Shown: one piece after another, positions 1-64,000 of the stretch
Numbering within the stretch: the first letter of the stretch is position 1
Layout of the letters: every line of letters begins with the position of its first letter
Source of the DNA: Lingula anatina
Lineage: Eukaryota > Animalia > Brachiopoda
Assembly (NCBI GenBank): GCA_051362555.1
Contig: CM120641.1
Coordinates: forward strand, 9,052,001-9,116,000
Length of the DNA: 64,000 bases
Direction: 5' to 3'
Position numbers and translations under genes: made by a program
The notes under the pieces: model-generated
What the model was told of the DNA's origin: nothing
The model's database searches: none
The model's input: only the letters and a program-made list of their open reading frames with translations

Positions 1-1149
1 CGAGCTTCTCCACAGACCCGCATTCTCTGCCCGCAACAACCTGTAGTAAGTTGCACGCTTGTGTTGGATTACACTGAGAAACTAGGTCGGAGGGCAGAGG
101 TAAGAGGTCATGCAGCAAGTCACGTGTTTCACTGTTACAACCCAGCCGCAGTGTGCTCATCATTCCAGCTGCGAGCTTTGAGGACACTCGTCTAATTTTT
201 TAAAACCCTAAACCCAGGGGATGATAGGATCAATGTTTCTTAAGTCTTAATTTTTAATCTAAATTAAATGGACTGTTCAAATGTCTTTATATATAATTAT
301 CGCCCCTCGCCCACTCGAGTTTTACGCGTCGTGAAATAATGAAATAAATAGCGGTTGAGTCTATTTGTTCGTTTAACGTGACGCCTTCACATATATATGA
401 CGTGGTTTTTTGAGTAGTGTATCTAGATGGACTGGGAAAAACTATTTTCCTTATAATAAACATATACTTATCGCTATGAAAGAGCAAAAATTTTGTGGAC
501 GAAGGCAAGTACACAAATTGTGTGAAGACAAACTGAAGTCTTAAAACTGAAGCAAAATAATTGAAAATAAATTATAAACAAAATGAAGTTGGTAAATCCT
601 TTTCATTTAAATTTATTTTCAAACCATTATGAACTGACAAATAATTACCTCCTTTGATAAAACAGAAACACATGAGCAAATGTATTAAAACATTTTACTG
701 CACAGCAAAAAGCATTCTCTTGCAGTAATGTCTGACTGAACAGTTAAAACTCCTTAGTTTTCAATTTTAATAGATAATATTATATACATAATATGTAACC
801 CATGCAGTAACAAATGACAGGCTGGAAAGATAATATATAATATCTAGATTTTTTTTTTTTTGAGATTTCATGAAAATTTTACTTCAATGCCTGCCAGATT
901 TAATATTGTAATTTCTTTCACACTAACTCCACAGTTTCAAACAACATACATGTAATATCTGAATAAAAATCATAGCAGACAATAGTAGATGGTTATGTTA
1001 ACAAAATGAACTTATTCTTTTATGAAACCCTGTCAGGATCAAGGTATTCATATCACAAGAGCACAATATGTTTAATATTTATTAATAAGAATGAACTTTA
1101 ATCTGTGTATCCTTTTTATTTTCATGTAATAGACTTCATTTTTTTCTTT

Positions 1150-4100
1150 TTAAGTTACAGTCTTCATAAGCTGTTGGCGTCTGTACTCCCATATCAGCAA
1201 TGCCCCACTGACATGGACATTGAGACTTCTGATAACTCCCTGCTGTGGAATCTCCACACATACATCTAACATCTGTATGAGATCTACTGGAATGCCTCTT
1301 CTTTCATTGCTGTAATTAATAAATAGATATGTCTAAAATTTTAATCATTTAAATAAATTAATGTGCCAATCATCCAGTTTTACGTACATTACACACAAGT
1401 GTTTCCTTTGCCTTTTTCTCAATGTTAAATGCATTCATCAGCAAACTAATTTATTTGTAACTCTCAAGTTATTTTTTCAACTGTCTGTCTGTTTTATTTA
1501 AATCAAGAGGAAAGTTAATGCAGGCATCGACAAAGACAAGTGGCATAAAACAACCTATATACATTTTAATAGTATTATTGTCCTTTTTAAGTTAGTAAAA
1601 AAGGAATTATTTTTTGTTGACAAAACTGGGTTTCACTAAGGATGAGTCAAAATGACCAGCTCAAACACATAATTACTTTGGATAAGAGTTACAATACAAC
1701 CATCAAAATACACCACTTACCCAAGGAGTAGGAGTGTTTTTGTAGGAAATTCATATTCTGTCAGACTGACACTGTTTGCCGTTTGCTCAACACCAACCAA
1801 TGTGTATCCCTCACTCTGCATCTCCGTCAAGTATGTTTGTAATTTATGAGGTGGAACCTGGAGTAAAAGACATTGAGATACGATGTCTAGAATTTTTTTA
1901 AAATAACAAAAAGTAGAGAAAAAGACATCAGTAAAGAAAGAATTTGAAATACAACTTTTAGACAATAAAATTTTAAATAAGAAAGTACTTGTAAAATTTT
2001 TTTAATTTTTGCAAAAGTTTTCATCTGTAAATCTTTGCTGCAATTGCACAAAATACCAATGCAAATGAGTGTAATTTATACCTCTTTTATAGGTATCCAT
2101 TTCTCAGCAGAGACACACAAACTCTGGAAATTTTTGTCTTCGACATACTTAATGTTACCAATAACATATTCAGACACCCTGAAAATTTCACTAGTTCTGC
2201 ATAAACCTGAAAACAGACAAAACCAAAAAATTAAAACCTCTTTTACAATTTATGTAAAATACACATTTTTTGCCTTAAACTATGCTAATAATGCTTACCA
2301 TAAAATATGAAATACAATGAATTACAAATCATCAAGTGTAAACTGCAAGTGCATTCACTATTTATTTTTCAGGGCTGTAAAATGTCATCGCAAAACAGAA
2401 TTTTACACAGTTTTGCAGATCAATTTTACTGATGATAACGTACAATTTATCACATTCTGCAAAAATATGCAAACTGATACTTTCACAGATAAGTGACCAT
2501 GCAATGTCCGGACATACCTCCTAGATTGGGTGGCCTGTCTATGAGTGAGGTGACCAAGATAAGCTGTCCAGGGCTGTGCAGTGTCCTCCCTATATCTTCC
2601 TCCATCTCCTCACTGGGTAACATTTCCTTCCATGGAATCACTTTCTTTTGTACATCCCCTTCACTGATCTCCTCGGATTCTTCTCCCTCTGGAATTAATT
2701 AAGCCAAATACTGAATGTTAAATTATAATTATTTTAATAGTGTCTAGGAATACACCTTACCATTGTTAACAGTTCCAGCTGTCTCCTCGCTAGTCACTCA
2801 GCACTTAGGGGTTGAGTCAGGGTTAATGTATCTCGACTTGCAGTGAAAGATATTATTTGTATGCTAACTTTCCATGCCTCATACGACAGCTGGGCTGTAT
2901 CCTCCCCTGGGAGGTGAGAATATCCACAGCCAGTCTAAATCAGGGCTAAGGAATATGTCAGGCATATTATCATCTATTGTAAACCACAGTGAGATAGTGA
3001 AGTATATAAGAACCTGACTTAACTCTTTTTTTTTTACTTTAAATGTTTACTGTTTATACTTCATGAAAACATATTTAGCTTTGCCATGTCAATTTTTTTC
3101 ATGAAAAGTAAAATAAGCAAAGCACTGTTTATCTTTTTTTAATGTCCAACCCACAATGGTCATCTCTTTATATTGCTGCCCAGTAAACAATGAAGTGTCT
3201 GCTAAAGTATTTGTAGAACAGATAAATTATCCCCCTTTGCAATTGTAATAAAAATATCAAATGATTTACCTCTTCTTTTAATTCTCCACGTGCCTGGTTG
3301 ACAGTTTTTCAAGTCACCTCGCAAGTTATGTACAGGAAGGACACCTTCCCCAACCCAACTCAAACTTTTGTTTAAGAAATCCTTGGGCAATATCCATTCT
3401 TCTGCTATGATACCACTTAACATTGGTATAGTGTGGTAGATTGTCTGCAACAAACACATAATCACCAAGAGAATATGTTATTTACACCTAGGAATGGTAA
3501 AACTGGTTATACAGACGTCTGTTATAATAACAAGACTTCACAGTTATTCGAACACATTTTCATAACATATTGGAAAGTGAACACAATCATGGCATGATAA
3601 ATTTAAAAAAATTAATGCAGAAAAAAATCAATTTTATAAAGAAAGGGGTTTTGTGCCTATCTAACTGATAAATTAAAACAAAATGCATAAAAGAGGGATT
3701 ATCTGAAAGTTTTATAGCATTCATACATTCAAACATGTAGCAAGGCAATCACAAAGCTACATACACATGCATTTTTGCACAAACCTCCAAACTGTAGTCC
3801 TGTATAGGATGAAACTTGTGAAGAAACCAAAAATCTTCCAGCAGTTTGTGTGTATTTTTACTTGCTCCACTGCAATGAAAATAACCCAATCCATATAAAA
3901 TACTGTAGGCAAATGAGGCATATTATAAACACAAGACAAAGTTTTCTTAAAAAATCCTAAATAAGGGACTGAGCTTCCATTTTTGTATAACCAAATGACA
4001 ATTTCAAATACAATATTTATCCTTAAGCTCTCTACATTGATTTATTAACGAAAAATTACCTGCTTTTCAAGCTAAACTCCACACATTTCTCCAGCCATGA

Positions 4101-7100
4101 GTATTTTTCAAGCATTTCAACAAATTGCTGTTCCTTACAGGTTCTCCATGTCTTGTTGACTGCTGCATGAGCATGGATACGGATATTGAAGTGGTGAGCC
4201 ATGCACCACGGAACAAAGTTAGGGATAGCTTCAGCAAAATATGCCACCTAAAAAGTATCAGTTCTGTTTCTCACTTTTCCCCAGCAATATAAGAATACAT
4301 AACTACAAGTAGCATCCACAAAAATAACATGTAGGAAAACAGTACATTTTGAATTTTAAAGAACATGGTCCTATTGAAATGAGTGTGTTGTAATTTCAAT
4401 GTAAAACAAAAAGAGAATAATCAAATATTACAAGTTGAAAAAATATTATCTTTACTAGAGACAACTCCATTCATACCTGCTGATCCTGTGGCAAGATAAA
4501 CCCAAGATGGGCAAGAACACTAATCAAGGAGCAAACAATGGCGGGTCTTTTCTCAGTTGCCTGAAACAAATCAGACGATAACGGAGTGATTTAAGTGCAT
4601 AAGACTTGCAGAAATCAAAAACACAGATAGTATATATGTTGTTGACTGCTGCAAGAACGTGTATCCAGATGATTGGGTGTTGAGTCATACACCAAGGAAG
4701 AAAAGATGGACTTACTAAAAATATAATAATAAACCATATTTCAAAATATAAACTCACCTTGCTAAGTTGCTCCCAAAGTCCCTGCCTCAGATGCGGGAAT
4801 CTAAATGACAGTTTGATAATCATCCACTCTGTCAGATATCTCACTGACGGCTGGGTCTCTGACCCCAAGCATTCAGTTGATAGTGTCTGGAACATGTCAG
4901 TAGCTTCTTCCTAAAAATAGGAAAATTTCTTTTATGATTTCATCCTTCTGAACAACTCTCACAAGGGTAAAGTAAAGTATAAGTATAGAACCACAAGGAT
5001 TTTGCTTTACACTGAAAATATTTGAAATGTAATTTATGCAATGTTATAAAATTATGTCAACAAAATCCTACATGAAAAAAAATAAATAAATTATGGATTA
5101 TTCTGTGTGTACCCTCAGAAATGAACCATGTGATATTATACTGAAATAACCATCTTGGTCTATTCATTACCCTGTTCAGCATTGGTTCAAGCACTAACAA
5201 TGCCCCCATAAGTCTATAGCGCTCTCGATGTTGTAAAGAGTTGGGGAAACTTCTTTTGGCTTCAATTTTTACAAGTTCCATATGCTTTTCCTGTAAAGCC
5301 TGGATGAAGGCAACATTAAACTGGTGATGGTCTGGATTAGCTGGATCCAAGTGACTCAGCAGGTTTATTATGTGGACCCGCACCATGTTATCTTCCTTAC
5401 AACTCCTTCATGAAACAATATTATAGAAATTTGCATAAACTAGCTCTTATTTTAAGATCCTACCACACAGAACAAATATGACCAAAATGGCAAAAACAAA
5501 CAATATAATAAATAAAAAGTTTTGACAGACGTTTATTTCAAATAAATGTTAAAACTATTCCAAATTCACTGATATATGAACTAATTTTCCCTTTTATCAA
5601 ATAAAACCAAATTTCCCACCTATCAATAAGTTGGTTTACTGCAACTTCTTCTCCAAGAGATTCCACATAGGAGCAAATGTCACCATATATTCTGAAATAT
5701 TTAACAATAATACACTATCTTAATTAGCACCAAACAATGTGGCAATCTGGTTTACCTAAATTGCATAAACATTTCCACACATGGCCTACAATAAACCATC
5801 ATTCTTCAAAAAGTAATCAGGCTCTCTAAACCTCTCTTTAATTATACATTCAGGATTCTTCAATATTTTGTAAAATCATTATTAAAATAATAACCAACAA
5901 TGACCAAAGCAAGACTTACTTCTGGTTTTTCTTATATATGGGGCCAAATAAGCAGGCAGATATCAGTACATCCAGATGCTGCACGGCATACTTTATGTTG
6001 TTATCAGTGGAAAGAAACCTACTTAAGTTTGTAATTATTGGATTTACAATGCCATTCTTTGTGTCACCCTTGGTAAACATGCTATCAATGAGCTGAAATA
6101 TAGACATATATATATAAATATACATGAAAAAAATCCAAAAGGTTTTTCTTAAAAAGAAAAACAAAACATTCACAAAAAATAAATAGTTCTCCATCATTAT
6201 AAATAATAGCATTAATTTAATTTAAATCTAAATACCTAAATTCAGAAAATCTATATACTTAGATTAGCTTCCCTGAATAATTCTTGCAATTCAATTTGAA
6301 TAGATGAAAAAATCACATCCCCCCCCCTAATAAATAAAAAAAAAAATTCAAAATTCTCAACAGACATTCCGACAAAGCATCAGAGTAAGGCTACATCACA
6401 AAGAAAAGAGCTATGCATTACTGAACCTTTTTCAATGCCTCCATTATAGCAGATTTCATTTGGCATCTTAACAATGCAGGCTGGAAAGCCAGGTTTGAAA
6501 ATTCTTGTAATATTTCCCAGTACAAGGCAGTCTTTGTCTCCTCCTCAGTTTTGGTCCATAATAAAGAAAGAGTGCTAGCTACTAGGACCTCGTCTTCTTC
6601 AATGACCTGGAGAAAAGTTGTCATTTAAATTAAAACTAAATTAAATTAAAACGTGATTACTTACGTGATATCTTACTATGAATAAAAAAGACTAATATAA
6701 GCATTTATTAATTTTGACATTGCTTCTCAAAAGAAAGGTATTTTACCATGGGAATGATGAGGTGTGCACACTGTATTGCAGGGATAAGGAATTCTCTTGA
6801 CAAAACACTGACAGCTTGAAAACATTTCTCCAGGAGTTCTCTGTATGTGTATCCACAGGTTGCCAATCTAAATTGCAAGGACATCTTCACACATTTTATT
6901 TCAGCAACAAGAAACTTGCTAATAAAGGACCCCCTGTCTGAGGTGGAAATCCTGCAAATGAAACAAAATGCATTGTAGAAGTAGTATTTCTTTGAATAAT
7001 AAGTCATTATTTTCATCCTAATAGCGTATATTTCACTACATATAAAAACCTTGTAACGAAAAAAAAGGAAGGTGACACTTTTCCCCACGTTTTTACAAGT

Positions 7101-10100
7101 TCAATGGCACTTACTCGGAATCATCTGTATCACTTGGTCTTTCCAATATTGTTTTCACTATATTTTTCATGGTTTCCAGGAACAAGCTAATCATCTGTCG
7201 TAGGATTTCATCATGACTCAAGTTGCATGTCAACAACACCTCTCCCAAAATGGAAACAGTCTCCATAGCAACTATCTGATGTACCAAGCATGTCATTCTT
7301 TCCTGTAAAAGATACAGATACTTTCCTTAAGCCTGTAAAGCTGGATTTCACCATGAGTATTCAGAGCACAAAATTATTTTATTTCTTACTGATAGTAAAG
7401 GATGATAAGTATGCTATGCTAAAACATGTTCATGACATGTTATACAAAGGATATCTTACCTGACAGTCTTAAATAATAATCACAAACACAAGAACAGACT
7501 TCTTAATTCCTAAACAACTCATTTATTTGCATTTTCTAGAAATTACTGTTATTTCTACCCTACCTTTTCTACACTGCCCTTCATCATGTTCATTCCCCAT
7601 TGGAGAAGATCCTGGATAATTATGTGCTCAGGCTGCTGTTTGTGTCTACAACCACCGCCTAAGAACCAGTAAAGAGATTTCAGCAACATATCCAAATGTT
7701 CCAACTGAGCAGGCTGAAATTAATAAAGTGAGACTGAAAAGGATTCATCTTTGAAGTGTTTTGAAAGAAATACTTGAGATCCATTTACATAATTCCTATA
7801 ATTTTTGAAAGAGAGCCTCTCTCATTTTATTGAATCATACCAGGACAAAGCTGAATATTTGCTTATTAATATGATAATATGCAATTTAAATAAATCATAA
7901 AAAACAGCTTTATATTCTAACATCTAATAGTCCAAAGTATTAACAATAATCTATTATGTTTTACTTACACTGCACAGGGTGCTCTCAATAGTCCGTTTTA
8001 CAAACAGTACAGTATCTGGCAAACAAATCTCAACTAACTGGTGGATATAAAAGTGGAGTTCATCTGTAGATTCTGAAAGAAAAATTGTCTTGAAATGTAA
8101 AATTTGACATCTGAATAGTGAGCATTCCAGTATCTTATATCAATAAGTATATTGCAAAAGTACATGTATAAGTTCACAAGTTAATTTTTTTATTTCATAT
8201 ATATTCATATATCTTCAATGTCTTAATAAGAAAAAATTGGACCATTGTTCCAACATGTAACTTTGGATTCATATTTTTTTTGTAAGGTAATAAGAAGTAA
8301 TAACCTGATTCTGTCTCTGTCAACAATATAGTCAGTATCTTCAAAGCCTGCTGTGCCTCACTAGTGGACATGTATGCTCTTGAGTTGACAGATTGCAGGG
8401 TTTTAACTACTGGGTGGAGCAAAGTTTCCATGGTGATGGTTTCATCTTGTGATTTCAGTTTTACAACACCAGCATCCATCGACAACAGGAGAACTCTGAC
8501 CAATTTCTGAACTTTGTGATCATCTAAAATATTTGTATTAAGAATAAAATAGATCATTTAAGAAATGAAAGAACTGGGAAAAATGATATCATTTTTTCTT
8601 ACCAATATTATTTGCTCTAAGATACTACAATGCCAACAAGAGGATTAACATTATAATTATCATTAAATCCTACAGCCTTAAAATTAACAAAACAAATACA
8701 ATAAATTTCTTTTTTTCAAAGCTAATGTAGAAACCTTTTTGAGCTTTTAAAAGCAGGATCTCCCTCATAGAACTGGCCAAATACTTTGCTACACTTTTTG
8801 GATTCCACAAACTGGCTTCTTTTTTTCCACAAGTCTCTCTCAGCCAGGTTACACAGCGGACATATAAAAATGTTCCACGTCTAAAACAGCCGTCTCTTGT
8901 CAAGACTGCCAAAACTGATGCTACATCTTCTGGAGGTACATCTTCCTAAATAATCCAAATATAATCACTACATGTAGCAACACTATCAACATTAGATACA
9001 AGAATATAAATAACAGCGTTATTTTCCTCCAACAGTCACATACAATATGAAAAGTAGATTTTAACATGCTTTAAAAATTATGATGTAAACAAAATGTCCC
9101 CAAATAAACAGATGTAAACATTAAAAAAATAATAATAACATGGATGTAAATCAAGTCTCACAACATCACTTTGAAAGCTATGTATAATTAATCACAAATT
9201 TGTTCATTATGATTACCATATATGCAGGTATCAAACCAAATATGCAAAATCATTTTGATTAGTTCATAGTTACCAGGTTAGAATGCTTCAATACAGACAT
9301 CACCAGCAAACAAATAGTAGCCTCTCTAATGTATGGCTCTGAAGTCCGTAGCAAGGTGGTCATGCTTTCTCTGTGGAGTGTGACACACAAAAGCAATTTC
9401 TTAATTAGTTTATGAGGACATTGTCACATGCAAACTTAACACCAGAATTCCAATTAAGCTTGATTTAACACATGGATAATACAGAACAATTGTACTTAAA
9501 TTCAAAATTAAATCTCCTGTAAAAACTTAAGTTGATTACATTACATCATGCATAAATCAGAAAGGTTTCTGTTGGAGATACTGCAAAACATCATTGCCTG
9601 ACTATATTGAAAACATAAGATGGGTCAAATAATTTACTTTTATGTCTGATATATGCAAATACAATATATACACACCATTTGTGCAGAAAATTTCTTACAC
9701 ATTTCTTTTTTTTTGTGCACCAAATGTCAAACATTCATGTGCACATACATGCAAAGCTTTATACACATATATGCCTCTGAAATATATAACAAAAGAACTA
9801 TAATAATTACCTCAATAATTCTAAGGATTTTCTTTTCCACATGGGTGAAGCAGGCAGACTAGACAGGGCTTGTGCAATGCACAGCAATGGCGGAGAGGAC
9901 CAGTACTGACTCACCATAATGTGCAGCAAACTATGGAAAAAATTGGCTGAAAAAAGGTCAAAACAAATTTACTTGTGCTTACTAAGCAACTCACCACCAC
10001 CCCTTATTTACAGGATTTTTTAAAATTTGGTTACATAGCATTTTATTGTAAGTTCTTAAAATAATTATTATAAAACTATATGCAAAAAAAATTCAAAACA

Positions 10101-12390
10101 CCATTGGCGATTTTACGCTTCTGGTAGTTAGATTCATTCTTTAAATGTCCAAAAATGGATTCTGAATAACACAATAAGCCTAACAAGACAAGTGGTATCA
10201 TGGATAAAACATTACCTCTTCTATTTTCTTGAAGAGCATCAAAACAGCACTGAAGAAATTTCAACAATCTGTCTGCTATGAAGGGTGGACTACCGGCAGG
10301 AGAATCCTGTACCCTGATATCAACAATGATCAAAAGATTTATATCTCAAAATATTGTTATTCCTGTCAACATTTTAAATGTTGTACAGGTTGTGATGGTT
10401 CTTATATTTCATTACTACTGTATACAATCAGTTAAACATGGTTTTACTGGTTGCACATCTTTTGGTTAATTCATACAAACAAAGAGGATGAATATTTCCT
10501 ATTAAAAAAGTAAAGAAATCTCATGTGGACAATCATGCATTCATGGTGTTATTTTTATTATAAACTGAGTGACAATGTGATATTCTATCCCTCAAAAACA
10601 GGCTTTGGCATCTTTACCTCATGTACAGTCCAGGTTCCTTCAACATTACAACCAGAGGTCCCAGTATAGATTGTACTTCATTCTGCTCCAGTAGGGGACA
10701 CTGCTTCAGGTCCAACTCCAACAGGACGCTCATGCCCCATTTCTTCACATATGTGCTATCATGCTTTTGAATTTTAGTAAACAAAACCCAAAGCCATGAA
10801 GTGTGAAGTAGTGATGGGCCTACAACATAATAAATCTAATCTTATATTCTACATAAAATTGTTCATGTAATTCAAATCAACTTTTAAAATCTGCATCTAA
10901 ATAAAAATGCACACATGTTAAAGATGGTATCTCCATTATTGTGAGAAGAAACATAACCATATGGTAAAAATATATTTTCAAATTAAAGAAAAAGTGTAAT
11001 TTGAGTGCAAACCTTCTTTCCTAGACCATGTAGCTTTAATGAGATTATTTATTCTTGGCATCAGAGGATTCAGCACATGCACCTGAAACATGAATAAAAT
11101 TAATGTATTAAAATATAGATAATAATAATAATTATTTATAACAAGAATGTTACAATTTTTTTACTTTTGCTCCACATTTGATATACAAATTACATCTTAA
11201 TTTTTTTGCACTCCTTCTCCTAATACACCTTCACAAATATTTAATAAAAGATTATATTGATGTCACAGTGAAAACCTCACCTGCTTCTCATCTAGTGTTT
11301 CCAGCAGCAAAATCAAATCATTCCACATAACATCAGTTTCTTTCTCAGTCTCAGGACTCCAAAAGAACACTGCACCACTGACTTCATGATCTGTCTCAAT
11401 ACCTTTTCTACCATGTTTTGTAACATCCAGAGCCCTCTTCAACAGATACATGGATCTCTTTCGAGTTAAAGTATCATTGCTAATCAGCCCTGTTTGTATG
11501 CAAGCCCAAAATTTACAGTTCTTTCTTACATCTGAAGTTACTGTAGTGGTATGATTGGGTAATATAAAGTCAGCCAATGCACATAATATCAGATATGCCT
11601 TCCCATAGTTGCTGCCAGAATCATCATTTGATCCTTCAGAGTTGAAAGCAAGTGCTAGGTCATATAACTGGTTTACTTTGTGGAAGGTCCTATTAGGATC
11701 AAGACTCAATATTTTCATAATAAGAGATCCCACAATCTTGGCAGTGGTATTTATATTGGTATCTCTCACCATATCCATTAATATGCTGAAAGCCTCATCT
11801 AGCTCTGTTTCAGATAACAAAGCAAAGTGACTAGAATCAGTATCCAAAATATGTGACTGAGCACCTAGTATGTAATTGAGAACTTCTAAGGCACAGGATT
11901 CAGAGAACTTCACAAGTTTTGGCTCACTCATTGAATGCTTACAACCCAATTCACTTCTACCACTCTTCAGTGAAGACTTACAAATAGCAATTAACTCACT
12001 GGCCAGTTTTTCCATCAGCTGATTGTTAGGACCCACTGTTTTTTGATGGCCAATGAAAGTAGTTACGAGGAGCTCACAAACAGCATGAATAAGTTTTCTA
12101 TCCTCTTTGTTTTCATCAAACATTCGAAGAATTGGAAAACATACTTGTTCTATGATTGAGGCTAGGTTCAAATCATTACATGATTCTTGCTCAGAGGCCT
12201 TTTTCACCATTGAAGTTAAAGCTTTAACATGATTCAGGAGGGTAGTGTTGCTTTGAAAGCTTATATCAAGGAGTGGCAAGATATCCTTTATCAGTGACAA
12301 CACAAGATCATTCATTTGAATACTCCCGACTACAGCATTTGGTTGTGCACTTAGCACTTTTGTCACAACTAATTCAGATACAGGATCCAT
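1150..12390 (-). CDS. TARBP1: TARBP1/Trm3 tRNA (guanosine-18-2'-O)-methyltransferase, about 25 exons
   Basis: C-terminal SpoU domain read across exons: [15 protein letters not shown]|[28 protein letters not shown]|[42 protein letters not shown], then TAA at 1150-1152. Large first coding exon 12390-11281 (MDPVSEL...LLETLDEKQ) followed by [14 protein letters not shown], as in TARBP1. GT-AG introns throughout. Confidence 0.92.
2770..3025 (+). mobile_element. Degenerate SINE-like fragment (MetaSINE-like core, L2-like tail)
   Basis: Motifs CTCCTCGCTAGTCACTCAGCACTTAGGG, GGCTGTATCCTCCCCTGGGAGGTGAGA and TGTAAACCAC..GAG..TATATAAGAA followed by a T tract resemble invertebrate SINE body and tail sequence. 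Recognised from memory only. Confidence 0.4.
4630..4720 (-). pseudogene. Diverged intronic duplicate of part of a TARBP1 exon
   Basis: Translates [26 protein letters not shown] versus [27 protein letters not shown] in the true exon at 4247-4060. Lies inside intron 4561-4757. Confidence 0.75.
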
Positions 12391-12616
12391 TTCAATGGTT
12401 TGTAGGATCGTTACCAGTCGCCTCACTCTGGTTACTCCACCGATCTCTCAATCTTAAAAGAATAAATGTAAAATAGTGGCAGTTAATGTTACTCATTTTC
12501 CATACAGTTATTACGATTGCATTAAAAATAGTAAATCATTTAGAAAAAAAAACAAGTCGAACATGTTTAGTCTGTGCAAAACCATCCGTACTTAATAATA
12601 AGTAATAAAGACTTAC

Positions 12617-12992
12617 AAGTTAGTAACTACTGGCCCACAGGTTACTGCAACCATGGAAGTATAGGCCAGTTATACTCCCTGCTGCAACTGTACGCATCAA
12701 AACAACTCCACACGGAACCCACGTGTACTAGTGACAACCACACCGCAAGTGTAATACCAAAAGAGCGTTCATTACGTTAAATAATGTATTTAATGAACAC
12801 CGTTAATTCTGAATCATTTCCGATGATAATAAAAGAGATAAAACTGCATTCATCTTGGATACAAATGGATCACTGTTTGAAAATCATTTTAAATCTATAT
12901 TTGTATATTTGCATATTTTTACTTTTACACGTGTTAATTTTTCGTGTGCTAACTCTCTAATAATTAAAGACTGGAAAGAGCACTTACAAAAA
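12617..12992. promoter_or_regulatory. Probable bidirectional promoter of TARBP1/FCF1
   Basis: Minus-strand donor GTAAGT at 12611-12616 implies a TARBP1 5'UTR exon. FCF1 ATG is at 12993. GGAA (ETS-like) motifs and a CACGTG E-box near 12720. Confidence 0.55.
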
Positions 12993-15900
12993 ATGGTGAG
13001 TGAAATGCTCTTGAGCAGTTTTCTTTTCTAACGTTTATTTATTGTACTTACCCTTTATTTGTTGTTTTTACCTTTGCATATGACCATTGTTTCTTACAGG
13101 GGAAGACAAAGAAAACAAAACAGTTTGCTCAGATGAAGAGATTGATCAGTCTGAAGGACACAAGGATGTAAGTACTAGTAGCACGTCAATGAATGTCAAT
13201 CATGCCCACGTCTTGACTCCATGCTTGCCTAAATACAGGGAGGGAAATGGGAATTTTTCAGCACTGGTCCACTTGGACCAGTTGACTCTGGAGTTAGTGG
13301 TCCTAGGCCTTGGGGCGCTGGTCCAATTATGAAAGAATCGAAAAGCGGTGGATGGTTTAAACATACTGAGCAACTTCATTTTTTTTAAAATTATTATTAA
13401 AATGCGCCAATAAAATAAAGCAAATGAAGTTTAATTTTCATGTTTTTATTTTGAACATATTTAAAAAAATTGAAATCAACCATATAACTCCCAAAAATTC
13501 ATCAACATTTATTCACATTTTAAAAACTAAACAGCTTTTTCTCCCCACCTTTTATGGTTAAATGAAATGACGTCACATTACACAATAGGGTATTTTAACT
13601 ATTAGTTAAAAAATATAAAGGAGTTATTAATTTCTGGTAACTGTGTTTACCCTAACAAGGTTTGGAATTAACACAAAATAGGAAGTGACTTCCAAGTCCC
13701 AAAAGTTGAAATATAACCATAAAATGGAGCAAAAAATCCTCGCCTTTTTATTTTCCTCAAAAATCCATAGCTGTTATAAAGGAAGGTACCCGCACGCTCT
13801 TTTTTTCACATTTAGTGCTAGGTTGTTCACTTTCGTCATTTGTCGGTGTTTTTCGTTTAAGAGGCTCTGGCGGCTTTGCCACACCAGGCAAAAACCTCCA
13901 CATCGCTATAAAATTGTAAGATAAGTTGAACTAATTCAATTCACACACTAAATGTAGTTTTGATTTAATTTCCAATAAGAAAATATTTCGGCAGCATGCA
14001 AACGGCCACAACGGGAAAAGTAACGTTTCTTGTAAAATCTTGAATGTACTTATAAGCTATTGACATCGAAAAAGACCAGAAACCATTTAAAGAATAATAT
14101 TTACCCTTCAAAACTACAAAACAGCACTCAAGTAAATTAGTATTTTTACCGAAAAGGTTTGTTGCGGATGTAGCTTTTCAATCCTCGAGGCTCCGCTACT
14201 TCATACGGCGCGAATGCTGTGGTAAAACCTGATTGGTCAAAATTGACAGTCTGATGCAAGAGGTCAGGTCGCATGCAAATAACGTCTGACGTGTTCGGAA
14301 GCGTCATTAAAATAGGTCAACACATCTGAAACTCGCGTAGTCTTCGATGCAGACAAAATTGGGAGGGGATTTTATTTAAAAGAAAAATATCTAAGGACAA
14401 GTAAAAACCCCGTATATTTCTCATGTTGCCGCTGCTTATAGAGCAGTCGCCCGTTTGGACCAGTTACTGAGATTGGCACTCGCCAATTCGTTTTAGTGGT
14501 CGCATTTGGCGACTGGCGACCGCCCATTTCCCTCCCTGTAAATATCTTTAGTAATGTGACAACCTTCCTGTAGTAACTTAATTACAAGACATACTGTAAA
14601 ATACGGTAACTATTGCCTGTAATCTAAGAGAGAATTCATGTAATATTTTGTTCAATTCTGCGCATATGTTTACTTCCATATTTTGTCGGTATGTTGCGTG
14701 ACCAGTCTTCTATGTTTTGTTAACGTGTATTTTTAAATGCAAAGGCACAATCAAAAACTTTTTATCCCTATTTCATCCTTATAATTATTGACTGATATTT
14801 AAAACATTATTTAATTTATCAATTTGTAAAATATTTTACTAGTAAATGCCCAGCATCTGTAGCCCATAAAAATTACTCCTCTCATCTTCCAGAAAAGCCA
14901 AAGACAAGTACAAGGAAAAGAAGAAACGAAAGAAGGCAGATCCACAAAATATGAAGATTAGAGAACTGTTAGTATACATTTTGTTCCACATCAGACAATA
15001 TTTTAAATGGAAATGTTTCCACCTTTCATCAGAATTCTTTCAAGTCTATATAAGAACCATTAGAATTTCTTTACTATTTCATAGTAGAACGTTGAAATTG
15101 TTAGGTAAAATTAGATTGGTCATTTTATTTAATAAACAATTAATAAATAATTAATATATATGATTTTAGGATTAAATGTTTTTCATCTCGTATTATATTA
15201 TTTTCAGACCTCAAGCTTCCTCTGCATTGTTCTTCAAATACAACACAAATTTAGGCCCACCTTATCACATCCTTCTGGATACCAACTTCATCAATTTTTC
15301 CATTAAGAACAAACTGGATATAATTCAGTCTATGATGGACTGTCTCTATGCAAAGTGTAAGTAAAATGGCATTTTAAGCGTCAGTTTTTAGTTGGTTTGC
15401 TAATAGTCTAAAATTGCATGATTACTCATTGATATACAAGTATAGTGTGAATGTTGATTTTTTGGTCACTTTATTGTTATCCAGATACTTTTAATCTTTC
15501 CAAGTTGAAGAAATGGTTAATTATTGGTAGAAAGATCATGATTTACACAACATAAATCATTCAGTTACAGTGTTCTCCACGACCTGTTTTTAGGTGGCGC
15601 TGCGCCACCTTATTGAGTTTTGCGCCACCTTATGTAAACGGCCCGCCACCTTTATTTTGAGCAATGAGCAGACCTTCATATAATTTTCTTGTAGAAAAGT
15701 GAGATATTAAACTTGAACTTGCATAGCTTGACTGTCGTTTTTGCATCCCTTTGACACTAACATATCGAAAAGATACATTGTACATTTGCCGCTCACCTAC
15801 GTAGTTGTAGCCAATTTCGACCATGTGCTCTTCACGGATGACGTTTGTGAAAAGTAGTCATAGCGATAGGCTGATTTTGTCACGTGCTCCAATTACCCCG

Positions 15901-18713
15901 CCTTATCTACCGACTATTACAGAATTTTATTGCAAAAAAAATTAAATATAGAAACACGTAAGATCTCTAAGCATGGCGTCAAAGCAGAGCACGTTGACGT
16001 CTTTTTTAAAACCCGCGGAGAGTCACATTCATCAAACAAAATAGTGGATACAACCGTACAGGTAAATGACGAAACGGCCAGCGAACCAGCACCTAAAAAA
16101 CCCAAACATAGGACGGAGTTTTACGCTCCGTGGTTGAAGAAGTATACATGGCTTTGACATGAACCCGATGAAGGTAAGTAAACTACATTATTCATCATTA
16201 ACGTTATAAAATTTTACAAATTTCACCATATCTTGCGTTTGTTACCTCATTACTTACTGGAATCTATATACAACTGGAAAATAAAACCAAACCAATCACT
16301 TTAATGTCAGGGATGTTGCTTTAATACATATGTATTTCTTTCGTATTACAAGAAAACGTGGCCGCTAATATATCGAAAAGATACATTGTAATTTACCGAT
16401 CACGTAGGCAGTTTTAGCCAGTTTCGACCATGTGCTCTTCATGAATGACGTTTGTGAAAAGTAGTCTTGCATAGCGATAGGCTGATTTTGTCACGCGCTC
16501 CGTTTACCCCGCCTTTATGCTTGTATAAGGAAGCAGATTGACAGTCTTGAATATTAGACCTGCCCTTCCCGCAATCCACTTGAACGTGAGCAATCCCAAT
16601 GAGATGATGTATTCATACGTTTTTATTCAGGAATGATTAGATTATTTTTAAAATGTGAGAAGCTTTACGAGACTTTTAACCCATTTGTTAATTTAAATAT
16701 CAATAAAAGTTCATTCACAGTCATTTAGAGCAGGGCAAAGGCAGCAATGTCGATGCTATCGTATATCTGTCCGACAGAAGATCGTTGCGTCGTTAAATTA
16801 TTATGTAATGCTACATAAACATCAAATACCATTGTTTAACCATAGAAATGCATTGTTTCAGGTTTGTTTTGTGCCTGGTGTTCAAGCCATGGTCAAAGGT
16901 CCAAGAAAGGCACTGACATCTGGACCAAAGTTGGGTGCCAGACGTACAGAGAAGACACTATTATACTGGATACTGGAAAACATGCAATTTTGGACAGCTG
17001 AACTCTGTCTGACTGTACAATGATAAAACTCCAAACTTGTTGCTGGAAGGTGAAATTATCTTTCTTCCATCTTTCAACAGTTGGCACTACAACTCGTGGT
17101 GAAGGCTATCATGGTACATGATTCCCCTGTAGACATTTTATTTTATCCCAGAGATAAAATAAGTTTTAAACTCACAAGTACAAATTCTAGATTGTTTCAG
17201 AAGAGTGCACTGCATTTTATTAACTTTACTTCAATGTAACCTGATGTCAATGAAGCCATAAAAACAATGTGAAATGCCTTATGTTTCAGAGATTTATTCA
17301 AAAATAAAAGTGAAGTTTAATTCAGAGCCATGACTATTGTTTATATAAAGTAAAACTTGACACAGGAACATCTACAAAAAGATCATAGTTATCATTAAAG
17401 AAATGATGAATTCTTTTACCATAAAAATGACCTTTTAGACTTCTAAAATTGCCCAGAATGCAGGTATTTGCACCAATTTGTCAAAATTTTCCCGGGGGAG
17501 CATGCCTTTGGCGCTCGCTTCCGGAGACCCTCACCATAACTGCTCTTCCCCCACCTTATAATTTCAAGTTGTGGAGAACACTGAGTTATTGATCAGAAAA
17601 AATGTTCAATTGCATGGCAACCTTGAACAACCAAGAGTCGAAATAAAAAGTGACTAAAACTGTTTTATAATTTAGGTATTCCATATGTGTCAGACTGTGT
17701 AATGGCTGAATTAGAAAAATTGGGATCGAAATACAGAGTTGCTCTAAAGTAAGTGTTTTGCATTGATAGAAAATATCATAAATCATTGGAAAATATGATA
17801 AAATTTCAAATTATAGAATTGGGTTAAAAACAATTCATTATTAAAAGAAGCAGATAGAATCCTAAGAAAAAATACTAATAATTGTATGAATGCTTACACA
17901 CTTCCTCTTGTAGTTTTGACTTATTATATATGAACTTCTTAATTTCATTAATTTTTTCAGAATAGCAAAAGATCCCAGGTTTGTTAGATTACCTTGTATG
18001 CACAAAGGAACATATGCTGATGATTGCTTAGTGCAGAGGGTTAATCAGGTGAGGAGAATATGGTATACATTGAAAATACATTCTGCATTAGTATTTTAGT
18101 CTAATAGTGTAAACTCCTTAACTGTAATTCATTTGTCAAGATAGTTACCATTTCTAGATATGATTAAGCATTACCACATTTTTTACCAAGAGCGTCACAT
18201 ACAAATGTATAAAAAAATTGAGTAACAGTGTAGGGTCCATTGATACTTTGCATATATAATGAAGTAATATTTTATTGCTTTCTTTTAGCACAAATGTTAC
18301 ATAGTTGCTACTTGTGATAAAGATTTAAAACGGAGAATAAGGAAGATCCCTGGAGTGCCAATTATGTATTTAGCACAGCACAGGTATGGTATTGCCTTTT
18401 TTGGGCTGAACGTTTCATATTGAAGGCTTGCACTGATTTCATTGGATCTAGTAAACATTTTATTAATGTTTTACTGTATTATAGGTTGATAATCAAGTAC
18501 AGTCGTTATGTAACTCTTGAACAGGTTGTGCCAGATATTCATTAGTTAATAGAGACTGATGGTAAAAACATGTTCTAGACAATTAGAACATTTTATAACT
18601 CTAAGGTGATGGCGTGCAACATTACAGTAGGAAGCAATGACTTAATATTGTGTTTGTATTTCAGGTTTTCAATTGAAAGAATGCCAGATGCATATGGAGC
18701 ACCTAAAATATAA
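12993..18713 (+). CDS. FCF1: FCF1/UTP24 PIN-domain rRNA-processing protein, 8 coding exons
   Basis: Exons about 12993-12995 (ATG), 13100-13167, 14893-14967, 15208-15356, 17676-17748, 17961-18048, 18290-18383, 18665-18713. They join to [21 protein letters not shown]...[23 protein letters not shown]...[14 protein letters not shown]...[11 protein letters not shown]...[12 protein letters not shown]. Confidence 0.96.
13236..14538 (-). mobile_element. Non-autonomous hAT-like DNA transposon with 6-bp TSD
   Basis: 16-bp perfect TIR CAGGGAGGGAAATGGG / CCCATTTCCCTCCCTG, flanked by TAAATA on both sides. Subterminal TGGTCC/GGACCA repeats. Minus-strand remnant [18 protein letters not shown] from 13903 resembles a hAT transposase N-terminus. 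Confidence 0.85.
15568..17583 (+). mobile_element. Internally deleted hAT (hAT5-like) element with 5-bp TSD and decayed transposase
   Basis: TIR CAGTGTTCTCCAC / GTGGAGAACACTG, TSD AGTTA on both sides. Remnant [13 protein letters not shown] (15973), a frameshift, then [19 protein letters not shown]|LFCAWCSSH...WTKVGCQTY (TTF-type zinc finger split by an intron about 16174-16861), then [10 protein letters not shown], like a hAT dimerisation domain. A direct repeat of about 140 bp at 15763-15902 and 16370-16513. Confidence 0.88.
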
Positions 18714-18742
18714 CACCATATAGAGCACCTAAAATATGACAA
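18691..18742 (+). repeat. 26-bp tandem duplication spanning the FCF1 stop codon
   Basis: CATATGGAGCACCTAAAATATAACAC followed by CATATAGAGCACCTAAAATATGACAA. Confidence 0.8.
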
Positions 18743-18916
18743 CATTGGAAACTGTGCTTAAGATAAAGCCATAATGCCTTGATTATTAGAGTCCAATGTC
18801 AACATCTTGTAGAAAACTGGAGCAGAATAATGTAAACTTTATGCTGAATTTTTGTCAGAACACGGTGAAAACCTCAGTCAAGCTGGTGCAGAGAGACATT
18901 TGATGACAGTTTGCAT

Positions 18917-21900
18917 TTAATGTAATTGCTTGATGCCAAAAATCTTAAATATGACCATGGCAATGACAATGAAACCAAAAATAAATCCACCAAGTGCTGC
19001 AAAGTTCCTTGTCATGTGGTCCAGTGCGCCAGGATAGAATAAAGTTATATACAGGCTGCCATTCCTCAAACATAGCACAGGATCTGTAATGCAACACATT
19101 ACATTTTCAAAATGCATATTTTTGAGTTAATGAATTTACAAATCTAGATTGAATGTTGACATTAGAATATGCAGGTGGGAGGATTAATGTTCATGGTGTT
19201 GCTAAAATTTAAACGGGCTTGGTCAGGTACATTATCTGGCTGAATACATGAATGTTATTTCAAGGATAACTATGGGTCTGTTTATGAAGCAGCGAAGAGC
19301 AAAGATCTGATTCTTATTCATCAGTTTTCTTATAAGACACAAGATATTGAACATAACAGTTAACTTCATACTTTAAATATGAATTTACCAATTTACCAAA
19401 CTACTGAATCTAACTTCGTTTTTAAAATGGGTAGAGTTAAGGTGTAGAAAATCATGACCTACCTGAACCACAATGCAGTGTGAGATTATTAAATTCATTA
19501 GCTACAAAGATTTCACCAGCATATTTGTATGGCGATGCCCAGGAAAGCCACTGGATAATCTCGGGCATGCTGCTGACAGTCCTGTTGGATGTAAAATTGT
19601 CAAATAAATTATCATGTTATAATATAAATTATCGTGTTTATAATAGCTGAGACCATGCATACTTAAAACAACTTTAAATTGATAAGAAATATAATAAAAG
19701 ACATACACTATTTTGATTATTATTGAAAGGAGTGAGAAGGACTGAATCAAGAGAAGGTAATAATGATTAGTTTGATATAATTACATACATGCAAATTAAC
19801 ATCTAAATGGTAACAATTTAGTGCGAAAAATGGCCTAAAAAGCAAGACTACCACCCCCTTTTAAAAATAAAAATGAGGGTCATTTTCTGTTGAACAGAGT
19901 GCATAAAAAGACTGCCTAGGTCACCTGCCTGAGAAAACCTGGAGCTATGAGACCAGATATTGTTAAAATAAGTGCTACAATGCTGCTTGCTACTCTTGGA
20001 TTTTGCATCATGCCCAGTAGGATGACCGTCATGATCTCGCCACTGTAGTGGAGGAAGAACACTGTGGCTGCATGCATAGCGTAGAGTTTTGGATCCGGCT
20101 GTAAGCCACATACCCTAAATGTAAATGGTGTTAACATTGCTTCTATAATTGGTCAAATATTTTAATGATGAACACTGATCTCGACAAATATGGATTTTAT
20201 GATTTTATGGAAAAGATAAACGGTGAATGACCGAAAATCTTGTGTACTCAGAAAACTGTTCTTCAGGAGGGAAACCCCACTTACTTTAAAAACTAAACGA
20301 AAACTAGTATTGAAATTTGATAAATGCCTGGCCATAACATAATATTTTATATGCTAAACGCTTTATACGTTATCTTGTAAGTGATTGATATCATTGAGCG
20401 GATATCAAAATATTTTCAGTATCAATAATATTAGGAAAAGGTCCCAGAACTGACAACACTAGTCTACGCATTTACGCGCATTCTTTGCATTATTTACAGA
20501 CTCCCATTGTTTACAGGAATTATTTTATTGTTGATAACATGTTAGACAACAGATCAACGCATTTTGAGTACTGTCATGTTAGCAACCGTGAGTTTCATGT
20601 TACACATGCTTTGTCGATGTCATAATAGACGTAGCCTTACAGGTAGTATCAACAGGAAAGAAGTGGTATAACCCAGACTTGACTTACCAATACGTAAGGG
20701 TGCTGTACAAAATTGAGCTTAAAATGCTAAAAGGCAGGGTGTAAAGGCAAAAAGATATCAGGAACGCTGGTAAGACATAAAGACCATCCCTGGATTCTCG
20801 GTAATATAGGTCCCGTAAGCTTGGAACTGCAAAGACAATATTGATCAAGGAATGGTTACAGTGTCAGTCTGTCAACAAATTTAGAGTTTTAACAAATTTA
20901 GAGTTTAAAAATCCTTTAACAAAAATTCATATAATCAAAATATCCCATTTAAAGGCCCTCGACTTCGGATGTACAGTTACAGTTACTTAATTTCTAGGCA
21001 TGTGTCTTTTAAATGAAATGTTGAGCTCCAGAGCGATACGTACATTCTTCAATGGTGTGAAGCATCGCAGAAAATGGTGGCACGGCTACAGTTTGGTATA
21101 ATAAACCTATTCGGTCCTGAATACTTTGTTGATTGTGCTGGAGTTTTCCAAGGAACAGGCAAATCATGCCAGCGAATACGGACTGCGTGAAGATGCGTAA
21201 GAAAAATGCACTTCGGTTTCTGTACAAGTTTACTAATGACCTCCTGTAAAATGAACGAAATATTTCCAGAAAAACAGAAGGCCCTACACCTAACGATTAT
21301 TTTTTTACACAAGTTAGAAGTGCTATGCCCTTCAAAACGTTGGATATGCAATGTTCAATATTCAAGTTTATCCGTAGACTGGCAGGCTGGATATCTTTTG
21401 TAACAAATATCTTCTTTTGGAATATAAGACGAACTACATGTATTTCTACATTTCCTGGGCCAGTGATTTGATTTTAAAATATCTACATGTTACATGGGGC
21501 CCCATGTACAACGGCAACACTCCACATACCTTACAAGTATGAAAAGGGACACAAAAAATCTTAGCATATTATTTGGATTCCACATCCATGAGACGCAAAC
21601 CCTTTCCCTTCCATGATCGTCGGCTTCCATAGCTTCTGTGATTTCACCAAGCATCGATATATAGTGCGGAGACTGCAATAAGTTGGCTCGCAGATAATTA
21701 ACCCTTTCGTCGGATTCTTTTTCTTTATCGGCACTTCTCGTGTCAATACTTGATAAATCAACTGTAATAAGAAATAAAAAAGATAACAAATTAGTTTATA
21801 AAACGCTTTAAATATATACTGTATTGGCAGTGTACCAAACAAAGTCAAATACCAATAGAGTTATACAAGATTATGTACCGCAAACTCCTTCAACCATTTT

Positions 21901-24010
21901 TTCTTATTTATTAATAAATTAAACATTGACTGATTTTTTTACGAAGTATGCATCTACATGAATACTGTATTACGGTTTTGTTTGCGTGATGCCATCTAGC
22001 TCATATGCCGACACCTGCACATACCGTAGTGGTCCAGTGGATTGGCGAATGTTGGACAGGGGTATCCAAGTCTGCTAAAATAGGGCACCATTTCTGTCGC
22101 CTTCCCAAAATATATCATTTCACCTCGAGACATAATCCCAACTTGGTCAAAAGTCTTATACAGTTCTGAGCGAGGTTGGTGGATTGTACAGAGAACGATC
22201 TTGTTTCTCTGGGCCAGCTCAGCCAACGTTTGTACCAAATAATGTGCAGTGAAACTATCCAGGCCAGTTGTGGGTTCGTCTAAAAGTAGCATCTCTTTTA
22301 AAATAAGAAAAAAAAAACGTTTTAGGTTTTAAGTACTTGTAAACATAACTGCTTTGCGATTTGATTGGAGTTATGAAGTTAGTCTATTTATAATTCAATC
22401 AATTAGTATATTGCAGAAATTGTTTTGCACACCGAGAGATTGACAATAAGGCTTTCTTTCATTTTATAGCTTATGGCTATTGAAATGTATATATAGTAAA
22501 ATACTATATTTCAATTCCTCGAATTCGCCTTGATTGCATGAAAGCAAATTCTTACGTGGGTTTTGCAGTAGTTGTATTGCAATTGTCACTCTTCTTTTCT
22601 CCCCTCCAGATATCCCTCTCTCCACCATGCCACCAATCCTTGTGTTCCGCACTGGTCTAAGACCCATCTCAGATATAACGGCTTCCACCTAAAACCGCAT
22701 ATGACATAACAGATAAAATACATGATGAGTACTGTTCATACTAATCTGACAAGTCTTTCTTCTTTGTGCTTGAAATAACTCAACCAATCTAGAATATATT
22801 TTTGTATTTGTATCGCCTCATGTAACAACCCTGTTCTCATTCATCAAATGGGTTTAAGTATTCCCTGAAATTGAAGAACAATATAACAATACAACTAGTT
22901 TTGTGCCAAAAGACAAATTACGTACTCTTTCCTTCAAATTTTTTGAAGATTTCCCGACAAATTTCAGTTTTGCTATATAAGTCAGTGTTTCTTTGACTGT
23001 GAGGTTGTCCATGAGTCTATCGGCCTGTATGACATATCCTGCAGATTCTATTAAACCTGGCGTCCCCCACACCAGTCCTTGTAGCTTGCCATTGCTCCCC
23101 ATGCGATTGCAGATTACGTCTAACAAAGAAGTCTTCCCGGAACCTAGAATTAAAGCACATTATTTCATTCTCATTCTTTTATAGTGAAATTTTTGTTATC
23201 TCGAATCTAGTGCTTCATTTATACATAGACAAAATAAAAATTATAATACAAAATTCACTAGCATAGAAAACGAAATATTAGCTAAAAGCACTTCAATAAA
23301 TCGGATTTCGATTCCGTTTTGGATAGTTCTTCATGCATGCCCAATGTCAACTTAACCGCCTGGAGTTTATTCAGAAAGAGAAAGAAAGAAATCCAGTGTG
23401 TTCCCAATATCCATATTTAAATTTCCTTTAGGACAAACTAATTTCGTTGTAATCCCTCGCCATTATGAGACTATGCATGATATCGTATTTATCTGCAACT
23501 AGTGCAGTTTAAATATTATAAAGAATGTACGTTTGATTCACATAATGGTGTAGTCCTTATCAATTCCATTATTCAATTCATTTTTGAAATGAATCGCTCT
23601 GAATTGGTCATGTGACATTTTTTACTTTGATGTACTGTCACTATTGGGAATTTCATCACGGTACAGTTCTCTTATCTTAGCAGAACATATTACTTTTAGA
23701 GCCCCATACCAGAGTTTCCAAGAATTGCCGTCAGTTGTCCACTCCTGGCAATTAAACGAACGTCGTTTAGAATTTCTTTGGTTCGGCGAACTCCCAACAG
23801 CGTGTTCTTCCACCATGGTCCACGATCCTCCTTCACGCTGTAGCTAACGCCCTCCAGGCACAGAGTAAACGGAGTTTGTAAATCTGCCGGGGTGTAACAA
23901 CGGTAGGAGTTGGAGATTTGCCCCGACGAGCCTGGCGAGTAAGACCCTCTCTTGTTCTCATGGGAAGGGAGAAGCGGCGAAGTTTCCGACACCACAGGTG
24001 TGCTCGTCAT
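18917..24010 (-). CDS. ABCG5: ABCG5-like sterol half-transporter, about 10 exons
   Basis: Walker A GNSG|SGKTS, signature ISGGEKRRV, Walker B LLLDEPTTGLD, IHQPRSE, ANPLDHY|VDLSSIDTRS. TMD motifs IQDRIGLLYQ, FPSLRDLYYRESRDGLY, LHYSGEIMTVILLG and YPGALDHMTRNF match the ABCG5 subfamily. Head-to-head with ABCG8. Confidence 0.88.
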
Positions 24011-25206
24011 CCTTCACAACTTCCACTGAACTATACGTTTTCCTTACGTAAAACCTTACGTTTTCCTATTGAATGAACGTTTGACTGCATCTACCGAATA
24101 CGAAACTAAAAAATGATGTTATGAAAGGCTGGATCTTTACTGAAGGTGGTATTGTTGCTGTATTGTTCACCTGCATTGGCCCGGGTCAATATATAGAATC
24201 TTTCACTTGTGTCACATGCTCAGTAAAATCCAGACGCCTGTAACGCATTGTAGCTGGCATATCAGGTTAAGAGCTGTTTTGTTATTATCTTTATCGGTGA
24301 TAATTTTCAGTACCTATGTGAGTGCGTATGTACGTACGCTTATCAATTATTGCTTTACAAAATCTCGTTATGCTTAGTTATTTGTATTTCACATATTTAC
24401 AATAGTCAGTGTAGGCCTATTGGGGAATGTATTGGGAATGTATTACCGATGCATCGAACTGGTACTTATTCATACATAACGATATATATCTATGACAGCT
24501 TCCGCGTTCTTCATAATCAAGCGCATCTGGGAAGAAAAATTACACACTCCCTTTCCCATCTTTCGATCTTTGGGTGTTTTTAACAGACTTGGTCACTGTA
24601 ATTTGGCCACTATTCTGCATAACCCTCACAAGACTCATTTGCAGTTCATCTGCATTATTTTCGTAAAACAGACTGTGCCGATTATTTCCAGAACAATAAC
24701 CATGTCGGTGATGTTTTGACCATTTGACCGACATAATAGATATGTGCACTGGCGATTAGTACATTCTAATCTTTGTTTATGATGCTCTTGGCGGTGGGGG
24801 AGATATCAGTTGGACGGCATTATTAAACTCGTAAATATCTTGCTGCACGTGATCCTATGTCTTCGATAGACGGATCAGGAGTAGGTGTAGACTTTACCCG
24901 ACGTGGAAACCTGTTGTCTTGACTATCGAGGTTAGACCGTGAATTGGTTTGAGGCGGTTTTGAAGAATGTCGCGTTCAAAACGGTAAGAAGAGTACATGT
25001 ATATGAAGATAGTCAGTGACAGGCTGCATTGTTAACTTTTGCATCCTAAATGGAATGAGTGAGTGCCCGTGTGGTGCCGCCCAAAGTAAAACCCATGTTC
25101 ATTTATTTGCTATTTACAACTCGTATGTAGGGGAAGTCGGTATCATAAGATCGTTGCCGTTATTTAAGTGAATCTAAATTATATTATTTAAACTATTACA
25201 GCCCAG
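24011..25206. promoter_or_regulatory. Shared bidirectional ABCG5/ABCG8 intergenic promoter plus probable ABCG8 5'UTR exon
   Basis: Divergent ATGs at 24010 and 25207. Donor GTAAG at 24984 and acceptor at 25201 suggest a non-coding first exon. TTACGTAA palindrome near 24045. Confidence 0.55.
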
Positions 25207-26658
25207 ATGACGGGGCCAGATATGGAATCAGTAGATGAGAGACGTGACGCTATCAATACAAGATACGAAGAATACATTTCGTCCTATAGTCACCACTTAC
25301 CGATGAATTTACAGGTGGGTTTTTTCTTCTTTTTTTTTTCTTCTTAGACGCGGAAAAGAAATACTGATGTATTTCAAATATTTTGTATTGGCATTATTTC
25401 TTTGTAGTATGATGCTTGTTATGAAGTAAATATGTGGAATTGTCTATTTTTCAACAGGAATTGAATAAGTAAAATTTAATGAATGCAATGTAAAATGTAT
25501 CTCACATAGAAAAATAAAAGATAAGACAAAGTTGAAAAGAAGGAAAGAAACACTTAAAGAAAATTTAATTAAAGGGCTTCGATTCGTTCGTTCCAGGCTC
25601 AAGACGTATCCTATATTGTAGCCGAGGGAATGGCTAACATGTGGTGGGCGCGACTCACGTCCCTTCAGATGCCCTGGGAATGGACTCGGGGCCCGAAAAG
25701 GAAGAAGCGCGTCCTGAATGGGGTGTCCTTTCAAGTGAACTGCGGGCAAATGTTGGCCATACTGGGGAGTTCGGGTAAATTATATAATTTTTGTTTGTTA
25801 GGCAAACTGTGTTTAAATTTCAGTTTTTGGTCTTTCTTTCTTTCACTTTTTTGCCCCCTCCCTCACTCCCTCCTTTCTACTTTCCTACCTTACTTCATTT
25901 CTTTATTTTTGTTTTGAACTAACTTAACAGCACTGGGGTTTCCGATTTCCCCACTCATTAACTGCAGTTGCTTCGTAAAAATTCAAAACCCAAACCTATT
26001 TTAGGTAAAACAGTATATCAAAGATATAGGGACTATCAGTGCGCCTATGTAACAAACGGTGTCAAAAAGTGTAATAAATATTAAATTTTTAAAGTGGCAC
26101 TGCTTTTAGGTAGTGGCAAGACGTCCCTGTTGGATGTTTTGGCTTGTAGACAGACTTCAGGGGTACTTACAGGCCGAATTACTGTGAACGGCGTCGAAAG
26201 AACAGAAACGATGATAAAGCGACACGCGGGCTATGTCAGGCAAGACGATCGATTGTTACCAAATCTGACCGTGAGAGAATCGTTAATGTTTGTAGCCCAC
26301 CTCAAGCTACCCACGTCTTTCAACAAAGAACAAATAGAGACTAGAGTAAGTCATATATATTTTTTCTAGATGCACAGCGGGCTGTTTTCAGGGTTGATCT
26401 TGAAACATTGGGTTATATGTATGGAGTGACCTTATGGTTTATTTAAAAGGTCAAACTCTAATCCAGTTGAATTTTCTCAAAACCACTGATATTTTAGATG
26501 ATAAAAAGTATACAATAAATAAATAAAAAATGTAACTCTGAAATTGTGAAATAGATGTTTTTAGTTACCTTATGTTACATTTTCGATACTGATTTTATTA
26601 TATTTATTAAGGCCATAAGATGTGATAATATATATTTTTTGATAATCAAAATACTTCC

Positions 26659-26706
<48 letters not shown>

Positions 26707-27269
26707 AAAGGCCCGGATCAAATCTAGTCCCATGCATAAAAAGCCCAGACCCCATGTTTATTACGCCCTGGCTGGGCCCATTCTTTATGGTGTCTGCATT
26801 GTTAACAGCATAATCGGCAAGTTAAGTGACCAAGTTAATTGGCCAAGCTGCCAGTTTGTTTGTGTGGCATGTGCAGGGGATGTCTTAGATCAAGGCACAA
26901 ATGAAGCCCATCTTTAATTTAACATTTATTTAGTAAATGTTACTTAATCAATCTACATGTCTTTTCTTTAAACATTAAACATCTTTAAAAGTATCATCCT
27001 CTGATGTATTTTACAAATCTCATGTAATGAAATACAAGTATATCTCATTTGCCACACCTGTAAGTATCATAATATGTGCCTTGATCTAAGACATCCCCTG
27101 CACATGCCATACAAACAAACCGGCAGCTTGGCCAATTAACTTGGTCACTTAACTTGCCCATTATGCTGTTAACAATGCAAAGACACCATAAAGAATGGGC
27201 CCAGCCAGGGCGTAATAAACATGGGGTCTGGGCTTTTTATGCATAGGACTAGATTTGATGCGGGCCTTT

Positions 27270-27315
<46 letters not shown>

Positions 27316-30300
27316 TGGACAGTGTGGTAGCTGAACTGGGCCTCAGACCAGTGTATGACAGTAAAGTTGGGGGCGCAGAAATACGCGGCATATCTGGGGG
27401 AGAAAGGAAAAGAGTCAGCATAGCAACTCAACTACTTGTGGATCCAAGTGAGTATGTTTGGCTTATTTCATTATTTTTTTCCTTGTGGACATATATCTAT
27501 GCATACACCAATGCGCATATGTTGACTTAGAGTGTATTTTGCTGATTATGCTGATATTCTGCGTGTGCACAAAGGTTTGCTTTAGAGATATCTAAAGTAC
27601 TTTTAATAATATTGATAAGGCTGCAGCATGGGTAGTGTCAATAGTAATTTGAAAAAGCATTTTTTTAGTATCATTTGAATTTTATCCAAATACTTATCAT
27701 GTGAATTTCAGGTATTCTGTTACTAGATGAGCCAACGTCGGGTCTCGACTCATTCACGGCGCATCATTTGGTGGAAACTCTCTCAACGCTGGCGAAGAAT
27801 AACCGCACAATACTCTTAACGATACATCAACCAAGGTGTGGGAATGGTGTAACATTTTGACTGATTTTTGTATTGTAAAGGGCGTCGTTGGTGGGGTTTG
27901 TTTGGTCAAAGAAAAGAAAAAGACGTTTGCTGGAGACATGGGTAGTATTTTAAGTATTCAGCGACCACCACTTTACCGAGTCCAAAACTCTAAATTGCCC
28001 CATTATAGACGATTTCAAGCCCGCCTTTGCATGTACACCCAAACCCAAAGAAACGGTAACAATTACACTCCTGGCGTTTGTGTTAAATAACAATTATTTA
28101 ATCAAGGGTTAGAAAGGTTGGTGCTTAAAAAAAAGATTTGAACATTTCTTTCGATAGAAAATGCGGAACTTTACGACGACAATCCCCTCGCTCCCAAACG
28201 ATACTTAAACGATTCGTTTAATTCATCCAAAAGTATGGCCGTTACAAATATTCGTATGCAATTGCGTTTTAGATGAAATGAGATAAAGAATCGAAGTATG
28301 TGACAATGCTTTTATTTTAAACGTTAAAACAGGTTATCGGTCTGATTTTGTGATAATATAAGTTACTCAAATTGGCAACTAGTTAATAGTTATCATTTGT
28401 TGTATTATCTTTAATTTTGTTTTTTAATCAATGTTAAGGCCAGTTTAATATGGGTTTATGCATGTAATTGAAACTGTACGCGGTTTCAGGTCGGACATCT
28501 TTAAACTGTTTGATCTGGTGATGATCTTAACTGAGGGCAATGTTGCATATTATGGAGAAGCTGCCAAAATGATCCCATATTTCACCAAGCTACAATACCC
28601 ATGCCCAGAATTCACAAACCCGTGTGATTTTTATGGTGAGGTTTGGCGTTGGTCTTTGAATGTAGGCTCTATCCACTTATGTAGGTGCCATCAAATTTAT
28701 ATATATAAGCGACGTAACTGTTTACAATCCTTTTTCTTTAAATTTAAGTTGTGAAAACCGAACTGAAATATTAGATTTGTTGTCTTCTCAGTTGATCTCT
28801 GTACAGTCGATACAAAAACTGAAGTCACAGAAATAGAGTCTTCCCGTCGGGTGGATTCCTTGGTGAAACAATACTCCCAGGAAATGTTACAAAATGATAG
28901 CGGAGCCTTTGTTAACGGCGCAGAGGACGAACCTACAAGACTTCGAAGGGACTTGGAGGCCACACGACTGTATCTGCCTGGGTGGTTTACGCAGTGGGCA
29001 GTTCTGACAAGGTAGGCCAAATGAACAGACTGAAGCTAGTGAAAATTTCAAGGAAAGGGGTTACATTTACAGAAAACGGCTTAGGTGTCAGAAGAAACAT
29101 GAAACATTTGCCGTTTGAGTATAGAGTGTTGCAAATGCTTGGGAGAAAAGCGCATACATCACCTACTAATAAGTTACATTTACGTTACACGTAATATCTC
29201 GTAATATGTTTGACTTAGAGTTACAGAAGTATAACTGTTGAACATTCAAAGTGAATTCTAACGCTCCGGAGATGTGGGATTCTAACCAATTCTTAGAATT
29301 GAATTTATAAGGTGCCCTTATCAAAACTTTCACTTAAATGTCTTCTTCATCCTCGACCAAATTCTTCAACGTATCTGTGAAAATGAGGATGGGGAAGGGA
29401 ATGAAATACACAGCTAAATAATAAAAAATTCTAATTCTCATTTTAATGAATTCCAGGCGTGCTCTGATCAACAATTTCGCCGACTATGGTTTCCTCCTCG
29501 TCCAAATTGCGGAAAGTGTATTTATGTCTCTCGTTATCGGCGTGGTCTACCTGAACCTTCAGTTTGATCAGTATGCCATGAGGGACAGGTTCGCCTTGAT
29601 GTTTATTTTGGGTGCACTCTACCCGTACATGATGGTCGTGGATGTTGTTGGCAAATGTAAGAATAACTCTGCAGACTAAATTTTTAGTTCCCACTTGCAC
29701 CGTTTTGTTATATCTTTTCTATGAATTACGTGTGCTGAGCTCTGTAAGACTATATGGTTATAGGTTTTTGCCCCCCCCCCCCAAAAAAAAAAAAAAAAAA
29801 AAAACTGAATAAGAAACATACTCGAAAAAAAAATTGTGAACTGATAGCTTACATATTATTTGACGGAGAATATTTTGTTTTTTTTAGATCATAAAGAAAG
29901 ATGGCCACTTTATCATGATCTTCAAGATGGACTGTACACCCCTGGACCATTTTTCTGGGCAAAGGTAAAATACTGTGCTTGTTTGACAACACACACACAC
30001 ACATTTCAAAGCAGAAAAAAATATGCGGAATATTATATTTACTAGAAAATTCCACCAGATTCAATGACCAATTTGATTCCGTCTCTATTGCAGCTCGTCA
30101 GTGAGATTCCAGAACACACACTATTTCTGATCCTGTATTCAGTTCCTTATTACTGGTTGTCCAACATGCAGAATGATGCCTTACTATTCTTCCAAACGTT
30201 TGTGATTCTGTTTCTCACTGCGTACTGTTGCCGCTGCGTCGGCATGGCGTTTGCTGCCGTCTTTCCCACATGCCAATCTGCCACCACTTCTGCACAAGGA

Positions 30301-30506
30301 TTTTTTGCAACTATGCTACTCTCTGGTGGCTTCATTATTAACATGGATAATTTATTTGAAGGTAAATGTTATTTCCTTCGTTTCTTCTCTATAAAAGTTC
30401 CAACCAATGAAACATTTATAAATGAGGTGAGAATATTTTGTGACCTTCAATATCTTATGGATGTTCATGATTTAGACAAGCAAAAAATACTAACCATAGG
30501 TTTAAA

Positions 30507-30545
<39 letters not shown>

Positions 30546-30856
30546 ATATTATAAATATTGCCATGATCTTATTGATTTTCTTTACCTATACAGGTATGAA
30601 ATGGTTATCCAATGTGTCCTTTCTGAAGTGGAGTTACCAATCCTTATGTTTGGTTGAGCTACCAGGGTTGAACTTTACCTGTCCCTTGCCAATAGGCACG
30701 TGTATTCATAATGGGTCGGAGGCCCTGAAGTACTACTCAATGGAAAATATAGAGATGTGGAAAAGCTGCACTATCCTTGGAGCAGAGTCCATATTTTTCC
30801 TTATTGTATTTTACATTGCCTTAACATTCATTAGTCAGAAACCACAAGAGTCATAA
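25207..30856 (+). CDS. ABCG8: ABCG8-like sterol half-transporter, 11 coding exons
   Basis: Exons about 25207-25314, 25597-25774, 26110-26346, 27315-27447, 27712-27835, 28490-28635, 28792-29011, 29457-29656, 29888-29964, 30094-30361, 30594-30856. ABCG8-type motifs [94 protein letters not shown] and terminal ISQKPQES*. Confidence 0.9.
26703..27273. mobile_element. MITE with about 197-bp TIRs (TGT...ACA ends) embedded in (TA)n
   Basis: 26703-26899 is a near-perfect reverse complement of 27075-27273 (TGTCAAAGGCCCG...CGGGCCTTTGACA). About 40-nt TA tracts on both sides. Confidence 0.92.
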
Positions 30857-31551
30857 TTGTCATTTTTAAACATGAATGACTTTTGCCAAGATATTATGTT
30901 CAATAGACTTGAACAAAAAGTCAAACTGTAAAGTCAAGAGAGAACAATGATTAGAATTCTAAAATAATTTTAATTGATAAATTTATATGCAAAGCATGTC
31001 ATATGTTTAACACATTACAGAAGAAAGCCGGTTTCTTTGGAGCATCTTGGAAAAACTCTTTAAGTTTATGAACATTACAAAATGTAAATATTTACATTTG
31101 TATTTATATCCAGGACTAGGGGATTTGTTTGTCTTTGCCATTATAGCATTCATACCTAATAATTATCAAAAAAGGTAATAGTACATTGAACAGTCTATAG
31201 TTACTAATTGACAGCAGAATGGGTATGAATGACAATTATAATCCCAGACTATGTCTGAATCTATTGGATTACATATCCTTCGTCAATTTCTGTACGTGTA
31301 CGCATGTACTCTTACACTGTATAAATACGAATATTCCTCATCTTGTTTCACAAAGACCAAGAATCAAGTAGTTACAAATGAAATAAAAGCAAGCCGAACC
31401 TCTTAGACCTACTTGCCAAATTATGCCTTTGGATACTCATAATAACAATCATGTTTTTATTATATTTCATTTGCTTGTTTAATGTGAAAATGACAGCAAT
31501 ACTAAGAGATAGATTTTATTCAGATTTTATAACTCTTCAATTTCTTGCTGT

Positions 31552-34500
31552 TCAGTCTTTTTCTTGGGTTTAAACTTAGTTGGCTTGTGGTCTGTCATTG
31601 CAAAAGTGTCATGGCCTTCTCTGAAATTGAACATCATCGAGATATAAAAGCTCAGTTGAGTTAGAAATGTTTAATGATTGTATATTAATATCTTACACAA
31701 AAATTGTCATTTTCGTTAAAACAAAATAATTATCCATTCTGTAACCTTGAAAAGCAACACACCAATATGAACAGTGTTATCAAATACTGCAAAATATCAA
31801 GCAATATTAATTGAGTTATCATAATTCCTCACAAGTTCAAATTCTGAACAAGGACATTTTAAAGTTTTACTACATAAAGAGTCACCGCTCTCAAAAATTC
31901 TAAATAGGACATTTAATGAAAATTGTTTGTCAAATACCATCACATTTAGTCCCAGTCATGTCAAATTTCTGTGTAAAACCCTTATTAAATATTTAAAGGA
32001 GCATACTTTTGTACTGTGAACAAATAATGTTGAATTCAATATTTGTAAATATTTGAGATGTTTGGACAACTACACCAGTTTGGGAATAAACAATAATAGA
32101 CTTACTTCTTAACAATGGGCATGAAAACCTCAGTTTTCAATTATACAATAAAAACGAAAGACACCCACTAGCCTGTATGTTGCCTGATTAATAAAGAGCA
32201 AATGCTGATTAATGAGCCCACTTACTTAAAGCACCTATCACAGTAGAGATCTCCATCACAACCATAGCACCTTAAACTGGCATCAGCATTGCAAATACAG
32301 CACCATGGTAACTCATCTGAATCCTCCTCCTCCTCCTCATCATCATCATCATTATAACCATACTTTTGTTCACCTTTCTGAAATGATTCAATATTGATTT
32401 TTTAAATCTTGCAAATTTTGCAAATTAAGTAAAAATGTGATAATTACACTAAACAGTACAACAAATTTTATAAAAAATCTATGCTTAAATATTTCCAGAC
32501 GGTGAACATAACTCTTTAATTAATCAAAATATTTTACTCACTGCAGTTTTTGTTTTTCTTTTTGTTCTTTCTTTAATGCATTCTTTGTAACCAGATTCTT
32601 CAAGTTCATCATCCAATCTGTTCTCTTCTAATGCCTAAAAGAAAGAAGCGAAGTAAATTAAAAATAAAAAAGGACAATCGTTTTTCCTTTGCACTGTCAT
32701 GATATTTTAAGCACAATATTGATTTTTCTCTTTGCCAGCACATAATAAAGCAAGAGTCTTTTTTCTGCATAAGGACTGTAAAAACACAATATGTGACTCA
32801 CCTTTTTGAGGATTTTCTTGATACTCTCTTCTTCATCCTCCTCGCTTTCAACATTATCATCACCAGAAACTATACAGGTTGCACCTAAAATTAATAAAAA
32901 AAGAAGTGCCTGTGTGTGTGTTCATTTTACAAAAGATGTGAAATACAGTACATCTATTCTAACAGTAAAAGAACTGCAAAACTCAATATCCCATCAAAAT
33001 GCAAACATTTTTCATTTTCAACATGCCCATATAATAATAATAATAATATATAAATATATATCATAACAGACCTAGAATCACATTTATTTCTAACTGAAAT
33101 CCACGACTCCTTACAAAGCTCACCTTCAAGGACTTCCTTGTTCTCTTTTTCTTTGTTTTCATTTTTCTTTCTATCACGCTTCAGCTGAGCAAGTCTCTCT
33201 TGAATGTCCTTATCCCTCTCTAAATCTTTTATGGCTTTTTGGGCATCTAGCTCTAACTCATGAGCTGCCTCGGCTATTAGTCTATTAAAATATCATGAAG
33301 GTGAGAAAGGCACTAACATAATAATTGCTACTTTTATTTGTGGAACAGTCAATTCTATAATTCTAGAATATATGGACCCCTTTTGTATATTGTGATAAGG
33401 AGAATACAAAAAATATTGCTAACCTTTGCATTTCTTGGATATCGATGTCATTTTTTTCAGTAGAATTTGTTTGGTTTTCTTCTTCCATTGGTAAATTAAT
33501 GTTTTTTCTGTATAGTTTTTCTGGCATGGAGTCTTGTTTATTTAAATCATTCTGGCCCATACTTGAGCTTCTTGAATTTTTGGCAACTTAAAATAAAAAT
33601 AAAACAACAAAAATTAAATAAAAACATCAAAACATAACTAGGCAAAACAAAGAAGTAGACTAATGCTTTTAATCGAGGTTATGTAGAAAGTTTTGGAAAT
33701 CTTTTTATCATGAAAGGCAACATTACAAATGATAAACTATTCAGAATAATTTTAAATAAAATTAAACAACTGCGTCATACAGCTTAATTTAATATTTTCA
33801 ACATTTTTAAACTGAATATTACCTGACTCTTCATTTTGCTTTCCTGGTTGTTGGTGGAGTTGTAAGAGTCTGTTATGTATATCTTGTTCAGGAGTAGGAT
33901 ATTTTGAGTCAAGATCAATCTCAGCACAAATCTCATCTAACAAGTCATCGGTTTGTTTTGCTGCAGTTCTTGTATCTGGTGCTTGATAGAACTGTAGATC
34001 GATTGGAATAATTTTTATGTGGATAACATCATTATATTTTAAAACCAACAGTCAATTGCAGAAGTTAAAAGTAAGGGGGCTTCCAAATGGTATTGTTTAA
34101 TAGTAAAAACAAACATTGTGGTGTTGATAAAAATAAATGACTACCAACTATACCTTCGTATTTGGAGCCTTTGTCATATTACTTGGATCCTGTCCTCTTA
34201 GTTTGGCTAACCTTGCTGCAACTGCCTGCTCATCAGGTACAGGAGGTACTAAAAAAAGTACTCAAATTTGTACTTCCAATTACCATGAGTCCAAAACAAG
34301 TGTCAAACTTTGATAAACTATTAATATGAGCTCTCACATTTTCACTGACATTTAAGACAGCTAAACAAATTCAACTTTCAACATTCATTCCAAAAGTATG
34401 CATCATATCCTGCTAACAAATTTACTTTTTTCATTAAAAAATATTATTTGTGTTGATGGAGTTACCATCTTTTGGTTTTTCTCTTAGTTTTTCCAACCTC

Positions 34501-36087
34501 CTGGCAATTTCAATGTCTTCTTTTGACATGCCTTTGTGAGATTTACTTGAAGCCACAGGTTTAGCTGCTGACTGTGGTCTAGAATGTGTGGTGCCAGTCT
34601 CAGGATTATCTAGTGCAGCCATCCTTCTGAGATTATAACAGTGTTAACATTTATAAACATATTAAATATCCAAACATCAAAATGGTATAAATTATGTAAC
34701 AATAATTAAAATATCAAGTTGGAATATCCTTGCTGAGAAAAATGATTCGCAACCAGTATATTAAGTTATATATTATATATTTTTGATAAATATATATTTT
34801 ATATATATTTGTGAAATGGTTTAAATATATGAAAATAGTCTGTTTATTCACTGTAGTGCTTCTGGAATTATAGTTTTAAATTAACTGACAAGTACTGATA
34901 AAATACCTTTATAAAGACTTACTTTTTGAAGGCAGCTGGGGGAGAGTATTTAGATGTATATGTATCTTCCTGTCTTTTGCTAAAAGTAAACTGTAAGAAT
35001 TATTCATTTATATAAACATTTTTTTGGTTTTCACAACATAAAATGCTTGACTTCTGGTCCTGGAAACTCTTACTCAATTTCCTTTTAATGGTGATGATTT
35101 GTTATAATTAGCTCTGCACTCTTTGTCAATATCATTGGTTTACGCCACACTTTTCAGTACAAATTTATAATCATAAACTATGATTAGCTCGACACTCTTT
35201 GTCAATGTTATTAATTTACATTATAACTTTTAGTACAAATATTAACCCTATGTGAATCATACACTGAAATTTCACAGCAACAATACATTATTCACTGATT
35301 AGGTGTTTTTGTAATTAGATAAAGAAAAAGGAATTTGATTTTAGTTTTGGAGAAACTTACCCAGATAGAATGTCATAACACTTCTGACACACATGGTGCA
35401 CTTCACTATTGCGTTTTGGCACTGCAATTTTACTACTCACACACTTACTACAGAAGCCAAATCCACAGTTCTTACACCCATGCTGCAAAGGAATTAAGCA
35501 ATGAAATTGACATTTTTTTCTAAAGTGTAAAAAAAGGGTTGGATTCTGCGTACAAATCAAGGAATGCCTACTCACAGAATAAATCAAACTTTTCTGACTC
35601 TGGCATACTCATCCAGTTAAACATTATGTTTGAGTTTTTATATATTCACTGGATGTATCTGATGTAGTGCAGTTACTTTTAAAGAAGTAAAAAGTGTAAT
35701 TGTAAATATTCATGTATCAGTGTCTTATTTATATGAAATTTACATCAAAAGCATAAGGGGGAAATTTCATATTTCTGCGAGATCTGACTTTTTTTTTGTG
35801 AGAAGTACTTTCGCAGAAATATTGACATAGAAACCGCGAGAGAAATTCAGAATCCTCCAATTTTTAATATTTGTCACAGACATTTACTACATCAGCACAT
35901 GTACCAGCGGTCCTGCTACTTAACGGAATCAAACTTATTTACTATAGATCTACCAGTAACCAGTCAGTGAAAATTTAATCAATTAATGTCAAATGATGGT
36001 AAAGCCTCGGATATAATTCTATACCTCATTTACCTCTTTCTTAAATATCCCAAATTCAGTAGCACAAGAATAACATTTCCCTGACAT
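31552..36087 (-). CDS. ZFYVE19: ZFYVE19/ANCHR abscission-NoCut checkpoint regulator, about 12 exons
   Basis: N-terminal FYVE-type finger [18 protein letters not shown]|[14 protein letters not shown]...VCQKCY, then YSPPAAFKK and [15 protein letters not shown]-terminal [29 protein letters not shown]|EGHD, with TGA at 31552-31554. Confidence 0.92.
35107..35243. repeat. Two diverged tandem copies of a ~76-bp unit
   Basis: ATTAGCTC..CACTCTTTGTCAAT...AGTACAAAT repeated at about 35107 and 35183. Confidence 0.65.
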
Positions 36088-36430
36088 TGTGTTGAATAGT
36101 ATGGGTCACTGGTGGTGGATGTAGTCTAGGTCGATCTCCGTCAGCATCATGCGTTGGCTCATCACCAAAACTATCTACCGGAAGTTGTTTACCGATAGCG
36201 TACGTCATAAAGTCGTACTTAAACAAAGTAACTTCAAAATATATTAAGTATGTAAAAATTGATACATACCGATAAATATATTTGATATATTAAAGAGAAA
36301 TATTATTTGAAGTGTTTCATTAATATTATCTCTCAAAAAGTCTTGCAAAATTTCAATTATCTATTTTGGTATTTTTTTTTCATGTTCAACGGTACTACTT
36401 GTTGAAGGGTTTGTAAAAAAAATAAAAAGC
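36088..36430. promoter_or_regulatory. Compact bidirectional promoter of ZFYVE19/PNPT1
   Basis: Only about 340 bp between the divergent ATGs. ACCGGAAGT (ETS/GABP consensus) at about 36177 and TACGTCA (CRE-like) at about 36201. Confidence 0.6.
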
Positions 36431-39400
36431 ATGTGGAGAGCGTGTACGTCGCCGCAATGGCATTTAAGGCCTTGTTGCTATCACAAAACAAAACATTTTC
36501 TGTTCAAAAGATTTCAGGGCGTTGCTGTGCTGCAAATTGCCAGGCTGAGTAATAACAACCCATGGACAGACTCGAATTCAGCGGGTAAAGTTGTGGTCAA
36601 CTTGGATGAAAATACAGAGTGAGTACACGCTTGCCCACGCTCGGCTGTCACCTTGATTGGATAGTAAACGATTGTCGTAAAATCGCTAAATGATATTAAA
36701 ACCGGGTTCATAAACTTGAAAACCACCTAGGACAACCTTAGACTGCCACATTAATCCAACACAATGCAAAAATAAACTATAACAAGTGGTCCACTCTAAC
36801 CTCCAATTACGAAAAAAGAAGCCATGCCATTGGACAATACGACCTCTGCGGTTACGTCATTTCCTGAAATGGAGGTTAGAGTGGACCAAAATAAACATCA
36901 GAGGTGGAATTTTGATTTATGGTTTGACCATGCACGGAATTTACAAACGAGCGACGGGATGATGTAGCCTGCAGTATTTGCGGTAAGCGTGCCAAGTTTT
37001 AGGCCGCTCCGATGCCCGGCAGTATTTTATTTTGATTATTATGTTGAAAATGGTCGAGTTTTGTTTCACAAGCTGACTCTATTTTATTGTCTCTATGGAG
37101 GTATATGGGGACTTTACGACATTCGGTTTGAAGGCTTTAACCACTTGTTATAGTTTATTTTTGCATTGTGTTGGATTAATGTGGCAGTCTAAGGTTGTCC
37201 TAGGTGGTTTTCAAGTTTATGAACCCGGTTTTAATATCATTTAGTGATTTTACGACAATCGTTTACTATCCAATCAAGGTGACAGCCGAGCGTGCGCTTG
37301 CCTGAAACTTGCAATACATTTCCACAGCTGAACATCCTTTTGAAATGCCAAAATGTTGAATGATTTTTATCCAAGGATTTTGCCAAGTTGAAAAAAGATT
37401 TGGAAAAATGTTATATTACATCCCATGTTTTATTAGATTGAAGTTTGTTTTCCTAAAACAAAGATAAGCTAAAAACTAAACAGTTCAAAGTTGGAAGGAT
37501 AGAAAAAGTAGAAAGGGTTGAAGTCTGAGCACCTTAATAATTAAGATGTATTGTAGGTAAACTCACAAAGTATTCAGTATAAACAGAGTGTTACAACAAG
37601 GTTAGCTTTAATGTTTTCCTTCATCTGCATGTTAATTTGATTTTAAATTCAAATCCATTTTTTCAAGAGAAAATTGGTTCAGAATGCAGATCAATTAAAA
37701 ACATATTTTGTTTCAGTTTTCATATAAATGTTTAGCTTTTCAGTTCTTTAAGAGCAAATTGATATTAAATTATAACATATTCATCCAGTCCACATATATA
37801 GGTCCCCTGAAACACTGTTTGTGCTCTGCCAACCACTGATATATCTGTGAACTCGAGATCACCAGTTTGATCGTATGTCACTGCCATTTCTCCCCCTCTG
37901 TTGACAACACGCTTAATCTTTTTATTTGGTTTTTCCCTTGTTTTGAACTTCTTCTTTTTGAAGGCAAGGGCAATAGCTGCTGCAACAGCACTTGTTCCAC
38001 ATGACATTGTCTCCAACTCTAATCTTCGATTATAAGTACGCACATGTATTTTACGATCTTCATCACAGTGAACAAAACTGATAAGATCTCCATAATATCT
38101 ATATCCTTGAGAATCCAGACTTTCCTTGTGAAGATCCAGACTATAAACGTTTGGTTTGAACTGGATGTGATGGGGTACCCCAATTTCAACATAATAGTTC
38201 AACTCATCCAGCTTGGTTATGGTGTCCAAATCATGAAATTTAATCCTTATTGCATGTTCTTCTGCATAGGACTTGGCTGAGTGAATTCCATGTCGTGATT
38301 TGAAATAAATCTCTGCCTTCAAGGATAACTTAATGTCTATTGCGTATTGTATGGCGCACATCATTGCCATTGCACACAATGATCCAGGTTTTCCTTGTAT
38401 GTTGTAGAAACTCATTTCAAAGTCCCAGGAAGGATGACTTTGGATGGCTATCAAGCCCTGTGCACCAATTCCAGTGTGTCTCTCACACATGGTCTTGATC
38501 ACATCTTCATTGCAGGCGAACGTGTTCTGCCGATTATCAACAATAAGGAAATCACTGCCTAGTGCTTTGTATTTGTGAAACTTTATACCGGACATGTCGT
38601 AAAATAAGTTGTAATCTAAGTCAAATTATTTACAGACTGTTCCTTTGCTTCAAAGTCCCTGTTTCCAACAGCAGTGGCTTGTTAATTGATTGAACCATGT
38701 CAGTGGATTGCTGACATGATCTCATGTGATGCAGCCAGTTTTCAGCTAGGCCCAATATTTCAGCTATTCTAGTGATTGTTATAACACATGTAAAGTGGGT
38801 GGATTTAAAATGATAGGCAGGATATCAAGAATAATCAGCCATAACAATAGGTCTAAACAAGAGATAAAGATAAACAGTTCAAAATAAGTATTTGATATGG
38901 TTATTATCTACTCATCAGATGTTGTTAAATGCATTTTAATTATCGGAAGTTGGATTGTCATGATTTTTTTGTTGTTGTTATGGTTTAAGAAGACGGCAAC
39001 AATACTTATAGAAATGATAACATTATTTTTTCAATAGAATAACATAAATAGAAAAAGTCGGTTATTTCTGAACCTTTTAAAGACTATATAAAAACTTCTT
39101 ATGAAAAGAATTTAGTCCTAGTTTGATATAGTATTTCATGGGTTACTTATATAGAAAATTGCACACAGTATGATGAAAATTGGCATTATTTCTATTTTTG
39201 ATATCATTTGATCAAAATGTTGTTGTTTATCTCCTCGAGCTCTGACAAATAACCAGCATTCTGCATGTGAAAAGGAAAATTCAGGTTTACAATAAGTTTT
39301 ATAGATGGGTCAATCTTTTAAATTTCATTTATTTCTAGACCAATCAGAATATCCTGTGGTCAGTTCGCAAGAATGGCAAGTGGTAGTGCTGTAGCAGAGG

Positions 39401-40378
39401 TAGGAGAAAAACTTATATTATCACATATACCAAAGGTGTCGATATTCAGTATATTTATGGAAAAGCAGCTTGTCTAGACAAACAAGGAATCCTAATTCTC
39501 TGCTTATGATTTACACCATACAAATGTCTCTCTATTATACCAAAATAAGTTAAAAAAATTCCAAGTAGTAGAGGAATTGCAACAACATAAAATGGTAACA
39601 TTTGTTGATGAGCAGCCCATGTTTGGTTGTTTATGCATCATTTTATGCAATTCACATGTTTGATTACCCTTGCAGATTGGTGACACTGCAGTGATGGCCA
39701 CTGCAGTAAGCAAGTCTTCTCCACCCACTGCAGGTCAGGGATTTATGCCATTATCTGTAAGTCATGCTTTTTGTCCCTCAATTTTTTTCACTTAAAACAT
39801 GCAAGTGTTTTCACAAAGTTTTGCAGTTAATATATTGTTATTGTTAAATAAACATTTTTAGATAAGAGAACTTAAATGCAGATAGCCTCCATAATTTTTA
39901 TCCTAAAAGAGAAAGCTAAATTTAAAACTGTCTTTTAAATTAGAACCATTCCCCAGTATTTTCTTTTTTTGTACAGACACAGATGTGTCTGTACATATAG
40001 CCGTCATCTGCGTCTGTCGTCGCCGTCGCCGTCGTCGCCGTGCACTTTTACCGATAACACGATAAGTGGAAAACTGTTTTTATGTACAGACACAGATGTG
40101 TCTGTACATATAGCCATCATCTGCGTCTGTCGTCGCCGTCGCCATCGTCGCCGTCGTTGCCGTCGTCGCCGTCGTTGCCGTGCACTTTTACCGATAACAC
40201 GATAAGTGGAAAACTGTTTTTTCTTTTGGCTTGAAACTTGCAGGACTGATGAATATTCATAATACGCAGGTCAAGTTCGAAAATCAGCATGATCGGGTCA
40301 CTTATAGGGAATTTATGCTGTTTTTATGTACAGACACAGATGTGTCTGTACATATAGCCGTCACCTGCGTCTGTCGTC

Positions 40379-40409
<31 letters not shown>

Positions 40410-43226
40410 GCGTGCACTTTTACCGTAAACACGATAAGTGGAAAACCATTTTACGTTTTGACTTGAAACTTACAGAACTGATGAATATTCATAATATTCA
40501 GGTCAAGTTCGAAAATCAGCATGATCAGGCCATTTTTAGGGAAGTTATGCTGTTTTTTCACTTTTTTCAGCATATATGCAACACCGTAAACACGATAAGT
40601 GGAAAACCGTTTTACCTTTTGGTTTGAAACTTACAGAACTGATGAATTTGTATAATACGCAGGTCAAGTTTGAAAATCAGCATGATCGGGTCATTTTTAG
40701 GGAAGTTTTGCTTTTTTTTCACTTTTTTCAGCATTTATGCAACACCGTAAACACGATAAGTGGAAAACCGTTTTACCTTTTGGTTTGAAACTTACAGAAC
40801 TGATGAATTTGTATGATACGCAGGTCAAGTTCGAAAATCAGCATGATTGGGTCATTTTTAGGGAAGTTTTGCTTTTTTTTCACTTTTTTCAGCATATATG
40901 CAACACCGTAAACACGATAAGTGGAAAACCGTTTTACCTTTTGGTTTGAAACTTACAGAACTGATGAATATTTATAATACGCAGGTCAAGTTTGAAAATC
41001 AGCATGATTGGGTCATTTTTAGGGAAGTTATGCTTTTTTTTCACATTTTCTCTGATTCAATCCTTAGGCATGTTAATAGTCTCATTATTGAACTAATAAG
41101 ATATGTAAAAGTGTTTTTTTGACATTTCCTGCATTTTTACAACATTGTTAGTTGATTATGTAAAAATGATGGTAAACTTGTTATGTTGTATTGTGTAATG
41201 AAGTGTCAAAAATGGAAATAAACACATATCATTGCAGTTTGTCAGATTCAATCATCCACTATGTTCAGAATCTCAGAATGGAGGAAATTGGACATTTAAT
41301 ACTGTTCTATTGATATTTTTCCCATCTCATCAATTTTCTTAGTTGGTCATATAAAAATGGCAGTAAACTGTTAATTTTGTTTTATGTTAAAAAAGTGTTA
41401 AAAATGGAAATAAACCCATTTCAGAAAAGTGCTGTCTTGTTTACATTTTGGCATTTTCAAGATGTGACTTTGAAGTTCCATGGGCCTGAAGACCTTTGCT
41501 AGTCACATTTTCTGAATATCCATGATACTAATATTTTATTATTAAAAATTGATGGTCATTATGCTGTTAAACATTATGTAATATTGCATCAAAATTTGAA
41601 GAAACCCCTATTTTGGGCACTGCTCCCATGATGACCATTTAAGGAAAATCATGTCACTTACTGTTCTCAAACTTACAGGAAAGAAACATGGGACTAAAAT
41701 ACAGCTTCAGTAGGCAATGCAGTCTGTTTGGTAATTTTTTCTGGCAGTTAAACAGTTTTTTGTGAAAATTTAATTTTTCACATATTGGCATTTTCAAGGT
41801 GTGACTTTGAAGTTCTATGATCCTGAAGACCTTTGCTTGTAACATTTTCTGAATGTCCATGTTACTAATATTCTATTATTAAAAATTGATGGTCATTATG
41901 CTGTTAAACATTATGTAATTCTACATTAAAATTTGAAGAAACCCCTATTTTGGGCACTGCTCCCATGATGAGCACTTAAGGAAAATCATGTCACTTACTG
42001 TTCTCAAACTTACAGGAAAGAAACATGGGACTAAAATACAGCTTCAGTAGGAAATGTAGTCTGTTTGGTAAATTTTTCTGGCAGTTAAACAGTTTTTTGT
42101 GAAAATTTCATTTTTCACATATTGGCATTTTCAAGGTGTGACTTAGAACCTCCACGGGCTTGAAGACCCATGCTAGTCACATTTTCTGAAAATCCATGAT
42201 ACGTATATATTATTATTAAAAATTGATGGTCATTATGCTGTTAAGCATTATGTAATGTTGCATCAAAATAGAAGAAAACACAATTTTTGGTGCTGCTGCC
42301 ATGATGACCATTATGGGAAAACCGTGTTACTTATGACTGTCAAACTTTCAAAAAAGAAACACAGGACTAAAATGCAGCCTGAGTTGGAAAAGCAGTCTAA
42401 TTGGCTTCTTTTTCTGGAAGTTATACATTTTAGTGAAAAATTCATTATTATCGTGTTGGCATATTCATTGTGGGACTCGGAGCTCCCATGGACATGAAGC
42501 AGAATAGTAATCAAATTTTTAAATGCCCATGCTATTTATAGTCAATAATCAAAAATTGGTGATAATTATTATATAATTTATTATGTAATGTTACATCAAA
42601 ATTGACAATAATCTTTTTGCACTGCTACTGCAAACATTATGAAAAGAAAACTGTGTTACTTATTATTATTTTTAACTTATGAGAATGATTTTTAGGATTG
42701 GCATGCATTTCAAATTAGAAAGCCAGCTCAATTGGGTTATCTTTTATCATTGAATTCATGCAATTTTGTGTGAAATTTTCATTTTTCTCATTCTGGCACT
42801 TTCAAAGTATAAACTTGAACTCTGATGGGCCTGAAGCCTTATGCTTTTACTTTCATTGGTGTTACCTGTTGTGCATAATTAAAATTTGATGTTGACTGTG
42901 CAGTTAAACATAATGTATTATTGCATCAGAATTGGTAGTCTCCTATTTTGTGCATTATTGTTATGTGCTTTTCTTAAGATGTGACTTATGGGCCTGAAAG
43001 ATCTTTGAGAGGGTCAGTCTGTAAATTTCCCTTGGGTATCACTTGGGTATCACTCAGAGTTATAAAGTCATTAATAGGCCATTAAATGAGATTACATAAA
43101 GCACACTTGTTGATATTTCCCTGTAAACTCCCAAAGGTTAAGCTCTCTGCTAGATTAATAATAAGTAAGCAGTGATAATTATGCAGGTAAATTTTGTTTA
43201 ATATTGCAAATAATATTGCAAATAAG

Positions 43227-43277
<51 letters not shown>

Positions 43278-46200
43278 ATTAAAAGTTTGAATGGCAGCAT
43301 CATTGGAATTATATTTACCTCTGCCAAGGAGGTTATGTTTTCACCCCTGTTTGTCTGTCATCCACATAACACAAAAAAGTTATGGACCGATTTTGCAGAA
43401 ATTTTCAGGAACTGTCGGAAGTGGGCCAAAGAGGACAATGATTAATTTTTGGTGGTGGTCCGGATCAATAATCAATCAATTATCAATAATAATCAACAAT
43501 TGCTGCCTTGACAGAGGTCTGCACTCTCAAAGTGCTTTTCTAGTTTTGTTGTTTTCCTTTATAATTTTTTCTCAAACACTTGCATTTGTGACTTTTAACT
43601 CTCATCTGCCTGGGGCTCTGCACATTTTCTGTATTTCTACATAAGCAGTTGTATTGTTTTTTATGTCTTTAAACATTATGTAATATTATTTTATGCACTG
43701 TCATCATTTTTCAAATATTGAGACTTTCATAATGTGAATTTGAACTCTCATGGTCCTGAAACTGTAATCTTATTGAAGGGGTGGATTGAGACCATCTTCT
43801 GGGTCTTCCAGAAGACATTCAGGTTATTGAGTTTATATTGACTGGTATCTATTTTTTTCTGTTGGAAGACCATCAAAATGGAGGATGGATCAAGATAGAT
43901 ACTTTGTAATACTGTCAGAAAATATCTCTGGGTCTGCTCCTGTTATTGACCATGTTACCTGTTGTGCAAAATTAAAATTCAATGTTGACTGACAGTGCTA
44001 TTATAAGCATTATTTATTATTGCATCAAAATTGACAAAATGACCTTTTTTGCATCTTTATTTTCTGTTTTTTGTCTGTACATTTGACAGCTTTGCTGCCT
44101 TGTTTCTTTTGGCTTGAAACTTACAGAACTGATGAATATTCGTAATACGCAGGTCAAGTTCGAAAATCAGCATGATCGGGTCACTTTAAGGGAATTTATG
44201 CTGTTTTTTCACTTTTTTCAGCATATATGCAGCACCGATAACACGATAAGTGGAAAACCATTTTACCTTTTGCCTTGAAACTTACAAAACTGATGAATAT
44301 TCATAATACGCAGGTTAAGTTCGAAAATCAGCATGATCGGGTCACTTATAGGGAATTTATGCTGTTTTTTCACTTATTTCAGCATATATGCAGCACCGAT
44401 AACACGATAAGTGGAAAACCATTTTACCTTTTGGCTTGAAACTTACAGAACTGATGAATATTCATAATACGCAGGTCAAGTTCGGGAAACAGCGTGATTA
44501 GGTCATTTTTAGTGAATTTAGGCTATTTTTTCTCTTTTTTCAGCATATATGCAGCACCGATAACACAATAAATGGAAAACCATTTTACCTTTTGGCTTGA
44601 AACTTACAGAACTGATGAATATTCATAATACGCAGGTAAAGTTCGAAAATCAGCATGATCGGGCCATTTTTAGGGAAGTTTTGCTGTTTTTTCACTTCTT
44701 TCAACATATATGCAACGCTAATAACACAATAAAAGAAAAACAGATAGGCCAATTGTCATTATACTCACAGGAGTAGTCAAACTAACTAAAACGCAGGTTG
44801 AGTTCGAAAATAAGCATAATCGGGCCATTATTTTAGAAGTTATGCTGTTTTTTCACATTTCCTCAGATTCAATTGTTAGGCATGTTAACTGTCTCATTAT
44901 TGAACTAAGATACGTAAAAGTGTTTGTTTGACATTTCCTGCATCTTAATAACATTGTTAGTTGATAATGTAAAAATGATGGTAAACTTGTTATTGTGTAT
45001 TATGTTATAAAGTGTCAAAAATGGAAATAAATATCATTGCAGTTTGTCAGATTCAATCATCTACTATATTCATTATCTCAGAATGGAGGAAATTGGACAT
45101 TTAACACTGTTCTATTGATATTTGTCCCATCTCATCAATTTTCTTAGTTGATCATATACAAATGGTAGAAAACTGTTTATTTTGTTTTATGTTAAAAAAG
45201 TGTTTTAAAAATGGAAGTAAACCCATTGCAGAACAGTGCTGTCTTTTTTCAGCATATATGCAGCACCGATAACACGATAAGTGGAAAACCATTTTACCTT
45301 TTCCCTTGAAACTTACAAAACTGATGAATATTCATAATACGCAGGTCAAGTTCGAAAATCAGCATGATCGGGTCATTTTTAGGGAAGTTATGCTGTTTTT
45401 CACTTTTTTCACCATATATGCAACACTGATAACATGATAAGTGAAAAATCATTTTACCTTTTGGCTTGAAACTTGCAGAACTAATGAATATTCATATTAC
45501 GCAGGTCAAGTTCGAAAATCAGCATGATCGGGTCATTTTTGTCTGTACATATAGCCATCATCTGTGTCTGTCGTCGCCGTCGTGATTGGGCTATTTTGAG
45601 GGAATTTATGCTGTTTTTTTCACTATTTTCAATATAAATGCAACACTGATAACACAATATAAGAAAAACGGATTGGCCAATTGTAATTATACTCACAGGA
45701 GTGGTCAATCTTACTAAAACGCAGGTTGAGTTCGAAAATCAGCATAATCGGGCCATTATTTTAGAAGTTATACTGTTTTTTTCACATTTCCTCAGATTCA
45801 ATTCTTAAGCATGTTAACAGTCTCATTATTTAACTAATAAGATGCCTAAAAGTGTTTGTTTGATATTTCCTGCATCTTTACAACATTGTTAGTTGATTAT
45901 GTAAAAAACATGGTAAACTTGTTATCATGTATTGTGTAATAAAGTGTCAAAAATGGAAATAAACTCATATCATTGCAGTTTGTCAGATTCAATCATCCAC
46001 TATGTTCAGAATCTCAGAATGGAGGAAATTGGACATTTAACACTGTTCTGTTGATACTTTTCCCATCTCATCAATTTTTTTAGTTGGTCATATAAAAATG
46101 GCAGTAAAATGTTTATTTTGTTTTATGTTAAAAAAGTGTTAAAAATGGAAATAAACCCATTTCAGAACAGTGCTGTCTTGTTTACATTTTGGCATTTTCA

Positions 46201-49200
46201 AGGCGTGACTTTGAAGTTCCATGGGCCTGAAGACCTTTGCTAGTCACATTTTCTGAATATCTGTGATACAAATATTTTATAATTAAAAATTGATGGTCAT
46301 TAAGCGGTTAAACATTATGTAATATTGCATCAAAATTTGAAGAAACCCCTATTTTGGGCACTGCTTCCATGATGACCATTTAAGGAAAATCATGTCACTT
46401 ACTGTTCTCAAACTTACAGGAAAGAAACATGGGACTAAAATACAGCTTCAGTAGGCAATGCAGTTTGTTTTTTTTTTTTTTTTTTTTTTTTTTTGGCAGT
46501 TAAACAGTTTTTTGTGAAAATTTAATTTTTCACATATTGGCATTTTCAAGGTGTGACTTTTAAGTTCCATGATCTTGAAGACTTTTGCTTGTCACATTTT
46601 CTGAATGTCCATGTTACTAATATTTTATTAATAACATTTGATTGTCATTATGCTGTTAAACATTATTTAATGTTGTATCAAAATTTGAAGAAACCCCTAT
46701 TTTGGGCACTGCTCCTATGATGACCATTTAAGGGAAATCATGTCACTTACTGTTCTCAAACTTATAGGAAAGAAACATGGGACTAAAATACAGCTTCAAT
46801 AGGCAACGCAGTCTGTTTGGTAAATTTTTCTGGCAATTTAACAGTTTTTTGTGAAAATTAATTTTTCACTTATTTGCATCTTTATTTTCTGTTCTTTGTC
46901 TGTACATTTGACAGCTTTGCTGCCTTGTTTACATAGTTCCCCCTCTGTAGATTCTTTAAAAGTCATCATATAAAATCTCCTATAAAAGAAAAAAGAAAAT
47001 AGGAAATGGCAGCTACATTCTCTAAGCAAAATATCTAGCAAATTTGCAAAAGGAATTTGATGTTCTGACCAATTTGTCGCAAATTAGCAGCAATACAAAT
47101 TTTTCATGCAAACTCCTTGCCACAAACTTTTAGTTTACAGCTTTGCTGCAAACTTTTCCTTTTTGCAAAGCGGTTGTTGGCTTTTCTGAACTAAATTGTT
47201 TTGGGTTTATAAATGCTATAGAGGGGAAAATTGTTAGGAATGAGGTTAACAAGTACTGTAAAATACAACAAGCAGTAAATACAACACTATTTCTATGTTT
47301 CAAATGGTCACTGTGTTTTATGAACCCTGTGCCTGTATGTCATCTTAATACCAGGTTGACTACAGACAAAAAGCTGCTGCTGCTGGAAGAATACCCACAA
47401 ACTACTTACGCAGGGAGCTAGGGCCAACAGAAAAAGAAACCTTAGCAAGCAGAATGATAGGTATATAAGATGCAAATGTGTGTTTTAATGCAAGTTGCTT
47501 GCCATTTTACAATAATGGTCTTTTTTTTGGAACGACACTGTGTCTGGACATTTAGCCATCACCTGCATCTGCTGTCATCATTGCTGTTACTGTTGTCTTT
47601 TGTGTTGCCATTCACACTTTTCTGCATTAGTTGCCTGTATAAACAATAAGTGGAAAACCAACTTACTTATTGTTATATGATTATAGGACTATATACACAT
47701 CAAGTTAAAATACCGACCTGATTGGATTATTTTCTTAAAATTATGGATCAGTTGTGAATCAATTATTTTCAACAAATTAGGATTTTTGAAGCCTGAATTT
47801 CAGTTCCTTTTTTATTTCAGATAGGTCCTTGAGACCCCTTTTCCCCAGTTCTTTTAAAACTGAAACTCAGGTACTTAAAGAGAAGTGATTGTCTTATTTA
47901 TAATGTTAAACATATTACATGACAATAACTAATAATTAATGAGTGGGATTATGCTTTATCATTTATTTATGTCGTAGGTTTCACTAGAGTTTGGTTTTAC
48001 AAGGTTTGCAATATGGCCCCATTCAGAATAGGGGACTAACTAGTCCGAGGGTCAAATATGGTGACCCACTACAAAGCTTGCTGTCTAATCCACTAACAGG
48101 CACTGAATAGATATCCCGTGTGGAAGTATTCAAGTGTGTCGGCCATATTTGACCCTCGGACTAGTTAGTTCCCTGATCTGAATGAGGCTTATGACTAAAT
48201 GTGACTTTCTTATTTTAGATTATGTGCAATTTAATGTCTGTGGATGGTCAACATGACCCAGAGATTGCTAGTCTAAATGCTGGTAAGTTCTCATCATTCC
48301 GTCATCTATGTTGTTTGAAAAGTATCAAATGTACATATTTTCATTGATTGATCAAGATATTAAGAATTTGTGCAGGAATACTGTTTTTTTTTACAAAAAA
48401 AAAAAAAAAAACTGCAGTTCCTGTTTCAAGTTTGAACGTTGATCTCTGGTTTCCTTGGCAACAGGTGAAGAATGAAAAGTTCAGTTTTTGTGTCTAGTGT
48501 GGAGTTTATTCATCAGAATAATCAAACAGCTGAATGACAGTAAGACTTTACCAATGCTTATTCTCTTTTCAGCGTCTGCAGCATTGTTGTTGTCTGACAT
48601 TCCGTGGAATGGTCCTATGGGTAATGTTTTTTTTAATCACTTGCAACTCACAACACGTCGACATCTTAAACATTTGTTTTAGCCAGTTCAAAATATTTGA
48701 GTCAGATTTATGTAATGAAGAGAATAAAATGAAATAAAATGTTTTTTATCCATATCCTGTATCTGAAATTATTTTATGCATATGTTTGTTCATCTGGATG
48801 GCACGAAGGTAGGATATTTTCATGTAAATGTAAGTAAATGAACAATGTTTGATCAAATATTATGCTTACTGAAGCATGTCAAATTGAGTTATCAGTTTTG
48901 ATTTACCCTAGGTGCTGTACGTATTGGATATACAAACAAAGGCTTTGTTGTAAACCCAACTAGAAAACAACTGATGAGCAGCAGATTGAATCTGATTGTA
49001 GCAGCTGTTGAAAATAAAGTTGGTAAGTGACAATATTGTACCCCCAGCGTGAGTGCTTGTGATGCACATTGTGTCCGGAACCGCGCAAATTTAGATATAA
49101 ACGTAATTTAGAATTGAGCTCGAAATGCGGACACCGTTGGATACTTTAGTTAGGATAACGCTTTAGTGTAACCTTCCAGATTCGCGGTCGAAATCGTTAC

Positions 49201-52200
49201 GTCTAAACGCTACAGAGGAAATCCACACTGACAAGAATGACCAGTTTCAATCGTTTAATGTGAACTCATTGCCTGCTCAGGTACATTCTGATTCCCTATT
49301 CAATATTACACACTTTTAGTACGTACTCCAGCCAATGGCTTCATGCACTTCTTATCACTGGCTTCTTAATGCGACAGGTACACAAGCCTTACTCAGCCTC
49401 TTCAAAATTGACACAATGTATTATGGAAAATAATAAAAATTATGACTTGAAATTATTGACATCGTCCATGAATTATTAAATGTCTCCGACATATTCTCAT
49501 ACACCTGTGAATGCTGAGTCTATATTTTATAATCATTGTGCAGGAAAATCTGCTTGAAATGATAAATTTCTTATTGATTTTCTTATAATTCAATGATACG
49601 TCAGTCAACATTTAATCATATTGTCGCAAGTGGATGGCAGAAACAAAGACATATGGTGCGTTACCTGCGCATATTCATTTTATTCAAATATCGAATAATT
49701 GTTGTTGAATAATATTTTAATATAGAAATATTGTTCGTGTCAGCCGTAATGGACTTTCAGTCAATTTTGAAAGGTAAATAGTGCATATACGAAGATTTTG
49801 CCATAAGAAATCATTTGCTTTGGTTGCTTAAGTCATAGTTTTAGATGGATGACTTAACTTCTTTCTTTTTTTTCTAAGATTTCACAGAATACAAGACGTT
49901 TAAAAACACCTGTTATATGCACTGTTTAGTTTCTATAAGCTTATCAATCACCGACCACAATTTAGACTGCATACTGATATTGACATCGTCCATGAATTAT
50001 TAAATGTCTCCAACATATTGATTCAAGTCCTGACCCGTCTCGACCGCTAGTGTTAATGCTGGCTCCCCCACACAGTCACCGTTTCTGCTTCTCCTCCAAG
50101 ACTACAGGGACCTGTGTCACCATATCTAAGCGTAAGGCCACATAATCTCAACCTGAACCTGCTAGATTTTGGTCTCTGTCACTGCATTGCACCATTGCCA
50201 AAATTTTTAAAAATTAAATACTCCTAAACCAGAGGAATTATAGGAAAAGTTACTAAAGAAATCTGGAGATTTCAGAATATGACTAGTGAATCATAACATC
50301 TTTCAAAGAGGGGCTTTCTTGATTGTTGTAACCCTGGTTGGTGTGTGAGGAGTGGAGTCCAGTTATGGTGACCTCACTTTATAAAGTGTCACTTTACAGT
50401 TACTGGGACCTTTCTAGGAGTAATGACCAGATTATGTCTGATGCACATGTACACCAAGTATCATATTTTATACCCTCACCATACTAGTAAAGAATTGCTC
50501 ATCTTGTTTGTGGGACTTTTTTTTATGAATTGTAGTTTGTAGTTTTGTTATCATGTTGCCATCAAACACATGTATGATTTTCATTTTCAGTGATGCTAGA
50601 TGGCTCAGCAGATGTTCTTCCATATGGACTTTTCAAAAATGCTGTACACCTAGGAGTGGAAAAGGTCAGACCAATCCTAGCGGAGCTTAGGACATTGCAG
50701 AAAAATTTTGGAAAAAAGAAAAAGCCAATTGTTATTCCACCTGAAGATATCATCCCTCAGGAGATGCGTGATACCCTAAAAGTGTAAGATTTGGGGATTA
50801 CCATGTGTTACTATTTTGATAAATTTTAAGTATGGTTGATCTGTATGAATAAAGATGTTTTAAGTATAATGGTTGATCTATGTGAACCAGCAGTTAGCAT
50901 CTGTTCAATTGGTTGTCTACCATTTCAAATTAGTACCATTACTTAGTACAACTCAGTATACATATGTTACGTTAAATAGAAGTACAAAATACTTTTTCTT
51001 ATATTTGGTGTACAATGCATGGCATCTTAATGATGTTTTGTAAGAATAAGTTTGTGAGTAAGCTTTTTGATGGAAAGAACCTCAATATTTAAATGAAAAA
51101 AAAAACTTTCACATTTTATTTTAGTATAGCAGAACAAAAATTACATGGAATTTTTACTGACAGCAGCCACAATAAGGTAGGGAAAAAATAAGATTTTTCT
51201 TTATTTATTTCTCATTTTTTTCAGGCACCTCACTTAATTCAGTTATACATGATTTCTATATTCTTATTTTCACTCACTCACCAAAAGGCAATTTGTAACT
51301 CAACTTAGCCTTGTGAGCATGTGAGTGACTTCGATAATGAAGATACATTGATCTGCAACTTTTTTTTACTCAGTATGCATGTCAGATGGCAGCAGTCTTA
51401 TTGTAATCATTCAGAACTGAACTTAAAGTTGTAGGTTTCATAGCTTGCCATCCAAGCAGTGAGTTCCAGTTGATTACCAGAAGTTATCTTGCTATGGACA
51501 CTTGTTGTGCTTTTATAATGTGGTTGTTGACCAATTCAGTTGTGATTTAAAATAGTCCTCTAAGAAAAGGGTAGTGCCTGTCTTGATACATGGTCTGGTT
51601 TGATTTTCAGTTTTCAAGAGATAAGGCGGTCAATGATGTCAGATATCAAACTGTCAGAGCTATGCAAGGTATCAATATATCCTCCATCTCAAGTAAATTT
51701 TATGAATTTACTCTATACCTTATTGATTATGTATTGTAATCAGAAAGGTTATCTGAATCATTGATACAAGTAGTAACTGAAGCATAACCATATTGTTGTG
51801 GTAATCAGTCACTTATAAAGGGTTTTAGTGGGGTCTTCTGTTTATGTTATTTCTTAATTCCAACACATATTTGCAGTGTGAATTTAATGGATATAATCTG
51901 ATTTATTATCAAGTTACCAAATTTTAATTTACTAAGTAATATGTACATGGTACCAATTTCTTAGTGATATTTCATCATTTTTTGTTTCAGTTAAAGCAAT
52001 TTAGTTCTTTTTTTTTTTTGCAAATATTAATTGAACTAGCAGATGTTTAATATTAAGAGTAACATACATTCACATCAGTTTTTCAAACTTTTCTTTTTTT
52101 AGATATTTATAAAGAAGCTTCACCAGTAACTCTTCATGAAACTTTTAACCAAGTTTGTAAGGACATATTCAGAAATATAGTTCTTGAACAGAACATAAGG

Positions 52201-55200
52201 TCAGTTCAGAGGATTTATCATCAATTTATGTGACACATTTGAAATTGAAAAGAAAATTGAATTCTTGTTTCTAAGATATTACTTTAGTGACTAAACATTG
52301 TAGCTGGGTAGCCATTGTTTATCCTTGCACTTTGACTTGTGTCAAGAGTAGATATTTATATTTGGATATTTATGTCACTGCTTGGGTAATGATTATTCAT
52401 AATGAAAACCTTAAGAAATCTGTTTACCTGGCTATTTTAAAGTATTGGTGGAGTAATTTTTTATGTGAAAGAATAGAATCATCCACCCACTCAATACAGC
52501 CCCATACCCAGTTTGATTTCAATACCCAAAAGCCCATGTGCAGATAATAGGTCTATCAAACCCTAATGTTTCAAGTATTTCAGTCCAGTGGTTTAAGAGA
52601 AGTTACTGAAATTACAAATGCATGGATGGATGGATGGACTATGTGGGAGATAACATTATCTCCGACTTTTGTCACAAAAGTGCATGGATAATATAGTCTC
52701 AGTTCATGTTGAAGAGATAAAATCCATTCACACTTTCTCATCTGTAATATTCTGTTTTTATAATCTTTTTAACCATTTGTCAGTCTGTGGTTTGAAATAT
52801 ATCCTATGATACAGAGGTTTTTTAGTAGGGAAGGATGTGTGTGAAAAGTTAATTGAAATTTTCAGTTTTTACAGCAAAACAATGGAATTCTATTTTTCTT
52901 CATTTCTGATGACAAGCTTTAAAGTATTGTGTTTGATATGCCTTCTGTCCCTTAAGTTTCAGTAGCTGTGTCTTATTTTTGAGTAGATGAACTGCACTTT
53001 TGTGTTAGATATAATTTCTCATTTAACTTTCAAAAAGGTGTGATGGCCGCCAGTTGAGTGACATGCGTCCTGTTAGCTGTCAGGTGGACCTGTTCAAACC
53101 TTTGCATGGTTCAGCATTATTTCAGAGAGGACAGACACAAGTAAGAAATGCATAAATCTCTTCAATCGGATTTATGCTTTTAATTACTTAAAATATAAAT
53201 AACTAAAACAAGACTGTAGAATCTTAATTTTCAACCATTTCAATGTTGAAAATGGCAAAAAATTAAAAACCAAGTGTCTTCTTTTAATTGTTTATTTAAT
53301 CATTTATTTATTGATTATTGCTATTGCTATAGTCACAACAGGGATTTGGAAGCATTTACTTCTTATAACTATAGGCTGAATTATAATTTTGATACCTTGA
53401 ATTGGTCTAAATATGAAATATATTTTTCTCACATAATAGTTGTAATATAATCCCTAGCAGTTGTTACAGTCTTTAATAGATTTATCTTATGTAGCATGTT
53501 AAGATGAATAATAAATAGTAAAAAACAACCTAGTGAACTGAAGTTATGCAGAACATTCTAGATATTGTTCCTGACAATATAGATGTAGCGAAATTAAAGA
53601 TTTAATTGAACTGGTTCTTTGATAATAATAATAATAATAACATTAATGAGCTTATATTGAGTAACTTAATGATGTGGAACCATTCTTACAACACATTTCC
53701 AGGTGCTATGTACAGTGACATTTGATTCCCTGGAATCGGCAGCCAAAGTGGATCCAATTTCTGTGTTAACAGGGTGAGTTTGAGAACTCCTTAGTAGAGT
53801 TAGTATTTTGCTTGTCTTGTGATTAATTAATGGATAAGGAAAATGTGTGCCACAGAATAACAAAAGCTCTCAGTAAAACTCTGTGCACACTTTGAAATCC
53901 CTCATCATTAAATGCATGCCTGATGGAAGGGGCTTGGATCGTGACAGGATAGTTATAGCACTTCACATTTTACTGCATTTAATGCTGCAATTTACTGGTA
54001 TATATCATATATGGGTGTAAATAGCTTTCTGTAAATTTGGTGGTCAGGTCCGTGTACCAGAACAATGACTCATATCACATAGTAATACTATGGCATTCAT
54101 TTTGACATTGAAAAGCCCATTTAAGAGCGAAATATTAACATAAATTGCTTATAAATGGGTATTTCAATGTTAAAATTGCAATATTTAGACCCTTGTCAAA
54201 TCCGTGTATTTATTCTGTCAATTACCTGTTGTAATTGTCTTACAGGGGGCTGGCTGAGAAGAATTTCATGCTGCATTATGAGGTATGGTAAAACAATGGG
54301 TAATTTTTAAATTCTGGAACACCAATTTCATTTTTGATGCTGTAAGTAACTAGATCGTGAATTTGTTTTACCTGAATCAGTATTTAAACTACTTTGAGAA
54401 CATTTATGTTGATCATTCCTGTCAGTTATATATTTATGGACTTAATTGGGTCTTATGCTGGCAACATTTTTTCCAACAACAGTTGGGCAGTTTGATAATG
54501 GTATTTTCAGTTTCCTCCATATGCAACCAATGAAACTGGCAAACAAGGTGTAGCTAACAGAAGAGAGCTTGGTCATGGTAGGGAAATTTTGAACTCAATA
54601 TTTTTATTCTAATTTGCATTTTAATTAAAAGATCATTTAATAATTTAACAGTTTGTACTCGTATAAAGAATATTAGCATGTTTAATGGGAATTGTTATAT
54701 TTGAAAAAGATGGACATTGTTTAGGGATAGCTTAAATGTATATAATGTCCACAGGTGCCCTGGCAGAAAAAGCATTGAGAACTGTACTACCAGAAGACTA
54801 TCCCTTCACAATAAGACTTACTTCAGAAGTCCTTGAATCAAATGGTAAGAACATCATTATCATCTAGCTGATTTCTAGAGGAAATAAGGCAGTAAAGCTG
54901 TCAAATGTACAGATAAAAAGCAGAAAATAACGATGTACAAAATAGGTTATTTTGCCAGTTTTGGATGCAAAACACATTATGCTCAATAGCAAAGTCAACA
55001 CCAAATTTTAATTATGCATAACAGGTAAAACTCATGTTATGAATATGAAACTAGCATAAGGCTTCAGGGCCAATAGAGTTCAGAGTCACACCTTGAAAAT
55101 GAACATTTTGCAAAAAAAAACAAAAAAAAAACGGATTCTGTCAGGCTGTTTTTATGTACAGACACAGATGTGTCTGTACATATTGCCATCACCTGCGTCT

Positions 55201-58200
55201 GTCGTCGCCGTCGCCGTCGCCGATCATGTCGCCGTCGCCGTGCACTTTCAGCGTTAACACCATAAGTGGAAGACAGTTTTACTTTTTGGCTTTATATTTA
55301 CAGAGCTGACTAATATTCATAAAATGCAGGTCAAGTTCGAAAATCAGCATGATCGGGCCATTATTGTAGCATTTATCCTGTTTTTTCACTTTTTAGCATA
55401 TATGCAACACTGTTAACACATTTCAAGGAAAACCGATAGGCCTGTTGTCATGAAACTCACAGGAGTTATCAATCTTACTAAAATGCAGATCAAGTTCGAA
55501 AATCGGCATGATCGGGCCACTATTTTAGTAGTTATGCTGTTTTTATGTACAGACACAGATGTGTCTGTACATATTGCCATCACCTGCGTCTGTCGTCGCC
55601 GATGGCGATGGCGATGGCGATGCCGATGCCGATGCCGATGCCGGCGCCGTGCACTTTCCTTGTAAACACGATAAGTGGAGGGCAGTTTTACTTTTTGGCT
55701 TTATATTTACAGAGCTGATGAATATTCATAAAACGCAGGTCAAGTTCGAAAATCAGCATGATCGGGCCATTATTGTAGAAGTTATGCTGTTTTTTCACTT
55801 TTCAGCATATTTTTCACATTTCCTCAGATTCAATTCTTAGGCATGTTAACAGTCTCATTATTAAACTAATAAGATACGTAAAAGTGTTTGTTTGACATTT
55901 CCTGCATCTTTACAACATTGTTAGTTGATTTTGTAAAAATGATGGTAAACTTGTTATCGTGTATTGTGTAATAAAGTTTCAAAAATGGAAATAAACTCAT
56001 ATCATTGCAGTTTGTCAGATTGAATTATTCACTATGTTCAGAATCTCAGAATGGAAGAAATTGGACATTTAACACTGCTCTGTTGATATTTTTCCCATCT
56101 CATCAATTTTCTTAGTTGATAATATAAAAATGGCAGTAAACTGTTAATTTTGTTTTATGTTAAAAATTGTTAAAAATGGAAAAAAAAACATTTCAGAACA
56201 GTGCTGTCTTGTTTACATTTTGGCATTTTCAAGTTGTGACTTTGAAGTTCCATGGGCCTGAAGACCTTTGCTAGTCACATTTTCTGAATATCCATGATAC
56301 TAATATTTTATTATTAAAAATTGATGGTCATCATGCTGTTAAACATTATGTAATATTGCATCAAAATTTGAAAAAAAACTATTTTGGGCACTGCTCCCAT
56401 GATGACCATTTAAGAAAAACCATGTCACTTACTGTTCTCAAACAGTACAGTAAATATATATAGATGTGTCTGTACATATTGCCATCACCTGCGTCTGTCG
56501 TCGCCGTCGCCGTCAGCGCCGTGCACTTTCCTTGTAAACACGATAAGTGGAAGGCAGTTTTACTTTTTGGCTTTATATTTACAGAGCTGATGAATATTCA
56601 TAAAATGCAGGTCAAGTTCGAAAATCAGCATGATCGGGCCATTATTGTAGAAGTTATGCTGTTTTTTCACTTTTCAGCATATATGCAACACTGTAAACAC
56701 ATTTCAACGAAAACCGATAGGCCTGTTGTCATGAAACTCACAGGAAAAATTGATCTTACTAAAACGCAGGTCAAGTTAGAAAATTGGCATGATTGGGCCA
56801 CTATTTTAGTAGTTATGCTTTTTTTTCTTTTTTCAGCATATATGCAACACTGTAAACACAATATAAGAAAAACAGATAGGCCAATTGTCATTAAACTCAC
56901 AGGAGTGGTCAATCCTGCTAAAACGCAGGTCAAGTTAAAAAATCAGCATAATCAGGCCATTATTTTAGAAGTTATGCTGTTTTTTACATTTCCTTAGATT
57001 CAATTCTTAGGCATGTTAACAGTTTCATTATTTAATTAATAAGATATGTAAAAGTGTTTTTTTGACATTTCCTGCATCTTTACTACATTGTTAGTTGATT
57101 TTGTAAAAATGATGTTAAACTTGTTATTGTGTATTGTGTAATAAAGTTTCAAAAATGGAAATAAACTCATATCATTGCAGTTTGTCAGATTGAATCATTC
57201 ACTATGTTCAGAATCTCAGAATGGAGGAAATTGGACATTTGACACTATTCTATTGATATTTTTCCCATCTCATCAATTTTCTTAGTTGATCATATAAAAA
57301 TGGCAGTTAACTGTTAATTTTGTTTTATGTTAAAAATTGTTAAAAATGGAAATAAACCCATTTCAGAACAGTGCTGTCTTGTTTACATTTTGGCATTTTC
57401 AAGTTGTGGCTTTGAAGTTCCATGGGCCTAAAGACCTTTGCTAGTCACATTTTCTGAATATCCATGATACTAATATTTTATTATTAAAAATTGATGGTCA
57501 TTATGCTGTTAAACATTATGTAATATTGCATCAAAATTTGAAAAAAAACTATTTTGGGCACTGCTCCCATGATGACCATTTAAGAAAAACCATGTCACTT
57601 ACTGTTCTCAAACAGTACAGTAAATATGTACAGATGTGTCTGTACATATTGCCATCACCTGCGTCTGTCGTCGCCATCATCGCTGTTGCCGGCACCTTGC
57701 ACTTTCATTGTAAACACGATAAGTGGAAGGCAGTTTTACTTTTGGGCTTTATATTTAAAGAGCTGATGAATATTCATAAAACGCAGGTCAAGTTCGAAAA
57801 TCAGGATGATCGGGCCATTATTGTAGAAGTTATGCTTTTTTCTTTCACTTTTCAACATATATGCAACACTGTAAACACATTTCAAGGAAAACCGATAGGC
57901 CTGTTGTCGTGAAACTCTCAGGAGTAATCGATCTTACTAAAACGGAGGTCAAGTTCGAAAATTGGCATGCAGCCTGAGTTGGAAAAGCAGTCTAATTGGC
58001 TTCTTTTTCTGGAAGTTATACATTTTCAAAGTGTGAACTTGAACTCTCATGGGCCTGAAGCCTTATGCTTGTTACACATTTTACTTTCATTGGTATTACC
58101 TGTTGAGCATAATTAAAATTTGATGTTGAATTTACAGTTTAACATAATGTACTTTTGCATCAGAATAAACAGTAGCCTATTTTGTACATAGTTATTTCCT

Positions 58201-61200
58201 GCTTTTTGTCTGTACATTTGACAGCTTTGCTGCCTTGTTTCACTTTTCAGCATATGTGCAACACTGTTAACACATTTCAAGGAAAACCGATAGACCTGTT
58301 GTCATGAAACTCACAGGAGTAATCAATCTTACTAAAACGCAGGTCAAGTTCGAAAATCAGCATAATCGGGCCATTATTTTATAAGTTATGCTGTTTTTTC
58401 ACATTTCCTCAGATTCAATTCTTAGGTATGTTAACAGTCTCATTATTTAACTAATAAGATTAGTAAAAGTGTTTGTTTGACATTTCCTGCATCTTTACAA
58501 CATTGTTAGTTGATTATGTAAAAATGATGGTAAACTTGTTATCATGTATTGTATAATAGAGTTTCAAAAATGGAAATAAACTCATATCATTGCAGTTTGT
58601 CAGATTCATTCATTCACTATGTTCAGAAACTCAGAATGGAGGAAATTGGACATTAAACACTGTTCTATTGATATTTTTCCCATCTCATCAATTTTCTTAG
58701 TTGATCATATATAAATGGCAGTAAATTGTTAATTTTGTTATATGTTAAAAAATTGTTAAAAATGGAAAAAAAAAACATTTCAGGACAGTGCTGTCTTGTC
58801 TACATTTTAGCATTTTCAAGGTGTGACTTTGAAGTTCCTTGGACCTGAAGACCTTTGCTAGGAACATCTTCTGAATATCCATGATACTAATATTTTATTA
58901 TTAAAAATTGATGGTAATTATCCTGTTAAAAAATTATGTAATATTGCATCAAAATTTGAAGACACCCCTATTTTGGACACTGCTCCCATGATGACCATTT
59001 AAGGAAAACCATGTCACTTACTGTTCTCAAACTTACAGGAAGAAACATGGGACTTAAATAAAGCTTCAGTGGGCAATGCAGTCTATTTGGTAAATTTTTT
59101 TGGCAGTTAATCAGTTTTTTGTGAAAATTTAATTTTTCACATATTGGCATTTTCAAGGTGTGACTTAAGAATCTCCACCGGCTTGAAGACCCATGCTAGT
59201 CACATTTCTGAAAATCCATGATTCGGATCTTTTATTATTAAAAACTGATGGTCATTATGCTGTTAAGCATTATGTAATATTGCATTAAAATAGAAGAAAA
59301 CACAATTTTGGGTGCTGCTCCCATGGACATGAAGCCAAATGGTAATCAAATTTTCTACATGTCCATGCTATTTATAGTCAATTATCAAAAATTGGTGATA
59401 AGTATTCTGTAATTTATTATGTAATGTTACATCAAAATTGACAAAAATCTTTTTGCACTGCTACTACAAACATTATGAAAAGAAAACTGTGTTACTTATT
59501 ATTATTTTCAACTTACAAGTATGATTTGTAGGATTGGCATGCAGTTCAAATAAGGAAGCCAGCTCAAATGGGTTATCATTTATTATTGAATTTAAGCAGT
59601 TTTATGTGAAATTTTCATTTTTCTCATTCTGGCATTTTCAAAGTGTGAACTTAAACTCCCATGGGCCTGAAGCCTTACGCTTGTTACACATTTCACTTAC
59701 ATTGGTATTACCTGTTGAGCATAATTAAAATTTGATGTTGAATTTGCAGTTAAGCATAATGTACTTTTGCATCAGAATTGACAGTAGCCTGTTTTGTTAT
59801 TTCTTGCTTTTTGTCTGTACATTTGACAGCTTTGCTGCCTTGTTCAAATTTGACCTCTATCTGTGTCATGTTCATCAGTCCTTAAAGTTTGAAGACAATC
59901 ATTCAAATGGTTTTCCATGAAATGTGGTTTATGTCTTGCACATAGTAACAAAATTGCCGGAAAATAACCTGCATAAAAATAATCCAATCAAGCTGATTTT
60001 TTAAATTGACCTGTATTTTAATAACATTGATCATTCCTATAAGTTTGAAGACAATAGGCTTGTCTTTCTTTCTTCAGATGTGTTATCTGTGTTGCATGTA
60101 GTATAATATATTCAGAAAAAAGCAGCATAATTTTTCAAAAAATGGTCTAGGCAAGCTGATTTTTTAACCCTACCTGTAATTATCAAATATTCATTAGCTC
60201 TGTAAGTTTAAAGACAATGGTGTTATTCCTGAAATTGCATGGCAAAAGTGATGATGGATGCAGGTAATGGCTATATATACAGATACAGATGTGTCTATAT
60301 ATAAAAAGCAAGGACATAAAAGTTTTGCATGTCTAGCTTGTAACTTAAAGAAAACAAAAATGCAGAATTAGAATGTATAACGTGCATAGCATGTGGGAAA
60401 TTTGAACACTTTTTGAGAAAATTAATGTTTATTGCTAATATAATACAAATGTGTTTAAATTGAAAATCCTAATTTTTGTTACATAATGCTAATTTGATGT
60501 TCATTCCTCTTTAGGATCTTCATCTATGGCCACTGTCTGTGGGGGTAGTCTGGCTTTAATGGATGCAGGTACACCTACAACTGTTTATTCTCTGATACAC
60601 CAAGCTCATGTCTTTGTAAGAAAAAGGTGTACTGATGTGAAAAAATAATCTTGTTGTTTTGAGATTTCTTGCATAATCTGATGTTCTTGGTGTCATGGTC
60701 AATTTATGTTGTGTTTGTACACTAGCAGTTTCTTTCCATCACACTGTATTTGAATCATTTTGGTTATTTGTGCCATGGTAGATTCTAGGAACAAAAGCCA
60801 ATGCATACAACTGATTAAATTCCTTCATATTGCATATACAACATTTTCCTACACCAATAAATCATGTTACAATAGTTGGTTTTTATTCACCTTTAAGGAG
60901 TACCTATATCTGAACCTGCTGCAGGGGTAGCTATTGGTGTATTCACAAACTATAAAGGTGATGATGCATCCAGTGATCTTAATGAAGACAGCAAGGAACA
61001 AACAGGACAAGATGAGAAGCACTGTTTACTTACAGACTTAGTAGTAGGTTCACAAGTAAAGATTTTAGATTGTTAGAGGTTGAGCTTATGAATTAAAATG
61101 TTTTATAGGATGAAGGATGAAGTCTCCATTTTCTAACCATGAATTCTGAATTTGTTCCATTATCTGATGGATTATGTGCTGGGAATAGATTTTTTCCATT

Positions 61201-62383
61201 GATGAAATTTGCAATTTAAACTAAATTGCACATAATTAAATCATGATTTGATGACTAATTTTAAAAGGGGTAACATAATAAGATGTCTGATTTCTTTTTT
61301 AATTAACTTTTGTCTTTTTTGCACAGGGCATAGAAGATTATATGGGTGATATGGACTTTAAGATGGCAGGCACAAAATTTGGTGTCACAGCTATACAGGT
61401 AAAGTATAAATCAATTGACTGATGAAAAAAGGGGCATAAATAAAACAAAGAATAGTACATTTTTAGATAAATATTTTAGGGCCTTAAAAAGGGATATTGA
61501 TGCCACAAAAAATAATTATAATTTATCAATTTATCTTCATTAATGTCTCAGTTGTGTTGACAGCACCGCTTTAAGTGTGAAGTTTAGCATTAGAATGTGT
61601 TTTCAAGACCCCATATGTGAGTGGTGAAATAAAGTTAGAATTCCAAAAACCATTTAAAGGGATAACAACTCTTTGTTTGAGATCCATATTTCACAATAAT
61701 TACATTGTAAACAACACATAGAGATATAATAAATTGTATTTTACCACCAAAACGGTGGTTATCACAATTACTCTAGGATTGGTGCATGCCATCGGACCAT
61801 GTAACCTTCATAGATGGCTAGCTACCCTCTGTAATAATGTTTTAAGAGATTATAACAAAAGACAAAACTTGTTAAAATAAAAAGGGACTAACTTTGAGGA
61901 TGGAACAAATTCATTAACCATCGTTAAATTGACAAATAAAATGTTGATGTGAATATATACATGTTTTTTTTTAATTTAGGCAGATGTCAAAACACCTGGT
62001 CTTCCTACAGATGTGATGATAGAAGCAACAGATGAAGCACAGGTTGCCATTAAAAAACTTTTGGACATCATGGCTGAGACCCTCCCAACATACAGATCAC
62101 AGAAGAAGGAAAATGCTCCTGTTACTGGTCAGCTTAGTTCTTGTGTTTGAATTTTATTTGGCATTTTGGGGATATTTTTTAAAATTCAGTTTATTTTACT
62201 ATTGTATTTTTTGATTAAATGCATACATTTTTTGGCAGTTCATGTAATTCTGAAGACTCCATCCAGTATCTGTTATTTTACCCTTGCCTTTTTTTTCAGA
62301 AAAATTGGAGTTACCCTTGTCCAAAAGAGCAAAATTTGTAGGTCCTGGGGGATACAATATTAAAAAATTAAGGTCTGAAACAG
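36431..62383 (+). CDS. PNPT1: PNPT1 mitochondrial polynucleotide phosphorylase, 22 exons visible, 3' end beyond the window
   Basis: Presequence-like exon 1 (36431-36618), then [12 protein letters not shown] (39339), [21 protein letters not shown] (47355), DIPWNGPMG|[18 protein letters not shown] (53038), HYE|FPPYATNE...RRELGH|[15 protein letters not shown]|[19 protein letters not shown], catalytic [15 protein letters not shown] (61326) and KH-domain GPGGYNIK (62300-62383). The S1-domain exons are not in the window. Confidence 0.96.
36636..37294. mobile_element. MITE with about 155-bp TIRs and 8-bp TSD (P-element- or hAT-like)
   Basis: CACGCTCGGCTGTC...GACAGCCGAGCGTG, near-perfect TIRs at 36636-36790 and 37140-37294. 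TSD CGCTTGCC at 36628-36635 and 37295-37302. Internal 18-bp inverted repeat at 36788-36887. Confidence 0.93.
37765..38595 (-). CDS. dapF: Intronless diaminopimelate epimerase (DapF)-like protein, 276 aa, nested antisense in PNPT1 intron 1
   Basis: Collinear DapF motifs: [44 protein letters not shown](74), [19 protein letters not shown](199)[24 protein letters not shown]. Open ORF without stops. Possible minus-strand poly(A) signals ATTAAA (37607-37612) and AATAAA (37429-37434). Confidence 0.9.
   Translation of the reverse strand: MSGIKFHKYKALGSDFLIVDNRQNTFACNEDVIKTMCERHTGIGAQGLIAIQSHPSWDFEMSFYNIQGKPGSLCAMAMMCAIQYAIDIKLSLKAEIYFKSRHGIHSAKSYAEEHAIRIKFHDLDTITKLDELNYYVEIGVPHHIQFKPNVYSLDLHKESLDSQGYRYYGDLISFVHCDEDRKIHVRTYNRRLELETMSCGTSAVAAAIALAFKKKKFKTREKPNKKIKRVVNRGGEMAVTYDQTGDLEFTDISVVGRAQTVFQGTYICGLDEYVII
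43229..43274. repeat. (TA)n microsatellite
   Basis: About 23 TA units. Confidence 0.95.
43314..43545 (+). mobile_element. Short HINE-like element of a second family
   Basis: TTTACCTCTGCCAAGGAGGTTATGTTTTCACC...GTTTGTCTGTC...GACAGAGGTCTGCACTCTCAAAGTGCTTTTCTAGTT: 5' inverted repeat, microsatellite, subterminal repeat, 3' hairpin and CTAGTT end. Confidence 0.75.
47530..47750 (+). mobile_element. Old degenerate copy of the HINE-like 5' module
   Basis: TGTGTCTGGACATTTAGCCATCACCTGCATCTG...AATAAGTGGAAAACC...CAAGTT matches the family 5' end. Confidence 0.6.
48015..48189. mobile_element. Small PIF/Harbinger (Tourist)-like MITE
   Basis: About 55-bp imperfect TIRs (GGCCCCATTCAGA...ACTAACTAGTCCGAGGGTCAAATATGG and its complement), flanked by TAT on both sides. 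Confidence 0.75.
52530..52692 (-). mobile_element. Fragment of another HINE-like element
   Basis: TCAGTCCAGTGGTTTAAGAGAAG, (GGAT)n microsatellite and hairpin TTATCTCCGACTTTTGTCACAAAAGTGCATGGATAA. Confidence 0.5.
54883..60306. mobile_element. Second HINE-like cluster (PNPT1 intron 17), forward copies flanked by inverted fragments
   Basis: Inverted 3' end at 54883-54915. Forward 5' modules at about 55149, 55540, 56463 and 57631. 3' ends at about 58240 and 59844. Reversed degenerate 5' module ending at about 60306. Confidence 0.8.
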
Positions 62384-62443
62384 GTGAGCATTTTTTGAAA
62401 GAAGATTATATGCAGACACTGTAAATGTCTTTTTGTTCTGCTC

Positions 62444-62477
<34 letters not shown>
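62444..62477. repeat. (AAT)n microsatellite
   Basis: About 11 AAT units. Confidence 0.9.
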
Positions 62478-62478
<1 letters not shown>

Positions 62479-63140
62479 TATATTTACAACCAAAATATGG
62501 ATGATGCATTTATAACACTACAAGTGGTAATTCTAAGAAAGACATATTGGACATTATTACATATATTAAAACAAGACATATTTAAACTTTTTCTGAAACA
62601 TTTTCAAGTAATGCATTGGTATTGAAATTTTTGGATTCATTTGGTAAAATCACAAAATTACTTAAAAGTTGACAAGACTTGGGGGGAATAATAGTACCTG
62701 AGGCTCTTGCTGTTCTCAGTTTTAGCACTCTAAATATTTGGGCACTTCATAGCTTATAAAAGTGTCCACTCCATAATGGTAAAATGTGGACTTGGTGGTC
62801 ACTTGTGTACATTTTTTGGTATCACATTGTTGTGATACAGTTGTGTCATCCATATTTAAGTTGTGTGAAGGTCATTTATTTTTTTCACAACAGAATAAGT
62901 CTGAATTTTATTCCTTTGATACACTTGTTTAGATAATATGCAAATCGGAAGTTGAATTTTCAATTTTCACACTTAGTGCCATATTTTTGTGTAACCTATG
63001 TGGCTTTTTTTGCAATGTAAATATTGCATACTAAATATTTCAAAGTTGGATAATGTTTTTGTTAGTTCACTGGAATTTGTCTGTTCATATGACAGTGGAG
63101 TAATGGGAATGACTTTTCTTTGAAGTGTCTGTTTGTTTGC

Positions 63141-63582
63141 CACCCTGAGGTTCAGAGATAACTTGAAATAAACCTCTACTGTATAGCATACCCTTGCTGT
63201 TTCAAGTTACCTCTGACCAGATTCCTTAGGCCTGGTTGCCCACCACTCAAGTTTAAAGGCTGCCCCAAATGACCCATTGAAGGATCTAGCCAATAAACAA
63301 AAATGAGTCAAAGCATGGTTCGTTCAAATTCAGAAAAGGTAACAAAGATATATTTTGCTGCGCCAGAAAACAAACACATGCGTTGCCCTTGTCTCATTGG
63401 ATATATTTCTAGACTTCTATCCAATCAGTGTTTTCACCAAACTTTGGAGAAAGATCTTGAAAACATGAAATTGATTGATTTAATAAACTAGGTCAAAACG
63501 AATCTGGTCAGAGGTAACTTGAAACAGCAAAGGTTGCTATAGTGTAGAAGTTTGTTTCAAGTTATCTCTGAAGCTCAGAGTA
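63141..63582. mobile_element. MULE-like MITE with about 84-bp TIRs and imperfect 9-bp TSD
   Basis: ACCCTGAGGTTCAGAGATAACTTGAAA...CTCTGACCAGATTC mirrored at 63500-63581. Flanks TTTGTTTGC and TGTGTTTGC. Confidence 0.8.
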
Positions 63583-63756
63583 TGTGTTTGCTAGCTTCAC
63601 TGTATAGTTATCAAGTTAAAACTTAATTGCTCTGAATTAAATGCAAGAAAGGATTAAGTATAATGTGCAACTTGAGTCCCTGAAATGCCCCTATTTTTCA
63701 GATAGATTATTCTAAATTGAGCAATGGAAATGTCATTGTTTTTAAGAATTATTTAA

Positions 63757-64000
63757 CCCCATAGCGCCATAAAACCACACATATGTGGTTCATTTTTAAA
63801 AATCCCCAGTGCTGGCAACCACCAAAACGTAGTTTCTGTGTTTACATGCTCTTACTTTCCCCTGTCGTTTGTAACAATTCATGCTTCCATCACAAGAGTA
63901 ACCTGATGTTCTTTGTTTACTACCGGCTTTTGAAAGGCGTTTGACGAGTTTTAGATAACGGAAAAGCAATTTACTTCAACCCTTGTCGAGGCGCTAAGAA
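63757..64000. mobile_element. Possible left end of a piggyBac-like element
   Basis: TTAA|CCCCATAGCGCC start followed by CpG-richer sequence. The other end is not in the window. Confidence 0.35.

What the first reader, a model, noticed from the sequence alone, without database searches (positions are those of the whole stretch)
37990..38560. DapF-like active site is remodelled: both cysteines kept, DAP-binding residues changed
Seen: Cys74 and Cys199 are retained, but GNDF becomes GSDF, GADG becomes GAQG, MCGNG becomes LCAMA, the NxxF Asn becomes LISF, ERG becomes NRR, and CGTG becomes CGTS. Known: in H. influenzae DapF, Asn11, the C73-G-N loop, Asn190 and Glu208 bind the proximal and distal ends of diaminopimelate. 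Inference: the substrate is probably not DAP. It may be a new racemase for free D-amino acids, which are common in marine invertebrates, or a candidate for the L-to-D peptide isomerase activity of molluscs, which to my knowledge is unidentified. It could also be a pseudoenzyme.
Basis: partly seen in the sequence, partly recalled or inferred. Interest (0 to 1): 0.8.

Follow-up and report, generated by a model that had tools for sequence, protein, structure and literature searches.

The report
Lamp-shell DapF with rewired substrate pocket
A lamp-shell (brachiopod) genome carries an intact, intronless gene for a bacterial-type diaminopimelate epimerase that keeps both catalytic cysteines but has changed several residues that grip its usual substrate, so it likely works on a different molecule, or has lost catalysis, while related mollusc genes look normal.

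Summary
Observation confirmed. Window 38595→37765 (-) is an intact, intronless 276-codon DapF-fold gene among intron-rich animal genes, 99% identical to Lingula anatina XP_013407720.1 (a brachiopod, not a mollusc). Cys74 and Cys199 are kept and cap helices in the model. Equivalents of Asn11, Asp43, Asp66, Asn75, Gly76, Asn190, Glu208, Gly210 and Gly220 carry residues seen in 0 of 375 non-animal relatives. New context: Mytilus, Haliotis and Gigantopelta carry Bacteroidota-like DapF genes with canonical motifs, forming a loosely supported animal clade that probably includes this protein. Best reading (0.45): a horizontally acquired DapF retuned to a carboxylic-acid substrate lacking DAP's distal amine. 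Main rival (0.33): pseudoenzyme or relaxed, decaying gene; three RNA runs gave zero reads, listed variants give pN/pS 0.4-0.5, and no second species with this pocket was found. The molluscan peptide-isomerase idea is not supported: no signal peptide, canonical mollusc homologues, and the Aplysia activity is abolished by reductants.

The parts
37765..38595 (-). Intronless ORF, 276 aa, DapF-fold protein (P0001)
   Evidence: Pfam PF01678 E 2.5e-19; TIGR00652 122.2 bits, cut-off 114.65; model pLDDT 87.2, Foldseek to DapF structures TM about 0.75-0.8
38554..38556 (-). Ser14, at the Asn11 position (proximal amine contact): changed
   Evidence: 0 of 375 relatives have Ser; role from PMC8225329 passage and PMC12039745 section 6
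38458..38460 (-). Gln46, at the Asp43 position: changed
   Evidence: Asp in 374 of 375
38395..38403 (-). Asn65 (Asn64 position, distal contact) kept; Gln67 (Asp66 position) changed
   Evidence: Asn in 375 of 375; Gln67 in 0 of 375
38365..38376 (-). Cys74 kept, followed by Ala75-Met76-Ala77 in place of Gly-Asn-Gly
   Evidence: helix 75-87 starts directly after Cys74 in the model
38170..38178 (-). Val140-Pro141-His142: Asn157 position is Val (11 of 375), His159 position kept
38083..38085 (-). Leu171, at the Asn190 position (distal carboxylate contact): changed
   Evidence: Asn in 375 of 375 relatives and 22 of 22 animal-like ones; follows a short deletion in the alignment
38023..38031 (-). Asn189-Arg190-Arg191: Glu208 position changed, Arg209 position kept, Gly210 position changed to Arg
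37990..38001 (-). Cys199-Gly200-Thr201 kept, Ser202 in place of Gly
   Evidence: helix 200-214 starts directly after Cys199 in the model
37429..37434 (-). AATAAA, possible polyadenylation signal 331 bases after the stop codon
   Evidence: function not shown

Best explanation
This intact, intronless DapF-fold gene, likely taken from a Bacteroidota bacterium by an ancestor of this brachiopod, keeps both catalytic cysteines but has lost the residues that hold DAP's two amino groups, so it likely no longer epimerises DAP and is predicted to use the same two-cysteine proton swap on another small carboxylic acid. Shown: the open frame, the fold family, the kept and changed residues, and canonical homologues in molluscs. 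Predicted from the model and from solved DapF complexes: Cys74 and Cys199 sit at the N-termini of two helices; the reacting carboxylate can still be held by the backbone NH groups of Ala75, Met76, Gly200 and Thr201 and by the Thr201 hydroxyl; Arg190 and Asn65 can still hold a second carboxylate. Inferred: with Glu208→Asn, Asn11→Ser, two further Asp→Gln changes, an added Arg191 and a more hydrophobic lining (Met76, Val140, Leu171), the pocket suits a dicarboxylic substrate without a distal amine, such as glutamate, 2-aminoadipate or 2-aminopimelate, an N-substituted amino acid of the opine type, or an amine-free dicarboxylate. One cysteine would remove the alpha proton and the other return it to the opposite face, in the cytosol. 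The substrate list is my inference and is untested.
For: Fold and family: (Atlas model, TM 0.87 to a Bacteroidota DapF cluster). In Anabaena DapF the proximal carboxylate takes four of its five hydrogen bonds from backbone NH and one from Thr OG1, and the thiolates are stabilised by helix dipoles and backbone NH (PMC12039745 section 6 part 1); all of these can survive in P0001. Side chains with mainly functional roles are kept (N65, C74, H142, R190, T196, C199, T201) although the branch is 1.9-3.5 changes per column and identity to consensus at moderately conserved columns is only 0.36. Changes cluster in the pocket: 10 of 23 near-invariant pocket columns changed against 2 of 19 elsewhere, p 0.037. 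The distal pattern is roughly the mirror of PddB, which keeps Glu208, loses Asn64/157/190 and Arg209, and acts on a diamine without the distal carboxylate (PMC8225329). The frame looks protected: in four assemblies all 5 listed indels lie in the 3' flank and none in the 831 coding bases, including a contig with 67 other letters over about 1480 bases; no stop among 20 listed coding variants. Gly→Ala at 75 (18 of 375) and 77 (5 of 22 animal-like) and Ala at 202 (6 of 375) have precedent in relatives.
Against: No activity data. Zero reads on 37340-38675 in three raw RNA runs of the same species label (1.3-1.8 Gb read each) while the neighbouring FYVE gene's exons had depth of about 1-8 and a spliced joint; tissues unknown. 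The 20 listed coding variants are 8 synonymous and 12 non-synonymous, pN/pS 0.41-0.54, p 0.04-0.11 against neutrality, and include T196S, M197V and V140I beside the pocket (35 of 75 rows were not shown). No second species with this pocket among the listed hits, nor. The pocket set was drawn after I had seen the motifs; at the 90% threshold the contrast is 13 of 27 against 9 of 38, p 0.06, and on the 11 literature contact positions 6 of 11 against 16 of 53, p 0.17. With 13 of 23 pocket columns kept, keeping both cysteines by chance is not rare (about 0.3, my arithmetic). PddB and HisR keep or are proposed to use Asn11, Gly74 and Asn75 equivalents; the protonated alpha-amine is thought to aid catalysis.
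Confidence: 0.45

Rival explanations
1. A pseudoenzyme or a gene under relaxed selection: the brachiopod lineage stopped needing DAP epimerisation, the pocket drifted, and the fold is kept as a scaffold, ligand binder or redox-sensitive protein, or is slowly decaying.
For: 12 of 42 near-invariant columns changed, more than any of the 375 relatives (at most 7) or the 22 animal-like ones (at most 9); long branch; zero RNA reads in three runs; pN/pS 0.41-0.54 with variants at motif positions; a differently altered pocket in the unnamed P0032/P0176 (N14K, N65S, R190H, T201A) suggests repeated loosening in this group; bacterial DapF has a non-catalytic role in binding RppH (PMC13728532 passages).
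Against: Both cysteines, H142, N65, R190, T196 and T201 survive a very long branch; the Gly replacements are small residues; no indel or stop in the coding variants listed.
Confidence: 0.33
2. Still a DAP epimerase, though a poor one, used with a decarboxylase to recover lysine from bacterial DAP.
For: Scores above the TIGR00652 equivalog cut-off (122.2 against 114.65); keeps R190, N65 and both cysteines; mollusc homologues look canonical; whiteflies use horizontally acquired dapF and lysA for lysine supply (PMC8659303, seen as search listing and abstract start only).
Against: Asn11, Asn75, Asn190 and Glu208 positions are invariant or nearly so in 375 relatives and all are changed here; 80 of 80 bacterial loci keep all five motifs tested.
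Confidence: 0.08
3. The unidentified L-to-D neuropeptide isomerase of molluscs and their kin.
For: Loss of the alpha-amine contact would suit an acylated residue; the Aplysia activity needs no metal, is thought to use a two-base mechanism and is reduced by chloroacetamide (PMC11277431 passages).
Against: No signal peptide (best 19-residue hydropathy mean in the first 30 windows 0.42) and an in-frame stop 11 codons upstream of the ATG; the Aplysia activity has a pH optimum of 5.8-6.1 and is abolished by reductants, while DapF is obstructed by a disulfide between its catalytic cysteines; mollusc homologues keep the DAP pocket; no Aplysia homologue was among the named hits; the kept carboxylate nest suits a free carboxylate, whereas Aplysia substrates such as GFFD are inverted at an internal residue.
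Confidence: 0.03
4. Bacterial contamination or an assembly chimera.
For: Intronless and of bacterial type.
Against: Lies among intron-rich animal genes (FYVE, ABCG, TARBP1 domains); held in 10 runs of 4 studies, one possibly the source; a contig from another study spans the gene and both flanks (X10, 37416-38900); GC 0.397 and GC3 0.38 match a host exon (0.386, 0.35).
Confidence: 0.01

Closest known systems
Diaminopimelate epimerase DapF (PF01678, TIGR00652), Bacteroidota type
   Same: Fold, length, 30-37% identity, both catalytic cysteines, His159, Asn64, Arg209, Gly218 and Thr219 positions.
   Different: Asn11, Asp43, Asp66, Asn75, Gly76, Asn190, Glu208, Gly210 and Gly220 positions changed to residues absent from 375 relatives; lies in an animal genome.
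Mollusc 'diaminopimelate epimerase-like' genes (Mytilus, Haliotis, Gigantopelta aegis)
   Same: Bacteroidota-type DapF in animal genomes; probably the same transfer (clade with P0001 at 90/97, 93, 82/88 without active-site columns).
   Different: They keep the canonical DAP contacts; identity to P0001 is only about 32%.
DapF-derived racemases PddB (2,4-diaminobutyrate), HisR and CntK (histidine), DcsC (O-ureidoserine)
   Same: DapF fold with two cysteines and a retuned distal pocket (PMC8225329, PMC11602996 passages; 7vdy and 6jis among the Foldseek hits).
   Different: PddB and HisR keep the proximal Asn11/Gly74/Asn75 set; P0001 does not. PddB keeps Glu208 and loses Arg209; P0001 does the reverse. 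All are bacterial.
Bifunctional DapF/glutamate racemase (NF038284)
   Same: Shows by its name that the DapF fold can turn over a substrate with a distal carboxylate and no distal amine.
   Different: P0001 scores 57 bits against a cut-off of 350; not a member.
Horizontally acquired dapF in whiteflies, mealybugs and choanoflagellates
   Same: Bacterial dapF in a eukaryote genome (PMC7971027 passages; PMC8659303 and PMC6838666 as search listings).
   Different: Those are described as serving lysine or peptidoglycan pathways; I did not test whether they share an origin with the mollusc/brachiopod genes.

Membership tests
DapF/PLP-independent epimerase fold (PF01678) | Profile match above the curated cut-off and two-domain DapF fold | tested here: met
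   70 bits against 34.7; model pLDDT 87.2, best Foldseek hits DapF and DcsC, E 1e-20
DapF (bona fide DAP epimerase) | Two catalytic cysteines at helix N-termini | tested here: met
   C74 and C199; helices 75-87 and 200-214 in the model
DapF (bona fide DAP epimerase) | Signature C-G-N-G-x-R after the first cysteine (PROSITE PDOC01029 as quoted in PMC8225329) | tested here: not met
   C-A-M-A-M-M
DapF (bona fide DAP epimerase) | Amine contacts Asn11 and Glu208 | tested here: not met
   Ser14 and Asn189, each 0 of 375
DapF (bona fide DAP epimerase) | Distal carboxylate contacts Asn64, Asn157, Asn190, Arg209 | tested here: inconclusive
   Asn65 and Arg190 kept; Leu171 changed (0 of 375); Val140 where the subfamily has mostly Ser (11 of 375 Val)
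DapF (bona fide DAP epimerase) | Proximal carboxylate nest (backbone NH of four residues, Thr hydroxyl) | tested here: inconclusive
DapF (bona fide DAP epimerase) | LL/meso-DAP interconversion | not testable with these tools
   Needs an assay
Bifunctional DapF/glutamate racemase NF038284 | Score above curated cut-off | tested here: not met
   57 against 350 bits
Animal (mollusc-containing) DapF clade | Groups with the named mollusc genes against bacteria | tested here: inconclusive
   Inside the clade and loosely in 52; outside or unresolved; long branch; most members of the clade are unnamed records
Metazoan peptide L/D isomerase | Secretory-pathway protein (signal peptide) | tested here: not met
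   No hydrophobic N-terminus; in-frame stop upstream. An unseen upstream exon is not excluded
Metazoan peptide L/D isomerase | Inversion of a residue inside a peptide | not testable with these tools
   Needs an assay

The most novel reading that the evidence does not exclude
An animal has domesticated a bacterial peptidoglycan/lysine enzyme and rebuilt it into a cofactor-free, two-cysteine racemase or epimerase for its own dicarboxylic or opine-type metabolite: a new kind of animal stereo-inverting enzyme, arising from an undescribed Bacteroidota-derived DapF family shared by molluscs and brachiopods, in which a second lineage (P0032/P0176) has altered the pocket in a different way.
Probability: 0.4. 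Interest if true: 0.72.

Novelty: new variant of a known kind. Interest (0 to 1): 0.52.

Why it matters
Animal amino-acid racemases that I know of are mostly PLP enzymes (recalled; the reference list of PMC11277431 names a PLP-dependent racemase in Aplysia). A cofactor-free DapF-derived inverter with a new substrate in an animal would add a route to D-configured metabolites in marine invertebrates and give a clean case of enzyme retuning after horizontal transfer, with canonical mollusc homologues as ready controls. Apart from this protein, canonical dapF genes in mussels, abalone and a vent snail raise the question of what animals do with DAP. None of my paper searches found these genes described (searches returned 0 papers; listings showed none by title), but the library lacks most subscription journals. 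If the protein is dead, the value falls to an example of decay after transfer.

Tried and rejected
No whole genome is held, so I could not test for a second, canonical dapF or for lysA in this animal; only one Lingula protein (P0002) was listed, but one search also missed known members such as P0027 and P0032, so this is weak. Within the window there is no second copy. Expression: no RNA holder listed. Contig X5 (kind guessed as DNA, 61 Mb in all) covers 37422-38681 as one piece with no loose end, from 86 bases before the ATG to 7 bases past an AATAAA, and an X9 contig of another study stops at 38672, where X8 and X10 go on; this is transcript-shaped but neither run is on record as RNA, so it is a weak hint only. 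Metagenome scan with P0001: 149 pattern matches, none a relative. Genome scan with A3: best 80 of 570 kept, all 80 with canonical motifs; its patterns favour canonical N-termini and the scan stopped at 11 of 64 parts. Atlas search without PF01678: best scores 0.85-0.88, leads only. Sister relation of P0001 to P0032/P0051 (98/97, 96) vanished when 46 active-site columns were dropped, so I do not rely on it. FastTree and one quick tree did not place P0001 in the animal-like clade. VIA-align was busy three times and gave nothing. A search for opines in Lingula listed no paper on that by title; the opine idea rests on my recall that marine invertebrates make them and on listings for molluscs and corals. 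Earlier findings of this scan: none. No complex was predicted. Supplements were not read; the residue alignments in those of PMC8225329 and PMC11602996 could sharpen the comparison with PddB and HisR.

Full report
What is there. Window 38595→37765 on the minus strand is one open frame of 276 codons, with a chance of about 1.5e-9 at local base composition. It matches Pfam DAP_epimerase (E 2.5e-19) and TIGR00652 DapF just above its cut-off (122.2 against 114.65 bits). It differs at 3 residues from XP_013407720.1, an uncharacterised protein of the brachiopod Lingula anatina. Its neighbours are fragments of intron-rich animal genes with FYVE, ABC-2 transporter and TARBP1 domains (6 of 12 fragments matched). 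The stretch is held by 10 sequencing runs of 4 studies, one of them possibly the source, and a contig from another study spans gene and flanks with 67 other letters (X10). GC and GC3 (0.397, 0.38) resemble a long host exon (0.386, 0.35). It is a resident animal gene, not contamination.

The observation. I aligned the 399 proteins then held and set aside P0001, P0002 and 22 that I judged animal-like from names and trees; the other 375 include near-duplicates, were chosen by likeness to my queries, and are DapF by annotation, not by assay. The Lingula residue occurs in 0 of 375 at S14 (H. influenzae Asn11), Q46 (Asp43), Q67 (Asp66), M76 (Asn75), A77 (Gly76), L171 (Asn190), N189 (Glu208), R191 (Gly210) and S202 (Gly220) (numbering counted from the 1gqz row). 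L73 (64 of 375), A75 (18) and V140 (11) do occur. Kept are G47, N65 (Asn64), C74, H142, R190 (Arg209), E195, T196, C199, G200 and T201. Of 66 columns conserved in at least 90%, 44 are kept and 22 changed. Of 42 columns conserved in at least 97%, 12 are changed, against at most 7 in any of the 375 and at most 9 in the 22.

What the changes mean. PMC8225329 (passages) gives for H. influenzae DapF: Gly74, Asn75, Gly218, Ser219 for the reacting carboxyl; Asn11 for the reacting amine; Glu208 for the distal amine; Asn64, Asn157, Asn190, Arg209 for the distal carboxyl. PMC12039745 (section 6, first of two parts) adds that in Anabaena DapF the reacting carboxylate binds four backbone NH groups and one Thr hydroxyl, and that the thiolates are stabilised by helix dipoles and backbone NH. 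The AlphaFold2 model (18 sequences, pLDDT 87.2, pTM 0.87) starts helices at 75 and 200, directly after the two cysteines, and Foldseek ranks DapF and O-ureidoserine racemase first. So the catalytic frame and the reacting-carboxylate nest can be intact, half of the distal carboxylate clamp is kept, and both amine contacts are gone. Three acids near the pocket became amides and an arginine was added. I infer a substrate with a second anion and no distal amine. PddB shows roughly the opposite distal pattern for a diamine substrate. Against a plain amino-acid racemase, PddB keeps and HisR is proposed to use the Asn11/Gly74/Asn75 set, all changed here.

Selection or decay. Changes are concentrated in the pocket: 10 of 23 against 2 of 19 near-invariant columns, p 0.037; at the 90% threshold 13 of 27 against 9 of 38, p 0.06; on the 11 literature contacts 6 of 11 against 16 of 53, p 0.17. 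I drew the pocket set after seeing the motifs. Concentration fits both a new substrate and a dead site. For constraint: seven functional side chains survive a branch of 1.9-3.5 changes per column; all 5 indels listed from four assemblies fall in the 3' flank, none in the frame. For relaxation: of 20 coding variants among the 40 rows shown (35 not shown), 8 are synonymous and 12 not, pN/pS 0.41-0.54, p 0.04-0.11, among them T196S, M197V and V140I. Three raw RNA runs with the same species label gave zero depth over 37340-38675 while the FYVE neighbour was covered and spliced; tissues and whether those animals carry the gene are unknown.

Relatives. The nearest named bacterial proteins are Bacteroidota DapFs at 29-36%; 80 of 80 loci kept have canonical motifs. 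The 50% library gave 8042 hits; among the 150 listed none but P0002 exceeds 39% identity or shares this pocket. Several top hits are animal: Gigantopelta aegis, three Haliotis species and three Mytilus species, all named 'diaminopimelate epimerase-like'; five tested keep every DAP contact apart from Ser/Thr at the Asn157 position, the subfamily norm. With unnamed records they form a group nested among Bacteroidota: SH-aLRT 96 without P0001, 90/97 with it (33 rows), 93 (35 rows, quick tree), 82/88 with active-site columns removed (36 rows). These trees used subsets that I chose from the roughly 400 proteins. P0001 is a long branch; its starred join to P0032 and P0051 depends on active-site columns, and two trees left it outside. 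One old transfer shared by molluscs and brachiopods is therefore likely but not shown; donor and direction were not tested with a rooted AU test. P0032/P0176 have a differently altered pocket (N14K, N65S, R190H, T201A).

The peptide-isomerase idea. PMC11277431 (abstract and passages) confirms that the Aplysia enzyme was uncharacterised at the gene level in 2024, and reports a pH optimum of 5.8-6.1, loss of activity with DTT, TCEP and BME, and sensitivity to chloroacetamide and DEPC. P0001 has no signal peptide and an in-frame stop shortly upstream, DapF is obstructed by oxidation of its cysteines (PMC13728532 passages), and the mollusc homologues are canonical. I give this 0.03.

Literature. 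Searches for 'diaminopimelate epimerase' with 'horizontal gene transfer' and 'mollusc', with 'Lingula', with 'abalone', and for 'brachiopod', 'racemase', 'D-amino acid' returned no paper. Searches gave listings only; they show horizontally acquired dapF in whiteflies and mealybugs, and PMC7971027 (passages) reports it in a choanoflagellate. The library lacks most subscription journals, so this does not show that the genes are undescribed.

Verdict. A real, strongly altered DapF-fold gene in a brachiopod. It should not be filed as a DAP epimerase, because the signature and both amine contacts fail; it likely works like one chemically, if it works at all. New-substrate two-cysteine isomerase 0.45, pseudoenzyme or relaxed gene 0.33, weak DAP epimerase 0.08, peptide isomerase 0.03, contamination 0.01, other 0.10. 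New variant of a known kind; interest 0.52, held down by the single species, the empty RNA lay and the lack of any substrate evidence, held up by a sharp, cheap test with natural controls.

Noticed in passing
P0049, P0079, P0180, P0181, P0400-P0402 (named records): Canonical-looking Bacteroidota-type dapF genes in Gigantopelta aegis, three Haliotis and three Mytilus species, on chromosome-scale contigs; no paper on them found in my searches.
   Followed up: partly
P0032/P0176 (unnamed ENA records): A second DapF of the animal-like group with both cysteines kept and a differently altered pocket (N14K, N65S, R190H, T201A in P0001 numbering), plus a long low-complexity insert before the last strands.
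   Followed up: partly
P0179 and P0408 (unnamed ENA records): Two related DapF types (clusters of P0051 and P0295) list the same longest-contig length, 228145, which may mean tandem duplicates.
   Followed up: no
window about 21500-24013 (-) and 25570-30850 (+): Two ABC-2 (ABCG-type) transporter genes head to head, as vertebrate ABCG5 and ABCG8 are (recalled); orthology not tested.
   Followed up: no
window 36626-37304: MITE-like element between the FYVE gene and the DapF-like gene: 165-nt inverted arms, 97% complementary, 349 nt apart; RNA reads from other copies lie on it.
   Followed up: no
window 40422-45540 and 56601-56992: Tandem arrays with periods of about 160 and 337 bases; the part laid (40012-44000) draws RNA depth up to about 1000, mostly from diverged copies.
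   Followed up: no
window 38697-38719: Short inverted repeat about 100 bases upstream of the ATG and just beyond the ends of contigs X5 and X9; seen by eye, not tested.
   Followed up: no
window 35482-36034: Spliced joint (CT..AC on the plus strand) of the minus-strand FYVE-domain gene seen in all three RNA runs.
   Followed up: no
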